A DNA stretch of 52,743 nucleotides, from contig CAZANW010000002.1 of NCBI GenBank assembly GCA_964486625.1, forward strand, positions 1-52,743, given 5' to 3'. Numbering within the stretch: position 1 is the stretch's first letter; every line of letters begins with the position of its first letter. This DNA is from an uncultured Halobacteria archaeon (lineage in GTDB: Archaea > Halobacteriota > Syntropharchaeia > JACQPP01). The position numbers and the translations under genes are program-made. The notes under the pieces were generated by a model that was not told the DNA's origin, made no database searches, and saw only the letters and a list, made by a program, of their open reading frames with translations. Below, one piece after another: positions 1 through 52,743 of this stretch.

Positions 1-1
1 G

Positions 2-3000
2 GGCAACTCCACCGACCTCACTATCGCCCTGAACAACACCGGCCTGGGCCACGTGTTCGACGCCCGGATGAACGTCACCAACCTGCCTGCCGGCTGGACC
101 GTCAATTCCTCCGCGTCCGCCCCGCTCTTCTCGGCCGCCTACGTGAACAACACCACCGCCAACCGGACCAACACCCTCAACTTCCGCCTCACGGTCCCCG
201 CGAACGCCTCCCCCGGGAACTACTCGCTCTACGTGAACACCACCTGGAAGAACCTGGAGGAGAAGACCTGGGGCAACCAGACGTGGGACGGCGGCAGGAC
301 CAACAACTCCAGCGACGTCCTCTACATCAACGTCACCGCGACCCCCATCCTGGCGCTGAACACCAGCCGCATCGTCCTGGGCAACCTCTCCCAGAACACG
401 ACGGTCAACTTCCCGGCAGCCTTCCTCCTCAACAGCACGGGCAACGATTGGCTGAACAACACCCGGTTCACCCTGAACGAGAGCAACTTCGCCTCGGCAA
501 TCACGGTCGCCTTCTCGGGGAACAACACCAACTTCCCGCCCAACAACAACGTCACGGGCAACAACAACAGCATCACCGTCACGGTCGCCGTCGCCAAGCA
601 CGCCCCGGCCGGCGTCTACGAGGGGAGGTTCTTCGTCAACGCCACCGGCTCCTACGGACAGTGCGCCGCCGCGCCCGGGAGCAACTGCGACGCGACCCTG
701 AACATCTCCATGAACATCTCCGAGTCGACCTCTTGGAACACGACCGACTACGCGTTCAACAGCAGCTCCGACCCCGCCCGCCGCCTGAACGCCAACACCA
801 TGGACGTCGCCACCGGGGACGCCAACCTCACCCTCGGCTTCCTGAACATCACGAGCGAGTCCAACGTGGACCTCGCGTTCACGGTCAACAAGACCGAGCA
901 GGCGGGCCGGAACTTCGTGAACTTCTCCGCGGCGGGCTACAACTTCAGCAACTCGACCTTCGCGAATTTCACGCTGAACGCCACCGACTCCCCGGACTTC
1001 AAGAACATCACCCTCTACTACACGATTCCCGGGGACTTCTCGGGCTCCTCCTGGGTGAACATCACAGCGAACGCCACCCGGGCCGGCTGCGTGACCTGTC
1101 CCGCCAACCACCTGGTGAACAACTCCGGGACCGTCTCCTTCAACTTCACCCTCCGGGCCGCGGACCTGTCGCCCCCGAGCATCTTCAACGTGAGCGTCAA
1201 CGGCGACAACAACACGACCACCATCCCCGCGCTCGTGTTCGACGCGAGCCGCGACGTCATCACGATTGCCGCGAACGTGACCGACGTGGGGACGGGGGTC
1301 CGGGACGTCTGGGCCAACATCAGCCTCCCCAACGGCGCCTGGAGCAACTCAACCCAGTTGCTGCCGGTCTCCGGCAGTCTCTACCGCGGCACCTTCCCCG
1401 TCCCCGCCCTGAACGGGACCTACGCCCTCTTCGTCACGGCCTTCGACCTCAACGTCCCCGTCGCCAACTGCGCCGTGAACAACAGCGCCTCCACGGGCCC
1501 GTGCAGCCCCTGGCCCCAGGGCGGGTTCAGGTTCAACGCCACCAACACCACCGGCGGGAGTCTGGAGGAGAGCCCCGGGGCCATCGACGCCGACTTCGTC
1601 GTCTTCCCCGGCGGCCAGAGTTTCACGGTCAACGCGACCTTCGTGAACCCCGGCCCCGGGGGCGCCTACGACGCGTGGCTCAACATCTCCATCTACGCGA
1701 ACAACGTCACCGCCATCGCCGTCAACTCGACCTTCCAGAAGAACGAGTCGTGCGGCAACGTGTCCCGGGGGGCCCTCTGCACGAAGTTCTTCGACGTCAC
1801 CGCCCTGCCCGGGGCCTTCAACGGAACCTACGCCGTGAACACGACCCTCCGCTGGACGAATCCGAACGGGGCGGTCAACGCCTCGGTCGCGAACTCCACC
1901 GTCGTCCGCGTCTGGGCCAATCCCGTCCTGAACCTGAGCAACGGGACGGGCGCGGGCGTGGAGGACAAGATGGTGAACGTGACCGTGGACCACAACACCA
2001 CGAACTCCTCCGTGCCCCTCCGGGCTCTCGCGAACGGGAACTCGCCGCTCATCAACGTCACCTGGAACATGACCGGGGTGAACTCCAGCGGCTCCGCCGT
2101 CACCTTCGCCCTCAACGTCTCGGGCGGCCTGCGGAACTTCACGGCGGCCCAGGTCCCGGGCATCGACTTGGCCTCCGGGGCCGCCCAGGACCTCCTCCTG
2201 AACGTCTCGGTCCCGGAGAAACACCCCAGCGGGACGTGGGAGTTCCGGTTCGAGGCCAACGCCTCCAACTCCGCCTGCGTCTCTCCGGCGCGCTGCGGGA
2301 AGGTCTTCAACCTCTCCGTGACCGTGCCCGCGAGCCCGACGTGGACCCTCAACGACTCCGCGGGCCTCAACGTGACCTGCGGCTCGGCCGGCAACAAGGT
2401 GGAGGTGAACACCCCTTCCGCCCAACTCTGCGCGGTCCGGGTCAACAACACGGGGAACCGCGACCTCAACTTCACCCTCTCCCCCGCGAACCAGTCCGTC
2501 AACGCCACGGAGGGCTCGGGGAACCTGAGCCTGAACAACACATCGTTCATCATCGCCCGCCTCGGCGCCGCCACGTTCTTCAACGTGACCGTGAACACCA
2601 CCGGCGTCACGCCGGGCCAGTACAACTTCACCCTCTCGGTGGAGGCGCGGGACAACGCCACGAACGCGAGTGCCCAGCCCCTCCGGCGCAACCTCACTGT
2701 GAACCTGACCGTGTTCACCAAGCCGCTGATTGCGCTGCTGAACGCCACCACCCCCAACGAGACGAGCCCCGCCGCCGTGAACACCACCGAGGCCGGAAAG
2801 AACCTGCTGGTGCTGGAGCAGGGCTCCCCGGCGGTCATCTACGTGAACGTCACCGACAAGTCGGGGAGCGTCAACGCCACCATCCAGCAGGTCCGGGCCG
2901 ACGTCCTCCGGCCGAACGGGACCGGTTTCCTGAACGTTTCGACGGAGTGCGTCGCCAACTGCGTCTTCACGGCCGGCGACGACATCTCCACCTGGCGCAT

Positions 3001-5518
3001 CTCCATCCCCGGCGCCAACTTCACCCTCCGGGGCAACCACACGGCCAACCTCACCGCAGTGGACAACCTGGGCAACCCCAGCGACGCGGCGAGCATCACC
3101 CTGCGGGTCAAGCCCAAACTCATCTCCGTCGTCAACACCTCCAAGACCGCCGGCGGGACTCCGGCGACCGTCTTCGGACCGAGCGACAACGTCTTCTGGA
3201 ACATCAACGTGGCCGACCTCCTCGGGGCGCCCGTGGCGGGGCTCACCGCCAGCGTCGTCTTCCGGGACCCGGCCGGCGACCCCCCGGGCATCGCCTGCAC
3301 CACGAACGTCAGCAGCGCGGCAACGGACGCGAACGGGGCCGCCACCCTCCGGTGCAAGATGAGCAACGTCGGGACGGGAACGTGGACCTGGAACGTCACC
3401 CTCAACTACGCTGACGCGGCCAACAACACCACCTCCATCAACTTCTCCGCGGGGACCCTGACGGTCCAGGCCGCAGACCTCTTCGTGACGGTGGACCCCG
3501 GCGGCCCCTGGAAGCCCGGGGACACGGTGACGGCGACTGTCAGCACCAAGGACCAGAACCTCCAGACCCTCGGGGCCGGGGCAGTGACGGTGCGGGTCGA
3601 GCTCTACTATCCCAACAGCACCCTCTACCTCACCAACAGCAGCCCGCTCTTCCTGGCGGGCCCCGAACTCTGGAGCGCGACCTTGCCACTCGGCATCGAC
3701 ATCCCCTTCGGGACGGTGGGCTCCCCGAACTCCACCTACTTCGCCAAGGCGGTGGCCAACAAGACCGGGAGCAGCACCACCGTCAACGACTCCAAGGCGG
3801 TCTACGTGACCGACACCCTCACGGCGACCCTCTCGGTGGGGACTCCCCAGTTCAACAACAGCACGATGAACGCCTCCTTCCTGGTGTTCCGCTCGGGCAA
3901 CATCCCCGTGGACCCCGACTCGTTCACGCTCAACGTCACCTCGGCCGGCGACGCTCCCCTGGTGAGCGGGAACTGCGCCGCGCCGGTCAGCGTGAACGAC
4001 ACTTCCAACCTGCCCGCGAACGTCCAGAGACTGGGGACGGGCTTCTTCCTGGTCCAGTGCCAGCTCCAAGCCGCCCAGCCCCAAGGCTTCTACAAGGCCA
4101 ACCTCACGGTGGGCCGCAAAGGAATCACCGTGGGGGACCTCCGGGCTTTTGAAATCACCCTGTCGAGCCTCGACGTGAACGTCGAGGTCCTCTCCACAGA
4201 CGTCTCCGACCTCTCGTTCCGGGCCGTCATCACGAACCCGGGGGCCACGGGGCCCGTGGACATCACCGCCACCTGGTCGGTGTTCGCCTCGCCCCCTTTC
4301 GCGGCCGGGACCCAGGCGTGCCAGATCCGGCCCTTCACCACGACGGTGTGCCCGACCATCAAGGTGGTCCCGCCCGGAGCCGGGACGTTCAACATCGCCA
4401 TCACCGTGGCGGGTCCGGGAGTCCAGACGGTCAACATCCTCCGGCAGGTGAACGTCGGCGGCGCTCCCCCGCCGCCCCCGCCCGGGCAGCCCGGCGGGGC
4501 CGTGGCCGGAGGAGGCGCCGCCGGCGGAGGGGCGGCCCCGCCGGCCCCCGAGCGGCCCGCCCTGAAGGTAACGGCCCCCAAGGAAATCGACGCGGTCCGC
4601 GGCTACCGGCTCAACTACACCTTCACCGTGGAAAACGGCGGAGAGCTCCGCATCCCCGCTCTCGCGCTGGCCCTCCAGGGCGTCCCCCGGTCGTGGTGGA
4701 GCGTGACCTCCGAGGACGGCACCTTCGAACTCGGCCGCGGGCAGGTGAAGGGGTTCACCCTGACGCTCCAGATTCCGCCCGACGCCGACCGGGGCCGGCT
4801 TTCCCTGACCCTGACCGCCGAGGGGCAGGGTGTCCGGGACGCGGCGACCATCCTCCTCACCGTCTACGGAGACTGGAGCGAGCTCATCCCCGAAACCCTG
4901 CGCCGGGTGAACGACACCCTCGCCGAACTGGCGCGCCGGGCCCGGGAGGTCGGGGCGTCCGGGGCCGACGTGTCCGGCGCCCTCGACTTCCTCAACCAGG
5001 CGGGCGTGCGCCTGGAGCGGGCCCGGGAGGCCTACCTCAACCGCGACTTCGCCGCCGCGTCCCTGGACCTGGAGCGGGCCCGGACCCTCCTCGACCGGGC
5101 CAACGCCTACTTGGCCGCGGTTCCCCGGGTTGAGCCCGTCCCCGTGGCCCCTCAGACGGTGATTCTGGGAATCGTGGGGGTCCTCGCCGCGGCGGCGTTC
5201 GGAGTGGCGGTGTGGACCGGCCAGATTGCCCGCAGCCTGAGCCGGACCACCCGGAACCTCGTCCTCGGGCCCGGGGCACGCCCCGTCGCCGCGGGACCGC
5301 CCCCGCCGGGAGGCCAGGCATCCCCGCCCGGGCCCGCCGCGCAGCCCCCCGCGGCGCCGCCGGCGCAGAAGCCCCCGCCCGCGGACGCCTTCTCCGAGAG
5401 GATGAGCCGGGCCCGGGAGTCCACCGAGAAACTGGTGAAATCCCTCCAGGAGCAGATGGAGAAGGGGCTCATCTCAAAGGAGCGCTACGAGGATCTGGTG
5501 AGGAAAATTCGAAGATAG
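2..5518 (+). CDS. Giant cell-surface (S-layer-like) glycoprotein, 5'-truncated by the window edge; C-terminal TM anchor, Pro-rich cytoplasmic tail, SHOCT-like end
   Basis: The frame is open from nt 2 (GNSTDLTIALNNTGLGH...), so GTG at 53 is only the first in-window start. N-x-S/T sequons are extremely dense over most of the length and the sequence is beta-rich and repetitive. It has a PPPPPPGQPGG linker, a CARDB/NEW3-like module (YRLNYTFTVENGGE...), the hydrophobic segment TVILGIVGVLAAAAFGVAVW, a Pro-rich tail and a terminal KGLISKERYEDLVRKI. G/C at codon position 3 is high in this frame. Confidence 0.8.
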   Translation, partial: GNSTDLTIALNNTGLGHVFDARMNVTNLPAGWTVNSSASAPLFSAAYVNNTTANRTNTLNFRLTVPANASPGNYSLYVNTTWKNLEEKTWGNQTWDGGRTNNSSDVLYINVTATPILALNTSRIVLGNLSQNTTVNFPAAFLLNSTGNDWLNNTRFTLNESNFASAITVAFSGNNTNFPPNNNVTGNNNSITVTVAVAKHAPAGVYEGRFFVNATGSYGQCAAAPGSNCDATLNISMNISESTSWNTTDYAFNSSSDPARRLNANTMDVATGDANLTLGFLNITSESNVDLAFTVNKTEQAGRNFVNFSAAGYNFSNSTFANFTLNATDSPDFKNITLYYTIPGDFSGSSWVNITANATRAGCVTCPANHLVNNSGTVSFNFTLRAADLSPPSIFNVSVNGDNNTTTIPALVFDASRDVITIAANVTDVGTGVRDVWANISLPNGAWSNSTQLLPVSGSLYRGTFPVPALNGTYALFVTAFDLNVPVANCAVNNSASTGPCSPWPQGGFRFNATNTTGGSLEESPGAIDADFVVFPGGQSFTVNATFVNPGPGGAYDAWLNISIYANNVTAIAVNSTFQKNESCGNVSRGALCTKFFDVTALPGAFNGTYAVNTTLRWTNPNGAVNASVANSTVVRVWANPVLNLSNGTGAGVEDKMVNVTVDHNTTNSSVPLRALANGNSPLINVTWNMTGVNSSGSAVTFALNVSGGLRNFTAAQVPGIDLASGAAQDLLLNVSVPEKHPSGTWEFRFEANASNSACVSPARCGKVFNLSVTVPASPTWTLNDSAGLNVTCGSAGNKVEVNTPSAQLCAVRVNNTGNRDLNFTLSPANQSVNATEGSGNLSLNNTSFIIARLGAATFFNVTVNTTGVTPGQYNFTLSVEARDNATNASAQPLRRNLTVNLTVFTKPLIALLNATTPNETSPAAVNTTEAGKNLLVLEQGSPAVIYVNVTDKSGSVNATIQQVRADVLRPNGTGFLNVSTECVANCVFTAGDDISTWRISIPGANFTLRGNHTANLTAVDNLGNPSDAASITLRVKPKLISVVNTSKTAGGTPATVFGPSDNVFWNINVADLLGAPVAGLTASVVFRDPAGDPPGIACTTNVSSAATDANGAATLRCKMSNVGTGTWTWNVTLNYADAANNTTSINFSAGTLTVQAADLFVTVDPGGPWKPGDTVTATVSTKDQNLQTLGAGAVTVRVELYYPNSTLYLTNSSPLFLAGPELWSATLPLGIDIPFGTVGSPNSTYFAKAVANKTGSSTTVNDSKAVYVTDTLTATLSVGTPQFNNSTMNASFLVFRSGNIPVDPDSFTLNVTSAGDAPLVSGNCAAPVSVNDTSNLPANVQRLGTGFFLVQCQLQAAQPQGFYKANLTVGRKGITVGDLRAFEITLSSLDVNVEVLSTDVSDLSFRAVITNPGATGPVDITATWSVFASPPFAAGTQACQIRPFTTTVCPTIKVVPPGAGTFNIAITVAGPGVQTVNILRQVNVGGAPPPPPPGQPGGAVAGGGAAGGGAAPPAPERPALKVTAPKEIDAVRGYRLNYTFTVENGGELRIPALALALQGVPRSWWSVTSEDGTFELGRGQVKGFTLTLQIPPDADRGRLSLTLTAEGQGVRDAATILLTVYGDWSELIPETLRRVNDTLAELARRAREVGASGADVSGALDFLNQAGVRLERAREAYLNRDFAAASLDLERARTLLDRANAYLAAVPRVEPVPVAPQTVILGIVGVLAAAAFGVAVWTGQIARSLSRTTRNLVLGPGARPVAAGPPPPGGQASPPGPAAQPPAAPPAQKPPPADAFSERMSRARESTEKLVKSLQEQMEKGLISKERYEDLVRKIRR

Positions 5519-5553
5519 ATATCGCTCACTTCGGGCGAGATAATCGCGAAACC

Positions 5554-5560
5554 TTTATAT
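5554..5560 (+). promoter_or_regulatory. Putative archaeal TATA box (TTTATAT) for the small zinc-finger gene
   Basis: CCTTTATATG sits in an AT-rich patch about 21 nt upstream of ATG 5582. The same CTTTATATG motif recurs upstream of the small ORF at 27958 on the minus strand. The spacing fits leaderless transcripts. Confidence 0.4.
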
Positions 5561-5581
5561 GTCTGGTTTCTATTGTCCACC

Positions 5582-5770
5582 ATGGCAGGCAAAGGACCCC
5601 GGCGCAGGAAGATTCGGAAGGTGATTGCCTACGTCTGCACGGGGTGCTACAAGACGTTTCCGAGCGGCGGCGAGGCCTCGGCCCACTACCGGGCGAAGCA
5701 CCCCGCGCCCGCCCGGGTCCCGGGCCGCAGGGGCCGGCGCCAGCGGGGACGGGGCCGCGGCCGCAGGTAA
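5582..5770 (+). CDS. Small basic C2H2-type zinc-finger protein
   Basis: It carries YVCTGCYKTFPSGGEASAHYRAKH (C-x2-C...H-x4-H) followed by an Arg/Gly-rich tail. ATG 5582 is preferred over the track's TTG at 5573. Confidence 0.6.
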   Translation: MAGKGPRRRKIRKVIAYVCTGCYKTFPSGGEASAHYRAKHPAPARVPGRRGRRQRGRGRGRR

Positions 5771-5816
5771 ATAAAAACCGGACAAGAACCCGGACGGATA
5801 GCGAGCAAGCAGCGCG

Positions 5817-6533
5817 TTACTGGGTCCGGATGGTGACCCGTTTCAGCACCGCTTTCTGGAGCGGGTTGTCCCGGGAGTCCCGCGGCAAATTGACGATTTT
5901 GTCGACCGCGTCCATCCCCTGGACGACCCTGCCGAACGCGGTGTACTGGCCGTCGAGGGAGGGGGCGCGGGCGACCATGATGAAGAACTGGCTCCCCGCG
6001 CTGTTGGGGTCCCGGGAGCGGGCCATGCCGACCACGCCCCGCTCGAAGGGGACGTCGTTGAACTCCGCCTTGATGGTGTAGCCCGGCCCCCCCAGGCCGT
6101 CGTTGCTCCGGTCGTCATCCTTGCTGTTGGGGTCGCCCCCCTGGATCATGAAGCCGGGGATGACCCGGTGGAAGGCTGTCCCGTCGTAGAAGCCGGAGCG
6201 GGCGAGTTTCTTGAAGTTCTCCACGTGGCCCGGGGCCTTGTCGGGGAGGAACTCGAACACGATGTTGCCGTAGTCGGTTTCGAGGACCGCCACCTCCTTG
6301 CCGCCCGACGCGGCGGGGAGTGGCGTCACACTTGCTCCCGGTGCCGCCGGAAGTGGGGCGATGGGTTGCGGCCGGAGCAAGAAAACGGCGGAAACGACGA
6401 CGACGGCGAGAACAAGGAGGAGAAGGACACGGGGCTTCAGGACGCCCGTGAGCGGCCCGGACTTAAGGTTTTGTTGCCTCCCCGTCGCGGAGCGACGAGG
6501 AGGCGGGTTCCGCAGGAAACCGGGGCGCGCCAT
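5817..6533 (-). CDS. Cyclophilin-type peptidyl-prolyl isomerase with N-terminal signal anchor
   Basis: Cyclophilin hallmarks FHRVIPGFMIQGGDP and SQFFI are present. The N-terminus MARPGFL...VLLLLVLAVVVVSAVFLL is a TM or signal segment. ATG at 6533 lies 2 nt after the upstream gene's stop. The 577-aa track ORF is a GC-shadow N-terminal extension. Confidence 0.85.
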   Translation of the reverse strand: MARPGFLRNPPPRRSATGRQQNLKSGPLTGVLKPRVLLLLVLAVVVVSAVFLLRPQPIAPLPAAPGASVTPLPAASGGKEVAVLETDYGNIVFEFLPDKAPGHVENFKKLARSGFYDGTAFHRVIPGFMIQGGDPNSKDDDRSNDGLGGPGYTIKAEFNDVPFERGVVGMARSRDPNSAGSQFFIMVARAPSLDGQYTAFGRVVQGMDAVDKIVNLPRDSRDNPLQKAVLKRVTIRTQ

Positions 6534-6535
6534 GG

Positions 6536-7543
6536 TCACACCTTCAGGACAATCTTCCCGAAGTGGTCCCCCTTTTCCATCTTTCGGTGGGCGTCGGCCG
6601 CCCGCTCCAGCGGGAATGTCGAGTCCACCACCGGCCGGACCGCATTCCGCCCCGCGAGCCGCAGGACGGCCGCCAGATCCTTCCGGGTTCCGAGGTAGGT
6701 CCCGAGAATCGAGATGTGGCGCTGGTAGAGGGAGCGGATGTCCACGCTCCCGGTCCCGCCGGTGGTGACGCCGAAGGCCACCATGCGCCCCCCGCGGGCG
6801 AGGGCGTGAAGGCTCGCGGGCCAGGTCTGGGCCCCGGCGTGCTCGAGAACGACATCGGCCCCCCGGCCCCCGGTGAGGCGGCGGACCTCGTCGGCGACGT
6901 CCGCCTCCCGGTGGTTCACGACCTCGTCGGCGCCGAGGCGCGCGGCCTTCTTCATCTTCGCCTCGCTGCCGGCGGTGGCGATGACCCGGGCCCGGAGGTG
7001 CTTGCCCAGTTGGACCGCCGCGGAACCGACCCCGGAGCCCGCGCCCCAGACGAGGAGGGTCTCGCCCGCCCGGAGCCCCGCCCGCGCCACCAGGGCGTGG
7101 TGGGCGGTGGTGAAAACCAGCGGGACGGCCGCCGCCTCCTCCCACGAGAGGCCGGGCGGGGCCGGGAAGAGGCCGCGGCGCGGCAGGGCGACGCGCTCCG
7201 CGTATCCCCCGTCCACCTGGTAGCCGAGGACGCGGAGTTTCTCGCACCGGTTCTCCCGACCGCCCCGGCACGCTGCGCAGGAGCCGCAGGGGAGGCCCGG
7301 ATACGCCACGACCTTCCGCCCCTTGCCGGGGCCGCTCGCGATTTCCCCGGCCACGTCGGAGCCGAGGATGTGGGGCAGTGGAGGCCGGGCCACCGCGCCG
7401 GACCGGACCCAGAGGTCCAGGTGGTTCAGCGCGCACGCCCGGACCCGGACGAGGGCCTCGCCGGGACGCGGTTTTGGTTCGGGAGCCTCGCCGGGCTCCA
7501 GCACCTCGGGACCGCCGAAGGCACGCTGCAAAACGGCCCTCAT
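6536..7543 (-). CDS. Zinc-type alcohol dehydrogenase / quinone oxidoreductase (MDR superfamily)
   Basis: It has GSDVAGEI, a structural-Zn Cys cluster (CGSCAACRGGRENRC) and a Rossmann motif (VWGAGSGVGSAAVQL). It forms an operon with the cyclophilin gene. Confidence 0.85.
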   Translation of the reverse strand: MRAVLQRAFGGPEVLEPGEAPEPKPRPGEALVRVRACALNHLDLWVRSGAVARPPLPHILGSDVAGEIASGPGKGRKVVAYPGLPCGSCAACRGGRENRCEKLRVLGYQVDGGYAERVALPRRGLFPAPPGLSWEEAAAVPLVFTTAHHALVARAGLRAGETLLVWGAGSGVGSAAVQLGKHLRARVIATAGSEAKMKKAARLGADEVVNHREADVADEVRRLTGGRGADVVLEHAGAQTWPASLHALARGGRMVAFGVTTGGTGSVDIRSLYQRHISILGTYLGTRKDLAAVLRLAGRNAVRPVVDSTFPLERAADAHRKMEKGDHFGKIVLKV

Positions 7544-7555
7544 GGGTCAAACCCC

Positions 7556-7681
7556 AAATTCGAGATCCTCAATCCTAAACAAATCCGAAATCTAAAGCAC
7601 AAAATCCAAAACGGCCGTTTTGAATTTTGAATTTGGGTCATTTGGATTTGTTTAGGGTTTAGAGTTTAGTGCTTTGAATTT
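7556..7681. repeat. AT-rich long palindromic intergenic element, copy 1
   Basis: This is an imperfect inverted repeat of about 60 nt per arm, centred on AAAACGGCCGTTTT (about 7607-7620). It is built of AAATCC/TCTAAAC/TTTTGAATTTTGA units. GC is very low against the GC-rich genome. It is related to the element at 15695-15845. Confidence 0.8.
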
Positions 7682-7686
7682 TTCCT

Positions 7687-8493
7687 TTATGGCCCCAGCG
7701 CCGCCCGGCCGCCGTCCACGACCAGCGTCTGCCCGGTGATGAACCTCGACTCCCGCGAGGCGAGGAAGACCACCGCCTCGGCCACCTCCCCGGCCCGCCC
7801 CGCCCGCCCGAGGGGGACCGACGCCGCCCAGGCGCGCTCCGCCTCCGGGTCGAGGGGGTCGTTCATGCCCGCCGCGATGAGGCCGGGGGCGACGCAGTTC
7901 ACCCGGACCCGGGGCGCGAGGGCCAGGGCCAGGCAGCGGGAGAGCATCAGGAGGCCCGCCTTCGAGACGCTGTAGGGAATCCACCGCGTCCCCGGCCGCA
8001 GGCCGGAGGTGGAGGAGATGAAGATGAGGGAGGCGTCGCGGCTCCGTCGCAGGGCGGGAGCCGCCGCCTGCGCGCAGAGGAAGGCGCCGCGCAGGTTCAC
8101 GTCCATCACCCGGTCCCACGACTCCGGCGTGACCTCCTCCCATCCGACCTCGTCGGAGGTCCCGGCGTTGGCGACGAGGATGTCGAGCCCGCCCAGTTTC
8201 CGGGCCGACTCGCGCACCACCCGGCGGGCGTCGGCAGGCCGTGACAGGTCGCCCCGCACCGCCGCAGCCCGGATTCGGGAGGGGGCCGCAATCCGCGACC
8301 GGAAACCCTCGGGGGGGTTTCCGGAGCCCGAGATTTCGCCGGCCATGGCCCGGGCCCCGTCCCGGGAGCGGTGGTAGTGGACCGCCACCGAGGCCCCCTC
8401 GGTGGCGAGGGCCCGGACGATGGCGGAGCCGATGCCCCCGGCGCCGCCGGTGACGAGAGCCCTCCGGCCCGCGAGCCTCCCGGAACGTGCCAT
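7687..8493 (-). CDS. Short-chain dehydrogenase/reductase (SDR)
   Basis: It has the SDR motifs TGGAGGIGSAI and YSVSKAG. ATG at 8493 (MARSGRLAGRRALVTGG) is preferred; the upstream part of the track ORF is shadow. Confidence 0.85.
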   Translation of the reverse strand: MARSGRLAGRRALVTGGAGGIGSAIVRALATEGASVAVHYHRSRDGARAMAGEISGSGNPPEGFRSRIAAPSRIRAAAVRGDLSRPADARRVVRESARKLGGLDILVANAGTSDEVGWEEVTPESWDRVMDVNLRGAFLCAQAAAPALRRSRDASLIFISSTSGLRPGTRWIPYSVSKAGLLMLSRCLALALAPRVRVNCVAPGLIAAGMNDPLDPEAERAWAASVPLGRAGRAGEVAEAVVFLASRESRFITGQTLVVDGGRAALGP

Positions 8494-8539
8494 GGAGAGA
8501 GAGCGCCGACCGGGATTAAATCCTGCCGGGCCAACATTT

Positions 8540-8962
8540 ATGATGCCTATCGGCCCCCATTTCACGATGGTCAAACTCCCCGACAAGGTGGCCAAGCTCT
8601 TCCAGGAGCCCAACTTCGCGTTTGTGGGAACGCTCATGAAAGACGGCTCGCCCCAGGTGAGCCCGGTGTGGGTCGATTACGACGGCAAGCACATCCTCGT
8701 GAACACCGCGGAGGGGCGGGCCAAGCCCCGGAACGTGCGCAAGGACCCCCGGGTGGCCGTCGCCATCGCCGACCGGAAGAACCCCTACCAGTATGCGGGC
8801 GTCCGGGGCAGGGTGGTGGAGGTCACCCACGACGGGGCCGAGGCCCACATCGACAAGATGGCCAAGAAATACATCGGCCAGGACCGCTACCCGTGGCGGC
8901 AGCCCGGCGAGAAGCGGGTCCTCCTGAAAATCGAGCCCCAGAGCGTCTTCACGATGGGGTAA
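8540..8962 (+). CDS. Pyridoxamine 5'-phosphate oxidase-like (PPOX class, FMN/F420-binding) protein
   Basis: GTLMKDGSPQVSPVWVDYDGKHILVNTAEGRAKPRNVRKDPRVAV is typical of the split-barrel PPOX family. The start could be ATG 8540 or ATG 8567. It is divergent from the SDR gene. Confidence 0.7.
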   Translation: MMPIGPHFTMVKLPDKVAKLFQEPNFAFVGTLMKDGSPQVSPVWVDYDGKHILVNTAEGRAKPRNVRKDPRVAVAIADRKNPYQYAGVRGRVVEVTHDGAEAHIDKMAKKYIGQDRYPWRQPGEKRVLLKIEPQSVFTMG

Positions 8963-9015
8963 CCCGGGGCAGTAGGTTTATAAGCGCTCCCGGGTGAAAC
9001 AGGGCGCGGCTGACG

Positions 9016-9204
9016 ATGATTCCGGTCAGATGCTTCACCTGCGGCAAGGTCCTCGGCAGCCTCTACGAGGATTACAAGGGCCGGGTGGCGAAGGGGGAGC
9101 CCCCGGGCCAGGCCCTCGATGGGCTGGGCCTCCGGCGCTACTGCTGCCGTCGGATGCTCCTGACCCACGTCGAGGTCGTGGACACGCTGAACAAGTACCG
9201 GTAA
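9016..9204 (+). CDS. rpoN: DNA-directed RNA polymerase subunit N (Rpo10)
   Basis: [11 protein letters not shown]...RYCCRRML is the canonical Rpo10 zinc-binding sequence. The ORF is 62 aa. Confidence 0.95.
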
Positions 9205-9277
9205 TGGGGCCACCGCGATTTGAACGCAGGTCTCGAGGTCCCGAACCTCGAAGGATACCAGGCTACCCCATGGCCCC
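9205..9277 (-). tRNA. tRNA-Pro (anticodon CGG)
   Basis: The reverse complement GGGGCCATGGGGTAGCCTGGTATCCTTCGAGGTTCGGGACCTCGAGACCTGCGTTCAAATCGCGGTGGCCCCA folds by hand into a cloverleaf. It has a 7-bp acceptor stem, a T-loop TTCAAAT and an anticodon loop TTCGGGA. No CCA is encoded. Confidence 0.85.
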
Positions 9278-9328
9278 GGTGGGTCCCGATGGGACTGTGG
9301 ATACAAAAATGGCTTCCGACTTGAACTT

Positions 9329-9547
9329 ATGGCCGCCGTCATGAGCCGCGACTCCCCGCCGGCCCCCTCCGGCCCCGCCGAGCGCTACACACGCTTCGAG
9401 AAGGCGAAAATCATCGGGGCCAGGGCCCTCCAGGTCTCCCTGGGGGCTCCCGTCCTGCTCGACATCGCCGACACGGACCCCCTCGAGATTTCCATCCAGG
9501 AGTTCGAGGCCGGCGTCATCCCCATCACCGTCCGGCGCCGCGTGTAG
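9329..9547 (+). CDS. rpoK: DNA-directed RNA polymerase subunit K (Rpo6)
   Basis: [26 protein letters not shown] is the Rpo6/RpoK core. An alternative start is ATG 9341. Confidence 0.9.
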
Positions 9548-9554
9548 CCCCTCC

Positions 9555-10757
9555 ATGGGGAGTCCAGTCCGGGGTTTGAGCCTGCGCATCATCTCCGACA
9601 GCCGGGGGGAGCCCACCATCGAAGCCGAGGTCCGAACCCCCCGGGCGGCCGGACGCGCCGCCGACCCCGCCGGGGCCTCCCGGGGCAAGCGGGAGGCCGC
9701 GGTGGTCGCCCCGCCCCTCGCCCTGAAGAGGGCCCGCGAGGCGCGCCTGGAGGCGAAACTGCGGGGCCTCTCCGCCGGCGACCAGGAGGGGGTGGACGGG
9801 CTCCTCCGCCGCCTGGACGGGACCCGGAACCTGGGCCACCTCGGGGGCAACCTGGCCATCGCCGTTTCCCTGGCGGCCGCCCGGGCCGCGGCGGCGTCGG
9901 AGGGGCTGCCCCTGTGGCGCTTCCTGGCCCCCTCGATGAAGCGGCCCCACCTCCCCATCCCCCTGGGCAACGTCATCAACGGGGGGAAGCACGCCCCCTC
10001 GGGTCCGGACATCCAGGAGTTCCTGGCGGCCCCCGTAGGCGCCCCGGACGCCTCTCGGGCGGTATTCGCCAACGCCGCGGTCCACAGGGAAGCGGGGGCG
10101 CGCCTCCGCCGGATGGGCCTGGAGTTCGGGAAGGGCGACGAGGGGGGCTGGGCGCCGTCCATCACCACTCTGGAGGCGCTTGGGGTTCTGCGGGCCTCGG
10201 CACGCAAGGTCGGGCAGCAGGCCGGCTTCGCAATCGCCCCCTCTGTGGATGTGGCCGCCTCGTCCCTGTGGGACGGGAGGGCCTACCGCTACCGGAAGGG
10301 CCGCAAGTCCCCGGAGCAGCAGGCGGAGTTCACGGCCTCCCTCGCCCGCCGCCACCGCCTCGCCTTCCTGGAGGACCCGGTCCACGAGGAGGATTTCGCG
10401 GGGCTCGCGGCCGTCACCCGGGCCGTCGGCCGCTCGACCCTGGTCTGCGGCGACGACATCTTCGTCACGTCGGCCGAGCGCATCGAGCGCGGGGCGAGGA
10501 TGGGGGCGGGGAACGCGGTGCTCATCAAGCCCAACCAGGCCGGGACCCTCACCGACACGCGGCGGGCCGTGGAGGCGGCGCGGCGCCACGGATACGAGAT
10601 TGCGGTCTCCCACCGCTCCGGCGAGACCACCGACGACGCAATCGCCCACCTCGCCGTGGCCTGGAGGGCCCGCTTCATCAAAACCGGAATCGTGGGCGGG
10701 GAGCGCATAGCGAAATTGAACGAACTCATCCGCATCCACGAAACGGCGGGGGAGTAG
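9555..10757 (+). CDS. eno: Enolase
   Basis: It has the SHRSGETTD signature, LIKPNQAGTLT, and a full-length 400-aa ORF. The archaeal rpoN-rpoK-eno-rps2 synteny is present. Confidence 0.95.
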   Translation: MGSPVRGLSLRIISDSRGEPTIEAEVRTPRAAGRAADPAGASRGKREAAVVAPPLALKRAREARLEAKLRGLSAGDQEGVDGLLRRLDGTRNLGHLGGNLAIAVSLAAARAAAASEGLPLWRFLAPSMKRPHLPIPLGNVINGGKHAPSGPDIQEFLAAPVGAPDASRAVFANAAVHREAGARLRRMGLEFGKGDEGGWAPSITTLEALGVLRASARKVGQQAGFAIAPSVDVAASSLWDGRAYRYRKGRKSPEQQAEFTASLARRHRLAFLEDPVHEEDFAGLAAVTRAVGRSTLVCGDDIFVTSAERIERGARMGAGNAVLIKPNQAGTLTDTRRAVEAARRHGYEIAVSHRSGETTDDAIAHLAVAWRARFIKTGIVGGERIAKLNELIRIHETAGE

Positions 10758-10785
10758 GGTTTATGAGCGAGGCCCGCCACGGGGC

Positions 10786-11508
10786 ATGAGCATGAGCGGT
10801 GTCTTTCCCGACGGCTACTCGCCCCTTGTTCCCGAGGACGACTACCTCGCGGCGGGGGTCCACATCGGGAGCCACCAGAGGTCCCACGACATGGAGCGCT
10901 TCATCCACAAGGTCAGGGAGGACGGCGTGGCCCTCCTCCAGTTGCACCAGACCGACCTCCGGCTCCGGGCCGCCGCCAAGTTCCTGGCCCGCTTCGACGC
11001 CGGGAAAATCCTGGCCGTGAGCGCGAGGCAGCACGGCGCCACCCCGGTCCAGAAGTTCGCCCAGGCCACCGGGAGCAAGGCTTCGGTCGGCCGGTTCATC
11101 CCCGGGACCCTCACCAACCCGAACCTCCCGGTCTACGACGACTGCCAGGCCCTGGTGGTCATGGACCCCGTGGCCGACATCCAGCCCCTGACCGAGGCGT
11201 TCTCGGTGGGAGTCCCCATCGTCGCTTTCTGCCACACCGCCAGCAGCCTCCAGCGCATCGACCTCGCGATTCCCGCGAACAACAAGGGGCGGAAGAGCCT
11301 CGCCCTCCTCTACTACCTCCTGGCGCGGGAGGTCCGCCGCGCCCACGGCTGGGACGAGATGACCCTCCAGCTGAAGGACTTCGAAGCCGAGCCGCCCCCG
11401 GTGGGCCTCCAGATTCCGGTTCCGCGCGCCCCCGAGGAGCGGAGGCGGACGCCGTTCCGCGGCGAGCGCGCGGGCGGCAGGCGAAGCCGGCCCTCCGACA
11501 GCGCGTAG
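10786..11508 (+). CDS. rps2: 30S ribosomal protein uS2 with basic C-terminal extension
   Basis: LAAGVHIGSHQRSHDMERFI and the conserved synteny after eno support the call. A TTTATGA-like box lies about 22 nt upstream. Confidence 0.9.
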   Translation: MSMSGVFPDGYSPLVPEDDYLAAGVHIGSHQRSHDMERFIHKVREDGVALLQLHQTDLRLRAAAKFLARFDAGKILAVSARQHGATPVQKFAQATGSKASVGRFIPGTLTNPNLPVYDDCQALVVMDPVADIQPLTEAFSVGVPIVAFCHTASSLQRIDLAIPANNKGRKSLALLYYLLAREVRRAHGWDEMTLQLKDFEAEPPPVGLQIPVPRAPEERRRTPFRGERAGGRRSRPSDSA

Positions 11509-11541
11509 CGCTTAAAGCGCCCCGACCGGTCATCTGCATTC

Positions 11542-12372
11542 ATGGCCCGAACGGGCACGGGACGCCGAAAGCCCGCGGTCGCCGGCGCGTTCTATCCCGC
11601 CGACCCGGGAGAACTCCGCCGCTCCGTCGAGGGGTGCTTCGCGGGAATCCCCCGGGACCCGCGGCCGGGGCTCCTCGGGGCGGTCGTCCCCCACGCGGGC
11701 TACATCTACTCGGGGGCGGTGGCGGCGCGGGCCTACGCGCGGGTCCCCCCCGCCGACACATTCGTCATCCTCGGGCCCAACCACCGGGGCCGCGGCTCCG
11801 GGGTCGCGGTCTCCGCCGCGCCGTGGGAGACCCCCTTCGGCGTGGCGGAGCCCGACCTCGATTTCATCGAGGCGCTGCCCCGGGCCATCGTGGACGCTGA
11901 CGAGGAGGCCCACCGGCTCGAGCACTCCCTGGAGGTCCAGGTCCCCTTCCTCCAGCACCTGTTCGGGCGGGTCCGCATCGTCGCCGTGGCCATGGCCCTC
12001 CAGGACGCGGAGACCGCCCGGGAGGTGGCCGCGGAGCTCCGCGCCGCCCGGGATGCCACCGGCCGGCGGGTCGTGGTCCTGGCCTCTTCCGACTTCACCC
12101 ACTACGAGTCCGAGGCCTCAGCCCGGGCCCGGGACGCGCCCGTTCTCGACGCGATTCTCCGGCTCGACCCCGTGGAGTTCTACCGCCGCATGGAAGAGAC
12201 CGGGGCTTCCCTCTGCGGTTTCGGGGCCGTCGGGACCCTGCTCCATTCGCTGGGCCCGGAGGGTCCCAGAAACAGAAAGGTAGAACTACTCCGTTACGCC
12301 ACATCGGGGGATGTCACCGGCGACCGGGAGGAGGTCGTGGCCTACGCGGCCGTGACCGTGGAAGCGGGATGA
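11542..12372 (+). CDS. MEMO1-family protein (AmmeMemoRadiSam system protein B)
   Basis: It has AGAFYPADPGEL, VPHAGYIYSG, ILGPNH and EHSLEVQVPFLQ motifs. Confidence 0.9.
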   Translation: MARTGTGRRKPAVAGAFYPADPGELRRSVEGCFAGIPRDPRPGLLGAVVPHAGYIYSGAVAARAYARVPPADTFVILGPNHRGRGSGVAVSAAPWETPFGVAEPDLDFIEALPRAIVDADEEAHRLEHSLEVQVPFLQHLFGRVRIVAVAMALQDAETAREVAAELRAARDATGRRVVVLASSDFTHYESEASARARDAPVLDAILRLDPVEFYRRMEETGASLCGFGAVGTLLHSLGPEGPRNRKVELLRYATSGDVTGDREEVVAYAAVTVEAG

Positions 12373-13025
12373 CCGAGGCCGTCCCATCCAAGGAGTTCGA
12401 GGCCCAGGCGCGTGTGGCAAGGGCGGAGGAACTTCAGCGCCGGGCCCTCCGGCTCCTGCTCTTCCGCCACCGGATGGAACCCGGCGCCCGCGCGTGGGAA
12501 CTCCGCCAAGCCCTGGGCAAGGATTACGGAAAGATTCTGGACCTGCTCGACCGCCGCCTCGCCGACCTCGGCCTTGCCGTCCGCTCGTATCCGGAGGAGG
12601 GCGCGGGAGACGATGAGGGGGAGGAGAAGGGAGAGGAGAGGTGGTTCGTGGCCCTGCGGGAGCCGCCCTCTTCGGCGGAGGTCCGGACCTCGGGCTGGCG
12701 GGTGGACGACATGGCCTGCCTCTGCGCGGCCGTCGCCTACATCGCCTCGCGGCGGAGCCGGGTCCCCCGGAAGGAGTTGGAGGAGGTCCTGCGCAAGAAA
12801 CTCCCGGCCCAGAGGGTGGAGTTCAACCTGGCCCGGTTCCTGAGGATGGGCTACCTGGAAGAAGTGCGGCCCGAGGCGGGACCGGAAGGAGGAGTGCCGA
12901 AGGGGGAAATCCTGCTGGACCTCGGATGGAGGGCGAAGGTGGAGGTGGATATCCGGGCCCTCATGGGGGCCATGGGGGCGTCCCTGCAGACGCCCGCGAT
13001 TTCGCGCCGGGAGGGCGGGACGTGA
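12369..13025 (+). CDS. Tandem winged-helix protein resembling the MAGE homology domain / kite (Nse3, ScpB-like) fold
   Basis: The start overlaps the MEMO1 stop (ATGA at 12369-12372). It has two WH-like halves separated by an acidic linker. By eye it aligns with MAGE motifs: LRLLLFRHRMEPGARAWELRQAL, ILDLLDRRLADLGLAV, WFVAL, ACLCAAVAYIASRRSRVPRKELEEVL, FLRMGYLEE and LDLGWRAKVE (compare WGPRA). This is similarity by recollection, not by search. Confidence 0.55.
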   Translation: MTEAVPSKEFEAQARVARAEELQRRALRLLLFRHRMEPGARAWELRQALGKDYGKILDLLDRRLADLGLAVRSYPEEGAGDDEGEEKGEERWFVALREPPSSAEVRTSGWRVDDMACLCAAVAYIASRRSRVPRKELEEVLRKKLPAQRVEFNLARFLRMGYLEEVRPEAGPEGGVPKGEILLDLGWRAKVEVDIRALMGAMGASLQTPAISRREGGT

Positions 13026-14161
13026 GCCGGGACCCCGCACCTCCGGGCAGCCGCGGCCGTGCGGCCCTGGCCGTGAAGGGGGTTTTGGTGGCCCTGGGGG
13101 TCCTCTTCGTGGTCACCATCCGGGCCGCCCCGGACGCCTATCAGCAGAACGCGAGGCCGTTCACCGAGCTCATCAGCGCCCCCGTCGCCGGTTTCATCAC
13201 GGTGGGCGCCCTGCTGCTCCTGCTCGTCACAACGCTGACGGCCATCGGCGCCCGGGACCTCGGCCTCGCAGCGCTCGTCGCCGCTATCGGCTCCCTGGTG
13301 TTCGCCGCCCTCTACGCGTTCGTGATTGTCGAGCCGGGGAGGGTCTGCAAGTCGACGCTTACCGGGGCCGTTCTGGGCGTCCCGGAGTGCATCCCCGACT
13401 ACTCCACGCAAATCCTCGCCCTCGGTTCCCAGTTCATCTCCATCTTCGGGCTCGCCATCGTCGGTCTCAGCCCCCTGGCGTTCCTTCGGCAGGCCAAGGC
13501 CCCGCCCCCCGAGCCCCTGGTGAGCGTCCAGGTCCAGGTGCCGCCCCCGACGGTGGTGGTCCAGCCGAACCAGAGGCCCCCGGCGGCTCCCGCCCCGGTG
13601 CCGCGGCCCGCCGCCTACCGCCCTCCGCCGCCCCCTCGAACGCCCCTCCGGACAGCCACTCCGCCCGTGGTCCGGGCCCCGCCCCCGCCGCCTCCCCCGC
13701 CGGAACTCCGCCCGATGAACTCGTATCTGGTCCTCGGGACCGGTCCTCAGGCAGCCTACGCCATTTTCAAAAACGCGGTCTCCAAGGGCGCCCCGGGCTT
13801 CTGCATCAGCCGGACCCACCCCGACGAGGTCCGCCGGGCCCACGGCCTGCCCGCGCCGGTCCGGGTCCACTGGCTGAGCAAGACGGGGGAAAAAGACTCC
13901 ATGAACCCCGCCAACTTGGAGCAGATGTTCGCCACCATCGGGGAGTTCCTAGGATCCCAGAAGGGTGCCGCCGTCCTCTTCGACGGCGTCGAATACCTCG
14001 CCGCGGAGCGCGAGTTCCCGCGGGTCCTCAAGTTCCTCAACAACCTCCAGGACGCCGTGGCGGTGAACAAGGCCATCCTCCTGGTCCCGGTGAATCCTGC
14101 GGCCCTCGGGGAAAAGGAGGTGGGCCTCCTCTCCCGCGACATGAAAACGGTTAAGTCCTGA
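13022..14161 (+). CDS. Membrane protein with C-terminal DUF835 domain (about 4 TM segments, poly-Pro linker)
   Basis: GTG 13022 overlaps the upstream stop (GTGA). The N-terminal hydrophobic helices are followed by a PPPPPPPPE linker. The C-terminal part YLVLGTG...GFCISRTHPDEVRR...VHWLSK...VLFDGVEYL...LKFLNNLQD matches the DUF835 pattern. Confidence 0.75.
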   Translation: MSRDPAPPGSRGRAALAVKGVLVALGVLFVVTIRAAPDAYQQNARPFTELISAPVAGFITVGALLLLLVTTLTAIGARDLGLAALVAAIGSLVFAALYAFVIVEPGRVCKSTLTGAVLGVPECIPDYSTQILALGSQFISIFGLAIVGLSPLAFLRQAKAPPPEPLVSVQVQVPPPTVVVQPNQRPPAAPAPVPRPAAYRPPPPPRTPLRTATPPVVRAPPPPPPPPELRPMNSYLVLGTGPQAAYAIFKNAVSKGAPGFCISRTHPDEVRRAHGLPAPVRVHWLSKTGEKDSMNPANLEQMFATIGEFLGSQKGAAVLFDGVEYLAAEREFPRVLKFLNNLQDAVAVNKAILLVPVNPAALGEKEVGLLSRDMKTVKS

Positions 14162-14178
14162 GGCCCCCATCCGCGTCC

Positions 14179-14889
14179 GTGAACGGCAAGGTCCCCACCG
14201 GGAGCCCCAAACTGGACGAGATTCTGGAGGGCGGAATCCCGGCGGGGCATCTGGTCATCCTCAGCGGCGCGGCGGGGACCATGAAATCCACCCTCGCCTA
14301 CTCCATCCTCCACCACAACGCCCTGAAGGGGACGCCGGGCCTCTACGTCACCGCCGAGCAGAGCCCGGCCAGCGTCGGCGCCCAGATGGAGAAACTGGGC
14401 TTGAACAACGCCGAGGCCCGGAAGCGCCTCTTCTTCTACGACGCGGCCGAGGCGCGCCACAAGGCCTCCGAGGTGGGGGGAAGCACGAAGCGGACCTGGG
14501 AGAGCCTGTTCCGCGGCGTGATTGAGTTCGAGCAGCGGGCCCACGGGGTCCAGGTCCTGGTCTTCGACTCCCTGAACGTTTACGAGGTCCTCACCGAGGC
14601 CGCGAACCCGCGCCTGGACCTCTTCGAGATGTTCCACTTCCTGCACTCGAAGAAGTTCACGACCCTCGCCATCGCCGAGGTCCCGCCGGACTCCTCCACC
14701 TACGCGCCCAACCACGAGGACTTCATGGCGGACGGCATCCTCCACCTGCGGCTCGCGGCGGTGGACGACGTCCACAGGCAACTGCGCATCTGCGTTCCCA
14801 AGATGCGGGGAGTCAAGCACCCCCACGACTTCTTCGCGCTGACGTTCGGGAACGGGCAGTTCAACCTGCTCCCCCTCGTTTCCGAATAA
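14179..14889 (+). CDS. KaiC-like / RecA-superfamily ATPase
   Basis: It has LDEILEGGIPAGHLVILSGAAGTMKST (Walker A), VLVFDSL (Walker B) and a KMRG motif. The start is GTG. It is the last gene of the 11542-14889 operon. Confidence 0.85.
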   Translation: MNGKVPTGSPKLDEILEGGIPAGHLVILSGAAGTMKSTLAYSILHHNALKGTPGLYVTAEQSPASVGAQMEKLGLNNAEARKRLFFYDAAEARHKASEVGGSTKRTWESLFRGVIEFEQRAHGVQVLVFDSLNVYEVLTEAANPRLDLFEMFHFLHSKKFTTLAIAEVPPDSSTYAPNHEDFMADGILHLRLAAVDDVHRQLRICVPKMRGVKHPHDFFALTFGNGQFNLLPLVSE

Positions 14890-15666
14890 TTACCGAATCC
14901 ACTGGCCGCCCGCGACCATCCAGATTTCCCCGGTCACGTAGGCCGCCTCGTCGCTGGCGAGGAACGCGGCCGTGTTCGCGATGTCCTCCGGCTTTCCCGT
15001 GCGGCCCATGGGCGACATCTTCTCCATCTCCTCCAGCATCGGCTTGGAATACTGCCGCGCCAGGAACGGGTTCATGGTGACGCCGGGCGCGATGGCGTTC
15101 ACCGTCACCCCGCAGGGCGCCATCTCAAGGGCGAGGGCCCGCGTGAAGGCCATGATGCCCGCCTTGGTAGAGAGGTAGGGGACCTCGCCGAACGGGGAGC
15201 CGATCCACCCGCCGAAACTGCTGATGCTGATGACCCGGCCCCGCCTCCGCTCCACCATGCCCGGGAGGAAGGCGCGGGTGCAGAGGTAGAGCCCTTTCAG
15301 GTTCACCCCGAGGACGGTGTTCCAGATGTCGTCGGTCGCTTTCGTGATGGGAGCCAGGACGTTCCGGGCCGCGTTGTTCACCAAGATGTCCACCCGGCCG
15401 AACTCCTTGAGGGCGGCATCGGCGAGGCCACGGACGCTCTCGCGGCTCGATACGTCGCAGACGACGCCCACGGCCTTCCGGCCCGTGGCCTTGGCAATCT
15501 CGGCGGCGACCTCGGTGGTCCGGCTCGTCCCGTCCTCGCGCCTGTGGGCGTCGGCGACGACCACATCCGCTCCCTCGGCGGCGAACTTGCGGGCGACTGC
15601 TTGGCCGATTCCGGCTCCCGCAGAGGCGGTGACGACCGCGACCTTGCCTTCGAGACGGCCGGGCAT
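14890..15666 (-). CDS. Short-chain dehydrogenase/reductase (FabG-like)
   Basis: It has VVTASAGAGIGQAV, NNAA and YLSTKAG motifs. ATG 15666 (MPGRLEGK) is preferred over GTG 15693. Its stop abuts the stop of the convergent KaiC-like gene. Confidence 0.85.
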   Translation of the reverse strand: MPGRLEGKVAVVTASAGAGIGQAVARKFAAEGADVVVADAHRREDGTSRTTEVAAEIAKATGRKAVGVVCDVSSRESVRGLADAALKEFGRVDILVNNAARNVLAPITKATDDIWNTVLGVNLKGLYLCTRAFLPGMVERRRGRVISISSFGGWIGSPFGEVPYLSTKAGIMAFTRALALEMAPCGVTVNAIAPGVTMNPFLARQYSKPMLEEMEKMSPMGRTGKPEDIANTAAFLASDEAAYVTGEIWMVAGGQWIR

Positions 15667-15694
15667 GCTAAACGGCCTCCGTTTTCGAAGCACT

Positions 15695-15845
15695 AAGTCC
15701 TAAATCCGAAACTCTAAACAAATTCAAATGGCCAAAATCCAAAATCCAAAACACAATGTTTTGAATTTTGAGTTTTGAATTTTGAGTTTGTTTAGGATTT
15801 AGGATTTCGAATTTAGGATTTGGAGCGGCCATAAGTCCTAATCCG
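15695..15845. repeat. AT-rich long palindromic intergenic element, copy 2 (with flanking direct repeat)
   Basis: The arms CCTAAATCCGAAACTCTAAACAAATTCAAATGGCCAAAATCCAAAATCCAAAAC and GTTTTGAATTTTGAGTTTTGAATTTTGAGTTTGTTTAGGATTTAGGATTTCG pair. AAGTCCTAAATCCG (15695-15708) is repeated as AAGTCCTAATCCG (15833-15845). It shares GTTTTGAATTTTGA and TTTGTTTAGG blocks with copy 1. Confidence 0.8.
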
Positions 15846-16587
15846 TCATGTAATACCCGCCGTTCACGTGGATGGCGGTCCCGCGGATGTAGCCCCCTTC
15901 ATCCGAGGCCAGCAGCAGCAGCGCCGGGGTGAGGTCGCCGGCGCGGCAGAACCGCTGCATGTGGATTCCCGGCAGCGCCCGCTTGAACTCCTCGTGGGTC
16001 AGCCCCTGGAACCGCTCCGGCATGACGCCCGGGACGATTGCGTTCACCGAGATGTCGAACCCGGTGAGTTCGCGGGCGAGGGCGTGGACGAGGCCGAGGA
16101 GGGCCCCCTTCGCGGTCGCGTAGGCCACCTCGCCCCGCGCCGAGCCCGCCCGGGCCTCCAGGGCCGAAAAGAGGATGATGCGCCCTTTTTTCCGCGCTCT
16201 CATCGGGGGCACCACGGCCCGGCACCAGTAGAAGGCGGAGCGGAGGTTCGCGTTGACCATCTCGTCCCAGAGCAACTCGTCGGTCTCCAGGAAGGGGGCG
16301 CGCGTGTGATTCTCGCTCCCCACCACGAGGATGTCCACCGAGCCGAGGCCGTCCACCGCGCGCTTCACGGCCTCCTCCACGCTCGCCGGGTCGTTCTCGT
16401 CGGCGGGGAGGTTCAGCACCTTGCGCCCCGTGTCGCGCTCCAGCCGGTCCACCACGGTCGAGAGGTCGATGTTGTCGGAGAGGGCGAGGTCGGCCCCCGC
16501 GCGGGCCAGGGCCTCGGCGGCGGTCTGGCCGAGGGTGGTGGTGGCGCCGGTCACCAGAGCGTGCTTGCCTTCGAGCGGGAGGGCCAT
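15838..16587 (-). CDS. Short-chain dehydrogenase/reductase
   Basis: It has LVTGATTTLGQ and YATAKGAL motifs. ATG 16587 (MALPLEGKHALVTG) is preferred. Confidence 0.85.
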   Translation of the reverse strand: MALPLEGKHALVTGATTTLGQTAAEALARAGADLALSDNIDLSTVVDRLERDTGRKVLNLPADENDPASVEEAVKRAVDGLGSVDILVVGSENHTRAPFLETDELLWDEMVNANLRSAFYWCRAVVPPMRARKKGRIILFSALEARAGSARGEVAYATAKGALLGLVHALARELTGFDISVNAIVPGVMPERFQGLTHEEFKRALPGIHMQRFCRAGDLTPALLLLASDEGGYIRGTAIHVNGGYYMTD

Positions 16588-16653
16588 GTTGGAAGGTCGG
16601 GGAATCCCTGAAAAACCCACCGTTTCGGCCCGGAAACCCGCCGCCGGACACGC

Positions 16654-18747
16654 TTATGCAAAAATGGCGTGCGGAATCGCCATGGCGAGCCGGGCCGGAA
16701 ACCACTCTACGGGCTCCTTGAATGTCTCGTAGTGGTTCTCCGCGACCACGCCCTCCGCCGACCTGAGGCGGGCGACGATGGCGGACCCCGGCGCCAGGTC
16801 CCACGCGAACTCCCCGACCGGCGCGACGGAGTCCGGGGGCGCGGTGAGATGGGATTCCCAGCGGAGCCCCCCGGGTCCCTCGACCTCGGCGGTCCCGCGG
16901 AAGGGCGCCATTGCGTCGTTCACCACCCAGGCCCGGGCCTCCAGCAGGCCTGCGCGGAACCTCCAATCGAGGCTCGGCAGCAGGGGCTGGCACGACTCCC
17001 GGACGGCGTCGCAGGCGCGCTTGCGCGACCCGCCATGCTCGACGACGCTCCACGACACGCAGGGCCAGGGCTCGTTCCACATCCAGAGGGCGAGGCCACC
17101 GCAAGGGTGGTCGGGGTCGTCCTTCCTTCGCCGGTGGTGCTCGATGGCCGTTTTGAGCGCGGCGGCCTGGGCGCGCTGGCTGACCTCGACGAACTCCTCC
17201 AGCGCCGGGTTTTTCGATTTCAGGAACACCCGGACGTATCGCTTCAATTTCGGCATCGAGGCCTTGTGGAATTTCCACCCCTGCCCCGGGGGCCACGGGT
17301 TCGACAGCATCCGCTTCATAGTTTCGACCGAGGGGCACGCCTGGAGTCCGAACTCGCTCACGAACGGCGCGAGGTTTCGCTTGCAGGCCTGCAGGGGCGC
17401 GAACATGTGCCACACGTTCCAATCGTGGACGTCGCCGTGGCGGGGGGAAGAGGGGTGGTAGGGCCGGGTGGGGTCGAGGGAGCGGACCGTTTCCTCCAGG
17501 GCCCGGAAGAGACGGGCGTTGCGCCACGCGCTGTATTCGTTGCCGCCGCACCAGAGGAAGAGGGAGGGGTGGTTGCGGAGGTCCCGCACGATTCCTGCGG
17601 CCTCCTGCCGCGCGAGGTCGCAGAAGGCGCGCGACTGTTCGTAGGTCTTGCAGGCGAAGGGGAAGTCCTGCCACACCAGGAGGCCGAGCCGGTCGCAGAG
17701 GTCGTAGAAGAAGCGCGGCTCCCGGAGGCCGCCGCCCCAGACCCGGAGGAAGTTCAGGTTCGCGTCGCGGGCGGCTTTCAGGAGCGATTCATAGCGGTTT
17801 TCATCGAGGCGCAGGAGGCTGTCGGGGGGCACCCAGTTGGCGCCGCGGAGGAACTCGCGGCGGCCGTTGACCTTGAAAAGCCAGAGGTTCTTTCCCGGGT
17901 CTCCGGGCCGGAGAGGCAACCGCTCGACGGTCCGGAGGCCGATGGGAATCTCGACCGCGTCCGAGCCGTCGATGGCGACACGGAGCGGGTGGAGAGCGGG
18001 TTCCCCGCGGTCCCAGGGTTCCCAGCGGCCGAGGCCCGCTGTCGGGAGGTGGAGGAGCGCCTGTCCCTGCGCGGCGCAGGTGGCGGCCGCACCCCCCGCG
18101 AGGGAGGCCCGGAGGGTGCCCGGACCCTGCGACCCCTCGATGCGCGCCTCGGCCTGCAGCGTGCTTCCGTGGAGGAACGCGAACACCTCCGACAGCATCG
18201 CTGGTCCCGTCTCGAACGTCTCCACCGCGTCCCACAGCCCCGAGGTTACGATGCGGGGCGCGAAGTCCCACTGGTAGCCGAACTGGGCCTTCAGCGCGCG
18301 GCGGCGCTTCGGAGGCGGAGGGGCCAGCCGGACCGCCAGGAGGTTGTCGCCCCGGAGGCGGGGGGTGGCGTCGAACTCGACCGGCGAGAACATCCCGACG
18401 TGGCGCCCCAGCAGGGTCCCGTTCAGCCAGAACTCGGCGTCGTAGTCCACGCCGGAAAAGCGGAGCCAGAGCCTCCGTCCCAGCGCCGGAGAGGCTTGAA
18501 ACCGGGTCCGGTACCACCACTCCTTCCGCGCCGTCGGCTCCAGGAGTCGGGCGTTCCCGTCGCGGTAGGGGTCGGGAAAAAGCCCCGCTTCGACGAGGGC
18601 CGCCTGGACCGTCCCTGGCACCCGGGCCGGAATCCCGTCGGGCGGATCGCGGTCCGGGAGATGAGCCCCGGCCTTGAGACCGCTGCCGGGCTCGAAGCCG
18701 TGGAGGCTCCAGGGGCCGTCCACGGGTCGGGAGGAGGGGCGGCGCAC
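16654..18747 (-). CDS. Glycoside hydrolase family 2 (beta-mannosidase/exo-glucosaminidase-like)
   Basis: WWYRTRF, RFSGVDYDAEFWLNG, NLNFLRVWGGG and LLVWQDFPFAC are typical of GH2 sugar-binding and TIM-barrel modules. Confidence 0.8.
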   Translation of the reverse strand: MRRPSSRPVDGPWSLHGFEPGSGLKAGAHLPDRDPPDGIPARVPGTVQAALVEAGLFPDPYRDGNARLLEPTARKEWWYRTRFQASPALGRRLWLRFSGVDYDAEFWLNGTLLGRHVGMFSPVEFDATPRLRGDNLLAVRLAPPPPKRRRALKAQFGYQWDFAPRIVTSGLWDAVETFETGPAMLSEVFAFLHGSTLQAEARIEGSQGPGTLRASLAGGAAATCAAQGQALLHLPTAGLGRWEPWDRGEPALHPLRVAIDGSDAVEIPIGLRTVERLPLRPGDPGKNLWLFKVNGRREFLRGANWVPPDSLLRLDENRYESLLKAARDANLNFLRVWGGGLREPRFFYDLCDRLGLLVWQDFPFACKTYEQSRAFCDLARQEAAGIVRDLRNHPSLFLWCGGNEYSAWRNARLFRALEETVRSLDPTRPYHPSSPRHGDVHDWNVWHMFAPLQACKRNLAPFVSEFGLQACPSVETMKRMLSNPWPPGQGWKFHKASMPKLKRYVRVFLKSKNPALEEFVEVSQRAQAAALKTAIEHHRRRKDDPDHPCGGLALWMWNEPWPCVSWSVVEHGGSRKRACDAVRESCQPLLPSLDWRFRAGLLEARAWVVNDAMAPFRGTAEVEGPGGLRWESHLTAPPDSVAPVGEFAWDLAPGSAIVARLRSAEGVVAENHYETFKEPVEWFPARLAMAIPHAIFA

Positions 18748-18772
18748 GATGGAGGATGGGGACCGGACCCCC

Positions 18773-20335
18773 TCAAGAGCGGCGGCGCCGGGCGGCGAGG
18801 CCCGCCAGAAGCAGGGCCGCGGCGGCGAAAGCGGCCTCGAAGCCGGGGGGCTCGGGCGTCTTGGTGGGCTCCGCCGGGGCGGGGGTGGGGCTCACCAGTT
18901 TGACCCCCCAGGTGGCCTCCTTGTCCCGCGCCTGCTGGGTGCTGTTCGGGGGAATCGCCTCCTGGGCCGTGGAGACGGAGGCTTGGCCGGGCGCCAGGGT
19001 GATGTTGAGGCGGGTGAGGTTGTTGGCGGTGAGGTTCAGGGTAGCGGAGTAGGGGCTGAGACCGGGGAGGGCAACGCGCAACGTGTGGTTCCCCACCGCC
19101 AAGCTGAGGGAGAGGGGCGCCTGGCCGAGGGAGGACCCGTCCACCTGCACGTCCGCCCCGGCGGGGACGGAGTTCACATCGAGGGCGGCGGGGTAGGCGA
19201 GGCGGCTCAGGTTCAGGGTGACATTGGCTTCGCCCCCGAATGGGACGACGACGGTGACCGGGACCTCGCCGATGGAGGTGTTGTTGACCGCCACCCGGTG
19301 GGGCCCGGGGAGAATCTCCAGCTGGAGGGGGGTCGTCCCCCGGGCCTCGCCGTCCACGAGGACGGTGCCGTTGGGGGTGGAGTTGACTTTCAGGAAACTG
19401 GGGACGACGGCGCCGAGGTCGTAGAGGACGAGCCTGAGTTGCTTCAGGGCCATGCCCATGTAGCGCCCGTCGGGAGAGAGGGAAACTGCGGCCGCGACGT
19501 CTCCGGGGGACGGGGCCTTGAGGGCATTCCCGAAGAAGTCCCGGAGGGTCAGGTCAGTCCCGGCGGAAGCGGCGATGAGGTTCGGGGAGACCTGGACCAT
19601 TGCCGGAAAACTGGCAGTCGAAACGCGGAGGCGGAACTGCTTCCCGCCGGACCGGTCGTGGAGGTAGGTCCCGTCGCTGGCCCCGATGACCACCTCCGGG
19701 CCCGACACGGCGATGCTCACCGGGCGGCGCACGTCGGTCCGGAGGAAGAGGTCCCCGTAGGAGATGGCCCGGGACTTGGCCCCGGCCGGCGTCCAGAGGG
19801 TGGCCGAGTCGGGGCCGAGCGTCGCCACGGAGCCGTCGCTGGCGATGGCGCCCATGGCCTGCTGCAGGCCGGTGTCCTTGCTCCAGACCTGGATGCCGTC
19901 CTTGTCCCGCACCTCCACGTAGCGCTCCTGGGAAACCACCATGCGGCTGCCGTCGGGGGTGATTCCAACCGAGCGGATGGAGCGGGGGGAGGCCGAGGTC
20001 CAGATGACCCCGCCCGAGGAGTCGTAGAGGTAGAGTTTATCCAGGGTCGCCGCGAGGACCCAGGGCCCCCGGGACACGTCGGGACCTGTGACGGCGACGC
20101 CGACCAGGGAGGGGAGGGGCTTCTGCCAGAGGGGCTTCAACTTGGAGTCGAAGAGGGTTACCCCCTGGCTTGTGGCGAGGGCTGTGAACCGGCCCTCCTG
20201 GCTGACGACCACGGCGACGGGGTCCCCCTCGAACAGGCGGTCGCCCGCGAAACGGGGCTCCCGGGACTGGGCGAATGCGGCCGCGGGCAGGAGGGCCAGG
20301 ACCGCGAGCAGGAGGGCGATGGAGCGGGGAGCCAT
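18773..20335 (-). CDS. Secreted beta-propeller (WD40/PQQ-like) protein with two PEGA-like domains and PGF-CTERM archaeal sorting signal
   Basis: The signal peptide MAPRSIALLLAVLALLPAAAFA starts at ATG 20335. Propeller-like blades repeat, followed by PEGA-like modules (VNSTPNGTVLVDGEARGTTPL, VNSVPAGADVQVDGSSLGQAPL). A Thr/Pro linker leads to PGFEAAFAAAALLLAGLAARRRRS at the C-terminus. Confidence 0.8.
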   Translation of the reverse strand: MAPRSIALLLAVLALLPAAAFAQSREPRFAGDRLFEGDPVAVVVSQEGRFTALATSQGVTLFDSKLKPLWQKPLPSLVGVAVTGPDVSRGPWVLAATLDKLYLYDSSGGVIWTSASPRSIRSVGITPDGSRMVVSQERYVEVRDKDGIQVWSKDTGLQQAMGAIASDGSVATLGPDSATLWTPAGAKSRAISYGDLFLRTDVRRPVSIAVSGPEVVIGASDGTYLHDRSGGKQFRLRVSTASFPAMVQVSPNLIAASAGTDLTLRDFFGNALKAPSPGDVAAAVSLSPDGRYMGMALKQLRLVLYDLGAVVPSFLKVNSTPNGTVLVDGEARGTTPLQLEILPGPHRVAVNNTSIGEVPVTVVVPFGGEANVTLNLSRLAYPAALDVNSVPAGADVQVDGSSLGQAPLSLSLAVGNHTLRVALPGLSPYSATLNLTANNLTRLNITLAPGQASVSTAQEAIPPNSTQQARDKEATWGVKLVSPTPAPAEPTKTPEPPGFEAAFAAAALLLAGLAARRRRS

Positions 20336-20369
20336 GAGCCTATTCCGGAGGCGGTTCTTTAAACCATCG

Positions 20370-21044
20370 TCATGGGGACTTGGCAATCCGAGATTTCGTG
20401 TAGGCGGCCAGGCCCCCGGTCCAGAGGATGGTCTCCAGGAGCGGGTCCTCCAGGGGGCCGAAGGACCACCGGCCCCGGGGGACGAAAAGCACGGTGCGCT
20501 CCTTCCCCGGGTCCCGGAAGCGAAGAGCGAGATTTCCGCCTTCGGCCCGGACTTCGAGGAACCGCTCGGGGGTCACCAACGGCCCCTCGGGCCGGAAGAC
20601 CTCCACGCTCCCGCCCTTCCCCTCCCCGTAGCGGACGCGGGCTAGGTCGCCCGTCTCGGCCCGCACCTCGGGCTGGGTGACGGGGGGCAGGCCGTTGTAG
20701 ATGGAGTTGGTCCGGAAGATGCGGGCGAAGGAGTTCGCCACCACGCAGGAGACCCCGAGTCCCTTGAGGGCCCGCGGGGCGTGCTCCCGGGAGGAGCCCT
20801 TGCCGAAGTTGCGCCCCTCGACGAGGATGGCGGAGGTCCCGGTCTCGGAGACCCACTTCCGGACCTCGGGGACGAAGTTCGGGTGGACCAGTTGGAAGGC
20901 GTGCTGGGCCAGGAACGCAGGGTCGAAAGAGGTGATGTAGGCCGCGGGGATGATTTGGTCGGTGTCGATGTCGTCGAGCCCCTTGTCGGCCTGCTTGTGG
21001 GGGAGGGACCAGACGCGGCCGATGAACTCGTGGGTCTTGGACAT
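20370..21044 (-). CDS. Aconitase-family dehydratase small subunit (3-isopropylmalate/homoaconitate dehydratase, LeuD-like)
   Basis: It has DTDQIIP and GRNFGKGSSREHAP motifs. Confidence 0.85.
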   Translation of the reverse strand: MSKTHEFIGRVWSLPHKQADKGLDDIDTDQIIPAAYITSFDPAFLAQHAFQLVHPNFVPEVRKWVSETGTSAILVEGRNFGKGSSREHAPRALKGLGVSCVVANSFARIFRTNSIYNGLPPVTQPEVRAETGDLARVRYGEGKGGSVEVFRPEGPLVTPERFLEVRAEGGNLALRFRDPGKERTVLFVPRGRWSFGPLEDPLLETILWTGGLAAYTKSRIAKSP

Positions 21045-21074
21045 CGCTTACGCTTGCACCTTCCCAACCAGACC

Positions 21075-21494
21075 CCGCACGCGCACGCTCGGCGGCACAC
21101 GCATCCGCAGGAGGCGTGTGTTTGCGACGAAGCCGCAAGGCCCCGGCCTCGCTCGCTGCGCTCGCTCGGCCCAGCGCCGCTCCTCGCGCCTCGCCTTCGA
21201 CTCGGCGCTCGCCTTCCGACTGCGCCGAAAGCGAGCGCCCGTGAACGCAAGTTCACGGTCGCTCGTCGCAAATTGGCGCTGGGGGCCGCCTCGCTTGTGC
21301 GCGTGCTCACACAATGCACAGGATGACGTCTCATACGACTGTTGCAAGAGCAGGGGTCGCGGCGCGACGGCGCCCGTAGGCGGCATTTGTGTGGTGTGCG
21401 CGAGCCCGAGCGAGTGCACACCACCGCCGCCGACGAGGCGCGAGCGACCGAAGGGAGCGAGCGCCGAGTAGGGCGCCGAGCGCGCGGCCCGACC
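21075..21494. repeat. GC-rich structured mosaic repeat, locus A (module 1 at 21075-21287; inverted module 2 at 21341-21494)
   Basis: It fills the 485-bp gap between the leuC-like and leuD-like genes. Segment 21163-21287 is the exact reverse complement of 23165-23289. Module 2 is about 80% identical, by eye, to the reverse complement of 35920-36057. Confidence 0.85.
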
Positions 21495-21529
21495 AATCAT
21501 CAAAAAAGGCGATGTAGCGGGGTGGGATG

Positions 21530-23071
21530 TCACGGCCCATACAACTCCCACCCGAATTTCTGCCCCGGGCTCCGCTTGAACCGCTTGTACTTTGCCAGCG
21601 CCCTCTTCAGGTCTTTCTCCGGCACGATATCCGCAGGGTTCACGATGACTCCGGCGACCGCCGACGCGGCGACGACCGCCGGGCTCGCCAGGAAAATCCA
21701 CGCTTCGGGGTGGCCCATGCGGTTCGGGAAATTTCGATTCGAGGCGGAGATGACCACGTCGTCCGCCTGCACCACCTCGCCCTTGGCGTCATACTTCTTC
21801 GCGTAGGCCTCGCTGGTGAAGAATGAACCCAGGCACCAGGAGCAGGAAGAGACGTCGGCCACGCGGGCCCCCGCCTTGCGGAACTTCTCCAGGACGCCCA
21901 TCTTTTCCGCCTGCCGCAGGACCACCTCGCTCGCCGGCACCACCTTCATCAGGACGCCGGGGGCGACCTTGCGGCCCGCCACAATCTCGGCCGCAATCAC
22001 CAAGTCCTCCAACCGCGCGTTGGTGCAGGAGCCGAGGAACGCCTTGGTGATTTCGGTGCCCGCGACCTTCGATACGGGCGCGTAGTTATCAGGGGAGTAG
22101 GGCGCCGCGACCAGGGGTTCCAGGGCGGAGAGGTCGAGTTTGATTCTCTTTTCATACTTCGCGCCGGGGTCCGCAAGCGCGGCCCTCCAAGGGGCCCGGG
22201 CCCGCCTCGACTTCTTGCCTCCGAGACCGTTGACCATGACACGGTCGGTCTTCGGGTCGCGGACCACCTCCTCGTTGACGAACCGTTCCACGGCCGCGTC
22301 GGGGGGGAAGACGCCCGCAGTCGCCTCCATTTCTGCCGCCATGTTGGCCATGGTGATGCGGGCTTCGAGGGACATGGCGGAGACGCCATCGCCGGAATAC
22401 TCGACGGCAGCGTCGCGCCAGACACCCTCCTTGTAGTGCTTCCCGATAAGGTGAATCACCGCGTCCTTGGAGGAGACGTAGGGCCGGAACTTCCCGGTCA
22501 ACTCGACGCTCACCGGCCTCGGGACCTTGAACGGCAGCCGCCCCGAGAGAATCATCATCCCGACTTCGGTCGAGCCCACCCCGGCCGCGAAGGCCCCGAG
22601 GGCGCCGTAGGACGGGGTGTGCGAGTCGGCCCAGAGAATCAGGTCGCCGGGCCGCACGTGCCCCTCCTCGGGGAGGACGATGTGGCAAATCCCCCCGATT
22701 CCGATGTCATAGACGTGGGGCAGGCAGTATTTGCGCGCGTACTCCCGCACGCGGTTGGCCTGGGCCGAGCGGGGGAAGATGTCCGCCGCGGGGCCGAGGA
22801 AGTGCTCCAAAGCGACGACGACGCGGTGCTTGTTCTTGTCAACGAGTTTCAGGAGTTTCTCCTCGCCGAGGTCGGCGAAGTCGGGCCCCTCGATGGCTGC
22901 AAAGGCGCCGTCGGCGGTGACGTCGGAGCCCCCGGTGACGTCCACCTCGAACTCGTGCCACGTCCCCGGCTTCAGGACCGCGAGGTCCTTGTCGGGGGCG
23001 GCTTGGTAGGGGGTTTTGCCGTTCTCGACCAAGTGCCGAGCGAGGATTTTTTGGGTGACGGTGAGCGCCAT
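21530..23071 (-). CDS. Aconitase-family dehydratase large subunit (LeuC/HacA-like)
   Basis: It has ADSHT, GSCTNARLEDL and SNRNFPNRMG motifs. ATG 23071 (MALTVTQKILARH) is preferred; the rest of the 755-aa track ORF reads through a repeat and a pseudogene. Confidence 0.85.
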   Translation of the reverse strand: MALTVTQKILARHLVENGKTPYQAAPDKDLAVLKPGTWHEFEVDVTGGSDVTADGAFAAIEGPDFADLGEEKLLKLVDKNKHRVVVALEHFLGPAADIFPRSAQANRVREYARKYCLPHVYDIGIGGICHIVLPEEGHVRPGDLILWADSHTPSYGALGAFAAGVGSTEVGMMILSGRLPFKVPRPVSVELTGKFRPYVSSKDAVIHLIGKHYKEGVWRDAAVEYSGDGVSAMSLEARITMANMAAEMEATAGVFPPDAAVERFVNEEVVRDPKTDRVMVNGLGGKKSRRARAPWRAALADPGAKYEKRIKLDLSALEPLVAAPYSPDNYAPVSKVAGTEITKAFLGSCTNARLEDLVIAAEIVAGRKVAPGVLMKVVPASEVVLRQAEKMGVLEKFRKAGARVADVSSCSWCLGSFFTSEAYAKKYDAKGEVVQADDVVISASNRNFPNRMGHPEAWIFLASPAVVAASAVAGVIVNPADIVPEKDLKRALAKYKRFKRSPGQKFGWELYGP

Positions 23072-23131
23072 CGGGTGGGCTCGAGCGGTTTGGGGAATTA
23101 AACTTGCTGGGGCGATACACGAAAAGGACGT

Positions 23132-23336
23132 GTTGCAATAGCAAGGGCCGCAGCTCGACGGCGGGGCCCCCAGCGCCAATTTGCGACGAGCGACCGTGAA
23201 CTTGCGTTCACGGGCGCTCGCTTTCGGCGCAGTCGGAAGGCGAGCGCCGAGTCGAAGGCGAGGCGCGAGGAGCGGCGCTGGGCCGAGCGTGAACGAAGTG
23301 AGCGCGAGGGCGAGGCCGCCGAGCGTGCGCGTGCGG
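23132..23336. repeat. GC-rich structured mosaic repeat, locus B (inverted relative to locus A)
   Basis: Segment 23165-23289 is a perfect inverted copy of 21163-21287. The outer block CCGCCGAGCGTGCGCGTGCGG (23316-23336) mirrors 21075-21095. The GTTGCAATAGCAAGGGCCGCAGC end matches the ends of loci C and D. Confidence 0.85.
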
Positions 23337-24015
23337 CGAGAAACCCCAAACCGCCATTGCGCGGTTCCATGAAGGACCGAGTCAACCCGCACTCGAAACT
23401 CCGCAATCCACCAGTAGGGAGAATACCTCGCGAACCCCGGCCACCGCGGGACGGAGCGCCCCATCGCCCCGTCCACGACGTCGAACGCGGTCTGCCGGAC
23501 CGGCCCCACGGGAGGCCGTACATCTCCCGGACTTCGTCGGGCAGGAGACCCGCCGTCACCAGTTTGTTGAACTCCGCCAGCGGGCGCGGGGTGAGCGGTG
23601 GATTGAGGATGGTCCAGGAGAGTTCGCGTGCCACTTCGCCGACGCCGAGCCCGTCGCGGAGCATGCGGCAGTAGTAGGCTTCGAAGTCGCGGGGGTTCGC
23701 GGGCATCGCCTTCGGCGTGGCACCGAGGAGTCCAGCGAGCGCGCACCACTCGCGGTAGTAGCGCCCCCTCTCGTGCGGCGCCAAGGGCGCGACCCAACGC
23801 TCGTAGAGGCTCACCGAGGTCTCGTAGAGGGTCGCCATGACCCAGGTTAGGAGCGCAGGGTCGTGGGCGTCGTAGGGCGCGCCGCGCGGGACGGGGCCCG
23901 CCTTTTCGCGGGTCTTTCCGTGGACCCGGTCGTGGACCCCGACGATGTGCGCCACGGCCCCCTGAGCCTGGCGCGGGGTGCCGAAGACAATCTTCTGCAT
24001 CGTGTCGCCGGTGGT

Positions 24016-24051
24016 GTAAACTACCCGCCCCTTCAGGGGCGGGTAGTTTAC
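24016..24051. terminator. Perfect 16-bp stem / 4-nt loop hairpin at the end of the inserted ACAD fragment
   Basis: GTAAACTACCCGCCCC TTCA GGGGCGGGTAGTTTAC was read directly. Any terminator function is inferred only from its position after the fragment's stop. Confidence 0.35.
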
Positions 24052-24318
24052 TTCAACTGCTCCCTCGAATACCCCAGAACCCTCCGCGCCACAATCAGCG
24101 TGTTGATTTGCCCCGTCCCCTCGAAGATGTCCACAATCTTCGCGTCGCGCACCAAGCGCTCGAACCGGTCGCGGACGCGCACCCCGAGCGGCCCCGCGAG
24201 CGCCGCGCACCTCTGGGGAATCGAGGCCGCCGCGCGCCCCGCCACCACCTTCGCCATGGAGGCCTCCGCCGCCATCGGCAGCCCCCGGTCGGCCATCCAC
24301 GCCGCCCGCCCTGTAAAG
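24048..24318 (-). pseudogene. Acyl-CoA dehydrogenase C-terminal fragment inserted inside the DUF2236 gene
   Basis: RAAWMADRGLPMAAEASMAKVVAGRAAASIPQRC...RDRFERLVRDAKIVDIFEGTGQINTLIVARRVLGY is a typical ACAD C-terminal helical domain. It differs from the intact ACAD at 34581-35783. It ends in a stop codon embedded in the 24016-24051 hairpin. Confidence 0.7.
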
Positions 24319-24544
24319 GCGGACGAAGGGGGCGAGGAGGTCCTTGCGGAACCCGCTGGGTCGGCCACGCCGGCGGCCACCTTCGGGTGGGCCAACTGCA
24401 AAAGGAGAGCCCGGGGGCCGCCGAAGACGAGGAAGTTTTCGCGGGCGATGCGCCACATCATCGACTGGGGGCCGAACGGAGGAGCGACGTTCCCCATCAC
24501 CCGGACCCTTGGCAGGGACGTTCCAAGAGTTTTTTGAATCGAGT

Positions 24545-24790
24545 TCACGTCCTCCGCTTCACCCAGAACGTGAACAGCGGCCCCACCGGGTCCTCGACGG
24601 TCTTCACCAGTTCCTGCCCGTCCCTCTGCGTCCACGCGGGAATGTCCGCCTTCGCCGCCGGGTCGGTCGAGAGGACTTCGAGGACCTCGCCCACGGGCAC
24701 GTCGCGAATCGCCTTCTTCGCTTTCACGACCGGGATGGGGCAGAGGAAGCCTTTGACATCGAGAACCTTGAACGGCTTCACTTCCGCCAT
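24545..24790 (-). CDS. TusA/SirA-like sulfur-carrier protein
   Basis: It has the KGFLCPIPVVKAKKAI (Cys-Pro-x-Pro) motif and is 81 aa. Confidence 0.85.
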   Translation of the reverse strand: MAEVKPFKVLDVKGFLCPIPVVKAKKAIRDVPVGEVLEVLSTDPAAKADIPAWTQRDGQELVKTVEDPVGPLFTFWVKRRT

Positions 24791-24792
24791 CG

Positions 24793-25080
24793 TCAGCGGA
24801 CGACCTCAAACTCCTTGAACTCTCCCTCCGGAGGTTCCCACGCCACCTCGCACCCCTCAACACCCGCAAAGGGGGGGCCTTTACGGCACGCTTCCACCCA
24901 CTGCCGCACGGCCGACTCCGGCCCCTCGGCCACCGCCTCGACCCGGCCGTCCTCCAGGTTGCGGACCCAGCCCGTGACCCCCGCGCGGCCCGCGACCCGG
25001 GTGACGAAGTGGCGGAAGCCGACGCCCTGGACGTCGCCCCGGAGGTAGATGTGGGCCCGCGCGCGGCCGTCCGGCGCCAT
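24793..25080 (-). CDS. acyP: Acylphosphatase
   Basis: It has VQGVGFRHFV and GWVRNLEDGRVE motifs. ATG 25080 overlaps the upstream stop by 1 nt. The 625-aa track ORF is a shadow extension. Confidence 0.85.
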   Translation of the reverse strand: MAPDGRARAHIYLRGDVQGVGFRHFVTRVAGRAGVTGWVRNLEDGRVEAVAEGPESAVRQWVEACRKGPPFAGVEGCEVAWEPPEGEFKEFEVVR

Positions 25081-25322
25081 CACTTCTTCCGGATGAGAAT
25101 CTTGTAAATCCCGGGCCCCGCCTCGGAGGTCCCGAGGACCTCGTGCCCCCCCTTCAGGACCGCCTCGGGGATGTTGCTCACGCTCGGGAGGTTGTCGGTG
25201 ACCACCTCGACGGTCTCGCCCGCGGCCATCTTCTTCATCTCGCGCTGGGTGAAAATCACCGGCCAGGGGCACACCTCGCCGGAGAGGTCCAACCTGCGCT
25301 GCGTCTGCTGGGCCATCTGCAC
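25080..25322 (-). CDS. TusA/SirA-like sulfur-carrier protein (second copy)
   Basis: It has the LSGEVCPWPVIFTQREM motif and is 80 aa. Confidence 0.8.
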   Translation of the reverse strand: MQMAQQTQRRLDLSGEVCPWPVIFTQREMKKMAAGETVEVVTDNLPSVSNIPEAVLKGGHEVLGTSEAGPGIYKILIRKK

Positions 25323-25443
25323 CCTTTCCGGGACGCGTCAAAAGGCTTTTGCGACGGCTGCTCCCGATTTCGGCGGAAGCCCCGGGATTACTTTCACCAC
25401 GCGCCCGCCGGTCTTTAAAAAGGGGTTCCGCGTGTGGGTGGGG

Positions 25444-26754
25444 ATGGCTCCCAAAATCCCAACCAAAAAGGCGCAAACGCCCGCCGGGCCGGCTCCGTCG
25501 TCCCCCGGCGCCTCGCTTCGCGACGCGCCGGCGCCGGAAACGCCAGCCGCGCCCAAGAGCGGAGTGGACATCGCCGCCCTGGTGCAGCGGGTCCAGGCCC
25601 GCGTGCCCCACGTCCCGCGGGAGGAGATTGAACCCCGGATTTCCAAACTGATTCTCGAATTCCAGGTCCCGCCGGAGGAGGCGGTCCGCTCGGTCCTCAA
25701 CCTCTACGGCGGCTCCAAGGGCTCCGCGCCCCTCACCCCTGCGGCCGACGTCCGGGCGGCCGAGCTGACCGAGGCGGGGCGGTGGGTGAACATCAAGGCG
25801 AAGGTCCTCCAACTCTGGGAACCCCGGACCCCCTCCATGTCCCAGACCGGGCTCCTGGGAGATGAGAGCGGGACCGTCAAGTTCGTCTCCTGGGCGAAGT
25901 CGGGCCTCCCCAAGGTCGAAGAGGGCAAGTCCTACCAGTTCCGGAACGCGGTCACCGACAGTTACCAGGGGCGCGTCTCCATCAAGTTGAACCGGACCAG
26001 CGCCATCGCGCCCCTCGCGGAGGAGGTCAAGGTGGCGGAGAGGGAGCGGCGCGACGCCGTGGCCAAAGTCGAGGAAATCAAGGAGGCGAACCAGTGGGTC
26101 ACCGTCCGCGGGCGCATCCTCCAACTCTGGCAGCCCAGGTCGGAGGCCATCGCCCAGACGGGGCTCGTGGGGGACGAAACGGGCCAGATGAAGTTCACCA
26201 TCTTCGCGGGCCACGGCCTCCCCGAGGTGGAGGAGGGGAAGTCCTACGAGTTCCGCTCCGTGGTCACGGACAAATTCAACGACCGGCTGAGCGTCAAGGC
26301 CGGCAAGGCGAGCGCCATCACCCCCCTCGACCGGGAGGTGGTGGCCCGGGGGACCCCCGTGGAGATGGCGGGGGCCCTCCTCGACATCCTCCCCGGCTCG
26401 GGCTACATCAAGCGGTGCCCCCAGTGCGGCCGGATGGTCCAGAAGGGGGCCTGCTCGGAGCACGGCTCGGTCTCCCCGGTGGAGGACATCCGGGTGAAAG
26501 CCATCCTCGACGACGGGGCCGCGGCCAGGGACATCCTCCTGAACCGGGAACTGGCGGAGCGGTGCACCGGAATCACCCTCGATCAGGCCCGCAAAAAGGT
26601 CGAGGAGACCCTGGACACCGCGGCCATCCTCGACGACATGAAGCGGGCCCTCTTCGGCCGCTACTTCCACGTCCGTGGCCCCCAGGTGGGCCGCTACATC
26701 CTCGTAGAGACCATGGAGGAGATGGGGCCTCCCGACCTCGGGGAGGGTCTCTGA
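25444..26754 (+). CDS. Replication protein A (ssDNA-binding; tandem OB folds plus zinc finger)
   Basis: Two repeated OB modules are visible (WVNIKAKVLQLWEPRTPSMSQTGLLGDESGTVKF and WVTVRGRILQLWQPRSEAIAQTGLVGDETGQMKF). The zinc motif is CPQCGRMVQKGACSEHG. ATG 25444 is preferred. Confidence 0.85.
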   Translation: MAPKIPTKKAQTPAGPAPSSPGASLRDAPAPETPAAPKSGVDIAALVQRVQARVPHVPREEIEPRISKLILEFQVPPEEAVRSVLNLYGGSKGSAPLTPAADVRAAELTEAGRWVNIKAKVLQLWEPRTPSMSQTGLLGDESGTVKFVSWAKSGLPKVEEGKSYQFRNAVTDSYQGRVSIKLNRTSAIAPLAEEVKVAERERRDAVAKVEEIKEANQWVTVRGRILQLWQPRSEAIAQTGLVGDETGQMKFTIFAGHGLPEVEEGKSYEFRSVVTDKFNDRLSVKAGKASAITPLDREVVARGTPVEMAGALLDILPGSGYIKRCPQCGRMVQKGACSEHGSVSPVEDIRVKAILDDGAAARDILLNRELAERCTGITLDQARKKVEETLDTAAILDDMKRALFGRYFHVRGPQVGRYILVETMEEMGPPDLGEGL

Positions 26755-26756
26755 CC

Positions 26757-27362
26757 ATGGCTGCGGAGGCCGGAGACGGCGACAGTTCCCGATTCATTCG
26801 CGAGCCCGCCAGGCGTCTCTTCGCCTACGAAATCGAGCGGAGCAACCTCCTCACCCGGGAGGGAGATGGGACCTATGCTCGGCGCTACCTTTGGACCCCC
26901 ACGGGGGCGAAATGCAACCGCATCTTCTTCGTCGGAACCCTGACCGACATCTCCCAAGTCCGGGAGGATATGGTCCGCGCCCGGCTCTCCGACCCGACGG
27001 GCTCTTGGTCCTTCTTCTCGGGCCGGTTCGATCGGGAGACCACGGCCGCCCTCTCCCGCATGGAGACGCCGTCCCTGGTGGCCCTTACCGCCAAGGTCCG
27101 CTCCTACGAGTCCCAGGGCTCCGAGCGGATAGCCTTCCGGCCCGAGACTGTCCTGCCCGCCACGCGGACGGTCCGGAACCGATGGGTTCTGGATACCGTC
27201 CGGCAGACCGAGGAGCGCATTGCCCGCCTTGCCACGGACCCGACCCTTCAGCGGGTCCGCGAGCACTACTCCGCCGACCTGGAAGCCTACCGCCAGGCGG
27301 GCCGCCAGGCGCTGGCAGCCGTCCGGGACGGGGCCGAGGTCGAAATCGTCGATTTGCTCTGA
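26757..27362 (+). CDS. RPA-associated protein (Rpap/COG3390-like OB-fold partner)
   Basis: It lies immediately downstream of RPA (ATG 26757, 2 nt after the stop). The sequence YLWTPTGAKCNRIFFVGTLTD...DPTGSWSFFSGRF is typical of euryarchaeal rpa-rpap pairs. Confidence 0.7.
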   Translation: MAAEAGDGDSSRFIREPARRLFAYEIERSNLLTREGDGTYARRYLWTPTGAKCNRIFFVGTLTDISQVREDMVRARLSDPTGSWSFFSGRFDRETTAALSRMETPSLVALTAKVRSYESQGSERIAFRPETVLPATRTVRNRWVLDTVRQTEERIARLATDPTLQRVREHYSADLEAYRQAGRQALAAVRDGAEVEIVDLL

Positions 27363-27805
27363 CATTGTTGCCGCTCCCCCCGGAAACCTCCCGTCCCGTC
27401 GTCGTGGGCCTCTACCCTGTGACGCCTTCGCGTCGCGTGACAGTCAAAGAATCAGGCCCGCGCCGGTCCTCTCGGGAACCCTCTCGTTTCGTCGGCAACG
27501 GGATGAATCACCTGGTGAGAGGGAGGAGGGGGAGCAGGGCCCCCCCTCCTGATGGGGGTGCGCCCGCGCGTAGCGGGAGCGCTCACGCGAACGCCAAGCG
27601 TCCGCGGACTCTCCCGCCGGGGCCGAGAGGTTGGCTCGGGCTCGGGCCGCCTCTCCGTTCCGGGCCCTCCCCGTGCGGGGAGCCGGACGCGAGGAGCGGC
27701 CGGGATGGGCCCCGGCAGGAGCGGGAAATGCCGTGCAGGCCACGGGACGGAAGGCGGGGGCGGGGCCCGTCAGGTCCGCGAGGAACCGGAAGGCGACCCT
27801 GGAGG

Positions 27806-27958
27806 TCATGTCTCGTTCCGCGCCCCCGGAAGAGGGGAGGGGCGGAGATGAAGCCGGCACATCATCTCCGTCATCCACTCCCCCAAGGCTGAAACGACGC
27901 CCATGAGCGCGAGGAGGGGGGCCCCGAGGACCAGCGCGACGAACACCGGCGGAACCAT
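27806..27958 (-). CDS. Possible 50-aa single-pass membrane peptide (below the ORF-track length cutoff)
   Basis: It translates as MVPPVFVALVLGAPLLALMGVVSALGEWMTEMMCRLHLRPSPLPGARNET. CTTTATATG (reverse complement of about 27982-27990) lies about 25 nt upstream of the ATG, matching the box at 5552-5561. There is no homology evidence. Confidence 0.3.
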   Translation of the reverse strand: MVPPVFVALVLGAPLLALMGVVSALGEWMTEMMCRLHLRPSPLPGARNET

Positions 27959-28120
27959 CGCGTGGTTCCCGCACCTCGATTTCATATAAAGATTGCCAAG
28001 AATTTTTGCGCTGCGTTGTGAGACCCGCAGCTGTGTTCCGACCTTTTCTTACGGGCTCAACCGAGCCCGCGCGCGAGCGTGCGAAAGCGCCCACTTGACG
28101 CTACTTCTGCCTTACCCGAC

Positions 28121-28246
28121 GGGCCGCGCGCTCGGCGCCGGAGCTCGGGCTCGCTGCGCTCGCCTTCGCCAGCACCGCCCCTCGCTTCGCCCGGGGCTCG
28201 TCGCAAATTGGCGCTGGGGGCCGACGTCGCGCTGCGGCCCTTGCTC
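28121..28246. repeat. GC-rich structured mosaic repeat, locus C
   Basis: GGGCCGCGCGCTCGGCGCC...TCGTCGCAAATTGGCGCTGGGGGCCGACGTCGCGCTGCGGCCCTTGC shares both end blocks and the TCGCAAATTGGCGCTGGGGG block with loci A and B. Confidence 0.75.
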
Positions 28247-28394
28247 CCCCACCACCCTATTTTGCACTGTTTCGACAGAGACAAAGCCTCCCGGAGGCGG
28301 TTTTTTCGCCATCCTCCGCAGGTAAATATATATACCCCCTTTCCAACGATACGCCGGGGACAATGGATAGGAAATCGCCCCACCCGGGGTAGCC

Positions 28395-31300
28395 ATGTAT
28401 ATCAAGGAAATCGAATTCAGGAACTTCAAGACCTTCGTCAAGGCCAAGGTCCCCCTCCTGCCGGGCTTCACCGCCGTCACCGGCCCCAACGGCGCGGGGA
28501 AGTCCAACATCATCGACGGCGTCAACTTCGCCCTCGGCCTCGCCTCCACCCGCAAACTGCGGGCCGAGGACCTCTCGGGCTTCATCCACAAATCCAAGGG
28601 GGGCCGGAGCGGGGACTCCGCGGAGGTCACCCTCGTCTTCGACAACTCCGACGGGGCCCTCGGGCCCGAGCCCGAGATTCGCGTCACCCGCCGGGTCAAA
28701 CTCGACTCGAAGGAGCAGCCCTCCAGCGTCTTCGCCTGGAACGACGACCGCCTCACCCTGGGCGAGTTGCGGGAGAGGTTGCTGAAGGTCAACATCGCCC
28801 CCGAGGGGCACAACGTCGTCCTTCAGGGGGAGGTCAACGCCGTCGCCAAGGGGCTCTCCGACCTGGAGCGCCGCAAGATGATTGACGAGATTGCGGGTGT
28901 GGCCGAGTTCGACGAGCGGCGCGAGAAGGCGAAGGAGGAACTGGTCGTGGTGAAGGAGCGGCTCAAGGAGGTGGACGCCCGCATCTCGGTGTGGGAGGAG
29001 CAGATGGGCCTCCTCCAGGTGGAGAAGGAGAAGGCAGCGGCCTACAAGGGCCTCGCGGACGAGAAAACTCGGACCGAGGCCCTCCTGCGCGCGGCCCAGC
29101 GCTCGCACCTCCAGGCGGAACTGGCGCGGAACCGGGAGGCGGCGCTGAAGAGGGCGAAGGAGGGGGAGAAACTGCAGGCCGAGGGGGAGAAATTGCGGAA
29201 GGAGAGGGCCGCTCTTCAGGAGGAGTTGGACCGGCTGGAGAAGGAGTTGCGGGACTCCGAGGATGCGACCCTGCGGAAACTCCGGGAGTCGGTCGAGGAG
29301 GCCCTCCAGGAGACGAGCGCGAAGAAAACCGCCATCGGGGAGATGGAGAAGCGCGTCGCGGAGGCGGAGGGCGAGGCGCACCGGCGGTCGGTCCTCATCT
29401 CGATGAAGAAGGAGGAGGCGGCCCGGGCCGCGGCCGACCTGGAGGCGGCGGAGGAGGTTCGGAAGGAGAAGAGGAGGGACGTGGACGCCCTCCGGCGGAA
29501 ACTCGGCGTGGGCGGGGCGGAGGGCGCGGAGGCGGTGGACAAGCCCGCCCGCCTCGATGCCCTGCGGCGGGACATCCGCAACCTGGAGGAGGAGCGGCTC
29601 CGGGTCGAGCGGGAACTGGACGACCGGGTCCGCTCCCTCGCCCGGAAGACCGGCGAGCACAGCGCGCTCGCGAAGGAGGTCGAGGAACTCCAGCAGAAAC
29701 TGGCCTCATTGGAGGAGCAGCAGCGGGCCCGGGTCCAGGCCTCCGAGGCGGCCCGGGCCGAGAGGAACAAGCACGTGAAGGAAATCGCCCTCCTCTCGGA
29801 GCGGCTGGACAAGCTGGAGGCGGCGTCCGCCGCGGCCGCCCAGCGCGCCCACGAGGCCCGGCGGGAGATGGAGCGCTCGGCGATTGGCTCGGGCCGCAGC
29901 CCCGCGGTGGCCGAGGTCCTCGACGCGGCGCGGAAACAGGAACTGGGCGGCGTCCTGGGGACCGTCGGCGACCTCATCCAGGTGGACGCGAAGCACGCCT
30001 TGGCCCTCGAAGCCGCGGCCGGGGGGCGCCTGGAGTGGGTCGTGATGGAGGGGGTCGAGGACGTCGCGCAGGCGCGGAGCCACCTGAAGAAGAAAGGCGT
30101 CCCGGGCCGCGTCACCCTCCTACCCCTCGACAAACTGGAGCCGCCCCGCAGGTCCCCCGGGCCCCGCGGGGAGGGGGTCGTGGGGGCCGCCATGGACCTC
30201 GTCTCCATCCGGCCGGGCCTCGAAGCGGCTCTGTGGGCCGCCGTGGGGGACACGGTCTTCGTGCAGGATTTCGACAGCGCCAAGCCCTACATCGGCCGCT
30301 GCCGCCTCGCCTCCCTGGAAGGGGACCTCTTCGAGCGTGCCGGGGCCATCACCGTCGGGGTGCTGCCGCGGCGCTTCCTCGGCAAGGCCCGGGAGGCCCA
30401 GGAGGCCCTTGCGGAAGCGGAGGAGCGGTTGCGAAATGCCGAGGAGGAGCAGGCCGCGGTCGAGCAGGCGTTGAAGGGACTGAAGGAGCGGGCCGATGCG
30501 GCGGGGCTGGAGACCGCCCGGGCCGAGAAGGAGATGGAGGGGCTCCAGGCGGCCCTGGCCGCCGTCCGGGCGGAACTGGAGCGCAAGGCCGCCGCCCTGC
30601 AGCCCCTGGCGGAGGAGGCGGGGACGGGGATTCTGGACGACCTCCGGAAGCGTAAGGAGAGCCTCGAAGCGCAGGAAGGGAAAGCGCGGAAGGAGGCCCG
30701 GGCACTGGAAGAGGAGTTGGGCGAGGTCGCGGAGGCTCTGGGGGAAACGGCCAAACTGCAGGAGGTCCTCCGGGGGCGGGAGGAGGCGCTGGCGGCCGCG
30801 GTCCTGGAGGCGGAGCGGCTCGCCCTGAAGGCGGACGCGGCCAAAAGTGCGTTCCAGGAGGCGGAGGCGGAACTGGAGCGGCTGGAGAAAGAGCGGGAGG
30901 ACCTCCAGGCGAGAATCGAGAAAGCGAAGAAGGAAATCCGCGACCTCGAGGAGCGCTTGAAGGAGTTGCGGGCGAAGGAGGACGAGGTCGGAGTCTCCAC
31001 TAAGAAACTGCGCAACTCCCGCGAGGAGGCGATGGCTGCCCTGGCGAAACTGACCGAGGAGATTCACGCCCGGGAGAAGGATGCGGAACTGCTGAGGCGC
31101 GACGTCGAGCAGTTGGAGACCGCGGCGGGGGCCCTGGCGGCGGAACTGGAGCGCATCCGCTCCCTGGGGCCGGAAGCGGACGAGGCGAACCTGCCGCCGG
31201 TCGAGGAACTCCAGGCCCGCTTGCGGGTGGCGGACGAGCGCCTCCAGGCGATGGGTCCGGTGAACCAGCGCGCCCTGGAAGACTACGCGGAACTGGAGGC

Positions 31301-31877
31301 CCGGAGGAATGAACTCCAGGAACAGCGGGACCAGTTGGGCAAGGAGCGCAAGGAGTTGCTGGAGCGCATGGACCGGTGCGAGGAGATGAAGCGGGAGGCG
31401 TTCATGGACGCCTTCAAGGCGGTGGACCGCTCCTTCCGGGAGATTTTCGCTGAACTCGCGGACGGGAAGGGCTCCCTCGCCCTCGAGAACGACGAGGACC
31501 CCTTCGCGGGCGGCATGAAAATCAGGGCCCAGCCCCGGGGCAAGACGATGCTCGACCTCCGCTCCCGCTCCGGCGGCGAGCAGACCCTCATCGCCCTCGC
31601 CTTCCTCCTCGCCCTCCAGTCCTACAGGCCCGCCCCCTTCTACGCCTTCGACGAGGTGGACATGCACCTCGACGGCGTCAACATCGAGCGGGTGGCGAAG
31701 CGCATCCGGAGGTTCGCGGACCGCGCCCAGTTCATCGTGGTCTCGTTGCGGGAGCCGATGGTGGAAGCGGCCGACCGCACCATCGGGGTGGCCATGCAGG
31801 AGACCGATGTATCGACTGTTACGGGAATCGTGTTGGGTAAAGGCGGCGAAGTGGAGACGGAGGTGAAGGTGGCGTGA
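28395..31877 (+). CDS. smc: Chromosome segregation protein SMC
   Basis: It has Walker A GPNGAGKSN, long coiled coils, a hinge, the signature SGGEQTL and Walker B FYAFDEVDMHLD. It is 1160 aa. Confidence 0.95.
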   Translation: MYIKEIEFRNFKTFVKAKVPLLPGFTAVTGPNGAGKSNIIDGVNFALGLASTRKLRAEDLSGFIHKSKGGRSGDSAEVTLVFDNSDGALGPEPEIRVTRRVKLDSKEQPSSVFAWNDDRLTLGELRERLLKVNIAPEGHNVVLQGEVNAVAKGLSDLERRKMIDEIAGVAEFDERREKAKEELVVVKERLKEVDARISVWEEQMGLLQVEKEKAAAYKGLADEKTRTEALLRAAQRSHLQAELARNREAALKRAKEGEKLQAEGEKLRKERAALQEELDRLEKELRDSEDATLRKLRESVEEALQETSAKKTAIGEMEKRVAEAEGEAHRRSVLISMKKEEAARAAADLEAAEEVRKEKRRDVDALRRKLGVGGAEGAEAVDKPARLDALRRDIRNLEEERLRVERELDDRVRSLARKTGEHSALAKEVEELQQKLASLEEQQRARVQASEAARAERNKHVKEIALLSERLDKLEAASAAAAQRAHEARREMERSAIGSGRSPAVAEVLDAARKQELGGVLGTVGDLIQVDAKHALALEAAAGGRLEWVVMEGVEDVAQARSHLKKKGVPGRVTLLPLDKLEPPRRSPGPRGEGVVGAAMDLVSIRPGLEAALWAAVGDTVFVQDFDSAKPYIGRCRLASLEGDLFERAGAITVGVLPRRFLGKAREAQEALAEAEERLRNAEEEQAAVEQALKGLKERADAAGLETARAEKEMEGLQAALAAVRAELERKAAALQPLAEEAGTGILDDLRKRKESLEAQEGKARKEARALEEELGEVAEALGETAKLQEVLRGREEALAAAVLEAERLALKADAAKSAFQEAEAELERLEKEREDLQARIEKAKKEIRDLEERLKELRAKEDEVGVSTKKLRNSREEAMAALAKLTEEIHAREKDAELLRRDVEQLETAAGALAAELERIRSLGPEADEANLPPVEELQARLRVADERLQAMGPVNQRALEDYAELEARRNELQEQRDQLGKERKELLERMDRCEEMKREAFMDAFKAVDRSFREIFAELADGKGSLALENDEDPFAGGMKIRAQPRGKTMLDLRSRSGGEQTLIALAFLLALQSYRPAPFYAFDEVDMHLDGVNIERVAKRIRRFADRAQFIVVSLREPMVEAADRTIGVAMQETDVSTVTGIVLGKGGEVETEVKVA

Positions 31878-31961
31878 GTCTGGGGAAGATAGACCGGGGC
31901 TATCGCCAGTCATATCACTTCTTTGATTCTTGGACGCCCGCGGCGAGGAACGAGCCGCGGG

Positions 31962-32042
31962 CATGCAGGAGACCGACATCTCCACGGTGACGGGAATCGA
32001 CCTCAAGGCGGCCGCGGAGGAGACCGAAGTGAAGGTTGCTTA
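31962..32042 (+). other. Ghost duplicate of the smc 3' end (MQETDISTVTGIDLKAAAEETEVKVA*)
   Basis: It is homologous to the real SMC C-terminus MQETDVSTVTGIVLGKGGEVETEVKVA* (31794-31877). The 15-nt repeat CATGCAGGAGACCGA occurs at 31793-31807 and 31962-31976. Confidence 0.75.
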
Positions 32043-32066
32043 ATCCGCAACGCGGAAATCTCCAAA

Positions 32067-33146
32067 GTGCTCTACATCCTCTTCACCACCGGCCGGTGCA
32101 ACCTCGACTGCGCCTACTGCGGCGGCAGTTTCCCCAAAGACCTCGTTCCGCACAAGGTGGAATACGACCTGGACGACCTGCGGCGGTTCGTCGCGGGGGA
32201 CCCGGAGGCGGTCGTCGCGTTCTACGGCGGGGAGCCGCTGCTGAACCCCGGCTTCATCCGGGAGGTGATGGAGCATGTCCCCGCCCGGCACTTCGCCATC
32301 CAGACCAACGGCTTGGCGGTGAATCGCATTCCGCCGGAATGCTGGCGGAGGTTCGACGCGGTCCTCCTCTCCGTGGACGGGAGGGAGGAGGTGACCGACC
32401 GGTTCCGGGGGCGGGGGGTCTACCGGGCCGCCCTCCGGGGCGCGCGCCGCCTCCGCGACGCCGGGTTCCGCGGCGACCTCATCGCCCGCATGACCCTGAC
32501 TGAGGAGGGGGACGTCTGGTCCGACGTGACCCACCTCCTCGCCCTCGGCATTTTCAATCACGTCCACTGGCAGCTGAACGCGGTGTGGTCCGAGCCTTGG
32601 AGGGACCTCGGGGGATGGCTGGAGAACTCCTACAGGCCCGGCCTCCGCAGACTCCGGGAGTTCTGGGTCCGGGAGATGGAGGGGGGGAGGGTCCCCGGCA
32701 TCGCCCCCTTCCTCGGCGTGGCGCGGAGGATGCTGTTTGGCGACGTGCCCGCGTGTCCCCTCCCCTGCGAAGCGGGCGACGGCGCGGTGGCGGTCACCCC
32801 CCGGGGCGACGTTCTGGCCTGCCCCATCGCAGTTCGTGAGGCGTGGGCGAGGATGGGCCACCTCCGCGACGGCAGGGGGGCGCTGATGCCGGTCCGGGTC
32901 GGCGAGCCCTGCACCTCCTGCTCCATCTACCGCTTCTGCGGGGGGCGGTGCCTCTACGCCCACAAGGAGGGGCCCCGGTTCTGGCCTCGGGAGGAGCGCG
33001 AGAGGGTGTGCGACGCGACCCGGTGGCTGGTGGCGGAGGTGGCGGAGGCGAAGGAGCGGATTGCCGGGCTCCTGGCGGAGGGCGTGGTCCCGCCGGGCCC
33101 CCTCCGCTACCCCGAGTTCAACAACACGGTGGAAGTGCTTCCGTGA
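32067..33146 (+). CDS. Radical SAM enzyme with SPASM/twitch-type C-terminal Cys clusters (putative peptide-modifying maturase, AF0577-like)
   Basis: It has CNLDCAYCGG (CxxxCxxC) and C-terminal CPLPCEAG...ACP...CTSCSIYRFCGGRC. The start is uncertain: in-frame GTG 32067 is the first plausible start after the ghost smc stop, and the track's TTG 31923 start is unlikely. Confidence 0.75.
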   Translation: MLYILFTTGRCNLDCAYCGGSFPKDLVPHKVEYDLDDLRRFVAGDPEAVVAFYGGEPLLNPGFIREVMEHVPARHFAIQTNGLAVNRIPPECWRRFDAVLLSVDGREEVTDRFRGRGVYRAALRGARRLRDAGFRGDLIARMTLTEEGDVWSDVTHLLALGIFNHVHWQLNAVWSEPWRDLGGWLENSYRPGLRRLREFWVREMEGGRVPGIAPFLGVARRMLFGDVPACPLPCEAGDGAVAVTPRGDVLACPIAVREAWARMGHLRDGRGALMPVRVGEPCTSCSIYRFCGGRCLYAHKEGPRFWPREERERVCDATRWLVAEVAEAKERIAGLLAEGVVPPGPLRYPEFNNTVEVLP

Positions 33147-33258
33147 ATTTAAAAATCCGCATCGGGGGCCGGTAAGTTTATTAACCACCCACCCGTAACT
33201 GCGCCGAAGGGGATGGAAGGAACTAACCGTCTCATAGCGACCCCGGGAGGCGGGTGCC

Positions 33259-34002
33259 GTGGCCCTTGAGATTGCCCGGCCTGACATCGGCGCCCTCCTC
33301 GCGTCGGACATGGAGACCGAGGACCTCATCGAGCGCCTCGCGGGACTGGCCACCGCGGGCGAAATCAACCCCTGGGACGTGGACATCGTCTCGGTCTACG
33401 ACCGGTTCATGGAGGTCATGGCGGAGAAGAAGCGCCTCGACCTCCGCGTCTCGGGCCGCTCCATCTACTACGCGGCGGTCCTCCTCCGCCTCAAGGCCGA
33501 GGCCCTGAACTTCTACGAGGAGCCCGAGCCGCCGCCCCCGGAGTGGAACGGCTACGCCCACCTCGTGGAGCCCCCCGACCTGCCCCGGCTCCGGTTCATC
33601 CGCCGCGCCCCGCGGCCCGTGGTCTTGGACGAATTGGCCGAGGCCCTGCGCGATGCGGAGACCCTCTACCGCCGCCGCCTGGAGCGGCAGGCCTCCCGCC
33701 CGGTGGACCCCGGGGAGGTCCTCAAGTTCCACGAGGAAGACATCGAGAACCGCATCCGCATCGTGTCGGAGCTCCTGCGGAAACTTTTCGGCCCGCACAA
33801 GACCGTCTGCCTCGACGACCTTCTGGACACCCTCGGCCACGAGCGGCGGACGGTGGTCTTCACCTTCATGGCCCTCCTCTTCCTCGCGACCCGCGGGATG
33901 GTGGCCGCGGCGGACGGGGAGAACCCGCTGCCCGGCGCCGCGGTCTCCATCACCCTCACCCAGGAGGAGCTCTTCGGGACGCTCCTGGTGAACCCGAGAT
34001 GA
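33259..34002 (+). CDS. scpA: Segregation and condensation protein A (kleisin)
   Basis: It has GEINPWDVDIVSVYDRFMEVM and a C-terminal WH domain. It is followed by scpB with an ATGA overlap. Confidence 0.85.
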   Translation: MALEIARPDIGALLASDMETEDLIERLAGLATAGEINPWDVDIVSVYDRFMEVMAEKKRLDLRVSGRSIYYAAVLLRLKAEALNFYEEPEPPPPEWNGYAHLVEPPDLPRLRFIRRAPRPVVLDELAEALRDAETLYRRRLERQASRPVDPGEVLKFHEEDIENRIRIVSELLRKLFGPHKTVCLDDLLDTLGHERRTVVFTFMALLFLATRGMVAAADGENPLPGAAVSITLTQEELFGTLLVNPR

Positions 34003-34559
34003 CCCAGGCCCCCGGCCCCATCGAGATCATCGAAGCCGCCCTCTTCGCCGCGGGCAAGACGGTCTCCCGGGACGAACTGGCCAAGATGGCGGGGATCGAG
34101 CCGGGCGAGGTGGACCGCCTCGTGAAGGAACTTCGCAAGGCCTATGAGGGCCGGGCGATGGAGATTGCCGACCTCGAGGGGCGCTACATCATGCAGGTCC
34201 GGCCCGCCCTCGCCCCGCGGGTCCGGGCGCTGGCGCCGATGGAGATGGACCCCTCGATTCTCCGGACCCTGAGCATCGTCGCCTACAACCAGCCCGTGAC
34301 CCAGGCCGACGTGGTCCGGGTCCGGGGGGCCAAGACCTACGACCACGTCCGCTTCTTGGAGGAGCGGAAACTCGTCAAGAGCCGGCCCTACGGCCACACC
34401 AAGATTCTCGAGACCACGGAGGAGTTCGATGCATACTTCATGATTGAAAAACTGGAACGGCCCGAGGGGGCCACGCTGACCCTGCCCGCCCCCGGCAGCC
34501 CGGAATCGGCAGCGGTCGAAGTCGCGGTCGAGACCGCCGGGGCGTCAAAAGGTTCTTAA
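33999..34559 (+). CDS. scpB: Segregation and condensation protein B
   Basis: IEIIEAALFAAGKTVSRDELAKM and LRTLSIVAYNQPVTQADVVRVRG are tandem WH motifs. ATG 33999 overlaps the scpA stop. Confidence 0.85.
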   Translation: MTQAPGPIEIIEAALFAAGKTVSRDELAKMAGIEPGEVDRLVKELRKAYEGRAMEIADLEGRYIMQVRPALAPRVRALAPMEMDPSILRTLSIVAYNQPVTQADVVRVRGAKTYDHVRFLEERKLVKSRPYGHTKILETTEEFDAYFMIEKLERPEGATLTLPAPGSPESAAVEVAVETAGASKGS

Positions 34560-34580
34560 GGCGCACTCCGAACTCCCGGG

Positions 34581-35783
34581 ATGCTCGGGTTCGACGTTTC
34601 CGAGGAGCAGAAGATGGCGAAGCAGGCCGCGGCCGAGTTCGCGAAGCGGCTCGCCCCCAAGCGGGACAAGGTCCTGCTCCACAAGGACAAGGACGGCTAC
34701 AAGGGCCTCCACGACGAGGCCTGGAAGGGAATGGCCGAGCTGGGCCTCTTCGGCTGCCTCATCCCCGAGAAATACGGCGGCAACGGCCTCGGCCTCCTGA
34801 CGGAGGTCATGATGATGGAGGAGATTGCGAGCCAGGGCCTCGGGAGCCCCGTCATTGTGACCACCACCATGGACGTCTGCTGCCTCCTGCGGGTGGGCAG
34901 CGAGGCCCTGAAGCAGAAATACCTGCCCAAGGTCGCCTCGGGCGAGAGCATGCTCTCCTTCGCCCTCACCGAGCCCGACGCGGGCTCCAACTCGGTCCGC
35001 GTCAAGACCGAGGCGAAGAAGGACGGCAACGTCTACCGCCTCACCGGCCAGAAGATATTCATCACCGGCGCCGACTGGACCGACTCGATGCTGGTCGTGG
35101 CCCGGACCATCCCCTACGAGACCGTGGCCAAGCAGGGCAAGCCCCGCTTCTACGGGCTCTCCCTCTTCATGGTGGACCTCAAGAAGAGCAAGGGCGTCAC
35201 CCTGAGCAAGATTCCCATCCACGGCTTCGAGGGGGCCGAGCAGTTCGTGGTCTTCTTCGACAACGTGGAGGTCCCCGCCGAGAACCTCGTCTACAAGGAG
35301 AACGAGGGGGGCATCGCCCTTTTCAACTCCCTCAACCCCGAGCGCATCATCGCCGCCGCCGACGCCCTCGGCATCTCCGAGTTCGCCCTCCGCCGGGCCG
35401 TGGACTACGCCAAGCAGCGGAAGGTGTTCAAGGACACCCCCATCGGGGCCTACCAGGCCCTCCAGCACCCCCTCGCCGAGTCCCGCATCCAGCTGGAGGC
35501 GGCGCGGCTGCTGACCTACCGGGCCGCCTGGACCTACGACAAGGGCGCCCCGGTCCCCGAGGTCGGGAAGTGGGCCAACATGGCCAAACTCGCCGCCAGC
35601 GACGCCGCCATCAAGACGGTGGACAACGCCCTCGAGACCCTCGGCGGCTACGCGTTCTCCGAGGAGTACGGCATCGTCCACCTGTGGGACATGGCCCGCA
35701 TCCTGAAGACCATCCCCATCAGCCGGGAGATGATTCTGAACTTCGTCGGCGAGCACGTGCTGGGGCTGCCGAAATCCTACTGA
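34581..35783 (+). CDS. Acyl-CoA dehydrogenase
   Basis: It has FALTEPDAGSN, the YRAAW helical C-domain and a full-length 400-aa ORF. Confidence 0.9.
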   Translation: MLGFDVSEEQKMAKQAAAEFAKRLAPKRDKVLLHKDKDGYKGLHDEAWKGMAELGLFGCLIPEKYGGNGLGLLTEVMMMEEIASQGLGSPVIVTTTMDVCCLLRVGSEALKQKYLPKVASGESMLSFALTEPDAGSNSVRVKTEAKKDGNVYRLTGQKIFITGADWTDSMLVVARTIPYETVAKQGKPRFYGLSLFMVDLKKSKGVTLSKIPIHGFEGAEQFVVFFDNVEVPAENLVYKENEGGIALFNSLNPERIIAAADALGISEFALRRAVDYAKQRKVFKDTPIGAYQALQHPLAESRIQLEAARLLTYRAAWTYDKGAPVPEVGKWANMAKLAASDAAIKTVDNALETLGGYAFSEEYGIVHLWDMARILKTIPISREMILNFVGEHVLGLPKSY

Positions 35784-35919
35784 GGCAACCTGCCGGCGCA
35801 GGTGGGGGTGGTGGCGGGGGGCGGGGAGAGAGAAACGCCGTCGTTTGTCAATCTTCTGAGCAAGAGCGGCGAGACTCTGACAGGTCGCTTTCGAAAAGGC
35901 CGCCCCAGCGGGGGTCGTC

Positions 35920-36057
35920 GGTCAGGCCGCGCGCTCAGTGGCCTGCTCGCCCTCGCTCGGGCTCCGTCGGCGGCGGTACTGAGCGCCCGCACGGCTCGCG
36001 CACATCACAATACTGCCGCCTACGGCCGCCTTCGCGCTGCGGCCCTTGCGCTTGCAA
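35920..36057. repeat. GC-rich structured mosaic repeat, locus D (module 2 type)
   Basis: GGTCAGGCCGCGCGCTC...CGTCGGCGGCGG...GGCTCGCGCACATCACAATACTGCCGCCTACGGCCGCCTTCGCGCTGCGGCCCTTGCGCTTGCAAC aligns to the reverse complement of 21341-21494. It overlaps the 3' end of the dihydroorotase ORF. Confidence 0.75.
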
Positions 36058-37339
36058 CGGCCATTTTGGTTGAAACGGGTGCCGGAGGTTCAGTGCCCCG
36101 CCCCTTCCCCGCCAGGAACTTCCCGCCCCCCAGCTTCCCGACGACCTCCCCTTCGCGCACAACCCGCTCCCCCCGCAGATAGACCTCCTCCGGGAACACC
36201 CCCTTCCACCCCTCGAAAGGTGTCCACCCGCATTTGGAGTGCAACTCCCGCCCCCGGAGGGTCCACTCCGCCTTGAGGTCCACAAGCATGAAGTCGGCGT
36301 CCTTTCCGGGCTCCAGGCCGCCCTTCGCCTCCAGCCCCAGAATCGCCGCCGGGCGCCGGCTCAGGAGGTCCACCGCCCGCGGAAGCATGAGGAGCCCCCG
36401 TCGGACCGCCGAGAGGAGGAGCGGCACCATCGTCTCCACCCCGGGCACCCCGGGGGGCGGGTCGGGCCCCCGCTTCTCCTGCCGCGTGTGGGGCGCGTGG
36501 TCGGAGGCGAGCGCGTCGCCGCGGCCCCGGGCCAGCGGGCGCCAGAGGAGGCGCCGGGTCTCCTCGGACCGGAGGGGCGGGTGGCACCAACCGAAGGACT
36601 TGAGGCGGAGCCAGTCGCGCTCGGAGAGAAGCAGGTGGTGGGGGGCCACCTCGGCGGTGAACCCCGCGGCCCGTGCGGCCATGATGGTCCCCGGGAGAGA
36701 GGCGTGGGCGATATGGAGTCTTTTCCTGGGAAATCTCCGGGCCAGCCACTCCACCGCCTCCCGCTCGCACGCCTCGGGCCGGGACTCATCGGACGCGACG
36801 CACGCCCGGCTCTCGGCGTGCACGATGGCCAGCGCCCCGAGGCGAAAGACGGCCCGTAGGCCGCGCTCCAGCGCCTGCGGGTCGAGGCGATGCATGAAAA
36901 TCTCCCCGAACGCGGCGGCCCCGGCGCGCCGGAGGGCGGGCAGGGCCTTGAGGTTAGCCCCGTCGTAGCCCGCGGCGAGGGCGAAGTCCACCCGGCTCCT
37001 GCGGCGCGCCGCAGCGAGTTTCCTCCGGAACGCGGCCACGGTCGTGGCGGGCGGCACGGTGTTGGGCATGTCGAGGACAGTCGTCACGCCTCCGGCGGCG
37101 GCCGCTGCCGAGCCGGTCGCCCAGTCCTCCTTCCGGGCCTGGCCCATGTCGCGGAAGTGGACGTGGAGGTCCACCGCCCCCGGAAGGAGGAGGCGGCCCC
37201 GGCCGCCGATGCGGCGGAGACCGTAGGGGGCGACTTTCGACACGCGCTCGATGCAGCCTCCGCGAACCACCAAGGCTCCCTCGACGAGGGCGTCGCCCCG
37301 GAGGAGGCGGACGTTGTCAACGCAGAAATCGGCGCTCAC
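36020..37339 (-). CDS. pyrC: Dihydroorotase-type amidohydrolase
   Basis: It has LLLPGAVDLHVHFRD and GGVTTVLDMPNT motifs. GTG 37339 overlaps the AMMECR1 stop (GTGA). The last ~13 codons are encoded by repeat locus D. Confidence 0.75.
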   Translation of the reverse strand: MSADFCVDNVRLLRGDALVEGALVVRGGCIERVSKVAPYGLRRIGGRGRLLLPGAVDLHVHFRDMGQARKEDWATGSAAAAAGGVTTVLDMPNTVPPATTVAAFRRKLAAARRRSRVDFALAAGYDGANLKALPALRRAGAAAFGEIFMHRLDPQALERGLRAVFRLGALAIVHAESRACVASDESRPEACEREAVEWLARRFPRKRLHIAHASLPGTIMAARAAGFTAEVAPHHLLLSERDWLRLKSFGWCHPPLRSEETRRLLWRPLARGRGDALASDHAPHTRQEKRGPDPPPGVPGVETMVPLLLSAVRRGLLMLPRAVDLLSRRPAAILGLEAKGGLEPGKDADFMLVDLKAEWTLRGRELHSKCGWTPFEGWKGVFPEEVYLRGERVVREGEVVGKLGGGKFLAGKGRGTEPPAPVSTKMAVASARAAARRRP

Positions 37340-37932
37340 CGCTTCCGCCCGTCCAGTTCGATTTCTCGCACCGGTCCGCCAGGGGCCTCCTCCCCAAACA
37401 CCTGCCCCCGGAAGGCGAAGACCTGCGTTCCGGAGACGAGCCACGCGTCCATCGGCAGCCCGGCCTTGGCGCAGGTCTCGCAGAGGAACTCCTCAGAGTC
37501 CCACCCGTGCTCCGCCGCCACCTGGGGCAGCAAGAGGCCCGCCCGCGGGCCGCGGCGGACCACGAGGCCGTGCCCCCCCACTTCCACCCGCTTCGGGAAG
37601 TCGAGGGGCGGGCCTCCGAGGGGCTCGAGGGGGCCGAGGCAGGTGACCTCCACCGAGATGCGGGCCATCTCGCCCGCCCGGACCGGCTCCAGCCGCGGGT
37701 CGCGGGTGGCGGCTGCGGCCGATTCGACCACGGCCCGCCCGAAGGGCTGGAGGGGCTCGGGGCGCCCGATGCACCCGCGGAGGAGTTCGCCGCGCTTCAG
37801 GGTCACGAAGGCCCCCCGGGGCTCGCGGAATACGGCCCCGCCGGGGGGCTCGGGGAGGGCCCGCCGGGCCGCCGCAGCCGTCGCCGCCTCCCGGGCAAGG
37901 CAGACGGCGGCGGTCCCGTCGGCGGAAATCAT
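37336..37932 (-). CDS. AMMECR1-domain protein (AmmeMemoRadiSam system protein A)
   Basis: It has the GAFVTLKRGELLRGCIG motif and is 198 aa. Confidence 0.9.
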   Translation of the reverse strand: MISADGTAAVCLAREAATAAAARRALPEPPGGAVFREPRGAFVTLKRGELLRGCIGRPEPLQPFGRAVVESAAAATRDPRLEPVRAGEMARISVEVTCLGPLEPLGGPPLDFPKRVEVGGHGLVVRRGPRAGLLLPQVAAEHGWDSEEFLCETCAKAGLPMDAWLVSGTQVFAFRGQVFGEEAPGGPVREIELDGRKR

Positions 37933-37969
37933 CCGCAGGTGTTATAGGCTCAAAGGATAATCCCTCCTC

Positions 37970-38411
37970 GGGAGCGGGGAAGGGCAGCCGCCGGTCCCGC
38001 GCGGTTCAAACCCGTCGGGGCTGAGGAAAGTCCCCCCACCCGGGCGTCTTCCTCGCGGAAGATGTCCTGAAACGGCGGGCGCCCGCAAGCCCGCGCTTCC
38101 GCGAGGAGGCACGGGCCGGAGGGCGCATCCCGAGAGGGATGGCTCTGGCACAGAAACGGCACTCTGCGCGCCTTGTGCGATGAACCCGCGAGGGCGAGGT
38201 CGGCGTGCAAGAGATGAAACGCCCGCGCAACGGGGCAACCCGGGGTCGCGGGGCGGCGGTTATCCGCCGCGCGAAACCCCGCCGGCGCAAGTCGCTGCGG
38301 CGACGCCAGACGAATGCTGCCGGGCCCCGTGACCCCCCGCCCGGCGGGGGAGCGGTTCCTCCGGGGACCGTGAGAGGGCCCAACCAAAGGGGGCTTACTC
38401 TCCCCACTCCC
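37970..38411 (+). ncRNA. rnpB: RNase P RNA (archaeal type A)
   Basis: There is no credible ORF here. It has GAGGAAAGTCCCCCC (P4 5' strand, about 38025-38040), GGCACAGAAAC, AGAGATGAAAC, and a 3' AAAGGGGGCTTAC that pairs with the P4 5' strand. The 5' GGGAGCGGGGA pairs with the 3' TCCCCACTCCC (P1). The ends are approximate. Confidence 0.8.
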
Positions 38412-38465
38412 AACCATTATTTTTAACACCCATCGATAGCAGTAGACTCATTTGGAGGCATAAAA

Positions 38466-39731
38466 ATGGGCTCGAAATCGAGGGAAGTATTTATACCCCC
38501 CTCAGACCTGGAGCCCGAGATACGACGTCTGGTGGGCGACGAAAACCTCTCCCCGGGTCTCCGGTCGGAGATGGCACGGTACGGCGCCCACCTGAAGGAC
38601 CGGGGGCTCTCCCTCGGGCACCGGACCCGGGAGGTCATGCGGACCCGCGAGTTCCTCCTCCGGTGGAAGCAGCCCGGGCCCCCGGGCCTGGAGGAGGTGA
38701 CCCGCTTCCTCGGCCGCCTCCGGTCGGACGGTCACAAGGAGAAGACCGTCGCCCACTACGCGGGGGCCATCAAGAGGTTCTACACGTGGCGCAACGACGG
38801 GGAGCCGCCCCCGGGGCTCCGCCGGCTGTCGACCTCCCCGCGGGAGAAGAGGAAGATCCGGCCCTTCTGGACCTGGGAGGAGGTGGAGCGGATGCTGGCC
38901 GCCACCGATAGGCCCCAGCACCGGGCCCTCATCATGTGCCTGATGGAGTCGGGGGCCCGGGCGGAGGAGTTCCTCAAGTTGAACGTCGGCGACCTCGTGT
39001 TCGCCCCGGACAGCGGCTACGTGAAGGTCAAGCTGCCGACCGGGAAGACCGGCGAGTACACCCAGCTCTGGATCAAGTCGGTGCCCTATCTCCTGACTTG
39101 GTTTAAGTTCCATCCCGGCCCGCGGAGGGCCGACCGGAGCCTGGAGCCGACGGCCCCGTTGTGGGTCGGGGCCACGCGCCGCAGATACGGCCAGCGATTG
39201 ACCTACCCCGGCCTCTATCACATTCTGCAGGACATCGGGACTGCCGTGGAGGTTCCTGCGGAGAAGAGGAGTCCACACGCAGCCAGAAGGGGAAACGCCA
39301 CTTGGCTGCTCTCCCAGGGTTGGAGCCGAGAAAAAACAAACATGTGGCAAGGTCGCGAAAAAAGCAGCAAATTAATCGATGTCTATGCCCAAGACTTCGA
39401 CTTGTCACAGGAGATGCTGCGAACTGGGGGGCTCGAACCCGCTGCCGCCCAAGCACAGACGGACGAGTTCCGGCCGGTGAAGTGCCAATGGTGCGGCCAT
39501 TACAACGAGGCCCAGCCGCCGCCCAAGAGGTGCGCGGAGTGCGGGAAGCCGCTGACCATCGAGGCAGTGAAGGAGATGGAGGATAAAACCCGGCAGGCCA
39601 CGGACTTCGCCCAACTGGTCGGGGGCGCAATCACGGACCTGTTCCAGTCGCGGCCTGAATTCGAGGCCGCCCTCAAGGAAGCCTTGGAGCGGCGCATGAA
39701 GGCCAAAGCCGGGGATCCGAAGGCCGCCTGA
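38466..39731 (+). CDS. Tyrosine recombinase/integrase with C-terminal zinc ribbon
   Basis: It has an N-terminal SAM-like core-binding region, ESGARAEE (Arg I), HAARRGNATWL (H-x-x-R), a catalytic Tyr region (LIDVYAQ) and CQWCGH...CAECGK. Confidence 0.85.
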   Translation: MGSKSREVFIPPSDLEPEIRRLVGDENLSPGLRSEMARYGAHLKDRGLSLGHRTREVMRTREFLLRWKQPGPPGLEEVTRFLGRLRSDGHKEKTVAHYAGAIKRFYTWRNDGEPPPGLRRLSTSPREKRKIRPFWTWEEVERMLAATDRPQHRALIMCLMESGARAEEFLKLNVGDLVFAPDSGYVKVKLPTGKTGEYTQLWIKSVPYLLTWFKFHPGPRRADRSLEPTAPLWVGATRRRYGQRLTYPGLYHILQDIGTAVEVPAEKRSPHAARRGNATWLLSQGWSREKTNMWQGREKSSKLIDVYAQDFDLSQEMLRTGGLEPAAAQAQTDEFRPVKCQWCGHYNEAQPPPKRCAECGKPLTIEAVKEMEDKTRQATDFAQLVGGAITDLFQSRPEFEAALKEALERRMKAKAGDPKAA

Positions 39732-39740
39732 CCGAAGGGC

Positions 39741-40364
39741 TCAGGGTGTTTTCCCGCCGATAGGCACAAGTGGCCTGCTTGGCGGCTTGTCCAGAAGACC
39801 CGAGAGAGATCGGATCGTAGCTCGTCTGCGAGTTGTCCCCGTTAGCGCGAGGAGGCGGGCTGCTTGCACTGTCGCATCCGGCCCGCGTTTCTTCAATCCT
39901 TCGAGCAACTCGGCAAATTTCTTGATTTCTCTGTCTCCGAAGAACGGGTGAAGAGTTCTATGGACCTGACGAGGATCCGACTTGGACGTCGCGTCCACGA
40001 TGGCCCGCATTCGAGCATCGTCACTCTGAAAGTAAAACCAGAGAATGGCATTGGCTGCCTCGACGGGCCTCATCTTCGTACCACGGCGACGCTCATCTAA
40101 ACTTTTCAAGTAGCCATCGACGAAGGTGTCCCGGACCGGTGCGTTTGAGGAGTACACGACACGAGCCGGACCCCGAGCAGAGATGCGCTCTCTCTGCACA
40201 GTTCCCTCCTCCACCAACCGGTGAATCCAGCGGGCTGCTGTGGCACGCTTAAGGTGGGAGGCCTGTATCCACCTCTCAAAGGTCGCTTTGCCGTTCAATG
40301 CCGACAATGTTGTAAGCAGGATGCCAGCCGGGTCCTTTCGGGGCCCCACAGACAGTCCCATCAC
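39741..40364 (-). CDS. Winged-helix DNA-binding protein (hypothetical)
   Basis: The N-terminal TFERWIQASHLKRATAARWIHRLVEEGTVQRERI is wHTH-like. GC is lower than the host. It is convergent with the integrase. Confidence 0.55.
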   Translation of the reverse strand: MMGLSVGPRKDPAGILLTTLSALNGKATFERWIQASHLKRATAARWIHRLVEEGTVQRERISARGPARVVYSSNAPVRDTFVDGYLKSLDERRRGTKMRPVEAANAILWFYFQSDDARMRAIVDATSKSDPRQVHRTLHPFFGDREIKKFAELLEGLKKRGPDATVQAARLLALTGTTRRRATIRSLSGLLDKPPSRPLVPIGGKTP

Positions 40365-40724
40365 TAAGTCTCATACTTGAGATCCAAATAAAAAGGTTCG
40401 CTACAAATACAAAGTATCATATGCGAGACTTTAACATCCTGGCAGAGAAAAGACAGGCCGATGGCGGAGATGAAGGAGGCACCGGCCACGGACGATGCGC
40501 TGCCGGAATGGGCGAGAACGCTGCTTGCACTCCGGGACCGCCTCATCGGTCCGCGACCCGGGGACAAACCGGAACAGAAGGGTGAGCGACGGTGAGCCAG
40601 GAACCACAGGGACATCTAGAGACGAGCCTTGGCATAGGAGGCCATGCCGGACTTCGGAGACCCGAAAAACAGTTGAAAACGGAGCTGAAAGACCATCAAG
40701 TATCTCAGTTTCCAGCCACGCTCC

Positions 40725-40856
40725 CTGTTCAGGGACCCTGTTCAGGTATCAGTGCAGATATCTGGTTCGGCTTTGGTGTGCCTAAGTTCAGGTACCTGTG
40801 CAGGTATCGGTTCAGATTTTGGCCCCCGTACGTTCAGGTACCTGTTCATGCTCAGG
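40725..40856 (+). promoter_or_regulatory. Iteron-like array of GTTCAGGTA(C/T)C repeats upstream of the RHH/coiled-coil gene
   Basis: CTGTTCAGG (40725), CTGTTCAGGTATC (40738), GTTCAGGTACCTGTGCAGGTATCGGTTCAG (40786-40815) and GTTCAGGTACCTGTTCATGCTCAGG (40832-40856) are followed by AGGAGGGGG and ATG 40870. Confidence 0.6.
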
Positions 40857-40869
40857 AGGGGGATAGTCG

Positions 40870-41385
40870 ATGAACTCCGACCAAGGCGACTCAGAAACCG
40901 AGGCAGTCAGCAAAGCACCGGCACCTAGACGCCGACCCCCATCCCATGACAAATATCAGAAGGCGCATCCCATCATCTCGCTCCATGTGTCGCAGCAAGT
41001 GAAGGCCACTATCGACCAACAAAAGGGGAATGAGTCCTACGGGAAGTTCGTCACCAAACTGGTCACGGATTTTAAGGGCGAGGTCCAGAAGGAGACCAAA
41101 AAGCAACTTGCACCGATTCAGGCACAGTATATAGCACAGGCACAATCTGCCTCCGCCAGACATCAAGCGCAGTTGCAAACTGTCCAAGCCCAGCATAGAG
41201 CGCAATTGCAAAGAAAAGAAGAGGAGATGGGGCGGCTCAAACGGGAAATGGAACACCAAATACAAGAAGAGTTGGAAGGGCTCCCTTGTTTTATTTGCCG
41301 ACGCCCTCTTCGCGAGAGCAAAACTTGGGCTGCATCTCACCAACCATGCTTGGAGAAGCGACTACTCCTTTCTTGCCTCCCCTGA
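40870..41385 (+). CDS. Hypothetical protein: RHH-like N-terminus, Gln-rich coiled coil, Cys-containing C-terminus
   Basis: ISLHVSQQVKATIDQQ is a beta-strand/helix pattern typical of CopG-like proteins. QAQYIAQAQSASARHQAQLQTVQAQHRAQLQ forms a coiled coil. An SD-like AGGAGG lies upstream. Confidence 0.55.
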   Translation: MNSDQGDSETEAVSKAPAPRRRPPSHDKYQKAHPIISLHVSQQVKATIDQQKGNESYGKFVTKLVTDFKGEVQKETKKQLAPIQAQYIAQAQSASARHQAQLQTVQAQHRAQLQRKEEEMGRLKREMEHQIQEELEGLPCFICRRPLRESKTWAASHQPCLEKRLLLSCLP

Positions 41386-41484
41386 CCCGGCCACTGTCGG
41401 TTCCCGCGTCCGGCAGACTCCATCCTCTTGGAGACGACTCCCGGGGAAATCAAGGGAACACGTTGAACTTTCTCAACCCCGCTC

Positions 41485-41832
41485 TCACGCGTACATCCCT
41501 TTCAACCTCTCCCTCTCCACCGCGAACGCCCGGTGCCCCGCCACCATGTGCCGGGTCCGGATGACCAGCCCGCCCTCCCCGGGGTCCCCCTCCTTCAGGG
41601 CCTCCACCGTGGCCGTCTGGACCAGTTCGCCCAGGTGAGGCACACCCTCGTTGTTTTGGGCGGGCCCTACCTCGACCTCCAGGTCGCCGCGAAAGCCGGA
41701 GAGACGATGCAAGAAAAGGGCCTCCGGCTCGTACGCGAAGTCGGCCGGTTCCGGTAGGATGGAGTTCACCGTCCCCGACGATGGCGGGGTTTCACTCGGG
41801 GACAAACTCCGGGCACTCGGGAAGGAGGCCAT
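41485..41832 (-). CDS. Hypothetical protein (115 aa; start uncertain)
   Basis: G/C at codon position 3 is high (about 85% by eye) across 41485-41760. No motif was recognised. The annotated ATG overlaps the divergent gene's 5' end; GTG 41768 is an alternative start. Confidence 0.4.
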   Translation of the reverse strand: MASFPSARSLSPSETPPSSGTVNSILPEPADFAYEPEALFLHRLSGFRGDLEVEVGPAQNNEGVPHLGELVQTATVEALKEGDPGEGGLVIRTRHMVAGHRAFAVERERLKGMYA

Positions 41833-42244
41833 CTACATTTCCGAGTTGAGACTGGTCGAGATGCGGAAAGGGCCGACGGGGAAACCGCTCCTGACATACC
41901 GGGCCAACCCCATGAGCGGCCTTGATTGGCGGAAGGTCCGGGTGTACGAGCGCCGCCGCCCGAGACGAGGTCAAGCCGCGAGAGGCGGCGCCTCCAACTA
42001 CGCGCAGGTCATCGCCATCCATTGCCCAGTCTGTCGCCGATGGGTCCGCAGCAGGGAACTCGGCCGACACCGCCACCGCTGCCGCTCATGCAGGAGGCTG
42101 GTGCTCATCACAATGTTCTTCGCCGAGCCGGGCGGGTGGGCGTGCCGCGAGTGCGCGATGAAGTGGTCGCTCGCCCTGATCGGCCGGAAGCGGCCCGTTC
42201 GCAGCCGGAGGAGGAGATCGAGGGGAGATGGCAAAGCCGGATAG
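41759..42244 (+). CDS. Hypothetical zinc-ribbon protein
   Basis: It has CPVCRR...CRSCRR and CRECA Cys pairs and a basic C-terminus. ATG 41759 (MEFTVPDD) is preferred over the track start 41651. Its 3' end overlaps the next gene by 17 nt. Confidence 0.5.
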   Translation: MEFTVPDDGGVSLGDKLRALGKEAIYISELRLVEMRKGPTGKPLLTYRANPMSGLDWRKVRVYERRRPRRGQAARGGASNYAQVIAIHCPVCRRWVRSRELGRHRHRCRSCRRLVLITMFFAEPGGWACRECAMKWSLALIGRKRPVRSRRRRSRGDGKAG

Positions 42245-42599
42245 GCCGACCGGGTCTGGAGCGCCCGAGCCAACCAGTTACAGCGTCCAGATGCTCATGG
42301 AGGTCGCCGCCCGTGCCGAGAGGGGTCTCCACCGGCTGATGCGCATCGGTCTCGTCGACCGGAGGGACGATGGGTTTGTCCTCACGGAGCGCGGGCGGGC
42401 CATCGCGGAGGAGATGTACCGGGAGGCTAGGAAGAGCGGGACCATCGCGCCTCAGGAGCCGGTCGAGAAGGCTCTCCGCACCGTAGTTGTGATGGCCATT
42501 CTCAAGGCGGCCGAGCCGGATGTCCTGCCTGCGCAGGAGATCGTGGAGTGCGCGGGGGTGCTCATCGCGATGCTCAAGCCTGCGGACGCGGAGAAGTGA
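42228..42599 (+). CDS. Winged-helix (MarR-like) protein
   Basis: GLHRLMRIGLVDRRDDGFVLTERGRAIAEEM is a wHTH wing motif. Confidence 0.55.
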   Translation: MAKPDRPTGSGAPEPTSYSVQMLMEVAARAERGLHRLMRIGLVDRRDDGFVLTERGRAIAEEMYREARKSGTIAPQEPVEKALRTVVVMAILKAAEPDVLPAQEIVECAGVLIAMLKPADAEK

Positions 42600-42641
42600 G
42601 AAGCGTTCCATTTCAGCGCCCGGATTGCATCCAACCTCCAT

Positions 42642-42670
42642 AGGGCCGACATACGTAGTATGTCGGCCCT
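42642..42670 (+). terminator. 13-bp stem hairpin after the wHTH gene
   Basis: AGGGCCGACATAC GTA GTATGTCGGCCCT starts 43 nt after the stop at 42599. No oligo-T tract follows, so function is uncertain. Confidence 0.35.
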
Positions 42671-42738
42671 ATTGCGGGCTCAACGTCTGACCTGCCGCCC
42701 GCCCAGTAATCGCTATCTGCCAGCCAAACAGCTAAACC

Positions 42739-42746
42739 CTTATATA
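42739..42746 (+). promoter_or_regulatory. Putative TATA box upstream of the AbiEi-like gene
   Basis: CTTATATA sits in a very AT-rich stretch about 33 nt upstream of ATG 42780. Confidence 0.35.
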
Positions 42747-42779
42747 CTTCATGTAATTATAATTACTTACTGAGTAACT

Positions 42780-43601
42780 ATGGTTACAAAAAAGATATAC
42801 CTGGGACCTTTGGAACTTCGGCTGCTCTTGGCCCTGGAGGCGCGAGGGGCTAAACTCTTCACCATCGAGGATGCCAAGGCCATTCTCGCCGTATCGGACA
42901 CCTTCGCGAGGAAGTTACTCCACGGCTTGGTGAAGAAGGGACGTCTCACCAGAGTCGAGCGGGGAAAGTACGTCCTCTCCCCCGCGAAGTCGGGTATAGA
43001 GGGGCTCTGGGTCGAGCACCCCTTCCTGATCGTCCCCCACTTGGCCAAGGAGTATTACGTGGGCTTCTGGACCGCCCTGAACTACTGGGGGATGACGGAG
43101 CAGGTTCCCCGGGTTGTCTATGTCGCGATTCCCCGCCCTCACCGGAAGACGGATGTGGAATACGGGGGTTACCGGCTGCAGTTCGTCCACATGGCTGCGC
43201 GGAAGTTCTTCGGATACGGGGAGGAGATGGTCGAGGGGCACCCCTTCAAAGTATCCAGCCCCCGGAAGACGCTCTTGGACTGCCTGGCCCACCCCGAGTA
43301 CTGCGGAGGGGTGGCCGAGGTCGCCAAGGCGCTGTGGCAGAAGAAGTATCAGTTGAGCTGGCACGGCATCGGGGCCGACTTGGACCGGTACGGAGTCGAT
43401 GCCGTACGCAGGCGGTTGGGATACCTGCTGGAGTTGCTGGGGCAGGAGCGGGGCTTGTCGAACGCTCTGGCGAAAAAGACGAGCGTGGGCTACCGGTGGC
43501 TCGACCCCGGCGCCAGAAAAGAAGTTCTGGAGTACTCCAAGAGGTGGGGGTTGATGGTGAACGTGCCCAAAGAGACGCTCTTGGCGTTCAGGTCCTTCTG
43601 A
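42780..43601 (+). CDS. AbiEi-like antitoxin / COG5340 transcriptional regulator (type IV TA)
   Basis: The N-terminal wHTH (LFTIEDAKAILAVSDTFARKLLHGLVKKGRLTRVERGKYVL) and the C-terminal domain with ALNYWGMTEQVP, plus immediate adjacency to a DUF1814 gene, support the call. Confidence 0.75.
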   Translation: MVTKKIYLGPLELRLLLALEARGAKLFTIEDAKAILAVSDTFARKLLHGLVKKGRLTRVERGKYVLSPAKSGIEGLWVEHPFLIVPHLAKEYYVGFWTALNYWGMTEQVPRVVYVAIPRPHRKTDVEYGGYRLQFVHMAARKFFGYGEEMVEGHPFKVSSPRKTLLDCLAHPEYCGGVAEVAKALWQKKYQLSWHGIGADLDRYGVDAVRRRLGYLLELLGQERGLSNALAKKTSVGYRWLDPGARKEVLEYSKRWGLMVNVPKETLLAFRSF

Positions 43602-43603
43602 AG

Positions 43604-44371
43604 ATGGCGGTCCCCGACATCCGCAAGGTTGCCGCGGCGAGCAAGGTCCCGGTGGGGACCATCGAGAAGGACGTCGCGTTGACGATCCTCCTCTCCCGGT
43701 TGTCGAAGAGCGGTCTCGCCGCCCGGACCGCCTTCAAGGGGGGCACCGCCATCAAGATGCTCCACTTCCCCGGCGCCCGGTTCTCCGAGGACCTCGATTT
43801 CACCCTCCTGGGGGTGGACCCCAAGGAGGTCAAGAAGGAGGTCCGGCTGATGACCCGTGCCCCGCATGGGACCTTCGCGTTCGGAGAACTCACCGAAGTC
43901 AGGTCGACCCCGGACAGCCTCCTTTTCCGGGTTCCCTTCACCGGGCCCCTCGACCACAGGGACTCTGTCCGCTTCGACTTCAGCCGCCGCGAGAAGCCCC
44001 TCCGGCCGCTGGAATCGCTGCCGGTCAAGGACCTCTACGGCATCCTCGAGGACGAGGCCCGGGTGCAGGCCCTCGCCCTCCCCGAGATCTTCGCCGAGAA
44101 GGTCAGGGCGCTCCTCCAGACCGGGCTTCCCCGCCACCTGTATGACCTCTGGTTCCTGCTGCGGGAGCGCCCGGGACTCCCGGACCCGGGCCTGATTGAG
44201 GGCAAACTGGCCCCGCACGGGCTGTCGCTCGATGAACCGGCCGTGGACCGGGCGCTGGCCCGGGTGGAACCGGTCTGGAAGAGGGACCTGGAGCCTTTCC
44301 TCGCCCGGTTGCCCGATTTCTCGCCTGTGGCCAAGGACGTCAAGGCGGGGCTTCTCCTGAGGTCCCCATAG
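43604..44371 (+). CDS. AbiEii/AbiGii-family nucleotidyltransferase toxin (DUF1814)
   Basis: It has FKGGTAIKMLH and RFSEDLDFTL motifs. ATG 43604 lies 2 nt after the AbiEi stop. Confidence 0.8.
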   Translation: MAVPDIRKVAAASKVPVGTIEKDVALTILLSRLSKSGLAARTAFKGGTAIKMLHFPGARFSEDLDFTLLGVDPKEVKKEVRLMTRAPHGTFAFGELTEVRSTPDSLLFRVPFTGPLDHRDSVRFDFSRREKPLRPLESLPVKDLYGILEDEARVQALALPEIFAEKVRALLQTGLPRHLYDLWFLLRERPGLPDPGLIEGKLAPHGLSLDEPAVDRALARVEPVWKRDLEPFLARLPDFSPVAKDVKAGLLLRSP

Positions 44372-44446
44372 GCCAGTCCCAGGAAGCGATTATCGACAAA
44401 TTATCGATATATCATGTTTTCGATGCTTGGCGACGGATGGCGCAGT

Positions 44447-45421
44447 TCATCTCCGCAGTCTGGCGAGCATCTCCGCCAGCCCGTCCCCATACCCCCACCC
44501 GATGCCCTTGGCCGACCGGACGACCCTCTCCAGCCTCGGCCGGAACTCCCCCCTCCACCTTGAATCCGGGGGCCTGGAGAGCCGCCGCACCGCCTCCCCG
44601 AAGGCCTCCAGCAGCTCCCCGTAGAACCCCTCGTGGATGTCCCCGAACTGCAGGGTGAACCGGTTCCCGGTCTCCACGAAGCAGACCCAGAGTTCCAGCG
44701 CCCCCCGCCGGTCCCCCGTGTCCTTCTCGTACTCCTCGATGGCCCTGCGGGCGGCCTTGAGCCGCAGCTGGGGCTTCCCGTCCGGAGTGTAGAACCCCTC
44801 CCGGACAGCCCGAAGGGCGACTTGGAAGGCCTCCTTTCCTCTGCGGGTGGTCCAAGAGTCCCTTCCAGCGAGCAGGACGAGGTGCCTCATGGCTTTCCTC
44901 TTCTGCACCTCTCTCTGCCAGGGGTTCTCGAGAATCGCCTCCTTGTTCCGGACCAGGTCCTCCGGCGACGCGACGAAGCACCGGACCCCGGCCACCCGCC
45001 CCTCCACGCGCCCTCTCCAAAGGAGGGGTCCGGAGAGTCCGGCGATTCTCCGGCTGAAGTCCACATCGAGATTCCTGGAGTGGAGCCGGACCGGCCAGCC
45101 CCGGAAGAGCCACCCGGCGGCCCGTTCGTCGCTTCCCTTGAGGTCCCTCCAGCGCAGGGAGTCCCTCACCAGCGTGGGGATGCGCGGCGAGTATCCGCGG
45201 CGGATGAGGGCGCGGAAGACCGCCCTTGCCTCCTTCCGCGCGGGGTTGCAGAGGACGATGTCCAAGTCCTTCGGCCGGTGGGAGGGGACCCACTGGTGCA
45301 GGGCGAACCCTCCAACAACCACGAACCGGAGCCCTTTTCGTTTCAGGAGGGCGAGAACCCGGCGGATTTCCTCGGGAGGGGGCGGCCGGCTGCTTGGTTT
45401 ACCCATGGTGGGCGGAATCAT
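44447..45421 (-). CDS. Nucleotidyltransferase-fold N-domain fused to a helical C-domain (DUF6155-like by recollection)
   Basis: The N-domain is RFVVVGGFALHQW...PKDLDIVL. The C-domain FYTPDGKPQLRLKAARRAIEEYEKDTGD...LELWVCFVETGNRFTLQFGDIHEGFYGELLEAFGEAV follows. The start is ATG 45421 or ATG 45406; the upstream part of the track ORF is shadow. Confidence 0.55.
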   Translation of the reverse strand: MIPPTMGKPSSRPPPPEEIRRVLALLKRKGLRFVVVGGFALHQWVPSHRPKDLDIVLCNPARKEARAVFRALIRRGYSPRIPTLVRDSLRWRDLKGSDERAAGWLFRGWPVRLHSRNLDVDFSRRIAGLSGPLLWRGRVEGRVAGVRCFVASPEDLVRNKEAILENPWQREVQKRKAMRHLVLLAGRDSWTTRRGKEAFQVALRAVREGFYTPDGKPQLRLKAARRAIEEYEKDTGDRRGALELWVCFVETGNRFTLQFGDIHEGFYGELLEAFGEAVRRLSRPPDSRWRGEFRPRLERVVRSAKGIGWGYGDGLAEMLARLRR

Positions 45422-45516
45422 CGGGGACTCTAAGTTGGGGACGGTCCGGGAGGCGAGGGTGACCGCAGTGCTGTTGGGGCATTCCTCCCGGGATAGGGGC
45501 CGCCTGAAAGACTTAT

Positions 45517-45870
45517 TCAGGCCCGCGTCCCCCGGCTCTTCTCCCTGGCCCGGATTCGCGCCACCAACTCCTCCACGGTGGCGGTCTCGCTGTCCCGTAT
45601 CTTCCGGATCTCCCGGACGCTGTCCCGCCCCCTCTCCTCCTCCAGCCGGAGCAGCAGGACCCCCGTGGCCAGCCTCCGCTGGAGGAAAACCAACTCCCCG
45701 AAGTCCTTGTCGTTGGTCAGCAGAATCCTCCGCTCCCTCCGCGCCCGCTCCAAGACCTCCTCGTCCGGTGCGGAGGCGCCACCCTCGGAGACGTAGGCCA
45801 CGTCGTGGCCCCTCTTTCGGAGAAGCCGGACGACCTCTCGCTCGACGTTCTCGTCCGCCAGGAACCTCAT
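45517..45870 (-). CDS. DUF5615 (PIN-like/Mut7-C) putative toxin
   Basis: MRFLADENV...LLRKRGHDVAYV...ILLTNDKDFGELVF is the family hallmark. It overlaps the DUF433 gene by 4 nt. Confidence 0.8.
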   Translation of the reverse strand: MRFLADENVEREVVRLLRKRGHDVAYVSEGGASAPDEEVLERARRERRILLTNDKDFGELVFLQRRLATGVLLLRLEEERGRDSVREIRKIRDSETATVEELVARIRAREKSRGTRA

Positions 45871-46115
45871 GCCCCGGCCTTGACCCAGTGGACCTCTTCG
45901 GTCCCCAGGGACTCGGCGGCGTAGGCGAGGGCGGCCCGGACATCCTCCCGCGTCAGGCGGGGGAACTCCCGGAGAATCTCCTCCACGGAGATGTTCTTGG
46001 AGAGTTTCCTAACGACGAGTTCCACGGGAATCCGCGTCCCCCGGATGACGGGCTTCCCCATCATAACGCGGGGGTTGATCTCGATGCGGGACAGGGGGGA
46101 GCGGGCAGCCATCAA
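45867..46115 (-). CDS. DUF433 putative antitoxin
   Basis: It has MMGKPVIRGTRIPVELVV and SVEEILREFPRLTREDVRAALAYA. Confidence 0.8.
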   Translation of the reverse strand: MMAARSPLSRIEINPRVMMGKPVIRGTRIPVELVVRKLSKNISVEEILREFPRLTREDVRAALAYAAESLGTEEVHWVKAGA

Positions 46116-46414
46116 GGAGAGTCGCGCGGCGGTTCATATAAACGTGAAGGGTCATCCGGCGTTGCGAGTTCACCAAGTCCTCCTGTCCGGCGCCATCGGC
46201 GGACCATGGCCACCGCCCGACCCTCGGTCATTCCGGGCACGGTGAACCCTCGGAGACAGGCGAGGGGCTCGCGCCGCTGGGCCTCCTCCAAGGCCTGCTG
46301 AACCCGGAGGCGGAACCACTCGTCCCGTGTCCGGAACCCCATCACCCGGAGGGCCCGGTCCAGCCGCCCGGCAAGTTCCGAGTCGAGCCTGAAGATGGCC
46401 TGTCTCTTGGCCAT
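46112..46414 (-). CDS. Ribbon-helix-helix (CopG-like) protein
   Basis: The N-terminus is MAKRQAIFRLDSELAGRLDRALRVMGFRTRDEWFRLRVQQAL. It has a 4-nt overlap with the DUF433 gene. The C-terminal half has no recognisable features. Confidence 0.6.
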   Translation of the reverse strand: MAKRQAIFRLDSELAGRLDRALRVMGFRTRDEWFRLRVQQALEEAQRREPLACLRGFTVPGMTEGRAVAMVRRWRRTGGLGELATPDDPSRLYEPPRDSP

Positions 46415-46490
46415 GTTCGATCAAGCACACTGCGACACTTGGACCCATCCATGGGCCGAGGTCGAGACGCACCACTGGGTCACCGACGGT

Positions 46491-46592
46491 CCAAAACCCC
46501 GTTTTCGGCCCCCCGAACTGCCCCCGCGCCCCTCTCCCGCTCCGGTTTTTCCGGACCTTTCCGAACTGGCCGGGAGGCTTACTCCACTCCAA
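46491..46592 (+). repeat. ~100-bp direct repeat, left copy (ends in degenerate att core)
   Basis: CCAAAACCCCGTTTTCGGCCCCCCGAACTGCCCCCGCGCCCCTCTCCCGCTCCGGTTTTTCCGGACCTTTCCGAACTGGCCGGGAGGCTTACTCCACTCC is nearly identical to 48020-48123. Confidence 0.85.
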
Positions 46593-46693
46593 TACCGCAG
46601 GCACGACCGGAGCCACCAAGCCGCTGCCCAGCCTATCAGGGTTTCAGGTAGCCGAGGGAAAACTTTACGATTGGCCGAGGCCGAGGGTTTCGA

Positions 46694-47974
46694 ATGGCCG
46701 AACCCAAACCTTTCGATTGGACGACCCCGGGCGCGGCCCGTCTCTACCCCCGCCACGCTGCGGCGCGCCTCGTGGAGGCACTGTCGGACTCGCCCGTGGT
46801 GCTGGTTCACGGCCCCCGGCAGTGCGGCAAGACGACGCTGGCGCGTATGGTGGGAGAGCCGCGGGGCTTCGCCTACTTCAACTTCGACGACGACGTGACT
46901 CGCGCCGCCGCCGCCCAGGATCCCGCCGGCTTCGTGGCCGACCTGCCGCGACGGGTCGTCCTGGACGAGGTGCAGCGGGTTCCGCAACTGTTCGGCGCCC
47001 TCAAGACGGCGGTGGACCGGCACCGCTCGCCGGGCCGGTTCATCCTGACCGGCTCGACCCACGTGCTGCTGCTCCCCCGGCTCGCCGACTCGCTGGCCGG
47101 GCGTATGGAGATCCTGCAGCTTCATCCCCTGGCCCAATGCGAGATCGAGCGGCGCTCCCCGCGTTTCCTGGACCTGCTCTTCGGCCGCGGCTTCAAGACC
47201 CGGACCTCGGAGCGGCTCGGCCACCAACTGGCCGGGCGGATCGTGGCTGGCGGCTACCCGGCGGCCCTCGCGCGCCCCGGCGAGCGCCGCCGCGCGGCGT
47301 GGTACCGGGATTACGTCGAGGCGCTCGTCCAGCGCGACGTGCGCGGCCTCTCCCGGGTCGGCGCGCTGGAGGCCCTGCCGCGCCTGCTCGCCCTCGCCGC
47401 CTCGCAGACGGCGCGCCTGCTGAACGTGGCGGAGCTCGCGGCCCCCTTCCAGCTCAGCCGGCCGACCGTCCGCGACTACGTCACGCTGCTGGAGCGCGTC
47501 TTCCTCCTGCAGAGGCTGCCCCCCTGGCACACCAGCCGGCTGAAGAGGCTCGTGAGGACGCCCAAGCTGCACCTCAGCGACACCGGCGTGGCGGCGGCCC
47601 TCCTCGGCGTGGAGGCGAGGGGTCTGGCGGCCGACCGGCCCCTGCTCGGGCAGCTCCTTGAGACGTTCGTGTTCCAGGAACTGCGGAGGCAGGCGAGTTG
47701 GCGCGACGAGGCCACGGCATTCTTCCACTTCCGGGACAAGGACGGCGCCGAGGTGGACATCGTGGTCGAGCGGGGCGCAGGGGAAGTGGCGGGAATCGAG
47801 GTGAAGGCCTCCGCCACCGTCGCTCCGGCGGACTTCCGCGGCCTGCGCAAGCTCAGGGAGGCTGCGGGCAGGCGCTTCGCCGCGGGCGTGGTGCTCTACG
47901 ACGGGGAGGCGAGCGCGACCTTCGGCGGCGGCCTCTATGCCGTGCCGGTCCGCGCCCTGTGGGAACCTCTGTGA
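46694..47974 (+). CDS. AAA+ ATPase of the AAA_14/DUF4143 family
   Basis: It has Walker A GPRQCGKTT, Walker B VVLDEVQ and a C-terminal DUF4143-like restriction-endonuclease-fold region (VDIVVERGAGEVAGIEVK). Confidence 0.85.
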   Translation: MAEPKPFDWTTPGAARLYPRHAAARLVEALSDSPVVLVHGPRQCGKTTLARMVGEPRGFAYFNFDDDVTRAAAAQDPAGFVADLPRRVVLDEVQRVPQLFGALKTAVDRHRSPGRFILTGSTHVLLLPRLADSLAGRMEILQLHPLAQCEIERRSPRFLDLLFGRGFKTRTSERLGHQLAGRIVAGGYPAALARPGERRRAAWYRDYVEALVQRDVRGLSRVGALEALPRLLALAASQTARLLNVAELAAPFQLSRPTVRDYVTLLERVFLLQRLPPWHTSRLKRLVRTPKLHLSDTGVAAALLGVEARGLAADRPLLGQLLETFVFQELRRQASWRDEATAFFHFRDKDGAEVDIVVERGAGEVAGIEVKASATVAPADFRGLRKLREAAGRRFAAGVVLYDGEASATFGGGLYAVPVRALWEPL

Positions 47975-48019
47975 GCCGGCCGCGTATGTTCTGGGCGACG
48001 TGGGAGATCTGCTGACTGC

Positions 48020-48123
48020 CCAAAAACCCCGTTTTCGGCCCCCCGAACTGCCCCCGCGCCCCTCTCCCGCTCCGGTTTTTCCGGACCTTTCCGAACCGGC
48101 CGGGAGGCTTACTCTCCCCACTC
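48020..48123 (+). repeat. ~100-bp direct repeat, right copy (ends in intact att core)
   Basis: It matches 46491-46592 apart from one A insertion, one T/C change and the 4-nt TCCC present here. Confidence 0.85.
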
Positions 48124-48189
48124 TCTGGGAACAGGGGGTTTACCACCCTCTGCTCCCATCCCACTGTCCGTGAGGGGACCCACCGCCCG

Positions 48190-48640
48190 GGCCAGGGCCG
48201 CGTGGGAGGTCCGAAGTTGGTCTTCGAGGCCCATCTTCTTGGCCTCTTGCTTGGCCCCCTGGAAACTTTCGGGTTTTCGAAAAGCCGGAAGAGCAAGTCG
48301 AGGGAGTTTCGCTCGGCCGCCTCGGCCTTCTCGACCGCCATCGCCGTAGGGGCGTCGCGGGGGAGCCCGCACCGCCCGCAGAAGAGGCCCACGGCGGAGT
48401 TGGGGTCTTTGCACCGGACGCAGTTCCAAGGCTTGAGGGGAACTGGGCCTGCTCCGCCTGCTCCACCTCGACGCCAGCGGAGCAAAGGATGGATTTATCG
48501 ACGTCCCTCCCGGCCAAGTGGACGTGGTGGGCGGGCATTTTGGAGTTCTTGGACCCGTCGAAGAAAAGGCGCATTTCAGGCTCCGTAAGATGGACCGCAA
48601 GGTGGGTGGCGCGGGTGTGCCGGAATGCGTGGGGGTTGAC
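48190..48640 (-). pseudogene. Decayed 3' part of a second tyrosine integrase (same zinc-ribbon architecture)
   Basis: The reverse strand reads NPHAFRHTRATHLAVHLTEPEMRLFFDGSKNSKMPAHHVHLAGRDVDKSIL (His replaces the expected catalytic Tyr). In other frames it reads PWNCVRCKDPNSAVGLFCGRCG...LFRLFENPK and ESFQGAKQEAKKMG. At least two frameshifts are present and the N-terminal two-thirds are missing. Confidence 0.7.
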
Positions 48641-48645
48641 GTCCT

Positions 48646-48809
48646 ACGAAGTCCGGGAGATGCATGGCCTCCCGTGGGGGCCGGTCCGGCAGACCGCGTT
48701 CGACGTCGTGGACGGGGCGATGGGGCGCTCCGTCCCGCGGTGGCCGGGGTTCGCGAGGTATTCTCCCTACGGGATGGTGGCGGAGTTGCGGGCCCTGCTG
48801 CTCGGGTAG
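48646..48809 (+). pseudogene. Orphan 3' fragment of a DUF2236 gene
   Basis: YEVREMHGLPWGPVRQTAFDVVDGAMGRSVPRWPGFARYSPYGMVAELRALLLG* is about 135 nt almost identical to the reverse complement of about 23400-23535. It has no upstream coding partner and abuts the integrase fragment. Confidence 0.7.
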
Positions 48810-48818
48810 GCCGCAGCC

Positions 48819-49799
48819 TCAGAGCATCAACTCGATTCCGAGTTCCTCCGCCAGCTCCTTGTACCGGTTCCGAATCGTGACCTCCGTGACCCCCGCCGCC
48901 TCCGCGACCTCCCGCTGGGTCCGGTGCTCCCCGTAGAGAATCGAGGCGATGTAGATGGCCGCCGCGGCGACCCCCGTGGGGCCCCGACCGCTGGTCAACT
49001 CGCGCTCGGTCGCCTCCCGGACCACGTCCATCGCCTTCGCCTGGACCTCGCCCTTCAGTTTCAGCGCGGAGCAGAAGCGGGGGACGTAGTCGAGGGGGCT
49101 CGTCGGGGTCAGTTTCAGCGTCAACTCCCGGGCGAGGAAGCGGTAGGTGCGGCCGATTTCCTTCCGGCTCACTTTCGCCACCGCCGCGATCTCGTCGAGG
49201 GTCCGCGGCACGTCGCACTGGCGGCAGGCGGCGTAGAGGGCCGCCGCCGCGACCCCCTCGATGGAGCGGCCCCGGACCAGGTTGGACTCCACCGCCTTCC
49301 GATAGACCATGGCGGCGGTCTCCCGGATGTTCCGGCTCATGGACATGGCCGAGGCCATCCGGTCGAGTTCGCTGAGGGCGAAGGTCAGGTTCCTCTCGGT
49401 GGCGCTGCTGACCCGGACCCTCCGCTGCCAGCGCCGCAGGCGGTAGAGTTGGGCCCGGTTGCGCGAGGAGATGAGTTTTCCGTAGGCGTCCCGGTTGCGC
49501 CAGTCAATCACCGTCGAGAGCCCCTTGTCGTGAATCGTGAGCGTGGAGGGCGCCCCGACCCGGGAGCGCCGCATCCTCTGGTCGTGGTCGAAGGCGCGCC
49601 ACTCGGGCCCCTGGTCGATGAAGGCCTCGTCGGCCACCAGACCGCACTGGTTGCAGACCAGTTCGGCCCGCTCGTAGTCGTGGATGAGGTCGCGGGAGCC
49701 GCACTCGGAGCAGACCTTCGGGACCCCCTCCGGGCGCTTGCCCTTCGGGGGACCTTCAGGCGCGGGTCCTTCGGCCGGTCCTGGCTGCAGTTTCTGCAT
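48819..49799 (-). CDS. tfb: Transcription initiation factor IIB (TFB)
   Basis: It has the Zn ribbon [24 protein letters not shown], a B-reader and two cyclin-fold repeats. It is 326 aa. Confidence 0.95.
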
Positions 49800-50082
49800 G
49801 CTCTCTCCCCGTGTAACCGTATTGCGGCGCCCTCTCCGTGCGGCGGCTCTCGTAGAGCGGCCCCGGGCGCACCTCTCCCCGCGGGTAGAGGACCCCGTAG
49901 GGCCTCCGGACCGGGCCGAAGAGGTCCGAGATGCGGCCCACGTCGCGCCCCGAAGCGTCGGCGAGGGGCATGCCAGGCCGCGCGCGGACGCCGGGCTCCA
50001 TCCGGACCACGAGGCGGCCCTGGATGCGATGGAGCGCGGTGGCGACGGGCTCGATGGATGCGCGAGCGGGCGGAGTTTTCAT
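49756..50082 (-). CDS. gar1: H/ACA RNP protein Gar1
   Basis: The core is [48 protein letters not shown]. Its position upstream of tfb is common in archaea. ATG 50082 is preferred. The 3' end overlaps the tfb start by 44 nt, so the exact end is uncertain. Confidence 0.7.
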
Positions 50083-50314
50083 TGGCGCCGGAGGCCGTGG
50101 ACTCCGTTCGCGGGCGCCGGCTTCCGGCGAACGTCGGAAAGCTGGAGAATTGAAGCGCCGCGGCCGGTTGAACTTCGCACCTCTCGGGATGGGAGAAGTT
50201 CGCGGCACACTTCCCCCCGCGGGGCGGGAGTTATAAAGGTTACGAGTTCAGAAATTTCTCCGCGAAATTGCATCGGAGACGGAGCGAGTCCGTGCCCTTT
50301 TTGCCTCGCACCGC

Positions 50315-51055
50315 TCAACTCGCAGGAATCTCAGCGTCCACCACCACGTGCCACACGCCCGGGGCGTATTTTTTCAGCCGGCGCAAAGTCGCACGTGCCC
50401 CCGGTGCCACACTCCGGAGTCGCCGGAGGGGCCGCTCGAGGATTTTTTCGGGCACCCCCTCGTGGTAGTGGAGCCAGCCGCCGCCCCGGAGGGCCCGCAG
50501 GGCGGTCTCCAGGAAGGGCGCGCTGTCGAGGTGGCCCAGGATGACGCGGTCCGCGACCCCGGCGGGGCAGGTGGCGCGGCAGTCGCCGAGGCGGGCGTCC
50601 ACATTCTGGACGCGGTTCAACGCGAGGTTTCGAATCAGAAAACGATACGAATCGGGGTTGAGTTCGAGCGCGTGGACTTTCCGGGGCCTGCCCGTCCGCA
50701 CCATGGGCAGCGTGAAGTAGCCGATGCCGGCGAACATGTCCACCACCACCTCCCCGGGGGCCACGACCCCGGCCATCCGGGCCCGCTCCGAGAGATTCCC
50801 CGGGCTGAACATCACCCGCGTCAGGTCGAGGGAGTAGAGGCAGCCGTTCTCCCGGACCACCGTCTCCCCGCCGTCGCCCGCCAGGACCTCGGCCCGGGGA
50901 ATGCGAAGGGGTCCCGGGGCGACGCCCCGGTAAAACAGCACGCGGCTGCACCGCGGGAAGGCGTCGAGGAACTCCGCGGCCCTGGGGCGGTCCCGGGGGT
51001 CCTTGAGGAGGAGGGCGTCGCCGAGAATCTGGTAGGGGCCCCGGGGAAGGATCAT
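50315..51055 (-). CDS. Trm5/Taw2-type (Met-10+ like) tRNA methyltransferase
   Basis: It has the SAM-binding motif VVDMFAGIGYFTLP and ELNP. ATG 51055 overlaps the NMD3 stop (ATGA). The 554-aa track ORF is a shadow extension. Confidence 0.8.
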   Translation of the reverse strand: MILPRGPYQILGDALLLKDPRDRPRAAEFLDAFPRCSRVLFYRGVAPGPLRIPRAEVLAGDGGETVVRENGCLYSLDLTRVMFSPGNLSERARMAGVVAPGEVVVDMFAGIGYFTLPMVRTGRPRKVHALELNPDSYRFLIRNLALNRVQNVDARLGDCRATCPAGVADRVILGHLDSAPFLETALRALRGGGWLHYHEGVPEKILERPLRRLRSVAPGARATLRRLKKYAPGVWHVVVDAEIPAS

Positions 51056-52056
51056 GGCGGCCCGGGGACTATCACGAGACCGCGCCCGGTCCGGACCACG
51101 GCCACCTCGCGCCCCACCCGCCCGAGGAAGGGGGGGCGGGCCAGGGTCACGGTCTCCAGGGAGGAGGGGTCGAGAATCTGGACCTCGGCTTCGGTGGAGG
51201 AGACCACGGCGGCCCGCTGGACCTCCCCGACCCGGACCGCCCCGGCGGCCTCCACGCTCCGGCGGCGGCCCGTCGCCAGGTCGGTCCCGAGGAGATTCTT
51301 CCCCTTCCACCCCTCGACCCGGAGCAATGCCTCGTCGCCGCGCGCTGCCAGCCGGACCACGTCGCCGGCCCGGAAGGGGCGGAGGCGGACCACCCGCGAC
51401 ACCCGGTAGATCTCCCGGCCGTCGCGCCGGCCCGCCACCTTCGGGCTCGCGGAGGTGGTTCCGCCGAGGACGCCGGCGAGGTGGCGTGCCAGGCGCTCGG
51501 TCTCGCGCTCGCTCTCGATGAACAGGTCGAGGCCGCCCGCCTCCGCCTCCGCCCGGGCCACGTCGAATCCGCCCGCCTCGTCCAGGACCCGGCGCATCTC
51601 CTCCGGGGCCAGGGGCCGCTCCGTGGCCCGGACCTGGACGACCCCCTCGTAGTAGCGGCCCGCCCGCCGGGAGCACGACTCGCACACCTCGGGCTTCAGG
51701 CGGTAGGGGACCTCGCCCTCCAGCCGGACCGGGACCGGGCCGAGGTTGCCGGTGAGGGTGTATCGCAGGACGCCGCCCCACGGGTCTGCGCCCGGGTCCG
51801 CGGCCAGGTCCAGTCCGGGCCTGCGAAGGTCGGGCAGGAACTTGAACGCGCCCCGGAGGGCCTCTTCGACGCTCCGGCCCGCGCCCCGGCTGCCGGTCAG
51901 GATGAGGCTGCACCTCGGGCACCTCCGGCCCCGGAGAACCGGCGGATTGGAAAGGAGGCGGACGCGCTCCGGGGCGCACGCTCCGCAGAGCCCCTTGAAG
52001 AGTTCGGAGGCGGTCTTGGGCGCGCCGCAGCGGGCGCAGAAGAGGGGGGAGGCCAT
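51052..52056 (-). CDS. nmd3: NMD3-family protein
   Basis: It has N-terminal Cys clusters FCARCG...LCGAC...RCPRCS...CESCSRR and a C-terminal OB-like region. ATG 52056 is preferred over TTG 52194. Confidence 0.75.
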   Translation of the reverse strand: MASPLFCARCGAPKTASELFKGLCGACAPERVRLLSNPPVLRGRRCPRCSLILTGSRGAGRSVEEALRGAFKFLPDLRRPGLDLAADPGADPWGGVLRYTLTGNLGPVPVRLEGEVPYRLKPEVCESCSRRAGRYYEGVVQVRATERPLAPEEMRRVLDEAGGFDVARAEAEAGGLDLFIESERETERLARHLAGVLGGTTSASPKVAGRRDGREIYRVSRVVRLRPFRAGDVVRLAARGDEALLRVEGWKGKNLLGTDLATGRRRSVEAAGAVRVGEVQRAAVVSSTEAEVQILDPSSLETVTLARPPFLGRVGREVAVVRTGRGLVIVPGPP

Positions 52057-52743
52057 CCCTCCCCGCTCCTCCCGCGGTAGTGAAAAGTCCCCCGCCCCGG
52101 GGAGGGGCCCGGGATGCCGGGTGACGGTGTAACTCCTGGAAACGGAGTTCAGAGGCCGCAGATTGAAGGAAAATCCGTTTAAACGTTGAATCAATTTCCG
52201 ACGTGAAACGACGTAACGACCCGTCGTAGAATATCCCTTCTTCTACATATTCAAGATTGGGTCATGGGGTCTGCGGGAAGGCGGTCCGGGGAAGTGCAGG
52301 CGGCGGCCACGTTGGCCGGCGAAGCGCCCGCGCCCCCCTCGCAGTCACCATGAAACGGCCCGACACCAGCGCGAAGCAAGTCCGGTGCGGCGCCCCTTCC
52401 CGGGGCGTGCCCGCGTGCGCGAGGCCGCCGGCGCCATCCATCCGGCGCCCGGTCTCCGCATCTCCAGGCCGGACGACGAACAGCGACATCCCATCCGGGG
52501 CCGGGCAGACCCGCCCTGCGGTCAGGGAGCTGCGGGTCAGTGAGGCGGGCCAGGCTTGCATCCCGGCAAGCGGGGAGGGGGGCCAGTGAGCGCACCTCTC
52601 CCCGCGCCGGGCGGGAGCCTCGCCTTGCTCCGGGAGAAGGCCAGGTTCGGTTCCGTGGTCTATTTCGACCTGCGGGTGTGGAGAAGGAAGCAGCAGAACT
52701 TTCCTGCGATGCTTGCTGGCGCCAAAACCAAGGGGGGTGAAAG

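What the first reader, a model, noticed from the sequence alone, without database searches (positions are those of the whole stretch)
11542..14889. Operon coupling MEMO1, a MAGE/kite-like double winged-helix protein, a DUF835 membrane protein and a KaiC-like ATPase
The four genes are translationally coupled (ATGA at 12369-12372, GTGA at 13022-13025, 17-nt gap before 14179). The 218-aa second protein aligns by eye, motif for motif, with the eukaryotic MAGE homology domain (Nse3-type kite fold). The matching blocks are LRLLLFRHRMEPGARAWELRQAL, LDRRLADLGLAV, WFVAL, ACLCAAVAYIASRRSRVPRKELEEVL, FLRMGYLEE and LGWRAKVE. Kite proteins normally partner with SMC/kleisin, and a canonical smc-scpAB set is present elsewhere in this window. 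Here the partner genes are instead a membrane DUF835 protein and a KaiC-like ATPase, which have been proposed as archaeal signalling hubs. This would be a kite/MAGE-like module recruited to a membrane ATPase signalling cassette, a link I do not know to be described.
Basis: partly seen in the sequence, partly recalled or inferred. Interest (0 to 1): 0.7.

Follow-up and report, generated by a model that had tools for sequence, protein, structure and literature searches.

The report
Stray archaeal Nse1/3-like kite gene
The 218-residue protein really is an archaeal relative of the eukaryotic Nse1/Nse3/MAGE "kite" subunits of SMC5/6, a family already described, but here its gene has lost its usual SMC and kleisin neighbours, and its position next to a membrane DUF835/KaiC pair looks like a recent, dispensable rearrangement.

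Summary
Four same-strand genes sit at the stated coordinates: MEMO1 (11542-12372), a 218-aa protein "X" (12369-13025), a membrane DUF835 protein (13022-14161) and a single-domain KaiC-like ATPase (14179-14889). The ATGA and GTGA overlaps are real.

X alone hits no Pfam model. A 35-member family profile hits Nse3/MAGE and Nse1 chains in PDB. A confident AlphaFold model (pLDDT 88) gives Nse3 and Nse1 as the best Foldseek matches (TM about 0.6), well ahead of ScpB.

In all 9 informative loci carrying distant relatives, the X homologue directly follows an Nse4-like kleisin gene. Where more upstream sequence is visible, a short SMC5/6-like ATPase usually precedes that. This matches the archaeal "Nse1/3-like kite" of SMC5/6-related operons described by van Hooff et al. 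(bioRxiv 2024.01.07.573240).

The proposed recruitment to DUF835/KaiC is weakly supported. The pair follows X in only 4-5 of 8 close relatives. It is cleanly missing in one whose flanks are otherwise identical, and X stays under purifying selection without it.

The window also holds canonical smc, scpA and scpB. No Nse4-like kleisin or short SMC lies in the window (52.7 kb) or in the 20.6 kb read around X in the related MAG.

Verdict: new member of a known kind, in an unusual orphan context. Modest interest.

The parts
11542..12372 (+). MEMO1-family protein (AmmeMemoRadiSam system protein B type), 276 aa. It is the last gene of the conserved eno-rpS2-MEMO run, and its stop overlaps the X start (ATGA).
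   Evidence: Pfam Memo 7.2e-67. NCBIfam NF001987 305 bits, above the 295 cutoff. MEMO-X adjacency is seen in 7 of 8 close relatives.
12369..13025 (+). X: archaeal Nse1/3-like kite protein, 218 aa. It has an N-terminal helix followed by two winged-helix domains.
   Evidence: The family profile hits Nse3/MAGE and NSE1 chains in PDB at 2.9e-4 to 1.4e-2. Pfam SMC_Nse1 matches 8 of 35 members, best 4.7e-6. The AF2 model has pLDDT 88.3 with H-H-H-E-E twice. Foldseek top matches are 7dg2_C (Nse3), 5hvq_C (NSE1), 7qcd_E and 7dg2_A, TM 0.5-0.6. dN/dS is 0.17-0.28.
13022..14161 (+). Membrane protein, 379 aa: about 4 hydrophobic segments, a proline-rich linker, and a C-terminal DUF835 (inactivated KaiC-like) domain. 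It is part of a two-gene indel.
   Evidence: PF05763 7.6e-30 on residues 243-374. Hydrophobic segments. DUF835 is listed as iKaiC in PMC5847659. The gene is absent after X in L002, L006 and L014.
14179..14889 (+). Single-domain KaiC-like (RecA-superfamily) ATPase, 236 aa, with Walker A written GAAGTMKS. It is the second gene of the indel and abuts the stop of a convergent SDR gene.
   Evidence: PF06745 1.6e-34. 89% identical in L001, with the same Walker A.
28395..31877 (+). Canonical (condensin-type) SMC, 1160 aa, with a hinge domain.
   Evidence: SMC_N 3e-60 and SMC_hinge 1.4e-24. Best PDB hits are prokaryotic Smc, SMC2 and SMC1A, with no SMC5/6 among those at E<=1e-20.
33259..34002 (+). ScpA kleisin, 247 aa.
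   Evidence: PF02616 1.7e-10. Only a weak, low-probability match to the Nse4-like kleisin profile A3 (hhalign probability 7.7%).
33999..34559 (+). ScpB, the canonical kite, 186 aa. Its ATG overlaps the scpA stop.
   Evidence: PF04079 2.6e-37. Start located. No similarity to the X family profile (hhalign E 0.21).

Best explanation
**What it is.** X (12369-13025) belongs to the archaeal Nse1/3-like branch of the kite superfamily. Kites are tandem winged-helix proteins that sit on the middle of a kleisin and, with it, close and regulate an SMC ATPase ring on DNA.

**Ancestral arrangement.** In other archaea its gene is the third of a tight operon: a short SMC5/6-like ATPase, an Nse4-like kleisin, then the kite.

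**Arrangement here.** In the high-GC lineage of this window the kite gene has been separated from those partners. It sits behind eno-rpS2-MEMO1 and is probably co-transcribed with MEMO1.

**Most likely mechanism (inferred, not shown).** X still works as a kite. It would act as a homodimer that binds DNA and a kleisin encoded outside the 52.7-kb window, either an unlinked Nse4-like kleisin with a short SMC, or less likely ScpA.

**The DUF835/KaiC pair.** The DUF835 membrane protein and KaiC-like ATPase downstream are a self-contained pair: an inactivated KaiC-like sensor/anchor plus an active KaiC-like ATPase, as proposed for archaeal signalling. The pair was inserted between X and the SDR genes in part of this lineage and shares a transcript with X by accident of position.
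For: **Family identity**
- The A2 profile (35 members) against PDB sequences gives: MAGE domain protein 7dg2_C 2.9e-4, MAGE-G1 8e-4, NSE3 4.5e-3, NSE1 0.01-0.014. No ScpB chain is listed at E<=10.
- Pfam SMC_Nse1 matches 8 of 35 members (best 4.7e-6) and MAGE 3 of 35. SMC_ScpB is not among the 25 most-matched Pfam families listed.
- The AF2 model has pLDDT 88.3 and pTM 0.78, with two H-H-H-E-E units.
- Foldseek full-length matches to Nse3 and Nse1 have TM 0.51-0.61 at rmsd 4.4-4.7 Å. ScpB scores TM 0.28-0.39.

**Ancestral operon**
- In L003, L004, L005, L008, L009, L010, L016, L017 and L018 the X homologue (35-42% identity where measured by tblastn) directly follows a 246-303 aa protein.
- A profile of that protein hits yeast Nse4 (3.6e-3), human EID3 (7e-3) and the ScpA N-terminal domain (8.6e-3). 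Pfam Nse4_C scores 8e-4.
- Upstream of the kleisin in L008, L009, L016 and L018 (and partly visible in L003) lies a 573-652 aa SMC_N protein.
- For the L008 protein the best PDB hits are SMC5 (7e-33) and SMC6 (4e-31).
- This matches the SMC5/6-related operons of van Hooff et al..

**Orphan state here**
- tblastn finds no Nse4-like kleisin or short SMC in the window or in 20.6 kb of the related MAG contig L006.
- Synteny of L006 with the window ends exactly at the X stop.

**X is a working gene**
- dN/dS is 0.17-0.28 among four lineage members.
- All family-invariant residues (E44, Y162, R188, E192) are kept.

**The DUF835/KaiC pair is dispensable**
- The NJ tree implies at least two gain or loss events.
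Against: - No cognate kleisin or SMC5/6-like gene is seen. Whether one exists elsewhere in the genome could not be tested.
- The X-DUF835 junction is a 4-nt overlap kept in at least four related contigs, so co-expression is real in those genomes.
- In van Hooff's Supplementary Table 3, 4 of 5 Hadarchaeota genomes carry an Nse1/3-related kite with no Nse4-related kleisin recorded. This could mean genuine loss of the partner, although the authors warn that SMC and kleisin counts are under-estimates.
- X alone does not reach any Pfam threshold.
Confidence: 0.6

Rival explanations
1. X has been recruited as a subunit or adaptor of a membrane DUF835/KaiC-like ATPase signalling module, so the overlap-coupled genes form a functional unit.
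For: - The GTGA overlap of the X stop with the DUF835 start has a Shine-Dalgarno-like GGGAGGG upstream.
- The same X-DUF835 order is found in L001, L012 and L013, probably in L011, and with KaiC in L001.
- The NJ tree places DUF835-bearing contigs in both subclades, so the link has persisted for a dS of about 0.8.
Against: - The pair is absent after X in L002, L006 and L014/L015 of the same lineage. L002 keeps the window's downstream SDR genes, so it is a clean indel.
- X shows equal purifying selection without the pair.
- No distant X relative is linked to DUF835 or KaiC. All 9 informative loci are linked to a kleisin.
- DUF835 is classed as an inactivated KaiC-like domain in PMC5847659. From my own recollection of Makarova et al. 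2017 (not readable here), such domains are often encoded beside active KaiC-like ATPases. The pair would then need no third partner.
Confidence: 0.1
2. X has left SMC biology altogether. It acts as a stand-alone winged-helix DNA-binding protein or adaptor, as many mammalian MAGE proteins work outside SMC5/6. It may be tied to MEMO1, with which it is almost always overlap-coupled in this lineage.
For: - MEMO-X adjacency occurs in 7 of 8 lineage contexts. ATGA/ATGAG coupling is read directly in the window and L011 and implied by gene coordinates in L001, L006, L013 and L014.
- No kleisin or short SMC lies nearby.
- Hadarchaeota genomes carry an Nse1/3-related kite with no Nse4-related kleisin recorded.
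- Single winged-helix regulators (MarR, SmtB) are the next-best structural matches.
Against: - All residues invariant across the kleisin-linked family are retained in X, and the whole tandem fold is kept.
- The lack of a linked kleisin is only local evidence.
- L002 has X without MEMO directly upstream.
- eno-rpS2-MEMO is a housekeeping gene run in which co-location carries little functional meaning.
Confidence: 0.17
3. X serves as a second kite of the canonical Smc-ScpA complex encoded 15 kb downstream, alternating with or supplementing ScpB.
For: - Canonical smc, scpA and scpB are in the same window.
- Kites of all three archetypes bind the central part of kleisins. This is established knowledge, cited.
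- Archaeal ScpB has been reported not to bind ScpA in some species (abstract of PMC7055376).
Against: - scpB is overlap-coupled to scpA here, which suggests the standard partnership.
- ScpA shows only a weak match to the Nse4-like kleisin profile (probability 7.7%).
- The X family profile shows no similarity to ScpB.
Confidence: 0.1
4. X is a decaying remnant of a lost SMC5/6-like operon and has no function.
For: Its operon partners are missing locally.
Against: - The ORF is intact in 8 related contigs.
- dN/dS is 0.17-0.28, similar to the neighbouring genes.
- Conserved family residues are kept.
Confidence: 0.03

Closest known systems
Archaeal Nse1/3-like kites of SMC5/6-related operons (van Hooff, Raas, Tromer & Eme, bioRxiv 10.1101/2024.01.07.573240)
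   Same: - Same fold and sequence family. X's relatives lie in SMC5/6-like, Nse4-like kleisin, kite operons of Thermoproteota (Thermofilaceae L008, Bathyarchaeota L009), exactly as that paper describes.
- The organism also has a ScpB-like kite. This gives the 'two kites' pattern the paper reports.
   Different: - Here the kite gene is detached from its SMC and kleisin. It sits after eno-rpS2-MEMO1 and is followed, in part of the lineage, by DUF835 and KaiC.
- The record most like the window is labelled 'Halobacteria archaeon'. That places it among the few non-TACK, non-Asgard carriers.
- The paper's table shows similar kite-only entries for Hadarchaeota but does not discuss them.
Eukaryotic Nse3/MAGE and Nse1 (SMC5/6 kite subunits; Pfam PF01454 and PF07574)
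   Same: - Tandem winged-helix architecture.
- Conserved blocks align motif for motif.
- These are the best structural matches over about 190-210 aligned positions.
   Different: - Only about 13% identity.
- X alone passes no Pfam threshold.
- X has no RING domain (present in Nse1). As a single-copy gene it presumably forms a homodimer rather than an Nse1-Nse3 heterodimer.
ScpB (PF04079), the kite of bacterial and archaeal Smc-ScpAB
   Same: Same superfamily fold and same expected role on a kleisin.
   Different: - A true ScpB is encoded separately at 33999-34559.
- X shows no profile similarity to it.
- X superposes worse on ScpB structures, TM 0.28-0.39.
DUF835 (iKaiC) plus KaiC-like ATPase pairs proposed as archaeal signalling hubs (Makarova, Galperin & Koonin 2017, cited in PMC5847659)
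   Same: Genes 3 and 4 are such a pair: a membrane-anchored DUF835 domain followed by a single-domain KaiC-like ATPase.
   Different: The pair lies next to a kite gene. This is restricted to one sub-lineage and is not found with any distant kite relative.

Membership tests
Kite superfamily, Nse1/3-like archetype | Two consecutive winged-helix domains in one roughly 200-aa chain | tested here: met
   The AF2 model (pLDDT 88.3, pTM 0.78) has H42-49/H53-65/E69-75/E90-96 and H112-127/H134-142/H147-160/E163-166/E182-185.
Kite superfamily, Nse1/3-like archetype | Sequence-profile similarity to Nse1/Nse3/MAGE rather than to ScpB or MukE | tested here: met
   The family profile hits Nse3/MAGE-G1/NSE3/NSE1 chains at 2.9e-4 to 1.4e-2 and no ScpB chain. 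SMC_Nse1 matches 8 of 35 members, best 4.7e-6. hhalign against the window's ScpB gives E 0.21.
Kite superfamily, Nse1/3-like archetype | Structural superposition on solved Nse1/Nse3 | tested here: met
   Foldseek: 7dg2_C TM 0.59/0.61 at rmsd 4.6 Å over 210 columns; 7dg2_A 0.57; 5hvq_C 0.51.
Kite superfamily, Nse1/3-like archetype | Gene linked to a kleisin gene and an SMC gene | tested here: not met
   Met for the family: 9 of 9 informative loci with distant relatives have an Nse4-like kleisin directly upstream. A short SMC5/6-like gene lies further upstream in L003, L008, L009, L016 and L018. Not met for the window gene or its 7 close relatives.
Kite superfamily, Nse1/3-like archetype | Physical binding to the central region of a kleisin, and dimerisation | not testable with these tools
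MAGE homology domain (Pfam PF01454) | Score above the Pfam gathering threshold | tested here: not met
   X has no Pfam hit at E<=1. Only 3 of 35 family members give weak MAGE hits, best 4.6e-3. The relationship is at superfamily level, not membership of the Pfam family.
ScpB (PF04079) | Match to the ScpB model | tested here: not met
   No hit for X. SMC_ScpB is not among the 25 Pfam families most often matched by the 35 members. The real ScpB is at 33999-34559.
MEMO1 / AmmeMemoRadiSam system protein B | Score above the curated cutoff of the family model | tested here: met
   NF001987 305.4 bits against a cutoff of 295. PF01875 225.9 bits against a cutoff of 27.
DUF835 (iKaiC) membrane protein | C-terminal DUF835 domain above threshold, with an N-terminal membrane region | tested here: met
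   PF05763 103.9 bits against a cutoff of 33.1 on residues 243-374. About four hydrophobic 19-residue windows lie in residues 12-156.
KaiC-like ATPase (PF06745) | [quoted passage not shown] | tested here: inconclusive
   PF06745 119.8 bits against a cutoff of 26.6. Walker B (LVFDS) is present. Walker A reads GAAGTMKS, with Met where Gly is usual, and this is conserved in L001. Activity cannot be judged from sequence.

The most novel reading that the evidence does not exclude
X, cut loose from any SMC-kleisin partner, has been re-used as an adaptor outside chromosome biology. This would parallel the way mammalian MAGE proteins left SMC5/6 to become adaptors of E3 ligases. In part of this lineage X would work with the membrane iKaiC/KaiC-like ATPase pair it is overlap-coupled to, for example by tethering DNA or a client protein to a membrane signalling ATPase.
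Probability: 0.08. Interest if true: 0.75.

Novelty: new member of a known kind. Interest (0 to 1): 0.35.

Why it matters
- It gives independent confirmation, from raw sequence, that Nse1/Nse3/MAGE-type kites exist in archaea. The confirmation rests on a profile, a confident model and gene context.
- It shows a lineage outside TACK and Asgard in which such a kite survives under purifying selection, apart from its SMC5/6-like and Nse4-like genes and alongside a full Smc-ScpAB set.
- If the partners prove to be absent from the genome, this would be a prokaryotic case of a kite working without its own SMC complex. That bears on how MAGE-type proteins can leave SMC5/6.
- As it stands, the case is mostly a caution. 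Overlap-coupled neighbours in one genome (X-DUF835-KaiC) need not form a functional module.

Tried and rejected
- **Single-sequence searches of X.** Pfam, NCBIfam and the A1 profile of 7 close relatives against PDB gave nothing useful. Only the 35-member profile worked.
- **First AF2 model.** Built on 7 close sequences, it was poor (pLDDT 62). Its Foldseek TM scores of about 0.3 were not used as evidence.
- **Spurious top hit.** The best hit, a designed helical repeat protein (7udk), is a repeated short low-information match and was disregarded. The same applies to the CTPR protein.
- **The search for related loci with the diverse alignment A2** failed for lack of a conserved stretch. A1 was used instead.
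- **Search for the lineage's own kleisin.** The A3 profile returned 2887 hits, but the 120 listed were all close relatives of the Bathyarchaeia query. It therefore could not show whether the window's lineage has an Nse4-like kleisin.
- **tblastn of kleisin and short-SMC queries** against the window and L006 found only the canonical SMC.
- **The listing of cluster members** gave almost no taxon names.
- **Rfam, tRNA and promoter/terminator scans** of the region added nothing. The promoter scan uses a bacterial sigma-70 model and does not apply to archaea.
- **Makarova et al. 2017** (PMC5717392) is not held in the library. It is cited only through PMC5847659 and PMC6393860.
- **Zinc-hook ASRP/ClsN identity** was considered for the short SMC partners. 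It was rejected because there are no cysteines in the middle of the L008 protein (sequence; ASRP features).

Full report
**1. What is in the sequence**

On the + strand of a 70% G+C archaeal window lie the following genes:
- enolase (9555-10757)
- ribosomal protein S2 (10786-11508)
- a MEMO1-family gene (11542-12372)
- a 218-codon gene, here called X (12369-13025)
- a 379-codon gene (13022-14161)
- a 236-codon gene (14179-14889)

Two convergent short-chain dehydrogenase genes follow (14890-15693 and 15838-16620).

Pfam and NCBIfam confirm Memo (7e-67; NF001987 above its cutoff). They also confirm DUF835 on residues 243-374 of the third protein (8e-30) and a single KaiC domain in the fourth (2e-34). 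The third protein has about four hydrophobic segments, then a proline-rich linker, then the DUF835 domain. X alone matches nothing at E<=1.

**2. X is an Nse1/Nse3/MAGE-type kite**

A word-indexed search found only seven close relatives, at least 75% identical. An exhaustive HMMER search of 1.84 billion cluster representatives found 88 family members, typically 165-205 aa.

*Sequence evidence.* A profile of 35 full-length members (A2) hits these PDB chains: the MAGE-domain (Nse3) chain 7dg2_C at 2.9e-4, MAGE-G1 at 8e-4, human NSE3 at 4.5e-3 and NSE1 at 0.01-0.014. No ScpB chain appears at E<=10. Scanning each member against Pfam gives SMC_Nse1 for 8 of 35 (best 4.7e-6) and MAGE for 3 of 35. 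SMC_ScpB is not among the 25 most-matched families listed.

*Structure evidence.* With the 35-sequence alignment, AlphaFold2 gives a confident model (pLDDT 88.3, pTM 0.78). It has a long N-terminal helix followed by two helix-helix-helix-strand-strand winged-helix units. Foldseek against PDB ranks these first:
- Nse3 (7dg2_C): TM 0.59/0.61, rmsd 4.6 Å over 210 columns
- NSE1 (5hvq_C)
- a chain of the yeast Smc5/6 holo-complex (7qcd_E)
- 7dg2_A

ScpB follows at TM 0.28-0.39, and single winged-helix regulators come after that. An earlier, poor model (pLDDT 62) gave the same names with meaningless TM scores and is not relied on.

**3. Gene context of distant relatives settles the family**

Nine loci carrying relatives of X show what lies upstream. 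Those measured by tblastn are 35-42% identical to X. They include a Thermofilaceae MAG (L008), a Bathyarchaeota MAG (L009) and metagenome contigs L003, L004, L005, L010, L016, L017 and L018.

In all nine, the gene directly upstream, usually overlapping, encodes a 246-303 aa protein of one family. A profile of that family hits yeast Nse4 (3.6e-3) and the human Nse4 paralogue EID3 (7e-3) through its C-terminal winged helix. It hits a ScpA N-terminal domain (8.6e-3) through its N-terminus. Pfam Nse4_C scores 8e-4. This protein is therefore a kleisin of the Nse4 type.

Upstream of it in L008, L009, L016 and L018 (and partly visible in L003) lies an SMC_N ATPase of only 573-652 aa. For the L008 protein, the best solved relatives are SMC5 (7e-33) and SMC6 (4e-31), ahead of prokaryotic Smc.

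This three-gene operon is the "SMC5/6-related complex" with an "Nse1/3-like kite" that van Hooff et al. describe for TACK and Asgard archaea, with "a few euryarchaeal species" as further carriers. X is a member of that known family.

**4. What is different here**

The window and its close relatives lack the kleisin and the short SMC next to X. tblastn with five to six kleisins and two short SMCs finds only the canonical SMC in the window's 52.7 kb. It finds nothing in the 20.6 kb of the related MAG contig L006, which is titled "Halobacteria archaeon".

The window does carry a complete condensin-type set:
- SMC (28395-31877), with a hinge and best hits to prokaryotic Smc, SMC2 and SMC1A
- ScpA (33259-34002)
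- ScpB (33999-34559), overlapping the scpA stop
- a radical-SAM gene between smc and scpA

The X family profile shows no similarity to this ScpB. ScpA shows only a low-probability match to the Nse4-like profile. So this organism has two kites of different archetypes, as the preprint reports for many archaea, but the Nse1/3-like one is an orphan locally.

[quoted passage not shown] They list no Nse4-related kleisin, and no adjacency between the kite and an SMC5/6-related SMC. The authors warn that SMC and kleisin counts are under-estimates.

**5. The link to DUF835 and KaiC**

Eight contexts from the X lineage could be compared.

| Context | Upstream of X | Downstream of X |
|---|---|---|
| window | MEMO | DUF835, KaiC |
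| L001 | MEMO | DUF835, KaiC |
| L012 | MEMO | DUF835 (contig ends) |
| L013 | MEMO | DUF835 (contig ends) |
| L011 | rpS2, MEMO | 74 nt starting a similar N-terminus (contig ends) |
| L014/L015 | MEMO | about 220 nt with no called gene, then the end of an opposite-strand gene |
| L006 | eno, rpS2, MEMO | HIT (opposite strand), DJ-1/PfpI, ABCE1 and others |
| L002 | 85 nt with no MEMO match (contig end) | a 90-codon opposite-strand ORF, then the window's two SDR genes |

DNA alignment shows that L002 matches the window up to X and again from 14891 onward. The DUF835+KaiC block (13026-14889) is therefore a clean indel.

A neighbour-joining tree of X places L002 basal. DUF835-bearing contigs fall in both remaining subclades, and L014 and L006 (without the pair) are sisters. 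That implies one gain and one loss, or two losses.

dN/dS of X is 0.17-0.28 in all pairs, with or without the pair. This is similar to MEMO (0.27), DUF835 (0.30) and KaiC (0.14).

DUF835 is classed as an inactivated KaiC-like domain (PMC5847659). KaiC-like ATPases have been proposed as archaeal signalling hubs (Makarova et al. 2017, cited there; the paper itself could not be read). From my own knowledge, DUF835-type proteins and KaiC-like ATPases are commonly encoded as pairs.

The simplest reading is that a self-sufficient two-gene cassette landed between X and the SDR genes. It is co-transcribed with X in some genomes without being functionally tied to it.

**6. How it most likely works**

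*Shown:* fold, family, purifying selection, the ancestral operon in relatives, the local absence of partners, and the presence/absence polymorphism of the DUF835/KaiC pair.

*Inferred:* X still acts as a kite. A homodimer would bind DNA and the middle of a kleisin, modulating an SMC ATPase. The kleisin would be encoded elsewhere in the genome, or less likely would be ScpA.

My confidence is about 0.9 that X is an Nse1/3-like kite family member. It is about 0.6 for the full statement, which includes an SMC-related role and an incidental DUF835/KaiC neighbourhood.

*Rivals and rough weights:*
- a non-SMC role, possibly with MEMO1: 0.17
- a second kite for Smc-ScpA: 0.10
- a decaying remnant: 0.03

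**7. Novelty and score**

The family, however, is already described in the preprint. The proposed new functional link fails the conservation test beyond a shallow sub-lineage.

What remains of interest is the orphan state of an Nse1/3-like kite in a genome with a full Smc-ScpAB set. I rate this as a new member of a known kind, with interest 0.35.

Noticed in passing
L008 7572-9293; L009 7198-9156; L016 5241-7133; L018 5371-7242: The SMC partners in the kite operons of relatives are only 573-652 aa, about half the length of canonical SMC or eukaryotic SMC5/6. The two scanned here (L008, L009) have no SMC_hinge Pfam hit. The best solved relatives of the L008 protein are SMC5 and SMC6. The middle of the L008 protein has no cysteines, so it is not a zinc-hook ASRP/ClsN-type protein. 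The main text of the preprint does not use the word 'shorter', so it does not seem to comment on this length.
   Followed up: partly
L008 9968-11514: In the Thermofilaceae MAG the kite gene is followed at once by mevalonate kinase. From my own recollection, not checked here, that gene follows rpS2-MEMO in many archaea. This hints that the SMC5/6-like operon and the rpS2-MEMO-mvk neighbourhood were once adjacent, which could explain why X now sits behind MEMO1.
   Followed up: no
window 14179-14889 (residues 30-37): The Walker A motif of the KaiC-like ATPase reads GAAGTMKS, with Met in place of the usual Gly before Lys. It is identical in the L001 orthologue. It is unclear whether the protein still hydrolyses ATP.
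   Followed up: partly
window 11512-11517: A TTAAAG sequence lies 28 nt upstream of the MEMO1 ATG, in the 33-nt gap after rpS2. The spacing fits an archaeal TATA box driving a leaderless MEMO1-X(-DUF835-KaiC) transcript.
   Followed up: no
window 31923-33146: A radical-SAM gene (407 aa) is inserted between smc and scpA. scpB (33999-34559) overlaps the scpA stop by ATGA. A simple GC3-based gene call missed scpB.
   Followed up: partly
L006 16925-20635: The related MAG contig carries an ORF of more than 1237 aa, running off the fetched stretch, whose C-terminal part matches the C2c1/Cas12b RuvC-like domain (2.6e-13).
   Followed up: no
window 2-5518 and 18773-20572 (-): A giant ORF of at least 1839 aa with GC3 of 0.95 runs in from the window start and was not examined. 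A PEGA-domain protein with a PGF-CTERM sorting signal (an archaeosortase substrate) fits a euryarchaeal host.
   Followed up: no
window 13480-13730 (DUF835 protein residues about 155-235): An unusually long proline-rich linker (PPPEP...PPPPPPPPELRP) joins the membrane part to the DUF835 domain.
   Followed up: no
L002 1-85: In this relative, the 85 nt before X give no MEMO match and contain repeated CTCGCTCGCG-like motifs, and the X N-terminus differs. This could be a real rearrangement or a contig-end assembly artefact.
   Followed up: no

Follow-up and report, generated by a model that had tools for sequence, protein, structure and literature searches.

Two inverted copies of a modular foldback repeat family bracket a leuC-like gene in an uncultured archaeon

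The leuC-leuD locus and its inverted repeat

The window, which is the whole 52,743-nt stretch of DNA analysed here from the metagenome-assembled genome (MAG) of an uncultured archaeon, contains a leuC-like gene whose product belongs to the aconitase/3-isopropylmalate-dehydratase large-subunit family and, on the same strand, a leuD-like gene for the small subunit. Together they represent one of four paralogous pairs of large and small subunits in the genome, in which no second copy of this leuC is found and the paralogues are at most 37% identical to it. The genes and the features that surround them are the following.

20370-21044, minus strand: leuD-like small subunit, 224 aa, outside the bracket formed by the repeat
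21075-21491, plus strand: element W_L, a full-length foldback element that aligns with five other full copies and matches the family profile on both strands
21075-21096, plus strand: outer 22-nt terminus of W_L, the perfect complement of 23315-23336
21097-21138, plus strand: 42-nt hairpin module, present in W_L and in the copies on contigs C92, C76, C16 (two) and C81, absent from W_R
21163-21287, plus strand: arm L, the perfect 125-nt core, inside W_L and the leuC-leuD spacer
21206-21259, plus strand: module H, 54 nt, with two hairpins, GGCGCTCGC...GCGAGCGCC and CGTGAAC-GCAA-GTTCACG
21337-21491, plus strand: module C, about 150 nt, the most abundant unit of the family, with a conserved structure and covariation
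21502-21507, minus strand: T6 tract, 23-28 nt past the leuC stop and just before W_L, a possible archaeal terminator
21530-23071, minus strand: leuC-like gene, 513 aa (NF001614, 392 bits, cut-off 385)
23097-23103, minus strand: TATA-like GTTTAAT, 25 nt upstream of the leuC ATG and inside the bracket, a putative promoter element
23132-23336, minus strand: element W_R, a half element in the opposite orientation to W_L
23165-23289, minus strand: arm R, the reverse complement of arm L, within W_R and upstream of the leuC promoter
23315-23336, minus strand: outer 22-nt terminus of W_R, the perfect complement of 21075-21096
23387-24497, minus strand: broken MpaB/DUF2236-like gene, running at its 3' end into W_R

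The relationship between the two arms is exact. Both a repeat search and a script check find 23165-23289 to be the reverse complement of 21163-21287 over all 125 nt (100% complementary), and a match of this length by chance is not an issue. The arms are spaced 1877 nt apart and enclose the entire leuC-like coding sequence together with 93 nt of its 5' region, just as the first-pass annotation had described. Its further observation, that the adjoining sequence has diverged through indels and different modules, is borne out as well: beyond the core the homology goes on for 28 nt, in which 9 differences are counted, two 2-nt gaps among them; past this there is a 42-nt stretch in the left copy only, after which another 22 nt match perfectly (21075-21096 and 23315-23336). 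On the inner side of the arms the homology ends abruptly.

What would an inversion between these arms do to the two genes? As had been proposed, the geometry is such that leuC would turn against leuD. The accompanying proposal, that inversion would also exchange the promoter context, fails for leuC, since the TATA-like box lies between arm R and the start codon and would flip with the gene. In the 485-nt leuC-leuD spacer no TATA-like box is seen, and a GGAAGGTG motif is located at 21057-21064, 13-20 nt upstream of the leuD-like gene. An RNA duplex of the two arms enclosing leuC within a single transcript was considered and rejected, since the TATA-like box is downstream of arm R and this arm should therefore not belong to the leuC mRNA.

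Architecture of the two elements

Read from its outer end, W_L consists of the 22-nt terminus, the 42-nt hairpin module, modules A, H, B and C, and the far terminus GCCGAGCGCGCGGCCCG. The ends of the element, GCTCGCGCACGCTCGGCGGC and GCCGAGCGCGCGGCCCG, are terminal inverted repeats that pair together, and the whole element folds back on itself (-242 kcal/mol for W_L). W_R is made up of the 22-nt terminus, a module A that belongs to another subtype, module H and the first part of B, followed by an inverted fragment of the start of C. The termini of W_L and W_R have a private A at a position that is T in every other copy (CCGCACGCG versus CCGCTCGCG), and no target-site duplication is found at the 21075 and 23336 ends. 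Module H occurs in this genome in W_L and W_R only (the W_R copy is at 23193-23246), and solo H-like units are found in the same-genus relative G001.

Among the 33 loci of the family the two arms are mutually closest relatives, and they alone share module H, a 'cgac' variant and the private terminal A. The next-best family members match the arms with 95% identity over 73 nt and 92% over 131 nt. The remaining parts point in other directions: the W_R version of the 28-nt patch matches the copy on C36, the W_L version matches those on C41, C78 and C76, and the inner continuations of W_L and W_R match different family members. Since the remaining parts match different members, the arms are mosaics with recent exchange of sequence. 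The view that perfect identity of the core reflects recent gene conversion or recombination thus gains from the mosaic build of the arms and from their mutual closeness, but near-perfect identity is not special to this pair. Near-identical dispersed copies are also found on C41 and C78 (98.6% over 284 nt) and on C7 and C92 (98.2% over 163 nt), and a second repeat family in the genome has copies that are 100% identical over 195 nt.

A genus-restricted family of structured repeats

A profile search with nhmmer gives 53 matches that merge into 33 loci of 120-420 nt in the 2.0-Mb MAG, which is 87% complete and whose contigs break at repeats. Most of these loci sit tens of nucleotides from gene ends. 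With W_L as a DNA query there are 37 matches in its own genome and 27 in G001, and a further 29 genomes from the family and class give no match; Rfam has no family match in 20000-25000. The first-pass annotation had suggested that many equally identical copies across the genome would mark the repeat as simply a recently amplified one. The core does belong to a 33-locus family with other near-identical copies, which comes near to that outcome.

The full copies match the profile on both strands; their predicted folds pair the two ends and have energies of -152 to -242 kcal/mol, and for the folds of the spacer the z-scores are -3.5 and -4.1. Within module C, 98.5% of the cells are paired and double changes are seen in 9 of 40 pairs; its covariation score of 0.190 compares with 0.087 for shuffles, none of 500 of which reaches it, and slid controls give at most 0.037. 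Modules A, H, B, C and the 42-nt unit combine in various ways, and solo H and solo C units occur. A scan of termini finds the left-right pairs elsewhere to be all 250-420 nt apart, the exception being around leuC, and finds no longer autonomous element with matching ends in the 87%-complete MAG.

That the family is mobile is suggested by its copy number and by its near-identical dispersed copies. The ends of six full copies, when compared, show no consistent target-site duplication, and a search of G001 with the flanks of nine full elements gives no clean empty site. The coding flanks are 79-89% identical to those of G001, and the intergenic DNA is either unalignable or carries a diverged or shorter element at the same place; it is because the intergenic DNA of the two species is too diverged that neither an empty site nor a target duplication is definable.

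Comparison with a relative of the same genus

G001 is the one close relative among the genome contigs, and a LeuC scan of metagenome contigs gives nothing above 40% identity. In G001 leuC is followed by leuD in the same direction, without flanking repeats, and the spacer between them contains a PIN toxin-antitoxin pair. A comparison of leuC orientation in related genomes, which had been suggested as a check on inversion, thus reveals no flip, with this only congener keeping both the order and the direction of leuC to leuD. The TATA-like box is likewise conserved there (GGTTTAATCC, 24 nt upstream of leuC). The linkage of an MpaB-like gene with an element is also found in G001, at another place, inverted and 5.5 kb away. 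A simple inversion as the cause of this difference was rejected: the intervening G001 DNA has no counterpart next to the MpaB-like gene in the window, and the rearrangement is therefore complex.

Recombinases and transposases

Of a dedicated inversion system, for which a nearby or genome-encoded recombinase had been proposed as a check, there is no sign in this genome. The resolvase/invertase domain of serine invertases (PF00239) has no match in the 87%-complete genome, and the nearest of the six tyrosine recombinases (PF00589), at 38466-39731, is 15 kb away beside other mobile-element genes. Another recombinase adjoins the element copy on C41 and looks like a chromosomal XerA type. A link between element and integrase at that site was rejected, as the integrase is XerA-like and the near-identical element on C78 is without such a neighbour. 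With respect to transposases, the Y1 HUH transposase RAYT (PF01797) has no match in the genome, although control genomes do match, and DDE_Tnp_1 (PF01609) also has none. One TnpB-like open reading frame is present, on the 1.7-kb contig C142, and a cognate transposase with the ends of the family is not found in the 87%-complete MAG.

Support from assembly and raw data

The raw data comprise Logan k=31 contigs of four runs from one mine-drainage sample, these being the only runs that contain the locus. In two of the runs there is an unbranched contig of exactly these 125 nt. Its depth is 15.5 in run X1 against about 6 for the unique flanks (about 2.5x), and 7.1 in run X2 against 3.7-8.4 for the flanks (about 1x). 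For both copies the transition from the repeat into each flank, four junctions in all, is visible in Logan contigs or at loose ends. As k-mers these four junctions are identical in both orientations, and no k=31 contig links the flanks across the repeat; 'joints' across the repeat that had been reported in the k=31 data proved to belong to further members of the family, for example those at the C5 and C92 loci. No variant contig over the H region is seen, even at a min_share of 1%.

An overlap of exactly 55 nt with another contig is present at 92 of the 296 contig ends, which indicates a final assembly k of 55. As this is shorter than the repeat, the assembled orientation rests on read pairs, and bubble collapsing at k=55 could have removed a true difference or two between the arms. 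Coverage is low, at about 6-8x per run, and there is strain-level redundancy in the MAG, where contigs C34 and C56 are 99.5% identical over 10 kb.

Origin of the inverted pair

How, then, did a leuC-like gene come to be bracketed by a perfect inverted repeat? The arms are neighbouring copies of a genus-specific, non-coding, modular foldback family, and the pair is probably a by-product of the proliferation and recombination of that family and not a regulatory inversion device. A full element occupies the leuC-leuD spacer and a half element, in the opposite orientation, the region just upstream of the putative leuC promoter. The 125-nt identity and the identical 22-nt outer ends would stem from sequence that one copy recently passed to the other, through either local copying or non-reciprocal gene conversion, and the rest of each copy would be derived from, or have been converted by, other family members. 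As would hold for any perfect inverted repeat of 125 nt, the pair may act as an occasional substrate for homologous recombination. Such an inversion would carry leuC along with its own promoter and part it from leuD, and would more likely be harmful than useful.

Could the segment nevertheless be flipping in the population? Here homologous recombination between the arms would invert the 2-kb leuC segment at an appreciable rate, such that both orientations coexist and the exchange keeps the arms identical, in the manner of the plastid inverted-repeat isomers, with or without a regulatory use. The arms are perfect, inverted and close together, their mosaic build shows recombination among family members, and the MpaB-like gene and element are inverted relative to leuC between the species, so that rearrangements beside elements have occurred; moreover, MITEs are described in reviews as recombination hotspots (PMC10969869). 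However, the assembly shows leuC in the orientation that G001 has and that is ancestral, inversion would sever leuD, whose spacer is without a visible TATA-like box, from leuC, and the k=55 assembler took one path through both arms, which would argue, if weakly, against a near-equal mixture. Flipping of this kind therefore appears unlikely. It is a more speculative and improbable extension that the pair is a working recombination substrate, where natural flipping of the 2 kb keeps the arms identical and switches leuD by coupling it to, and uncoupling it from, leuC transcription, the family being an archaeal BIME-like counterpart that spreads and recombines without RAYT or a recognisable transposase. 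A programmed, recombinase-driven phase-variation switch (an inverton) controlling leuC/leuD expression is extremely unlikely. The one point in its favour is that inverted repeats (125 nt, 100% complementary) surround the gene, against which stand a genome without a serine invertase, a nearest tyrosine recombinase 15 kb away near other mobile-element genes, arms of 125 nt that come from a 33-locus family and are not short dedicated sites, and the absence of the arrangement from the only congener. The promoter-like box, moreover, is inside the segment and would move with the gene, such that only the coupling of leuD would change.

A different kind of explanation is that the pair is in part an effect of assembly, with the orientation of the 1.9-kb segment chosen wrongly or the identity produced by collapsing two slightly different copies; in a less likely variant, module H is truly present in one arm only. 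The final k of 55 is below the length of the repeat (92 of 296 contig ends), coverage is about 6-8x per run, the 125-nt contig has about the depth of its flanks in run X2 and strain-level redundancy is present (C34 and C56, 99.5% over 10 kb). Yet the independent k=31 contigs provide junctions for all four flanks, the 125-nt contig is unbranched in two runs and reaches about 2.5x the flank depth in X1, the H region has no variant contig at a min_share of 1%, and the assembled leuC-leuD order agrees with that of the relative, all of which make an assembly effect of low probability. Finally, the 2262 nt from 21075 to 23336, with their identical 22-nt inverted termini, might constitute a composite mobile unit flanked by MITEs, a transposon that has captured leuC and carries it along. 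The outer termini are indeed perfect 22-nt inverted repeats with a common private base, nowhere else in the genome are two 'left' termini found facing one another over a distance of kilobases, and mobilisation of MITE-flanked segments is documented in bacteria (PMC10969869). But leuC adjoins leuD as in G001 and is therefore at its ancestral position, the ends have no target-site duplication, no transposase with these ends is found and there is no second copy of this leuC (paralogues at most 37% identical), leaving such a unit highly improbable.

Relation to known systems

The family resembles prokaryotic MITEs and foldback elements, such as SM1-SM4 of Sulfolobus, the Correia elements of Neisseria and the enterobacterial RU/ERIC sequences, in being short (150-420 nt), non-coding and multicopy, mostly intergenic near gene ends, with inverted termini, whole-element foldback and some near-identical dispersed copies, and in that the elements act as substrates for recombination. 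It differs from the named MITEs in its strong modularity, with units that also occur alone, in that no partner transposase with matching ends is found, and in being restricted to one genus of an uncultured, high-GC archaeon. With the REP/BIME sequences of Enterobacteria and Pseudomonas it shares GC-rich mosaics of palindromic units in varying combination and orientation, a location inside operons and after stop codons, and conserved hairpins with compensatory changes. Unlike these, it is found in an archaeal host, in a genome with no RAYT (PF01797), its units are longer than the 20-40 nt of REPs and its termini have, as judged by eye, no GTAG/CGTC head. The family also recalls the Rickettsia palindromic elements, structured palindromic repeats that can land inside genes as well; both copies here are extragenic.

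As in the site-specific switches fimS, hin and the Bacteroides invertons, inverted repeats flank a segment. Those systems, however, work with short inverted repeats (about 9-30 bp) and a dedicated recombinase next to them, and what turns is a promoter while the genes stay in place, whereas at leuC the inverted repeat is a 125-nt piece of a dispersed repeat, there is no invertase and the gene would flip with its own promoter. The mechanism that inverts DNA between IS or rRNA copies and that gives rise to the isomers of the plastid inverted repeat, namely homologous recombination, could act on this pair as well, although the 125-nt repeat is much shorter than in those cases and no second orientation is observed at this locus.

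Significance

In itself the significance of the arrangement is small, as repeats that proliferate commonly leave a gene with a dispersed copy on either side. For annotation it advises caution, in that a short-read graph at k=55 does not establish which way round a segment lies when the inverted repeats beside it exceed 55 nt, nor whether such repeats are truly 'perfect'. What the locus does provide is a clean case of structured repeats that have recently exchanged sequence and become mosaic, in a poorly known genus of uncultured archaea. It also adds to the evidence for the insertion of elements into operon spacers, since in the sister species a toxin-antitoxin pair has independently come to lie at the leuC-leuD junction.

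The inverted repeat and the genes around it

The two arms of the repeat, arm L (21163-21287) and arm R (23165-23289), are, as the first-pass annotation had stated, 100% complementary over 125 nt and separated by 1877 nt, and the stretch between them does hold the whole of a leuC-like gene together with 93 nt of upstream DNA. A leuD-like gene, for the small subunit of the same aconitase/3-isopropylmalate-dehydratase family, lies immediately outside arm L. Each arm is part of a longer repeat element, W_L on the left and W_R on the right.

Features of the leuC region (window coordinates)
20370-21044, minus strand: leuD-like small-subunit gene (TIGR02087, 110 bits)
21075-21491: W_L, a full element plus two extra units
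21097-21138: 42-nt hairpin unit of W_L
21206-21259: module H of W_L, a 54-nt double hairpin
21530-23071, minus strand: leuC-like large-subunit gene (513 aa; NF001614, 392 bits)
23132-23336: W_R, a half element on the strand opposite to W_L
23387-24497, minus strand: MpaB/DUF2236-like gene, broken

Three more large- and small-subunit pairs of the aconitase family are found in the host genome (C65:6147-7702, C1:18095-19813 and C5:1584-3053), with large subunits 33-37% identical to the window's LeuC, so that any substrate assigned to the window's pair is tentative. Beyond the genus, the closest relatives of this LeuC are bacterial, at 36-40% identity.

A family of foldback repeats

The host (G000), of which the window is contig C2, is a 2.01-Mb MAG of 148 contigs with 69% GC and 87% completeness, assembled from runs labelled as a mine-drainage metagenome. 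It is an archaeon, with a TFIIB gene and a PGF-CTERM protein in the window. Its sole close relative, the same-genus G001, titled 'Halobacteria archaeon' at NCBI, is a hot-spring MAG; the metagenome collection searched contained no extra strains. A 10.2-kb duplication at 99.5% identity (C34:439-10650 and C56:56-10267) is strain-level redundancy within the MAG.

Both the leuC-leuD spacer and the region upstream of leuC are composed of sequence that recurs throughout this genome. A profile built from five full copies gives 53 matches, which merge into 33 loci; the majority are tens of nucleotides away from a gene end, and many sit at contig ends. As a DNA query, W_L returns 37 matches in G000 and 27 in G001; 29 other genomes from the same taxonomic family and class gave none. 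The full element is about 300-330 nt long, starting with CCGCTCGCGCACGCTCGGCGGCC and ending with GCCGAGCGCGCGGCCCG, which are imperfect inverted repeats of one another. Full copies yield profile hits on both strands, and each folds into one long branched hairpin (-152 to -242 kcal/mol); the elements are therefore foldback structures. They are also modular, with units occurring solo, in varying order and in both orientations, as with a solo double-hairpin unit directly after a stop codon in G001.

For module C, the commonest unit, an alignment of 18 copies from the two genomes has 98.5% of cells paired, with changes on both sides in 9 of 40 pairs and a covariation score of 0.190, against 0.087 in shuffles (0 of 500 reach 0.190) and at most 0.037 with slid partners. 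The hairpins are thus constrained, either as DNA or as RNA, and match no Rfam family. The second hairpin of module H (21237-21254) has a GNRA loop, GCAA, and the solo copy just after a stop codon in G001 (locus L032, 546-563) has GCGA, which hints that one strand has a role as RNA.

How the two arms are related

In a gapped comparison, all similarity between the two copies ceases at the inner edge of the 125-nt core. Outward there are 28 nt of similarity with nine differences, including two 2-nt gaps, then a 42-nt stretch in the left copy only, and finally another 22 nt of perfect match (21075-21096 and 23315-23336). W_R has the same module H as W_L, lacks the 42-nt unit, and ends with a small inverted piece from the beginning of module C. 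Within G000, module H, an adjoining 'cgac' variant and an A replacing T in the 22-nt terminus are confined to these two elements. In the 28-nt patch, however, W_R all but matches the C36 copy and W_L the C41, C78 and C76 copies, and the inner continuations likewise follow different family members. Thus the two are mutual closest relatives over 125 + 22 nt, yet mosaics overall, a pattern that would be expected of recent non-reciprocal exchange, by gene conversion or template switching, among family members.

Of the earlier proposal of recent conversion or ongoing recombination, the recent exchange is therefore reasonable, but near-identity is not confined to neighbours: among dispersed copies on separate contigs, the C41/C78 pair agrees at 98.6% over 284 nt and the C7/C92 pair at 98.2% over 163 nt. 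Another hairpin-rich repeat family, unrelated to this one, has 195-nt copies at C22:21244-21438, C28:5338-5532 and C55:6036-6230, two of them 100% identical and the third at 99.5%. Many contigs terminate within this second family, and a 28-nt piece of it (window 24024-24051) forms a palindrome at 24007-24060.

Gene order in the relative

In G001, leuC (86% nucleotide identity to the window) is followed by leuD (77%) in the same direction without repeats, an arrangement that counts against a switch, and the 4 kb or so around leuC are free of family copies. The spacer (locus L001, 5580-6228, on C9) encodes a toxin with a PIN domain (PF01850, E=1e-12) and a small antitoxin weakly matching the PrlF/AbrB type, and this pair occupies the exact site of the repeat element in G000. 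The bracket is therefore a recent accident specific to its lineage, and the junction itself has taken two independent hits.

The broken MpaB/DUF2236-like gene is split between frames: Pfam positions 1-49 lie in one and 46-221 in another, and a C-terminal piece of an Acyl-CoA-dehydrogenase (about 24075-24311) separates them. The open frame of the gene continues through arm R. A family element follows this gene in both species, in G001 as a 140-nt short version (locus L034, 17957-18096; C9:26957-27096). There, gene and element have the opposite orientation and are 5.5 kb more distant from leuC, which means that the two species differ by a rearrangement at this place. This shows that rearrangements have occurred next to family elements, which is short of proof that the elements caused them. 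The 3' end of the MpaB-like gene is also covered by one arm (23394-23540) of a 94.5% identical inverted repeat, whose other arm, 25 kb away (48643-48790), lies just upstream of the TFIIB gene.

What the raw contigs say

The four runs containing the locus come from one sample and were read as k=31 contigs, in which the repeat stands by itself as a variant-free contig of exactly 125 nt, at a depth of 15.5 against about 6 for its flanks in run X1 and of 7.1 against 3.7-8.4 in run X2. Contigs or loose ends show both copies joined to their flanks. As all four junctions are identical in either orientation, they confirm two copies and do not address flipping. Of the 296 contig ends of G000, 92 have an overlap of exactly 55 nt with another contig; the last k of the de Bruijn assembly was therefore 55, and every exact repeat longer than this within contigs was resolved by read pairs only. 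The orientation of the segment is beyond the graph alone, so that the assembler must have used read pairs, and bubble removal could hide a stray difference between the arms. That the assembler carried a single path across both arms is weak evidence against the two orientations being about equally frequent.

Switch, mobile unit or neighbouring repeats

Is the bracket, then, an invertible segment, as first proposed? The proposal is unsupported, and a programmed switch is unlikely. G000 encodes no Resolvase/invertase domain and no Y1 (IS200/RAYT) transposase, and the nearest of its six tyrosine recombinases (38466-39731) is 15 kb off; another, 700 nt away from a different copy of the element, belongs to the XerA type. 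Nor does the logic of a switch fit, since a TATA-like GTTTAAT 25 nt upstream of the leuC ATG, a position that fits a leaderless transcript and has a counterpart, GGTTTAATCC, 24 nt upstream of the ATG in the relative, would invert with leuC. With this predicted promoter inside the bracket, leuC would keep it rather than exchange its promoter context, and leuD would be the gene whose situation changes. The 485-nt spacer upstream of leuD contains a GGAAGGTG motif and no TATA-like box was seen in it; a T6 tract after the leuC stop codon is a putative terminator. The arms, moreover, are ordinary members of a 33-locus family rather than short sites dedicated to recombination.

The unit 21075-23336 is bounded by identical 22-nt inverted termini, and nowhere else in the genome do two of these termini oppose one another across kilobases. 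In this it formally resembles a MITE-flanked composite, the mobilisation of which is documented (PMC10969869). However, leuC is at its ancestral position beside leuD, no target duplication is visible, and there is no second leuC copy, the three paralogous pairs being at most 37% identical. Nor is it likely that leuC is enclosed by a long-range RNA duplex, since arm R lies upstream of the predicted promoter. Further along the window, the tyrosine recombinase gene and a DUF4143/AAA_14 ATPase (46491-48123), the latter between 92-nt direct repeats at 99% identity, appear to form an integrated element with no relation to the leuC repeats.

The leuC bracket is therefore a case of dispersed foldback mosaic repeats flanking a gene, a known kind of feature, and it is the repeat family as a whole that is of more interest than the bracket.

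Follow-up and report, generated by a model that had tools for sequence, protein, structure and literature searches.

[quoted passage not shown]

Results

Organisation of the locus

The DNA analysed here (the window) is a 52,743-nt stretch of a metagenome contig from an uncultured Halobacteria archaeon (GCA_964486625.1 CAZANW010000002.1:1-52743). It carries an RNase P RNA gene (rnpB), an adjoining tyrosine integrase gene and a set of accessory genes, flanked by host genes for an amidohydrolase and AMMECR1 on the left and for TFB, Trm5/TYW2 and NMD3 on the right. The distance between the starts of the two exact copies of an 18-bp core, the first of which lies in rnpB, is 9,714 bp.

RNase P RNA gene and position of the core

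The rnpB gene occupies about 442 nt of the plus strand (37970..38411), as placed by a local match to the RNaseP_arch family, alignment with the RNA of a distant relative (L002) and the pairing of helices P1 (5' strand 37970-37982, 3' strand 38398-38411) and P4 (5' strand 38028-38036, 3' strand 38389-38396). At the Rfam gathering score the RNase P RNA of the window was missed, and those of the related loci L009 and L010 likewise fell below it; RNaseP_arch (RF00373) matched the window locally at 38113-38228 only, with 52.4 bits against a gathering threshold of 84, and a weak Rfam clan match covered 38340-38410. The RNA of L002 scored 104.7 bits over model positions 1-288 (full length) and ends in ...GGGGGCUUACUCUCCACACUC, at the nucleotide equivalent to the last one of the window RNA. 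The window RNA aligns with it end to end and is treated here as a divergent RNase P member with insertions. P1 and P4 were assigned by hand and their pairing was scored over six aligned sequences, in which the two helices were 99% paired, compared with 47-64% when the partner strand was slid. The conserved core was present and invariant in all six RNAs, comprising GAGGAAAGUCC (P4 strand), ACAGAAACG, GGGGGCUUAC (3' P4 strand) and the closing P1.

The 18-mer GGCTTACTCTCCCCACTC occurs exactly at 38392-38409 (attL core, plus strand) and at 48106-48123 (attR core, plus strand), with no other match of up to three mismatches in the window. By chance 0.07 matches would be expected, and at least two copies appeared in none of 100 shuffles. 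Each related locus holds one copy. The attL copy, an 18-bp identity block, is where the repeat-covered part of rnpB ends (its final 18 nt), and it contributes to the 3' strand of both P4 and P1; one P1 pair within it changes from G-C to U-A and to A-U, amounting to two compensatory changes, and the RNA reaches approximately 38411, 2 nt beyond the repeat. The reading proposed in the first-pass annotation, that the 18-mer is the last part of rnpB, supplies the 3' strand of each of the helices P4 and P1 and recurs exactly near 48.1 kb, is borne out by the full-length model match of L002, the six-sequence pairing and the shuffles: the RNA ends at or just past the 18-mer, not upstream of it, and within the window and the related loci the 18-mer does not behave as a common repeat. 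The RNA on the attL side retains every P1/P4 pair, with the CC that closes P1 coming from the element, and by sequence and pairing the gene would be intact after insertion.

Integrase and left end

The left end of the element (38410..38465, plus strand) begins with the last two P1 nucleotides (CC) and continues with a T-rich tract, ATTATTTTTAA, and a GGAGG placed 8 nt before the integrase ATG; it may act as int promoter and ribosome-binding site, and possibly as rnpB terminator. The left ends of the window and L002 are conserved (score 58, against -12 +/- 7 in shuffles), and in L009 rnpB is followed by some 60 nt similar to the left end but by no integrase.

The integrase gene (38466..39731, plus strand) is an intact open reading frame of 421 aa that begins 56 nt after the first core, which agrees with the full-length tyrosine recombinase at about 55 nt noted earlier. 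PF00589 matched residues 136-309 with 36.7 bits (cutoff 27.1), the protein was assigned to phrog_1 integrase (E 8e-17), and weak matches were obtained to the structures of XerA (4a8e) and XerD (1a0p). All catalytic residues, assigned by alignment position, are there (R165, K194, H271, R274, W294 and Y307), R165, K194, R274 and Y307 being invariant over four aligned integrases, and a C-terminal CxxC...CxxC zinc ribbon is formed by C340, C343, C356 and C359. The product is accordingly predicted to be a phage-type tyrosine recombinase. An SSV-type 'suicidal' integrase was considered and rejected, given the single intact 421-aa frame and a core lying 56 nt upstream of int.

Relatives at 24-34% identity are found in Methanomicrobiales, Archaeoglobus/Geoglobus and Halorubrum viruses. 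Together with P0002, the window integrase forms a small isolated branch, encountered solely behind rnpB: among 1.84 billion cluster representatives, two matched at E <= 1e-30, against 1,082 at E <= 1e-10. A 25%-identical family member with the same architecture and domain layout lies 22 nt after a tRNA-Ser(TGA) gene.

Cargo of the island

The first gene beyond the integrase encodes a 207-aa candidate regulator (39741..40364, minus strand) with a weak winged-helix (MarR-like) signal below cutoff (E 0.0036) and no match in PHROG or PADLOC. Three putative open reading frames without assigned function follow on the plus strand (40870..42599), of 171 aa (40870-41385), 197 aa (41651-42244) and 123 aa (42228-42599, with a weak wHTH signal), in the part of the island with the lowest G+C. 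Adjacent genes on the plus strand then encode an AbiEi antitoxin/transcriptional regulator (42780..43601; PF09407, PF13338; PADLOC AbiEi E 3e-75) and an AbiEii nucleotidyltransferase toxin (43604..44371; PF08843 E 3.5e-33; PADLOC AbiEii E 9e-41), the start of the latter being set at the ATG directly after the AbiEi stop; they are predicted to form an AbiE abortive-infection/type IV toxin-antitoxin system.

On the minus strand, a nucleotidyltransferase-like protein of about 320 aa (44447..45421) matches PF14907 weakly; its start is estimated, a longer 498-aa frame that overlaps the next gene being probably over-extended. It is followed by a DUF5615/DUF433 pair (45517..46115, minus strand), a putative toxin-antitoxin module consisting of a PIN-like DUF5615 protein (45517-45870; PF18480 E 2e-24) and a DUF433 protein (45867-46115; PF04255 E 9e-25). 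Judged from these profile matches, the predicted cargo is one of defence and addiction modules; Pfam and PHROG profile searches of the island genes recognised no replication, packaging or transfer genes. The G+C content of 38410-46590 is 63.2%, with a dip to 56%, compared with about 70% in the flanks.

Right end and the ATPase unit

The right end contains a 92-nt direct repeat, in which 46493-46584 and 48023-48114 are 99% identical. At its first copy lie right-arm copy A (46493-46575) and a degenerate core, together spanning 46493..46589 on the plus strand (repeat D1); the second comprises right-arm copy B (48023..48105, plus strand), the element-side arm of attR, and runs into the attR core. 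The third core is the tip of this repeat and reads GGCTTACT----CCACTC, that is, the 18-mer minus CTCC, in 14 nt (46576-46589); the 4-nt deletion reported for it earlier stands, and its end is moved from 46590, which is the next C, to 46589. Homology between the arm copies begins sharply at 46493/48023, the upstream sequences being unrelated.

The two arm-and-core copies lie at either side of a 1,533-bp unit (46591-48123), the left core being the one without the 4 nt. The unit has no integrase, its G+C is 71.7%, and its sole gene encodes an AAA_14/DUF4143 ATPase (46694..47974, plus strand; PF13635, PF13173) that PADLOC assigns to the defence candidate PDC-S01 (E 3e-169). The possibility that the copy at 46.5 kb terminates another integrase-bearing element was considered and rejected; the copy is instead a boundary of this integrase-less unit, which shares the right arm. 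An independent copy of the unit was sought and none was found, L027 being only a repeat-bounded graph cycle. The suggestion that the element sequence preceding the right-hand cores weakly mimics the penultimate helix of the RNA was not supported, the local score being no better than chance (15, against 14.3 +/- 2.3 in shuffles, 38% of which scored as high). Such mimicry is not required, because the element need supply only the sequence 3' of the crossover.

Empty site and relatives

The native downstream flank of rnpB (48124..48198, plus strand), which includes a stem-loop at about 48131-48163, is displaced by 9.7 kb in the window and is homologous to sequence in L010-L014, loci whose AMMECR1 is 79% identical to that of the window. 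In L010-L014, rnpB is unoccupied and is joined directly to the homologue of 48124-48198, as had been anticipated for an empty site: positions 11845-9507 of L010 align with window 36100-38411 and positions 9529-9434 with window 48103-48198, so that the two flanks are contiguous. The local score of the flank alone against L010-L014 was 57, compared with 15.9 +/- 2.3 (maximum 27). The homology ends after about 75 nt, beyond which gene order differs between the window and L010, and the proposed empty site rests on this stretch, short though highly significant.

Two integrase-bearing examples behind rnpB were found, the window and L002, where the order is amidohydrolase, AMMECR1, rnpB and a 55%-identical integrase. 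The cargo of L002 differs from that of the window (RusA-like and others), and the attR of its element lies off the contig. Compared with L002, the window shows the same degree of divergence in its integrase as in its AMMECR1 (amino-acid identity of about 55-56% for each), and DNA identity is 67.4% in the int region and 66.6% in the neighbouring housekeeping genes. The equal divergence of the two proteins also fits long vertical co-inheritance.

Discussion

The features of this locus are best explained by a site-specific island integrated into the 3' end of rnpB by its own tyrosine integrase, to which we give a probability of roughly 0.85. The repeats, their position in the RNA, the integrase and the empty site all support the island recognised in the first-pass annotation. 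In the mechanism proposed, the integrase would recombine the attP core carried by the element with the final 18 bp of host rnpB, which are identical to it. The crossover would fall within rnpB itself, where the 3' strands of helices P4 and P1 are encoded, and the element would therefore carry its own copy of the 3' segment and the two C that close P1, leaving the RNA sequence unchanged. Displaced by 9.7 kb, the host's former 3' segment, together with the native hairpin downstream of it, would become attR, and int would lie directly behind the restored rnpB, facing outward from a left end that is T-rich and TATA-like. The event would have been an insertion here, rather than an excision in the relatives, and the island may still be mobile.

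An integrase and rnpB already linked in the ancestor of the window and L002 could instead have been inherited vertically as an old, fixed and immobile relic, int being domesticated or simply undecayed and the L010 lineage having lost it. The matching divergence of the integrase and AMMECR1, the similar DNA identities of the int region and its housekeeping neighbours, and searches of viral and metagenome collections that returned no free or excised form and no attP-type junction are all in keeping with such a history. We nevertheless judge it unlikely, as the flanking cores are perfect (18/18), the right arms, at 99% identity, point to recent activity, the two lineages share none of the cargo behind int, the G+C of the island is still 7 points apart from that of its flanks, and the site in the L010 lineage is clean. 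Since the L010 flanks are contiguous, a loss, even from a relic, would have been a precise core-to-core excision, and therefore integrase activity at this site.

Far less credible is a chance repeat or an assembly chimera, with nothing integrated in rnpB. The origin of the window as a metagenome contig leaves some room for it, as does the attR-host junction, which was not recovered in a second assembly, L027 ending at 48052. However, the chance expectation for the 18-mer is far below one match, an independently assembled Logan contig (L001) is 100% identical across the rnpB-attL-int junction, and L002 has its integrase in the corresponding place; moreover, what follows the second core is homologous to the DNA downstream of rnpB in relatives, which a random join would not give.

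Within the integrated island, the ATPase unit would have arrived by tandem accretion at the same site. That it arose instead when the right end of the island was locally duplicated or rearranged, or is a host gene trapped between attR copies, is conceivable and somewhat doubtful: its G+C is host-like, far from the 63.2% of the rest of the island, it has no integrase and the right-arm copies are almost identical, but their homology starts sharply, with unrelated sequence upstream, and arm and core stand at both sides, as expected if a small circle bearing that attP had recombined with attR, which is how tandem accretion at att sites would look. Such accretion is reportedly a feature of the Streptococcus thermophilus ICESt1/CIME elements, in which an integrase-less unit with att-type sequences at its ends likewise stands next to an integrase-bearing element, in tandem at one chromosomal site; the present case differs in being archaeal, in holding a single defence-candidate gene and in having a 4-nt deletion in one bounding core. 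We conjecture that the ATPase unit could have been mobilised in trans.

The arrangement at rnpB is one of classical 3'-end integration, and the target gene is, in the literature searched, a new one. As in islands and proviruses at the 3' ends of tRNA and tmRNA genes, the tyrosine integrase gene adjoins an intact RNA gene and is directed away from it, the direct repeat is the 3' segment of that RNA gene, element-borne sequence restores it, the core lies asymmetrically at the 3' end in an acceptor-like terminal helix, and tandem arrays, here a proposed one, form at one site. Unlike those islands, the target is a single-copy ribozyme gene, and the core covers, in place of a T arm or acceptor stem, P1 and the P4 pseudoknot strand. 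Classical, non-suicidal archaeal integrases (of viruses, among them pleomorphic and tailed ones, and of plasmids) also leave int intact on integration, but the window integrase and P0002 stand apart from them as a small isolated branch found behind rnpB only.

In the literature searched, rnpB was not reported as an archaeal integration target, in agreement with the first-pass annotation. A 2021 review gives tRNA genes, protein-coding genes and intergenic sites as archaeal targets, with no other RNA gene (PMC8371274); it also summarises for archaea the sublocation scheme of Williams (2002). In bacteria, phage phiEf11 integrates into ffs (4.5S/SRP RNA) of Enterococcus faecalis, published in 2025 as a novel attachment site (PMC12540744), and pneumococcal prophages in csRNA genes are cited in that paper. 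These share with the present island a site-specific insertion into a stable RNA gene other than tRNA and an identity block between attP and gene, and differ in being bacterial, complete phages in other RNA genes. That ffs was novel as late as 2025 indicates how sparsely non-tRNA RNA targets are documented.

For the family as a whole, we offer a speculative picture that we regard as possible rather than probable. The zinc-ribbon integrase lineage of the window and P0002 may have switched from tRNA genes to rnpB as its dedicated target, and rnpB may be a recurrent hot spot in this archaeal clade, of which two lineages have an occupied site, one a scarred and one an empty site. Small integrase-less defence cassettes whose only link to the element is a common attP arm would then be captured and exchanged there in trans, the 1.5-kb PDC-S01 unit being one example.

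RNase P RNA and its 3' end

[quoted passage not shown] Since Rfam at the gathering score matched nothing in the window or in the related loci L009, L010 and L012, the RNA was established through a distant relative (L002) and through covariation. The L002 RNA matches RNaseP_arch end to end (104.7 bits, model positions 1-288), terminates in ...GGGGGCUUACUCUCCACACUC and, on its MAG contig, directly precedes the only close homologue of the island integrase. In E-value mode, RNaseP_arch matched locally at 38113-38228 (52.4 bits against a threshold of 84, model positions 66-182), and there was a weak match to RNase MRP, of the same clan, which pairs 38340-38410 as a terminal helix; these matches alone would not suffice to fix the RNA 3' end.

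The window RNA aligns over its full length with the L002 RNA and four more homologues. P1 was assigned to 37970-37982/38398-38411 and P4 to 38028-38036/38389-38396; as assigned, 99% of cells in the two helices pair, compared with 47-64% when the partner strand is slid by 1-3 columns. The single variable P1 pair changes from G-C to U-A in L002 and to A-U in the related locus L016, and its 3' nucleotide falls on the variable core position, CTCTCC[N]CACTC. The full-length alignment, together with pairing in P1 and P4 and covariation in P1, therefore places the 18-mer inside structured RNA, where it splits as the first-pass annotation had stated, GGCUU belonging to the 3' strand of P4 and CUCUCCCCACUC to that of P1. 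P1 extends two nucleotides past the repeat, to a CC (38410-38411) supplied by the element; the UC found on the attR side would pair too.

The RNase P RNA of this clade measures about 440 nt or longer (window 37970-38411; L009 2306-2790; L010 9500-9975; L018 1-560), carries large clade-specific insertions between conserved cores, with an additional insertion of about 150 nt in L018, and falls below the RF00373 gathering score, giving a local match only (52.4 bits).

Cores, repeats and content of the island

The 18-mer GGCTTACTCTCCCCACTC is found exactly at 38392-38409 and 48106-48123, with no further match at up to three mismatches in the 52.7-kb window; 0.07 matches are expected by chance, and two copies arose in none of 100 dinucleotide-preserving shuffles. 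The additional, shortened copy noticed in the first-pass annotation is real (GGCTTACT-CCACTC at 46576-46589, i.e. the 18-mer minus CTCC), but, far from standing alone, it lies at the tip of a 92-nt direct repeat, in which 46493-46584 equals 48023-48114 with one mismatch. The proposal that this right arm mimics the penultimate helix of the RNA was not borne out, the similarity being at chance level, and the mechanism does not need such mimicry.

An intact tyrosine recombinase of 421 aa (38466-39731) starts 56 nt past the left core, matches PF00589 above its cutoff, retains residues R165, K194, H271, R274, W294 and Y307, and bears a C-terminal CxxC...CxxC zinc ribbon (residues 340-360; window 39483-39545). 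Downstream lie a weakly matching winged-helix protein, three ORFs with no assigned function, AbiEi/AbiEii, a nucleotidyltransferase-like gene and a DUF5615/DUF433 pair; an AAA_14/DUF4143 ATPase, matching the PADLOC defence candidate PDC-S01 (E 3e-169), follows the first copy of the right arm. None of the island genes was recognised as a virion, replication or conjugation gene. The G+C content of 38410-46590 is 63.2% and falls to 56% at its lowest, compared with about 70% on either side, and the element is flanked by housekeeping genes, namely an amidohydrolase and AMMECR1 on the left and TFB, Trm5/TYW2 and NMD3 on the right. The rnpB-attL-int junction is carried at 100% identity by an independent Logan assembly (L001). 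The host is an uncultured archaeon of about 69% G+C, and related MAG records are labelled Halobacteria, Methanobacteriota or Euryarchaeota.

The sole tRNA gene in the window is tRNA-Pro(CGG) at 9205-9277 (-). An ORF at 47853-48485 (-), with a CxxC...CxxC motif and no Pfam match, begins in host DNA right of attR and extends through the attR core as far as the right arm; should it be a genuine small gene, the insertion replaced its 3' end.

The rnpB locus in other relatives

Three lineages were reached from the proteins closest to the AMMECR1 of the window. In one of them, represented by three hot-spring MAGs and two Logan runs (L010-L014; AMMECR1 79% identical), no integrase was found behind rnpB. 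Window positions 36100-38411 align with L010 11845-9507 and positions 48103-48198 with L010 9529-9434; in these loci the left flank thus runs through the rnpB 3' end straight into the right flank. The 75-nt right flank without the core scores 57 against L010 (shuffles 15.9 +/- 2.3, maximum 27), compared with 17 for the left end of the element against the same flank. Judged by these alignments, the arrangement of L010-L014 is the unoccupied site. Past those 75 nt the gene orders of window and L010 diverge, so that the empty-site evidence consists of a short but highly significant stretch. The region right of rnpB has been rearranged between the window and L010-type genomes: a glycoside hydrolase and KaiC-like ATPases lie within 5-8 kb of rnpB in the empty-site relatives (L010 1999-5147), and 17-32 kb from it, in other orientations, in the window (16667-18748, 21261-21509, 35953-36062).

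A stem-loop immediately downstream of rnpB is conserved between the attR flank of the window (48131-48163) and L010 (about 9500-9468, -) in differing sequences, GGGAA.CAGGGGGU...ACCCUCUG.CUCCC and GGGAU..CGGGGGGAU...AUCCCCCC.CUCCC, respectively; its folding energy was not significant against shuffles. It may be a native signal for 3' processing or termination, displaced by the insertion.

In the closest relative (L009; AMMECR1 85% identical), about 60 nt past rnpB resemble the left end of the element (2243-2330, -; score 23 against -14 +/- 7, maximum 10), followed by an unrelated multi-pass membrane/AAA-like gene with an assembly gap and by no integrase. The left-end-like stretch may be the scar of a former element. 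A 432-aa ORF behind rnpB in this locus, considered as a candidate, is not an integrase, and the window lacks a counterpart of it.

Two short metagenome contigs of a 79% relative, L019 (1-40) and L020 (1), end at, or a little short of, the rnpB 3' end; L019 breaks off 17 nt past the core in a similar flank, CCAAC...TTTTTT. Assembly breaks are common at sites that are polymorphic in a population. In L016, a Methanosarcinales MAG, rnpB is followed by a converging ORF. No record with an identical TFB protein was found when a same-strain empty site was sought, no relatives emerged from an AMMECR1 protein search of genome contigs, and a gapped rnpB DNA pattern recovered only three loci from genome contigs, two of them already known.

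Recurrence and the integrase family

The distant relative L002 (MAG GCA_016207465.1) shares with the window the order amidohydrolase, AMMECR1 (55% identical), rnpB, integrase. Its core is GGCTTACTCTCCACACTC, its integrase is 55-56% identical to that of the window, and conservation extends to the 61-nt left end (score 58 against -12 +/- 7). The cargo is wholly different and comprises a RusA-like protein, two unknown genes and, where the contig ends, a fragment of a second integrase. This fragment (13699-14092), the N-terminus of a XerC/D-like integrase with a SAM-like N-terminal domain, may belong to a tandem or nested element.

The window and L002 are the only two cases found of an integrase behind rnpB. 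Of 1.84 billion cluster representatives, 1,082 matched the integrase at E <= 1e-10 but only two at E <= 1e-30; the branch is rare. Metagenome contigs yielded no match to either the integrase alignment or the rnpB pattern. Viral contigs contained only distant integrases (24-33% identity) and no match to the right-arm or archaeal rnpB 3'-end patterns; a match to the core pattern in one of them (L021) was dismissed as chance in an AT-rich phage.

The wider family comprises archaeal integrases of about 400 aa with the zinc ribbon in common. Many of the relatives P0274-P0392 carry PF13240, and the JGI name is 'XerD/ribosomal protein L40E'; the words zinc and ribbon are absent from the 2021 review of archaeal tyrosine recombinases (PMC8371274). 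One member, P0281 (25% identical over 398 residues), lies 22 nt past tRNA-Ser(TGA) in the same orientation, the canonical geometry; the attR of its element was sought in its contig (L025) and not found.

Origin of the island and of the ATPase unit

An old, fixed element inherited vertically with its neighbours would fit the equal divergence of integrase and AMMECR1 between window and L002. But exact cores, arms of 99% identity, cargo that differs, a G+C gap that persists and an empty site that is clean all require integrase-type recombination from core to core at this locus at some point, so vertical descent alters the timing of the element and not its nature. A chance repeat or an assembly chimera is disfavoured by the low number of expected matches (0.07), by the homology of the right flank to the sequence following rnpB in relatives, and by the attL junction in a second assembly.

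The 1.5-kb ATPase unit (46591-48123) has only the right arm and core in common with the main element, at 99% identity and with a sharp homology boundary. The preferred explanation is recombination of attR with a small unit bearing attP, or with a deleted sister element. The host-like G+C content of the unit (71.7%) keeps local duplication in play as an alternative. On the preferred reading the left core of the unit has since lost CTCC. Only the outer core pair is intact, and both units would now excise together. A Logan contig of 1,560 nt (L027, SRR5161795) is 100% identical to 46493-48052, with a 30-nt terminal overlap that closes a cycle in the assembly graph. As proof of a 1.53-kb circle it was rejected, since two flanking repeats yield the same cycle; a free circle is nevertheless compatible with it.

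Proposed mechanism

In the circular form, attP would consist of the right arm, the 18-bp core and the left end with the int promoter, and the integrase would exchange strands inside the core with its identical counterpart at the rnpB end. The element would then provide all sequence 3' of the crossover, leaving the RNA unchanged and P1 closed. Next to rnpB, a T-rich tract would replace the native stem-loop and may double as terminator and TATA box, and GGAGG stands 8 nt ahead of the int ATG; these regulatory roles are inferred. The AbiE and DUF5615/DUF433 modules would keep the island stable and may also shield the host.

Discussion

tRNA and tmRNA genes are textbook cases of integration at the 3' end, and the rnpB island works alike. 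To our knowledge, stable RNA genes other than these are hardly documented as targets. The window integrase is of the same type as the classical, non-suicidal archaeal integrases, its int being intact, with attP outside the gene.

The 2021 review (PMC8371274) names tRNA genes, a few protein-coding genes and intergenic sites as the targets of archaeal tyrosine recombinases; RNA genes of other kinds are absent from its list. The ffs gene was described as a novel integration site in 2025 (PMC12540744), a 2026 survey (ProBord) assigns 13.5% of RNA targets to an 'ncRNA' class whose members it does not name, and TIGER/Islander sorts targets into tRNA/tmRNA, CDS and intergenic. Within the full-text library searched, no paper links rnpB to an att site; the wider literature and database tables may differ.

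Island finders restricted to tRNA/tmRNA or to Rfam thresholds will class such islands as 'intergenic', the RNA of this clade failing the Rfam threshold. The integrase and its 18-bp core represent a candidate insertion tool at a universally present archaeal locus, and the island adds a further archaeal case of defence genes (AbiE, PDC-S01) carried by a small integrative element. An integrase branch aimed at rnpB extends the rule of targeting a conserved RNA gene and restoring it to a single-copy ribozyme gene, and the target of RNA-gene integration need not be tRNA-like.
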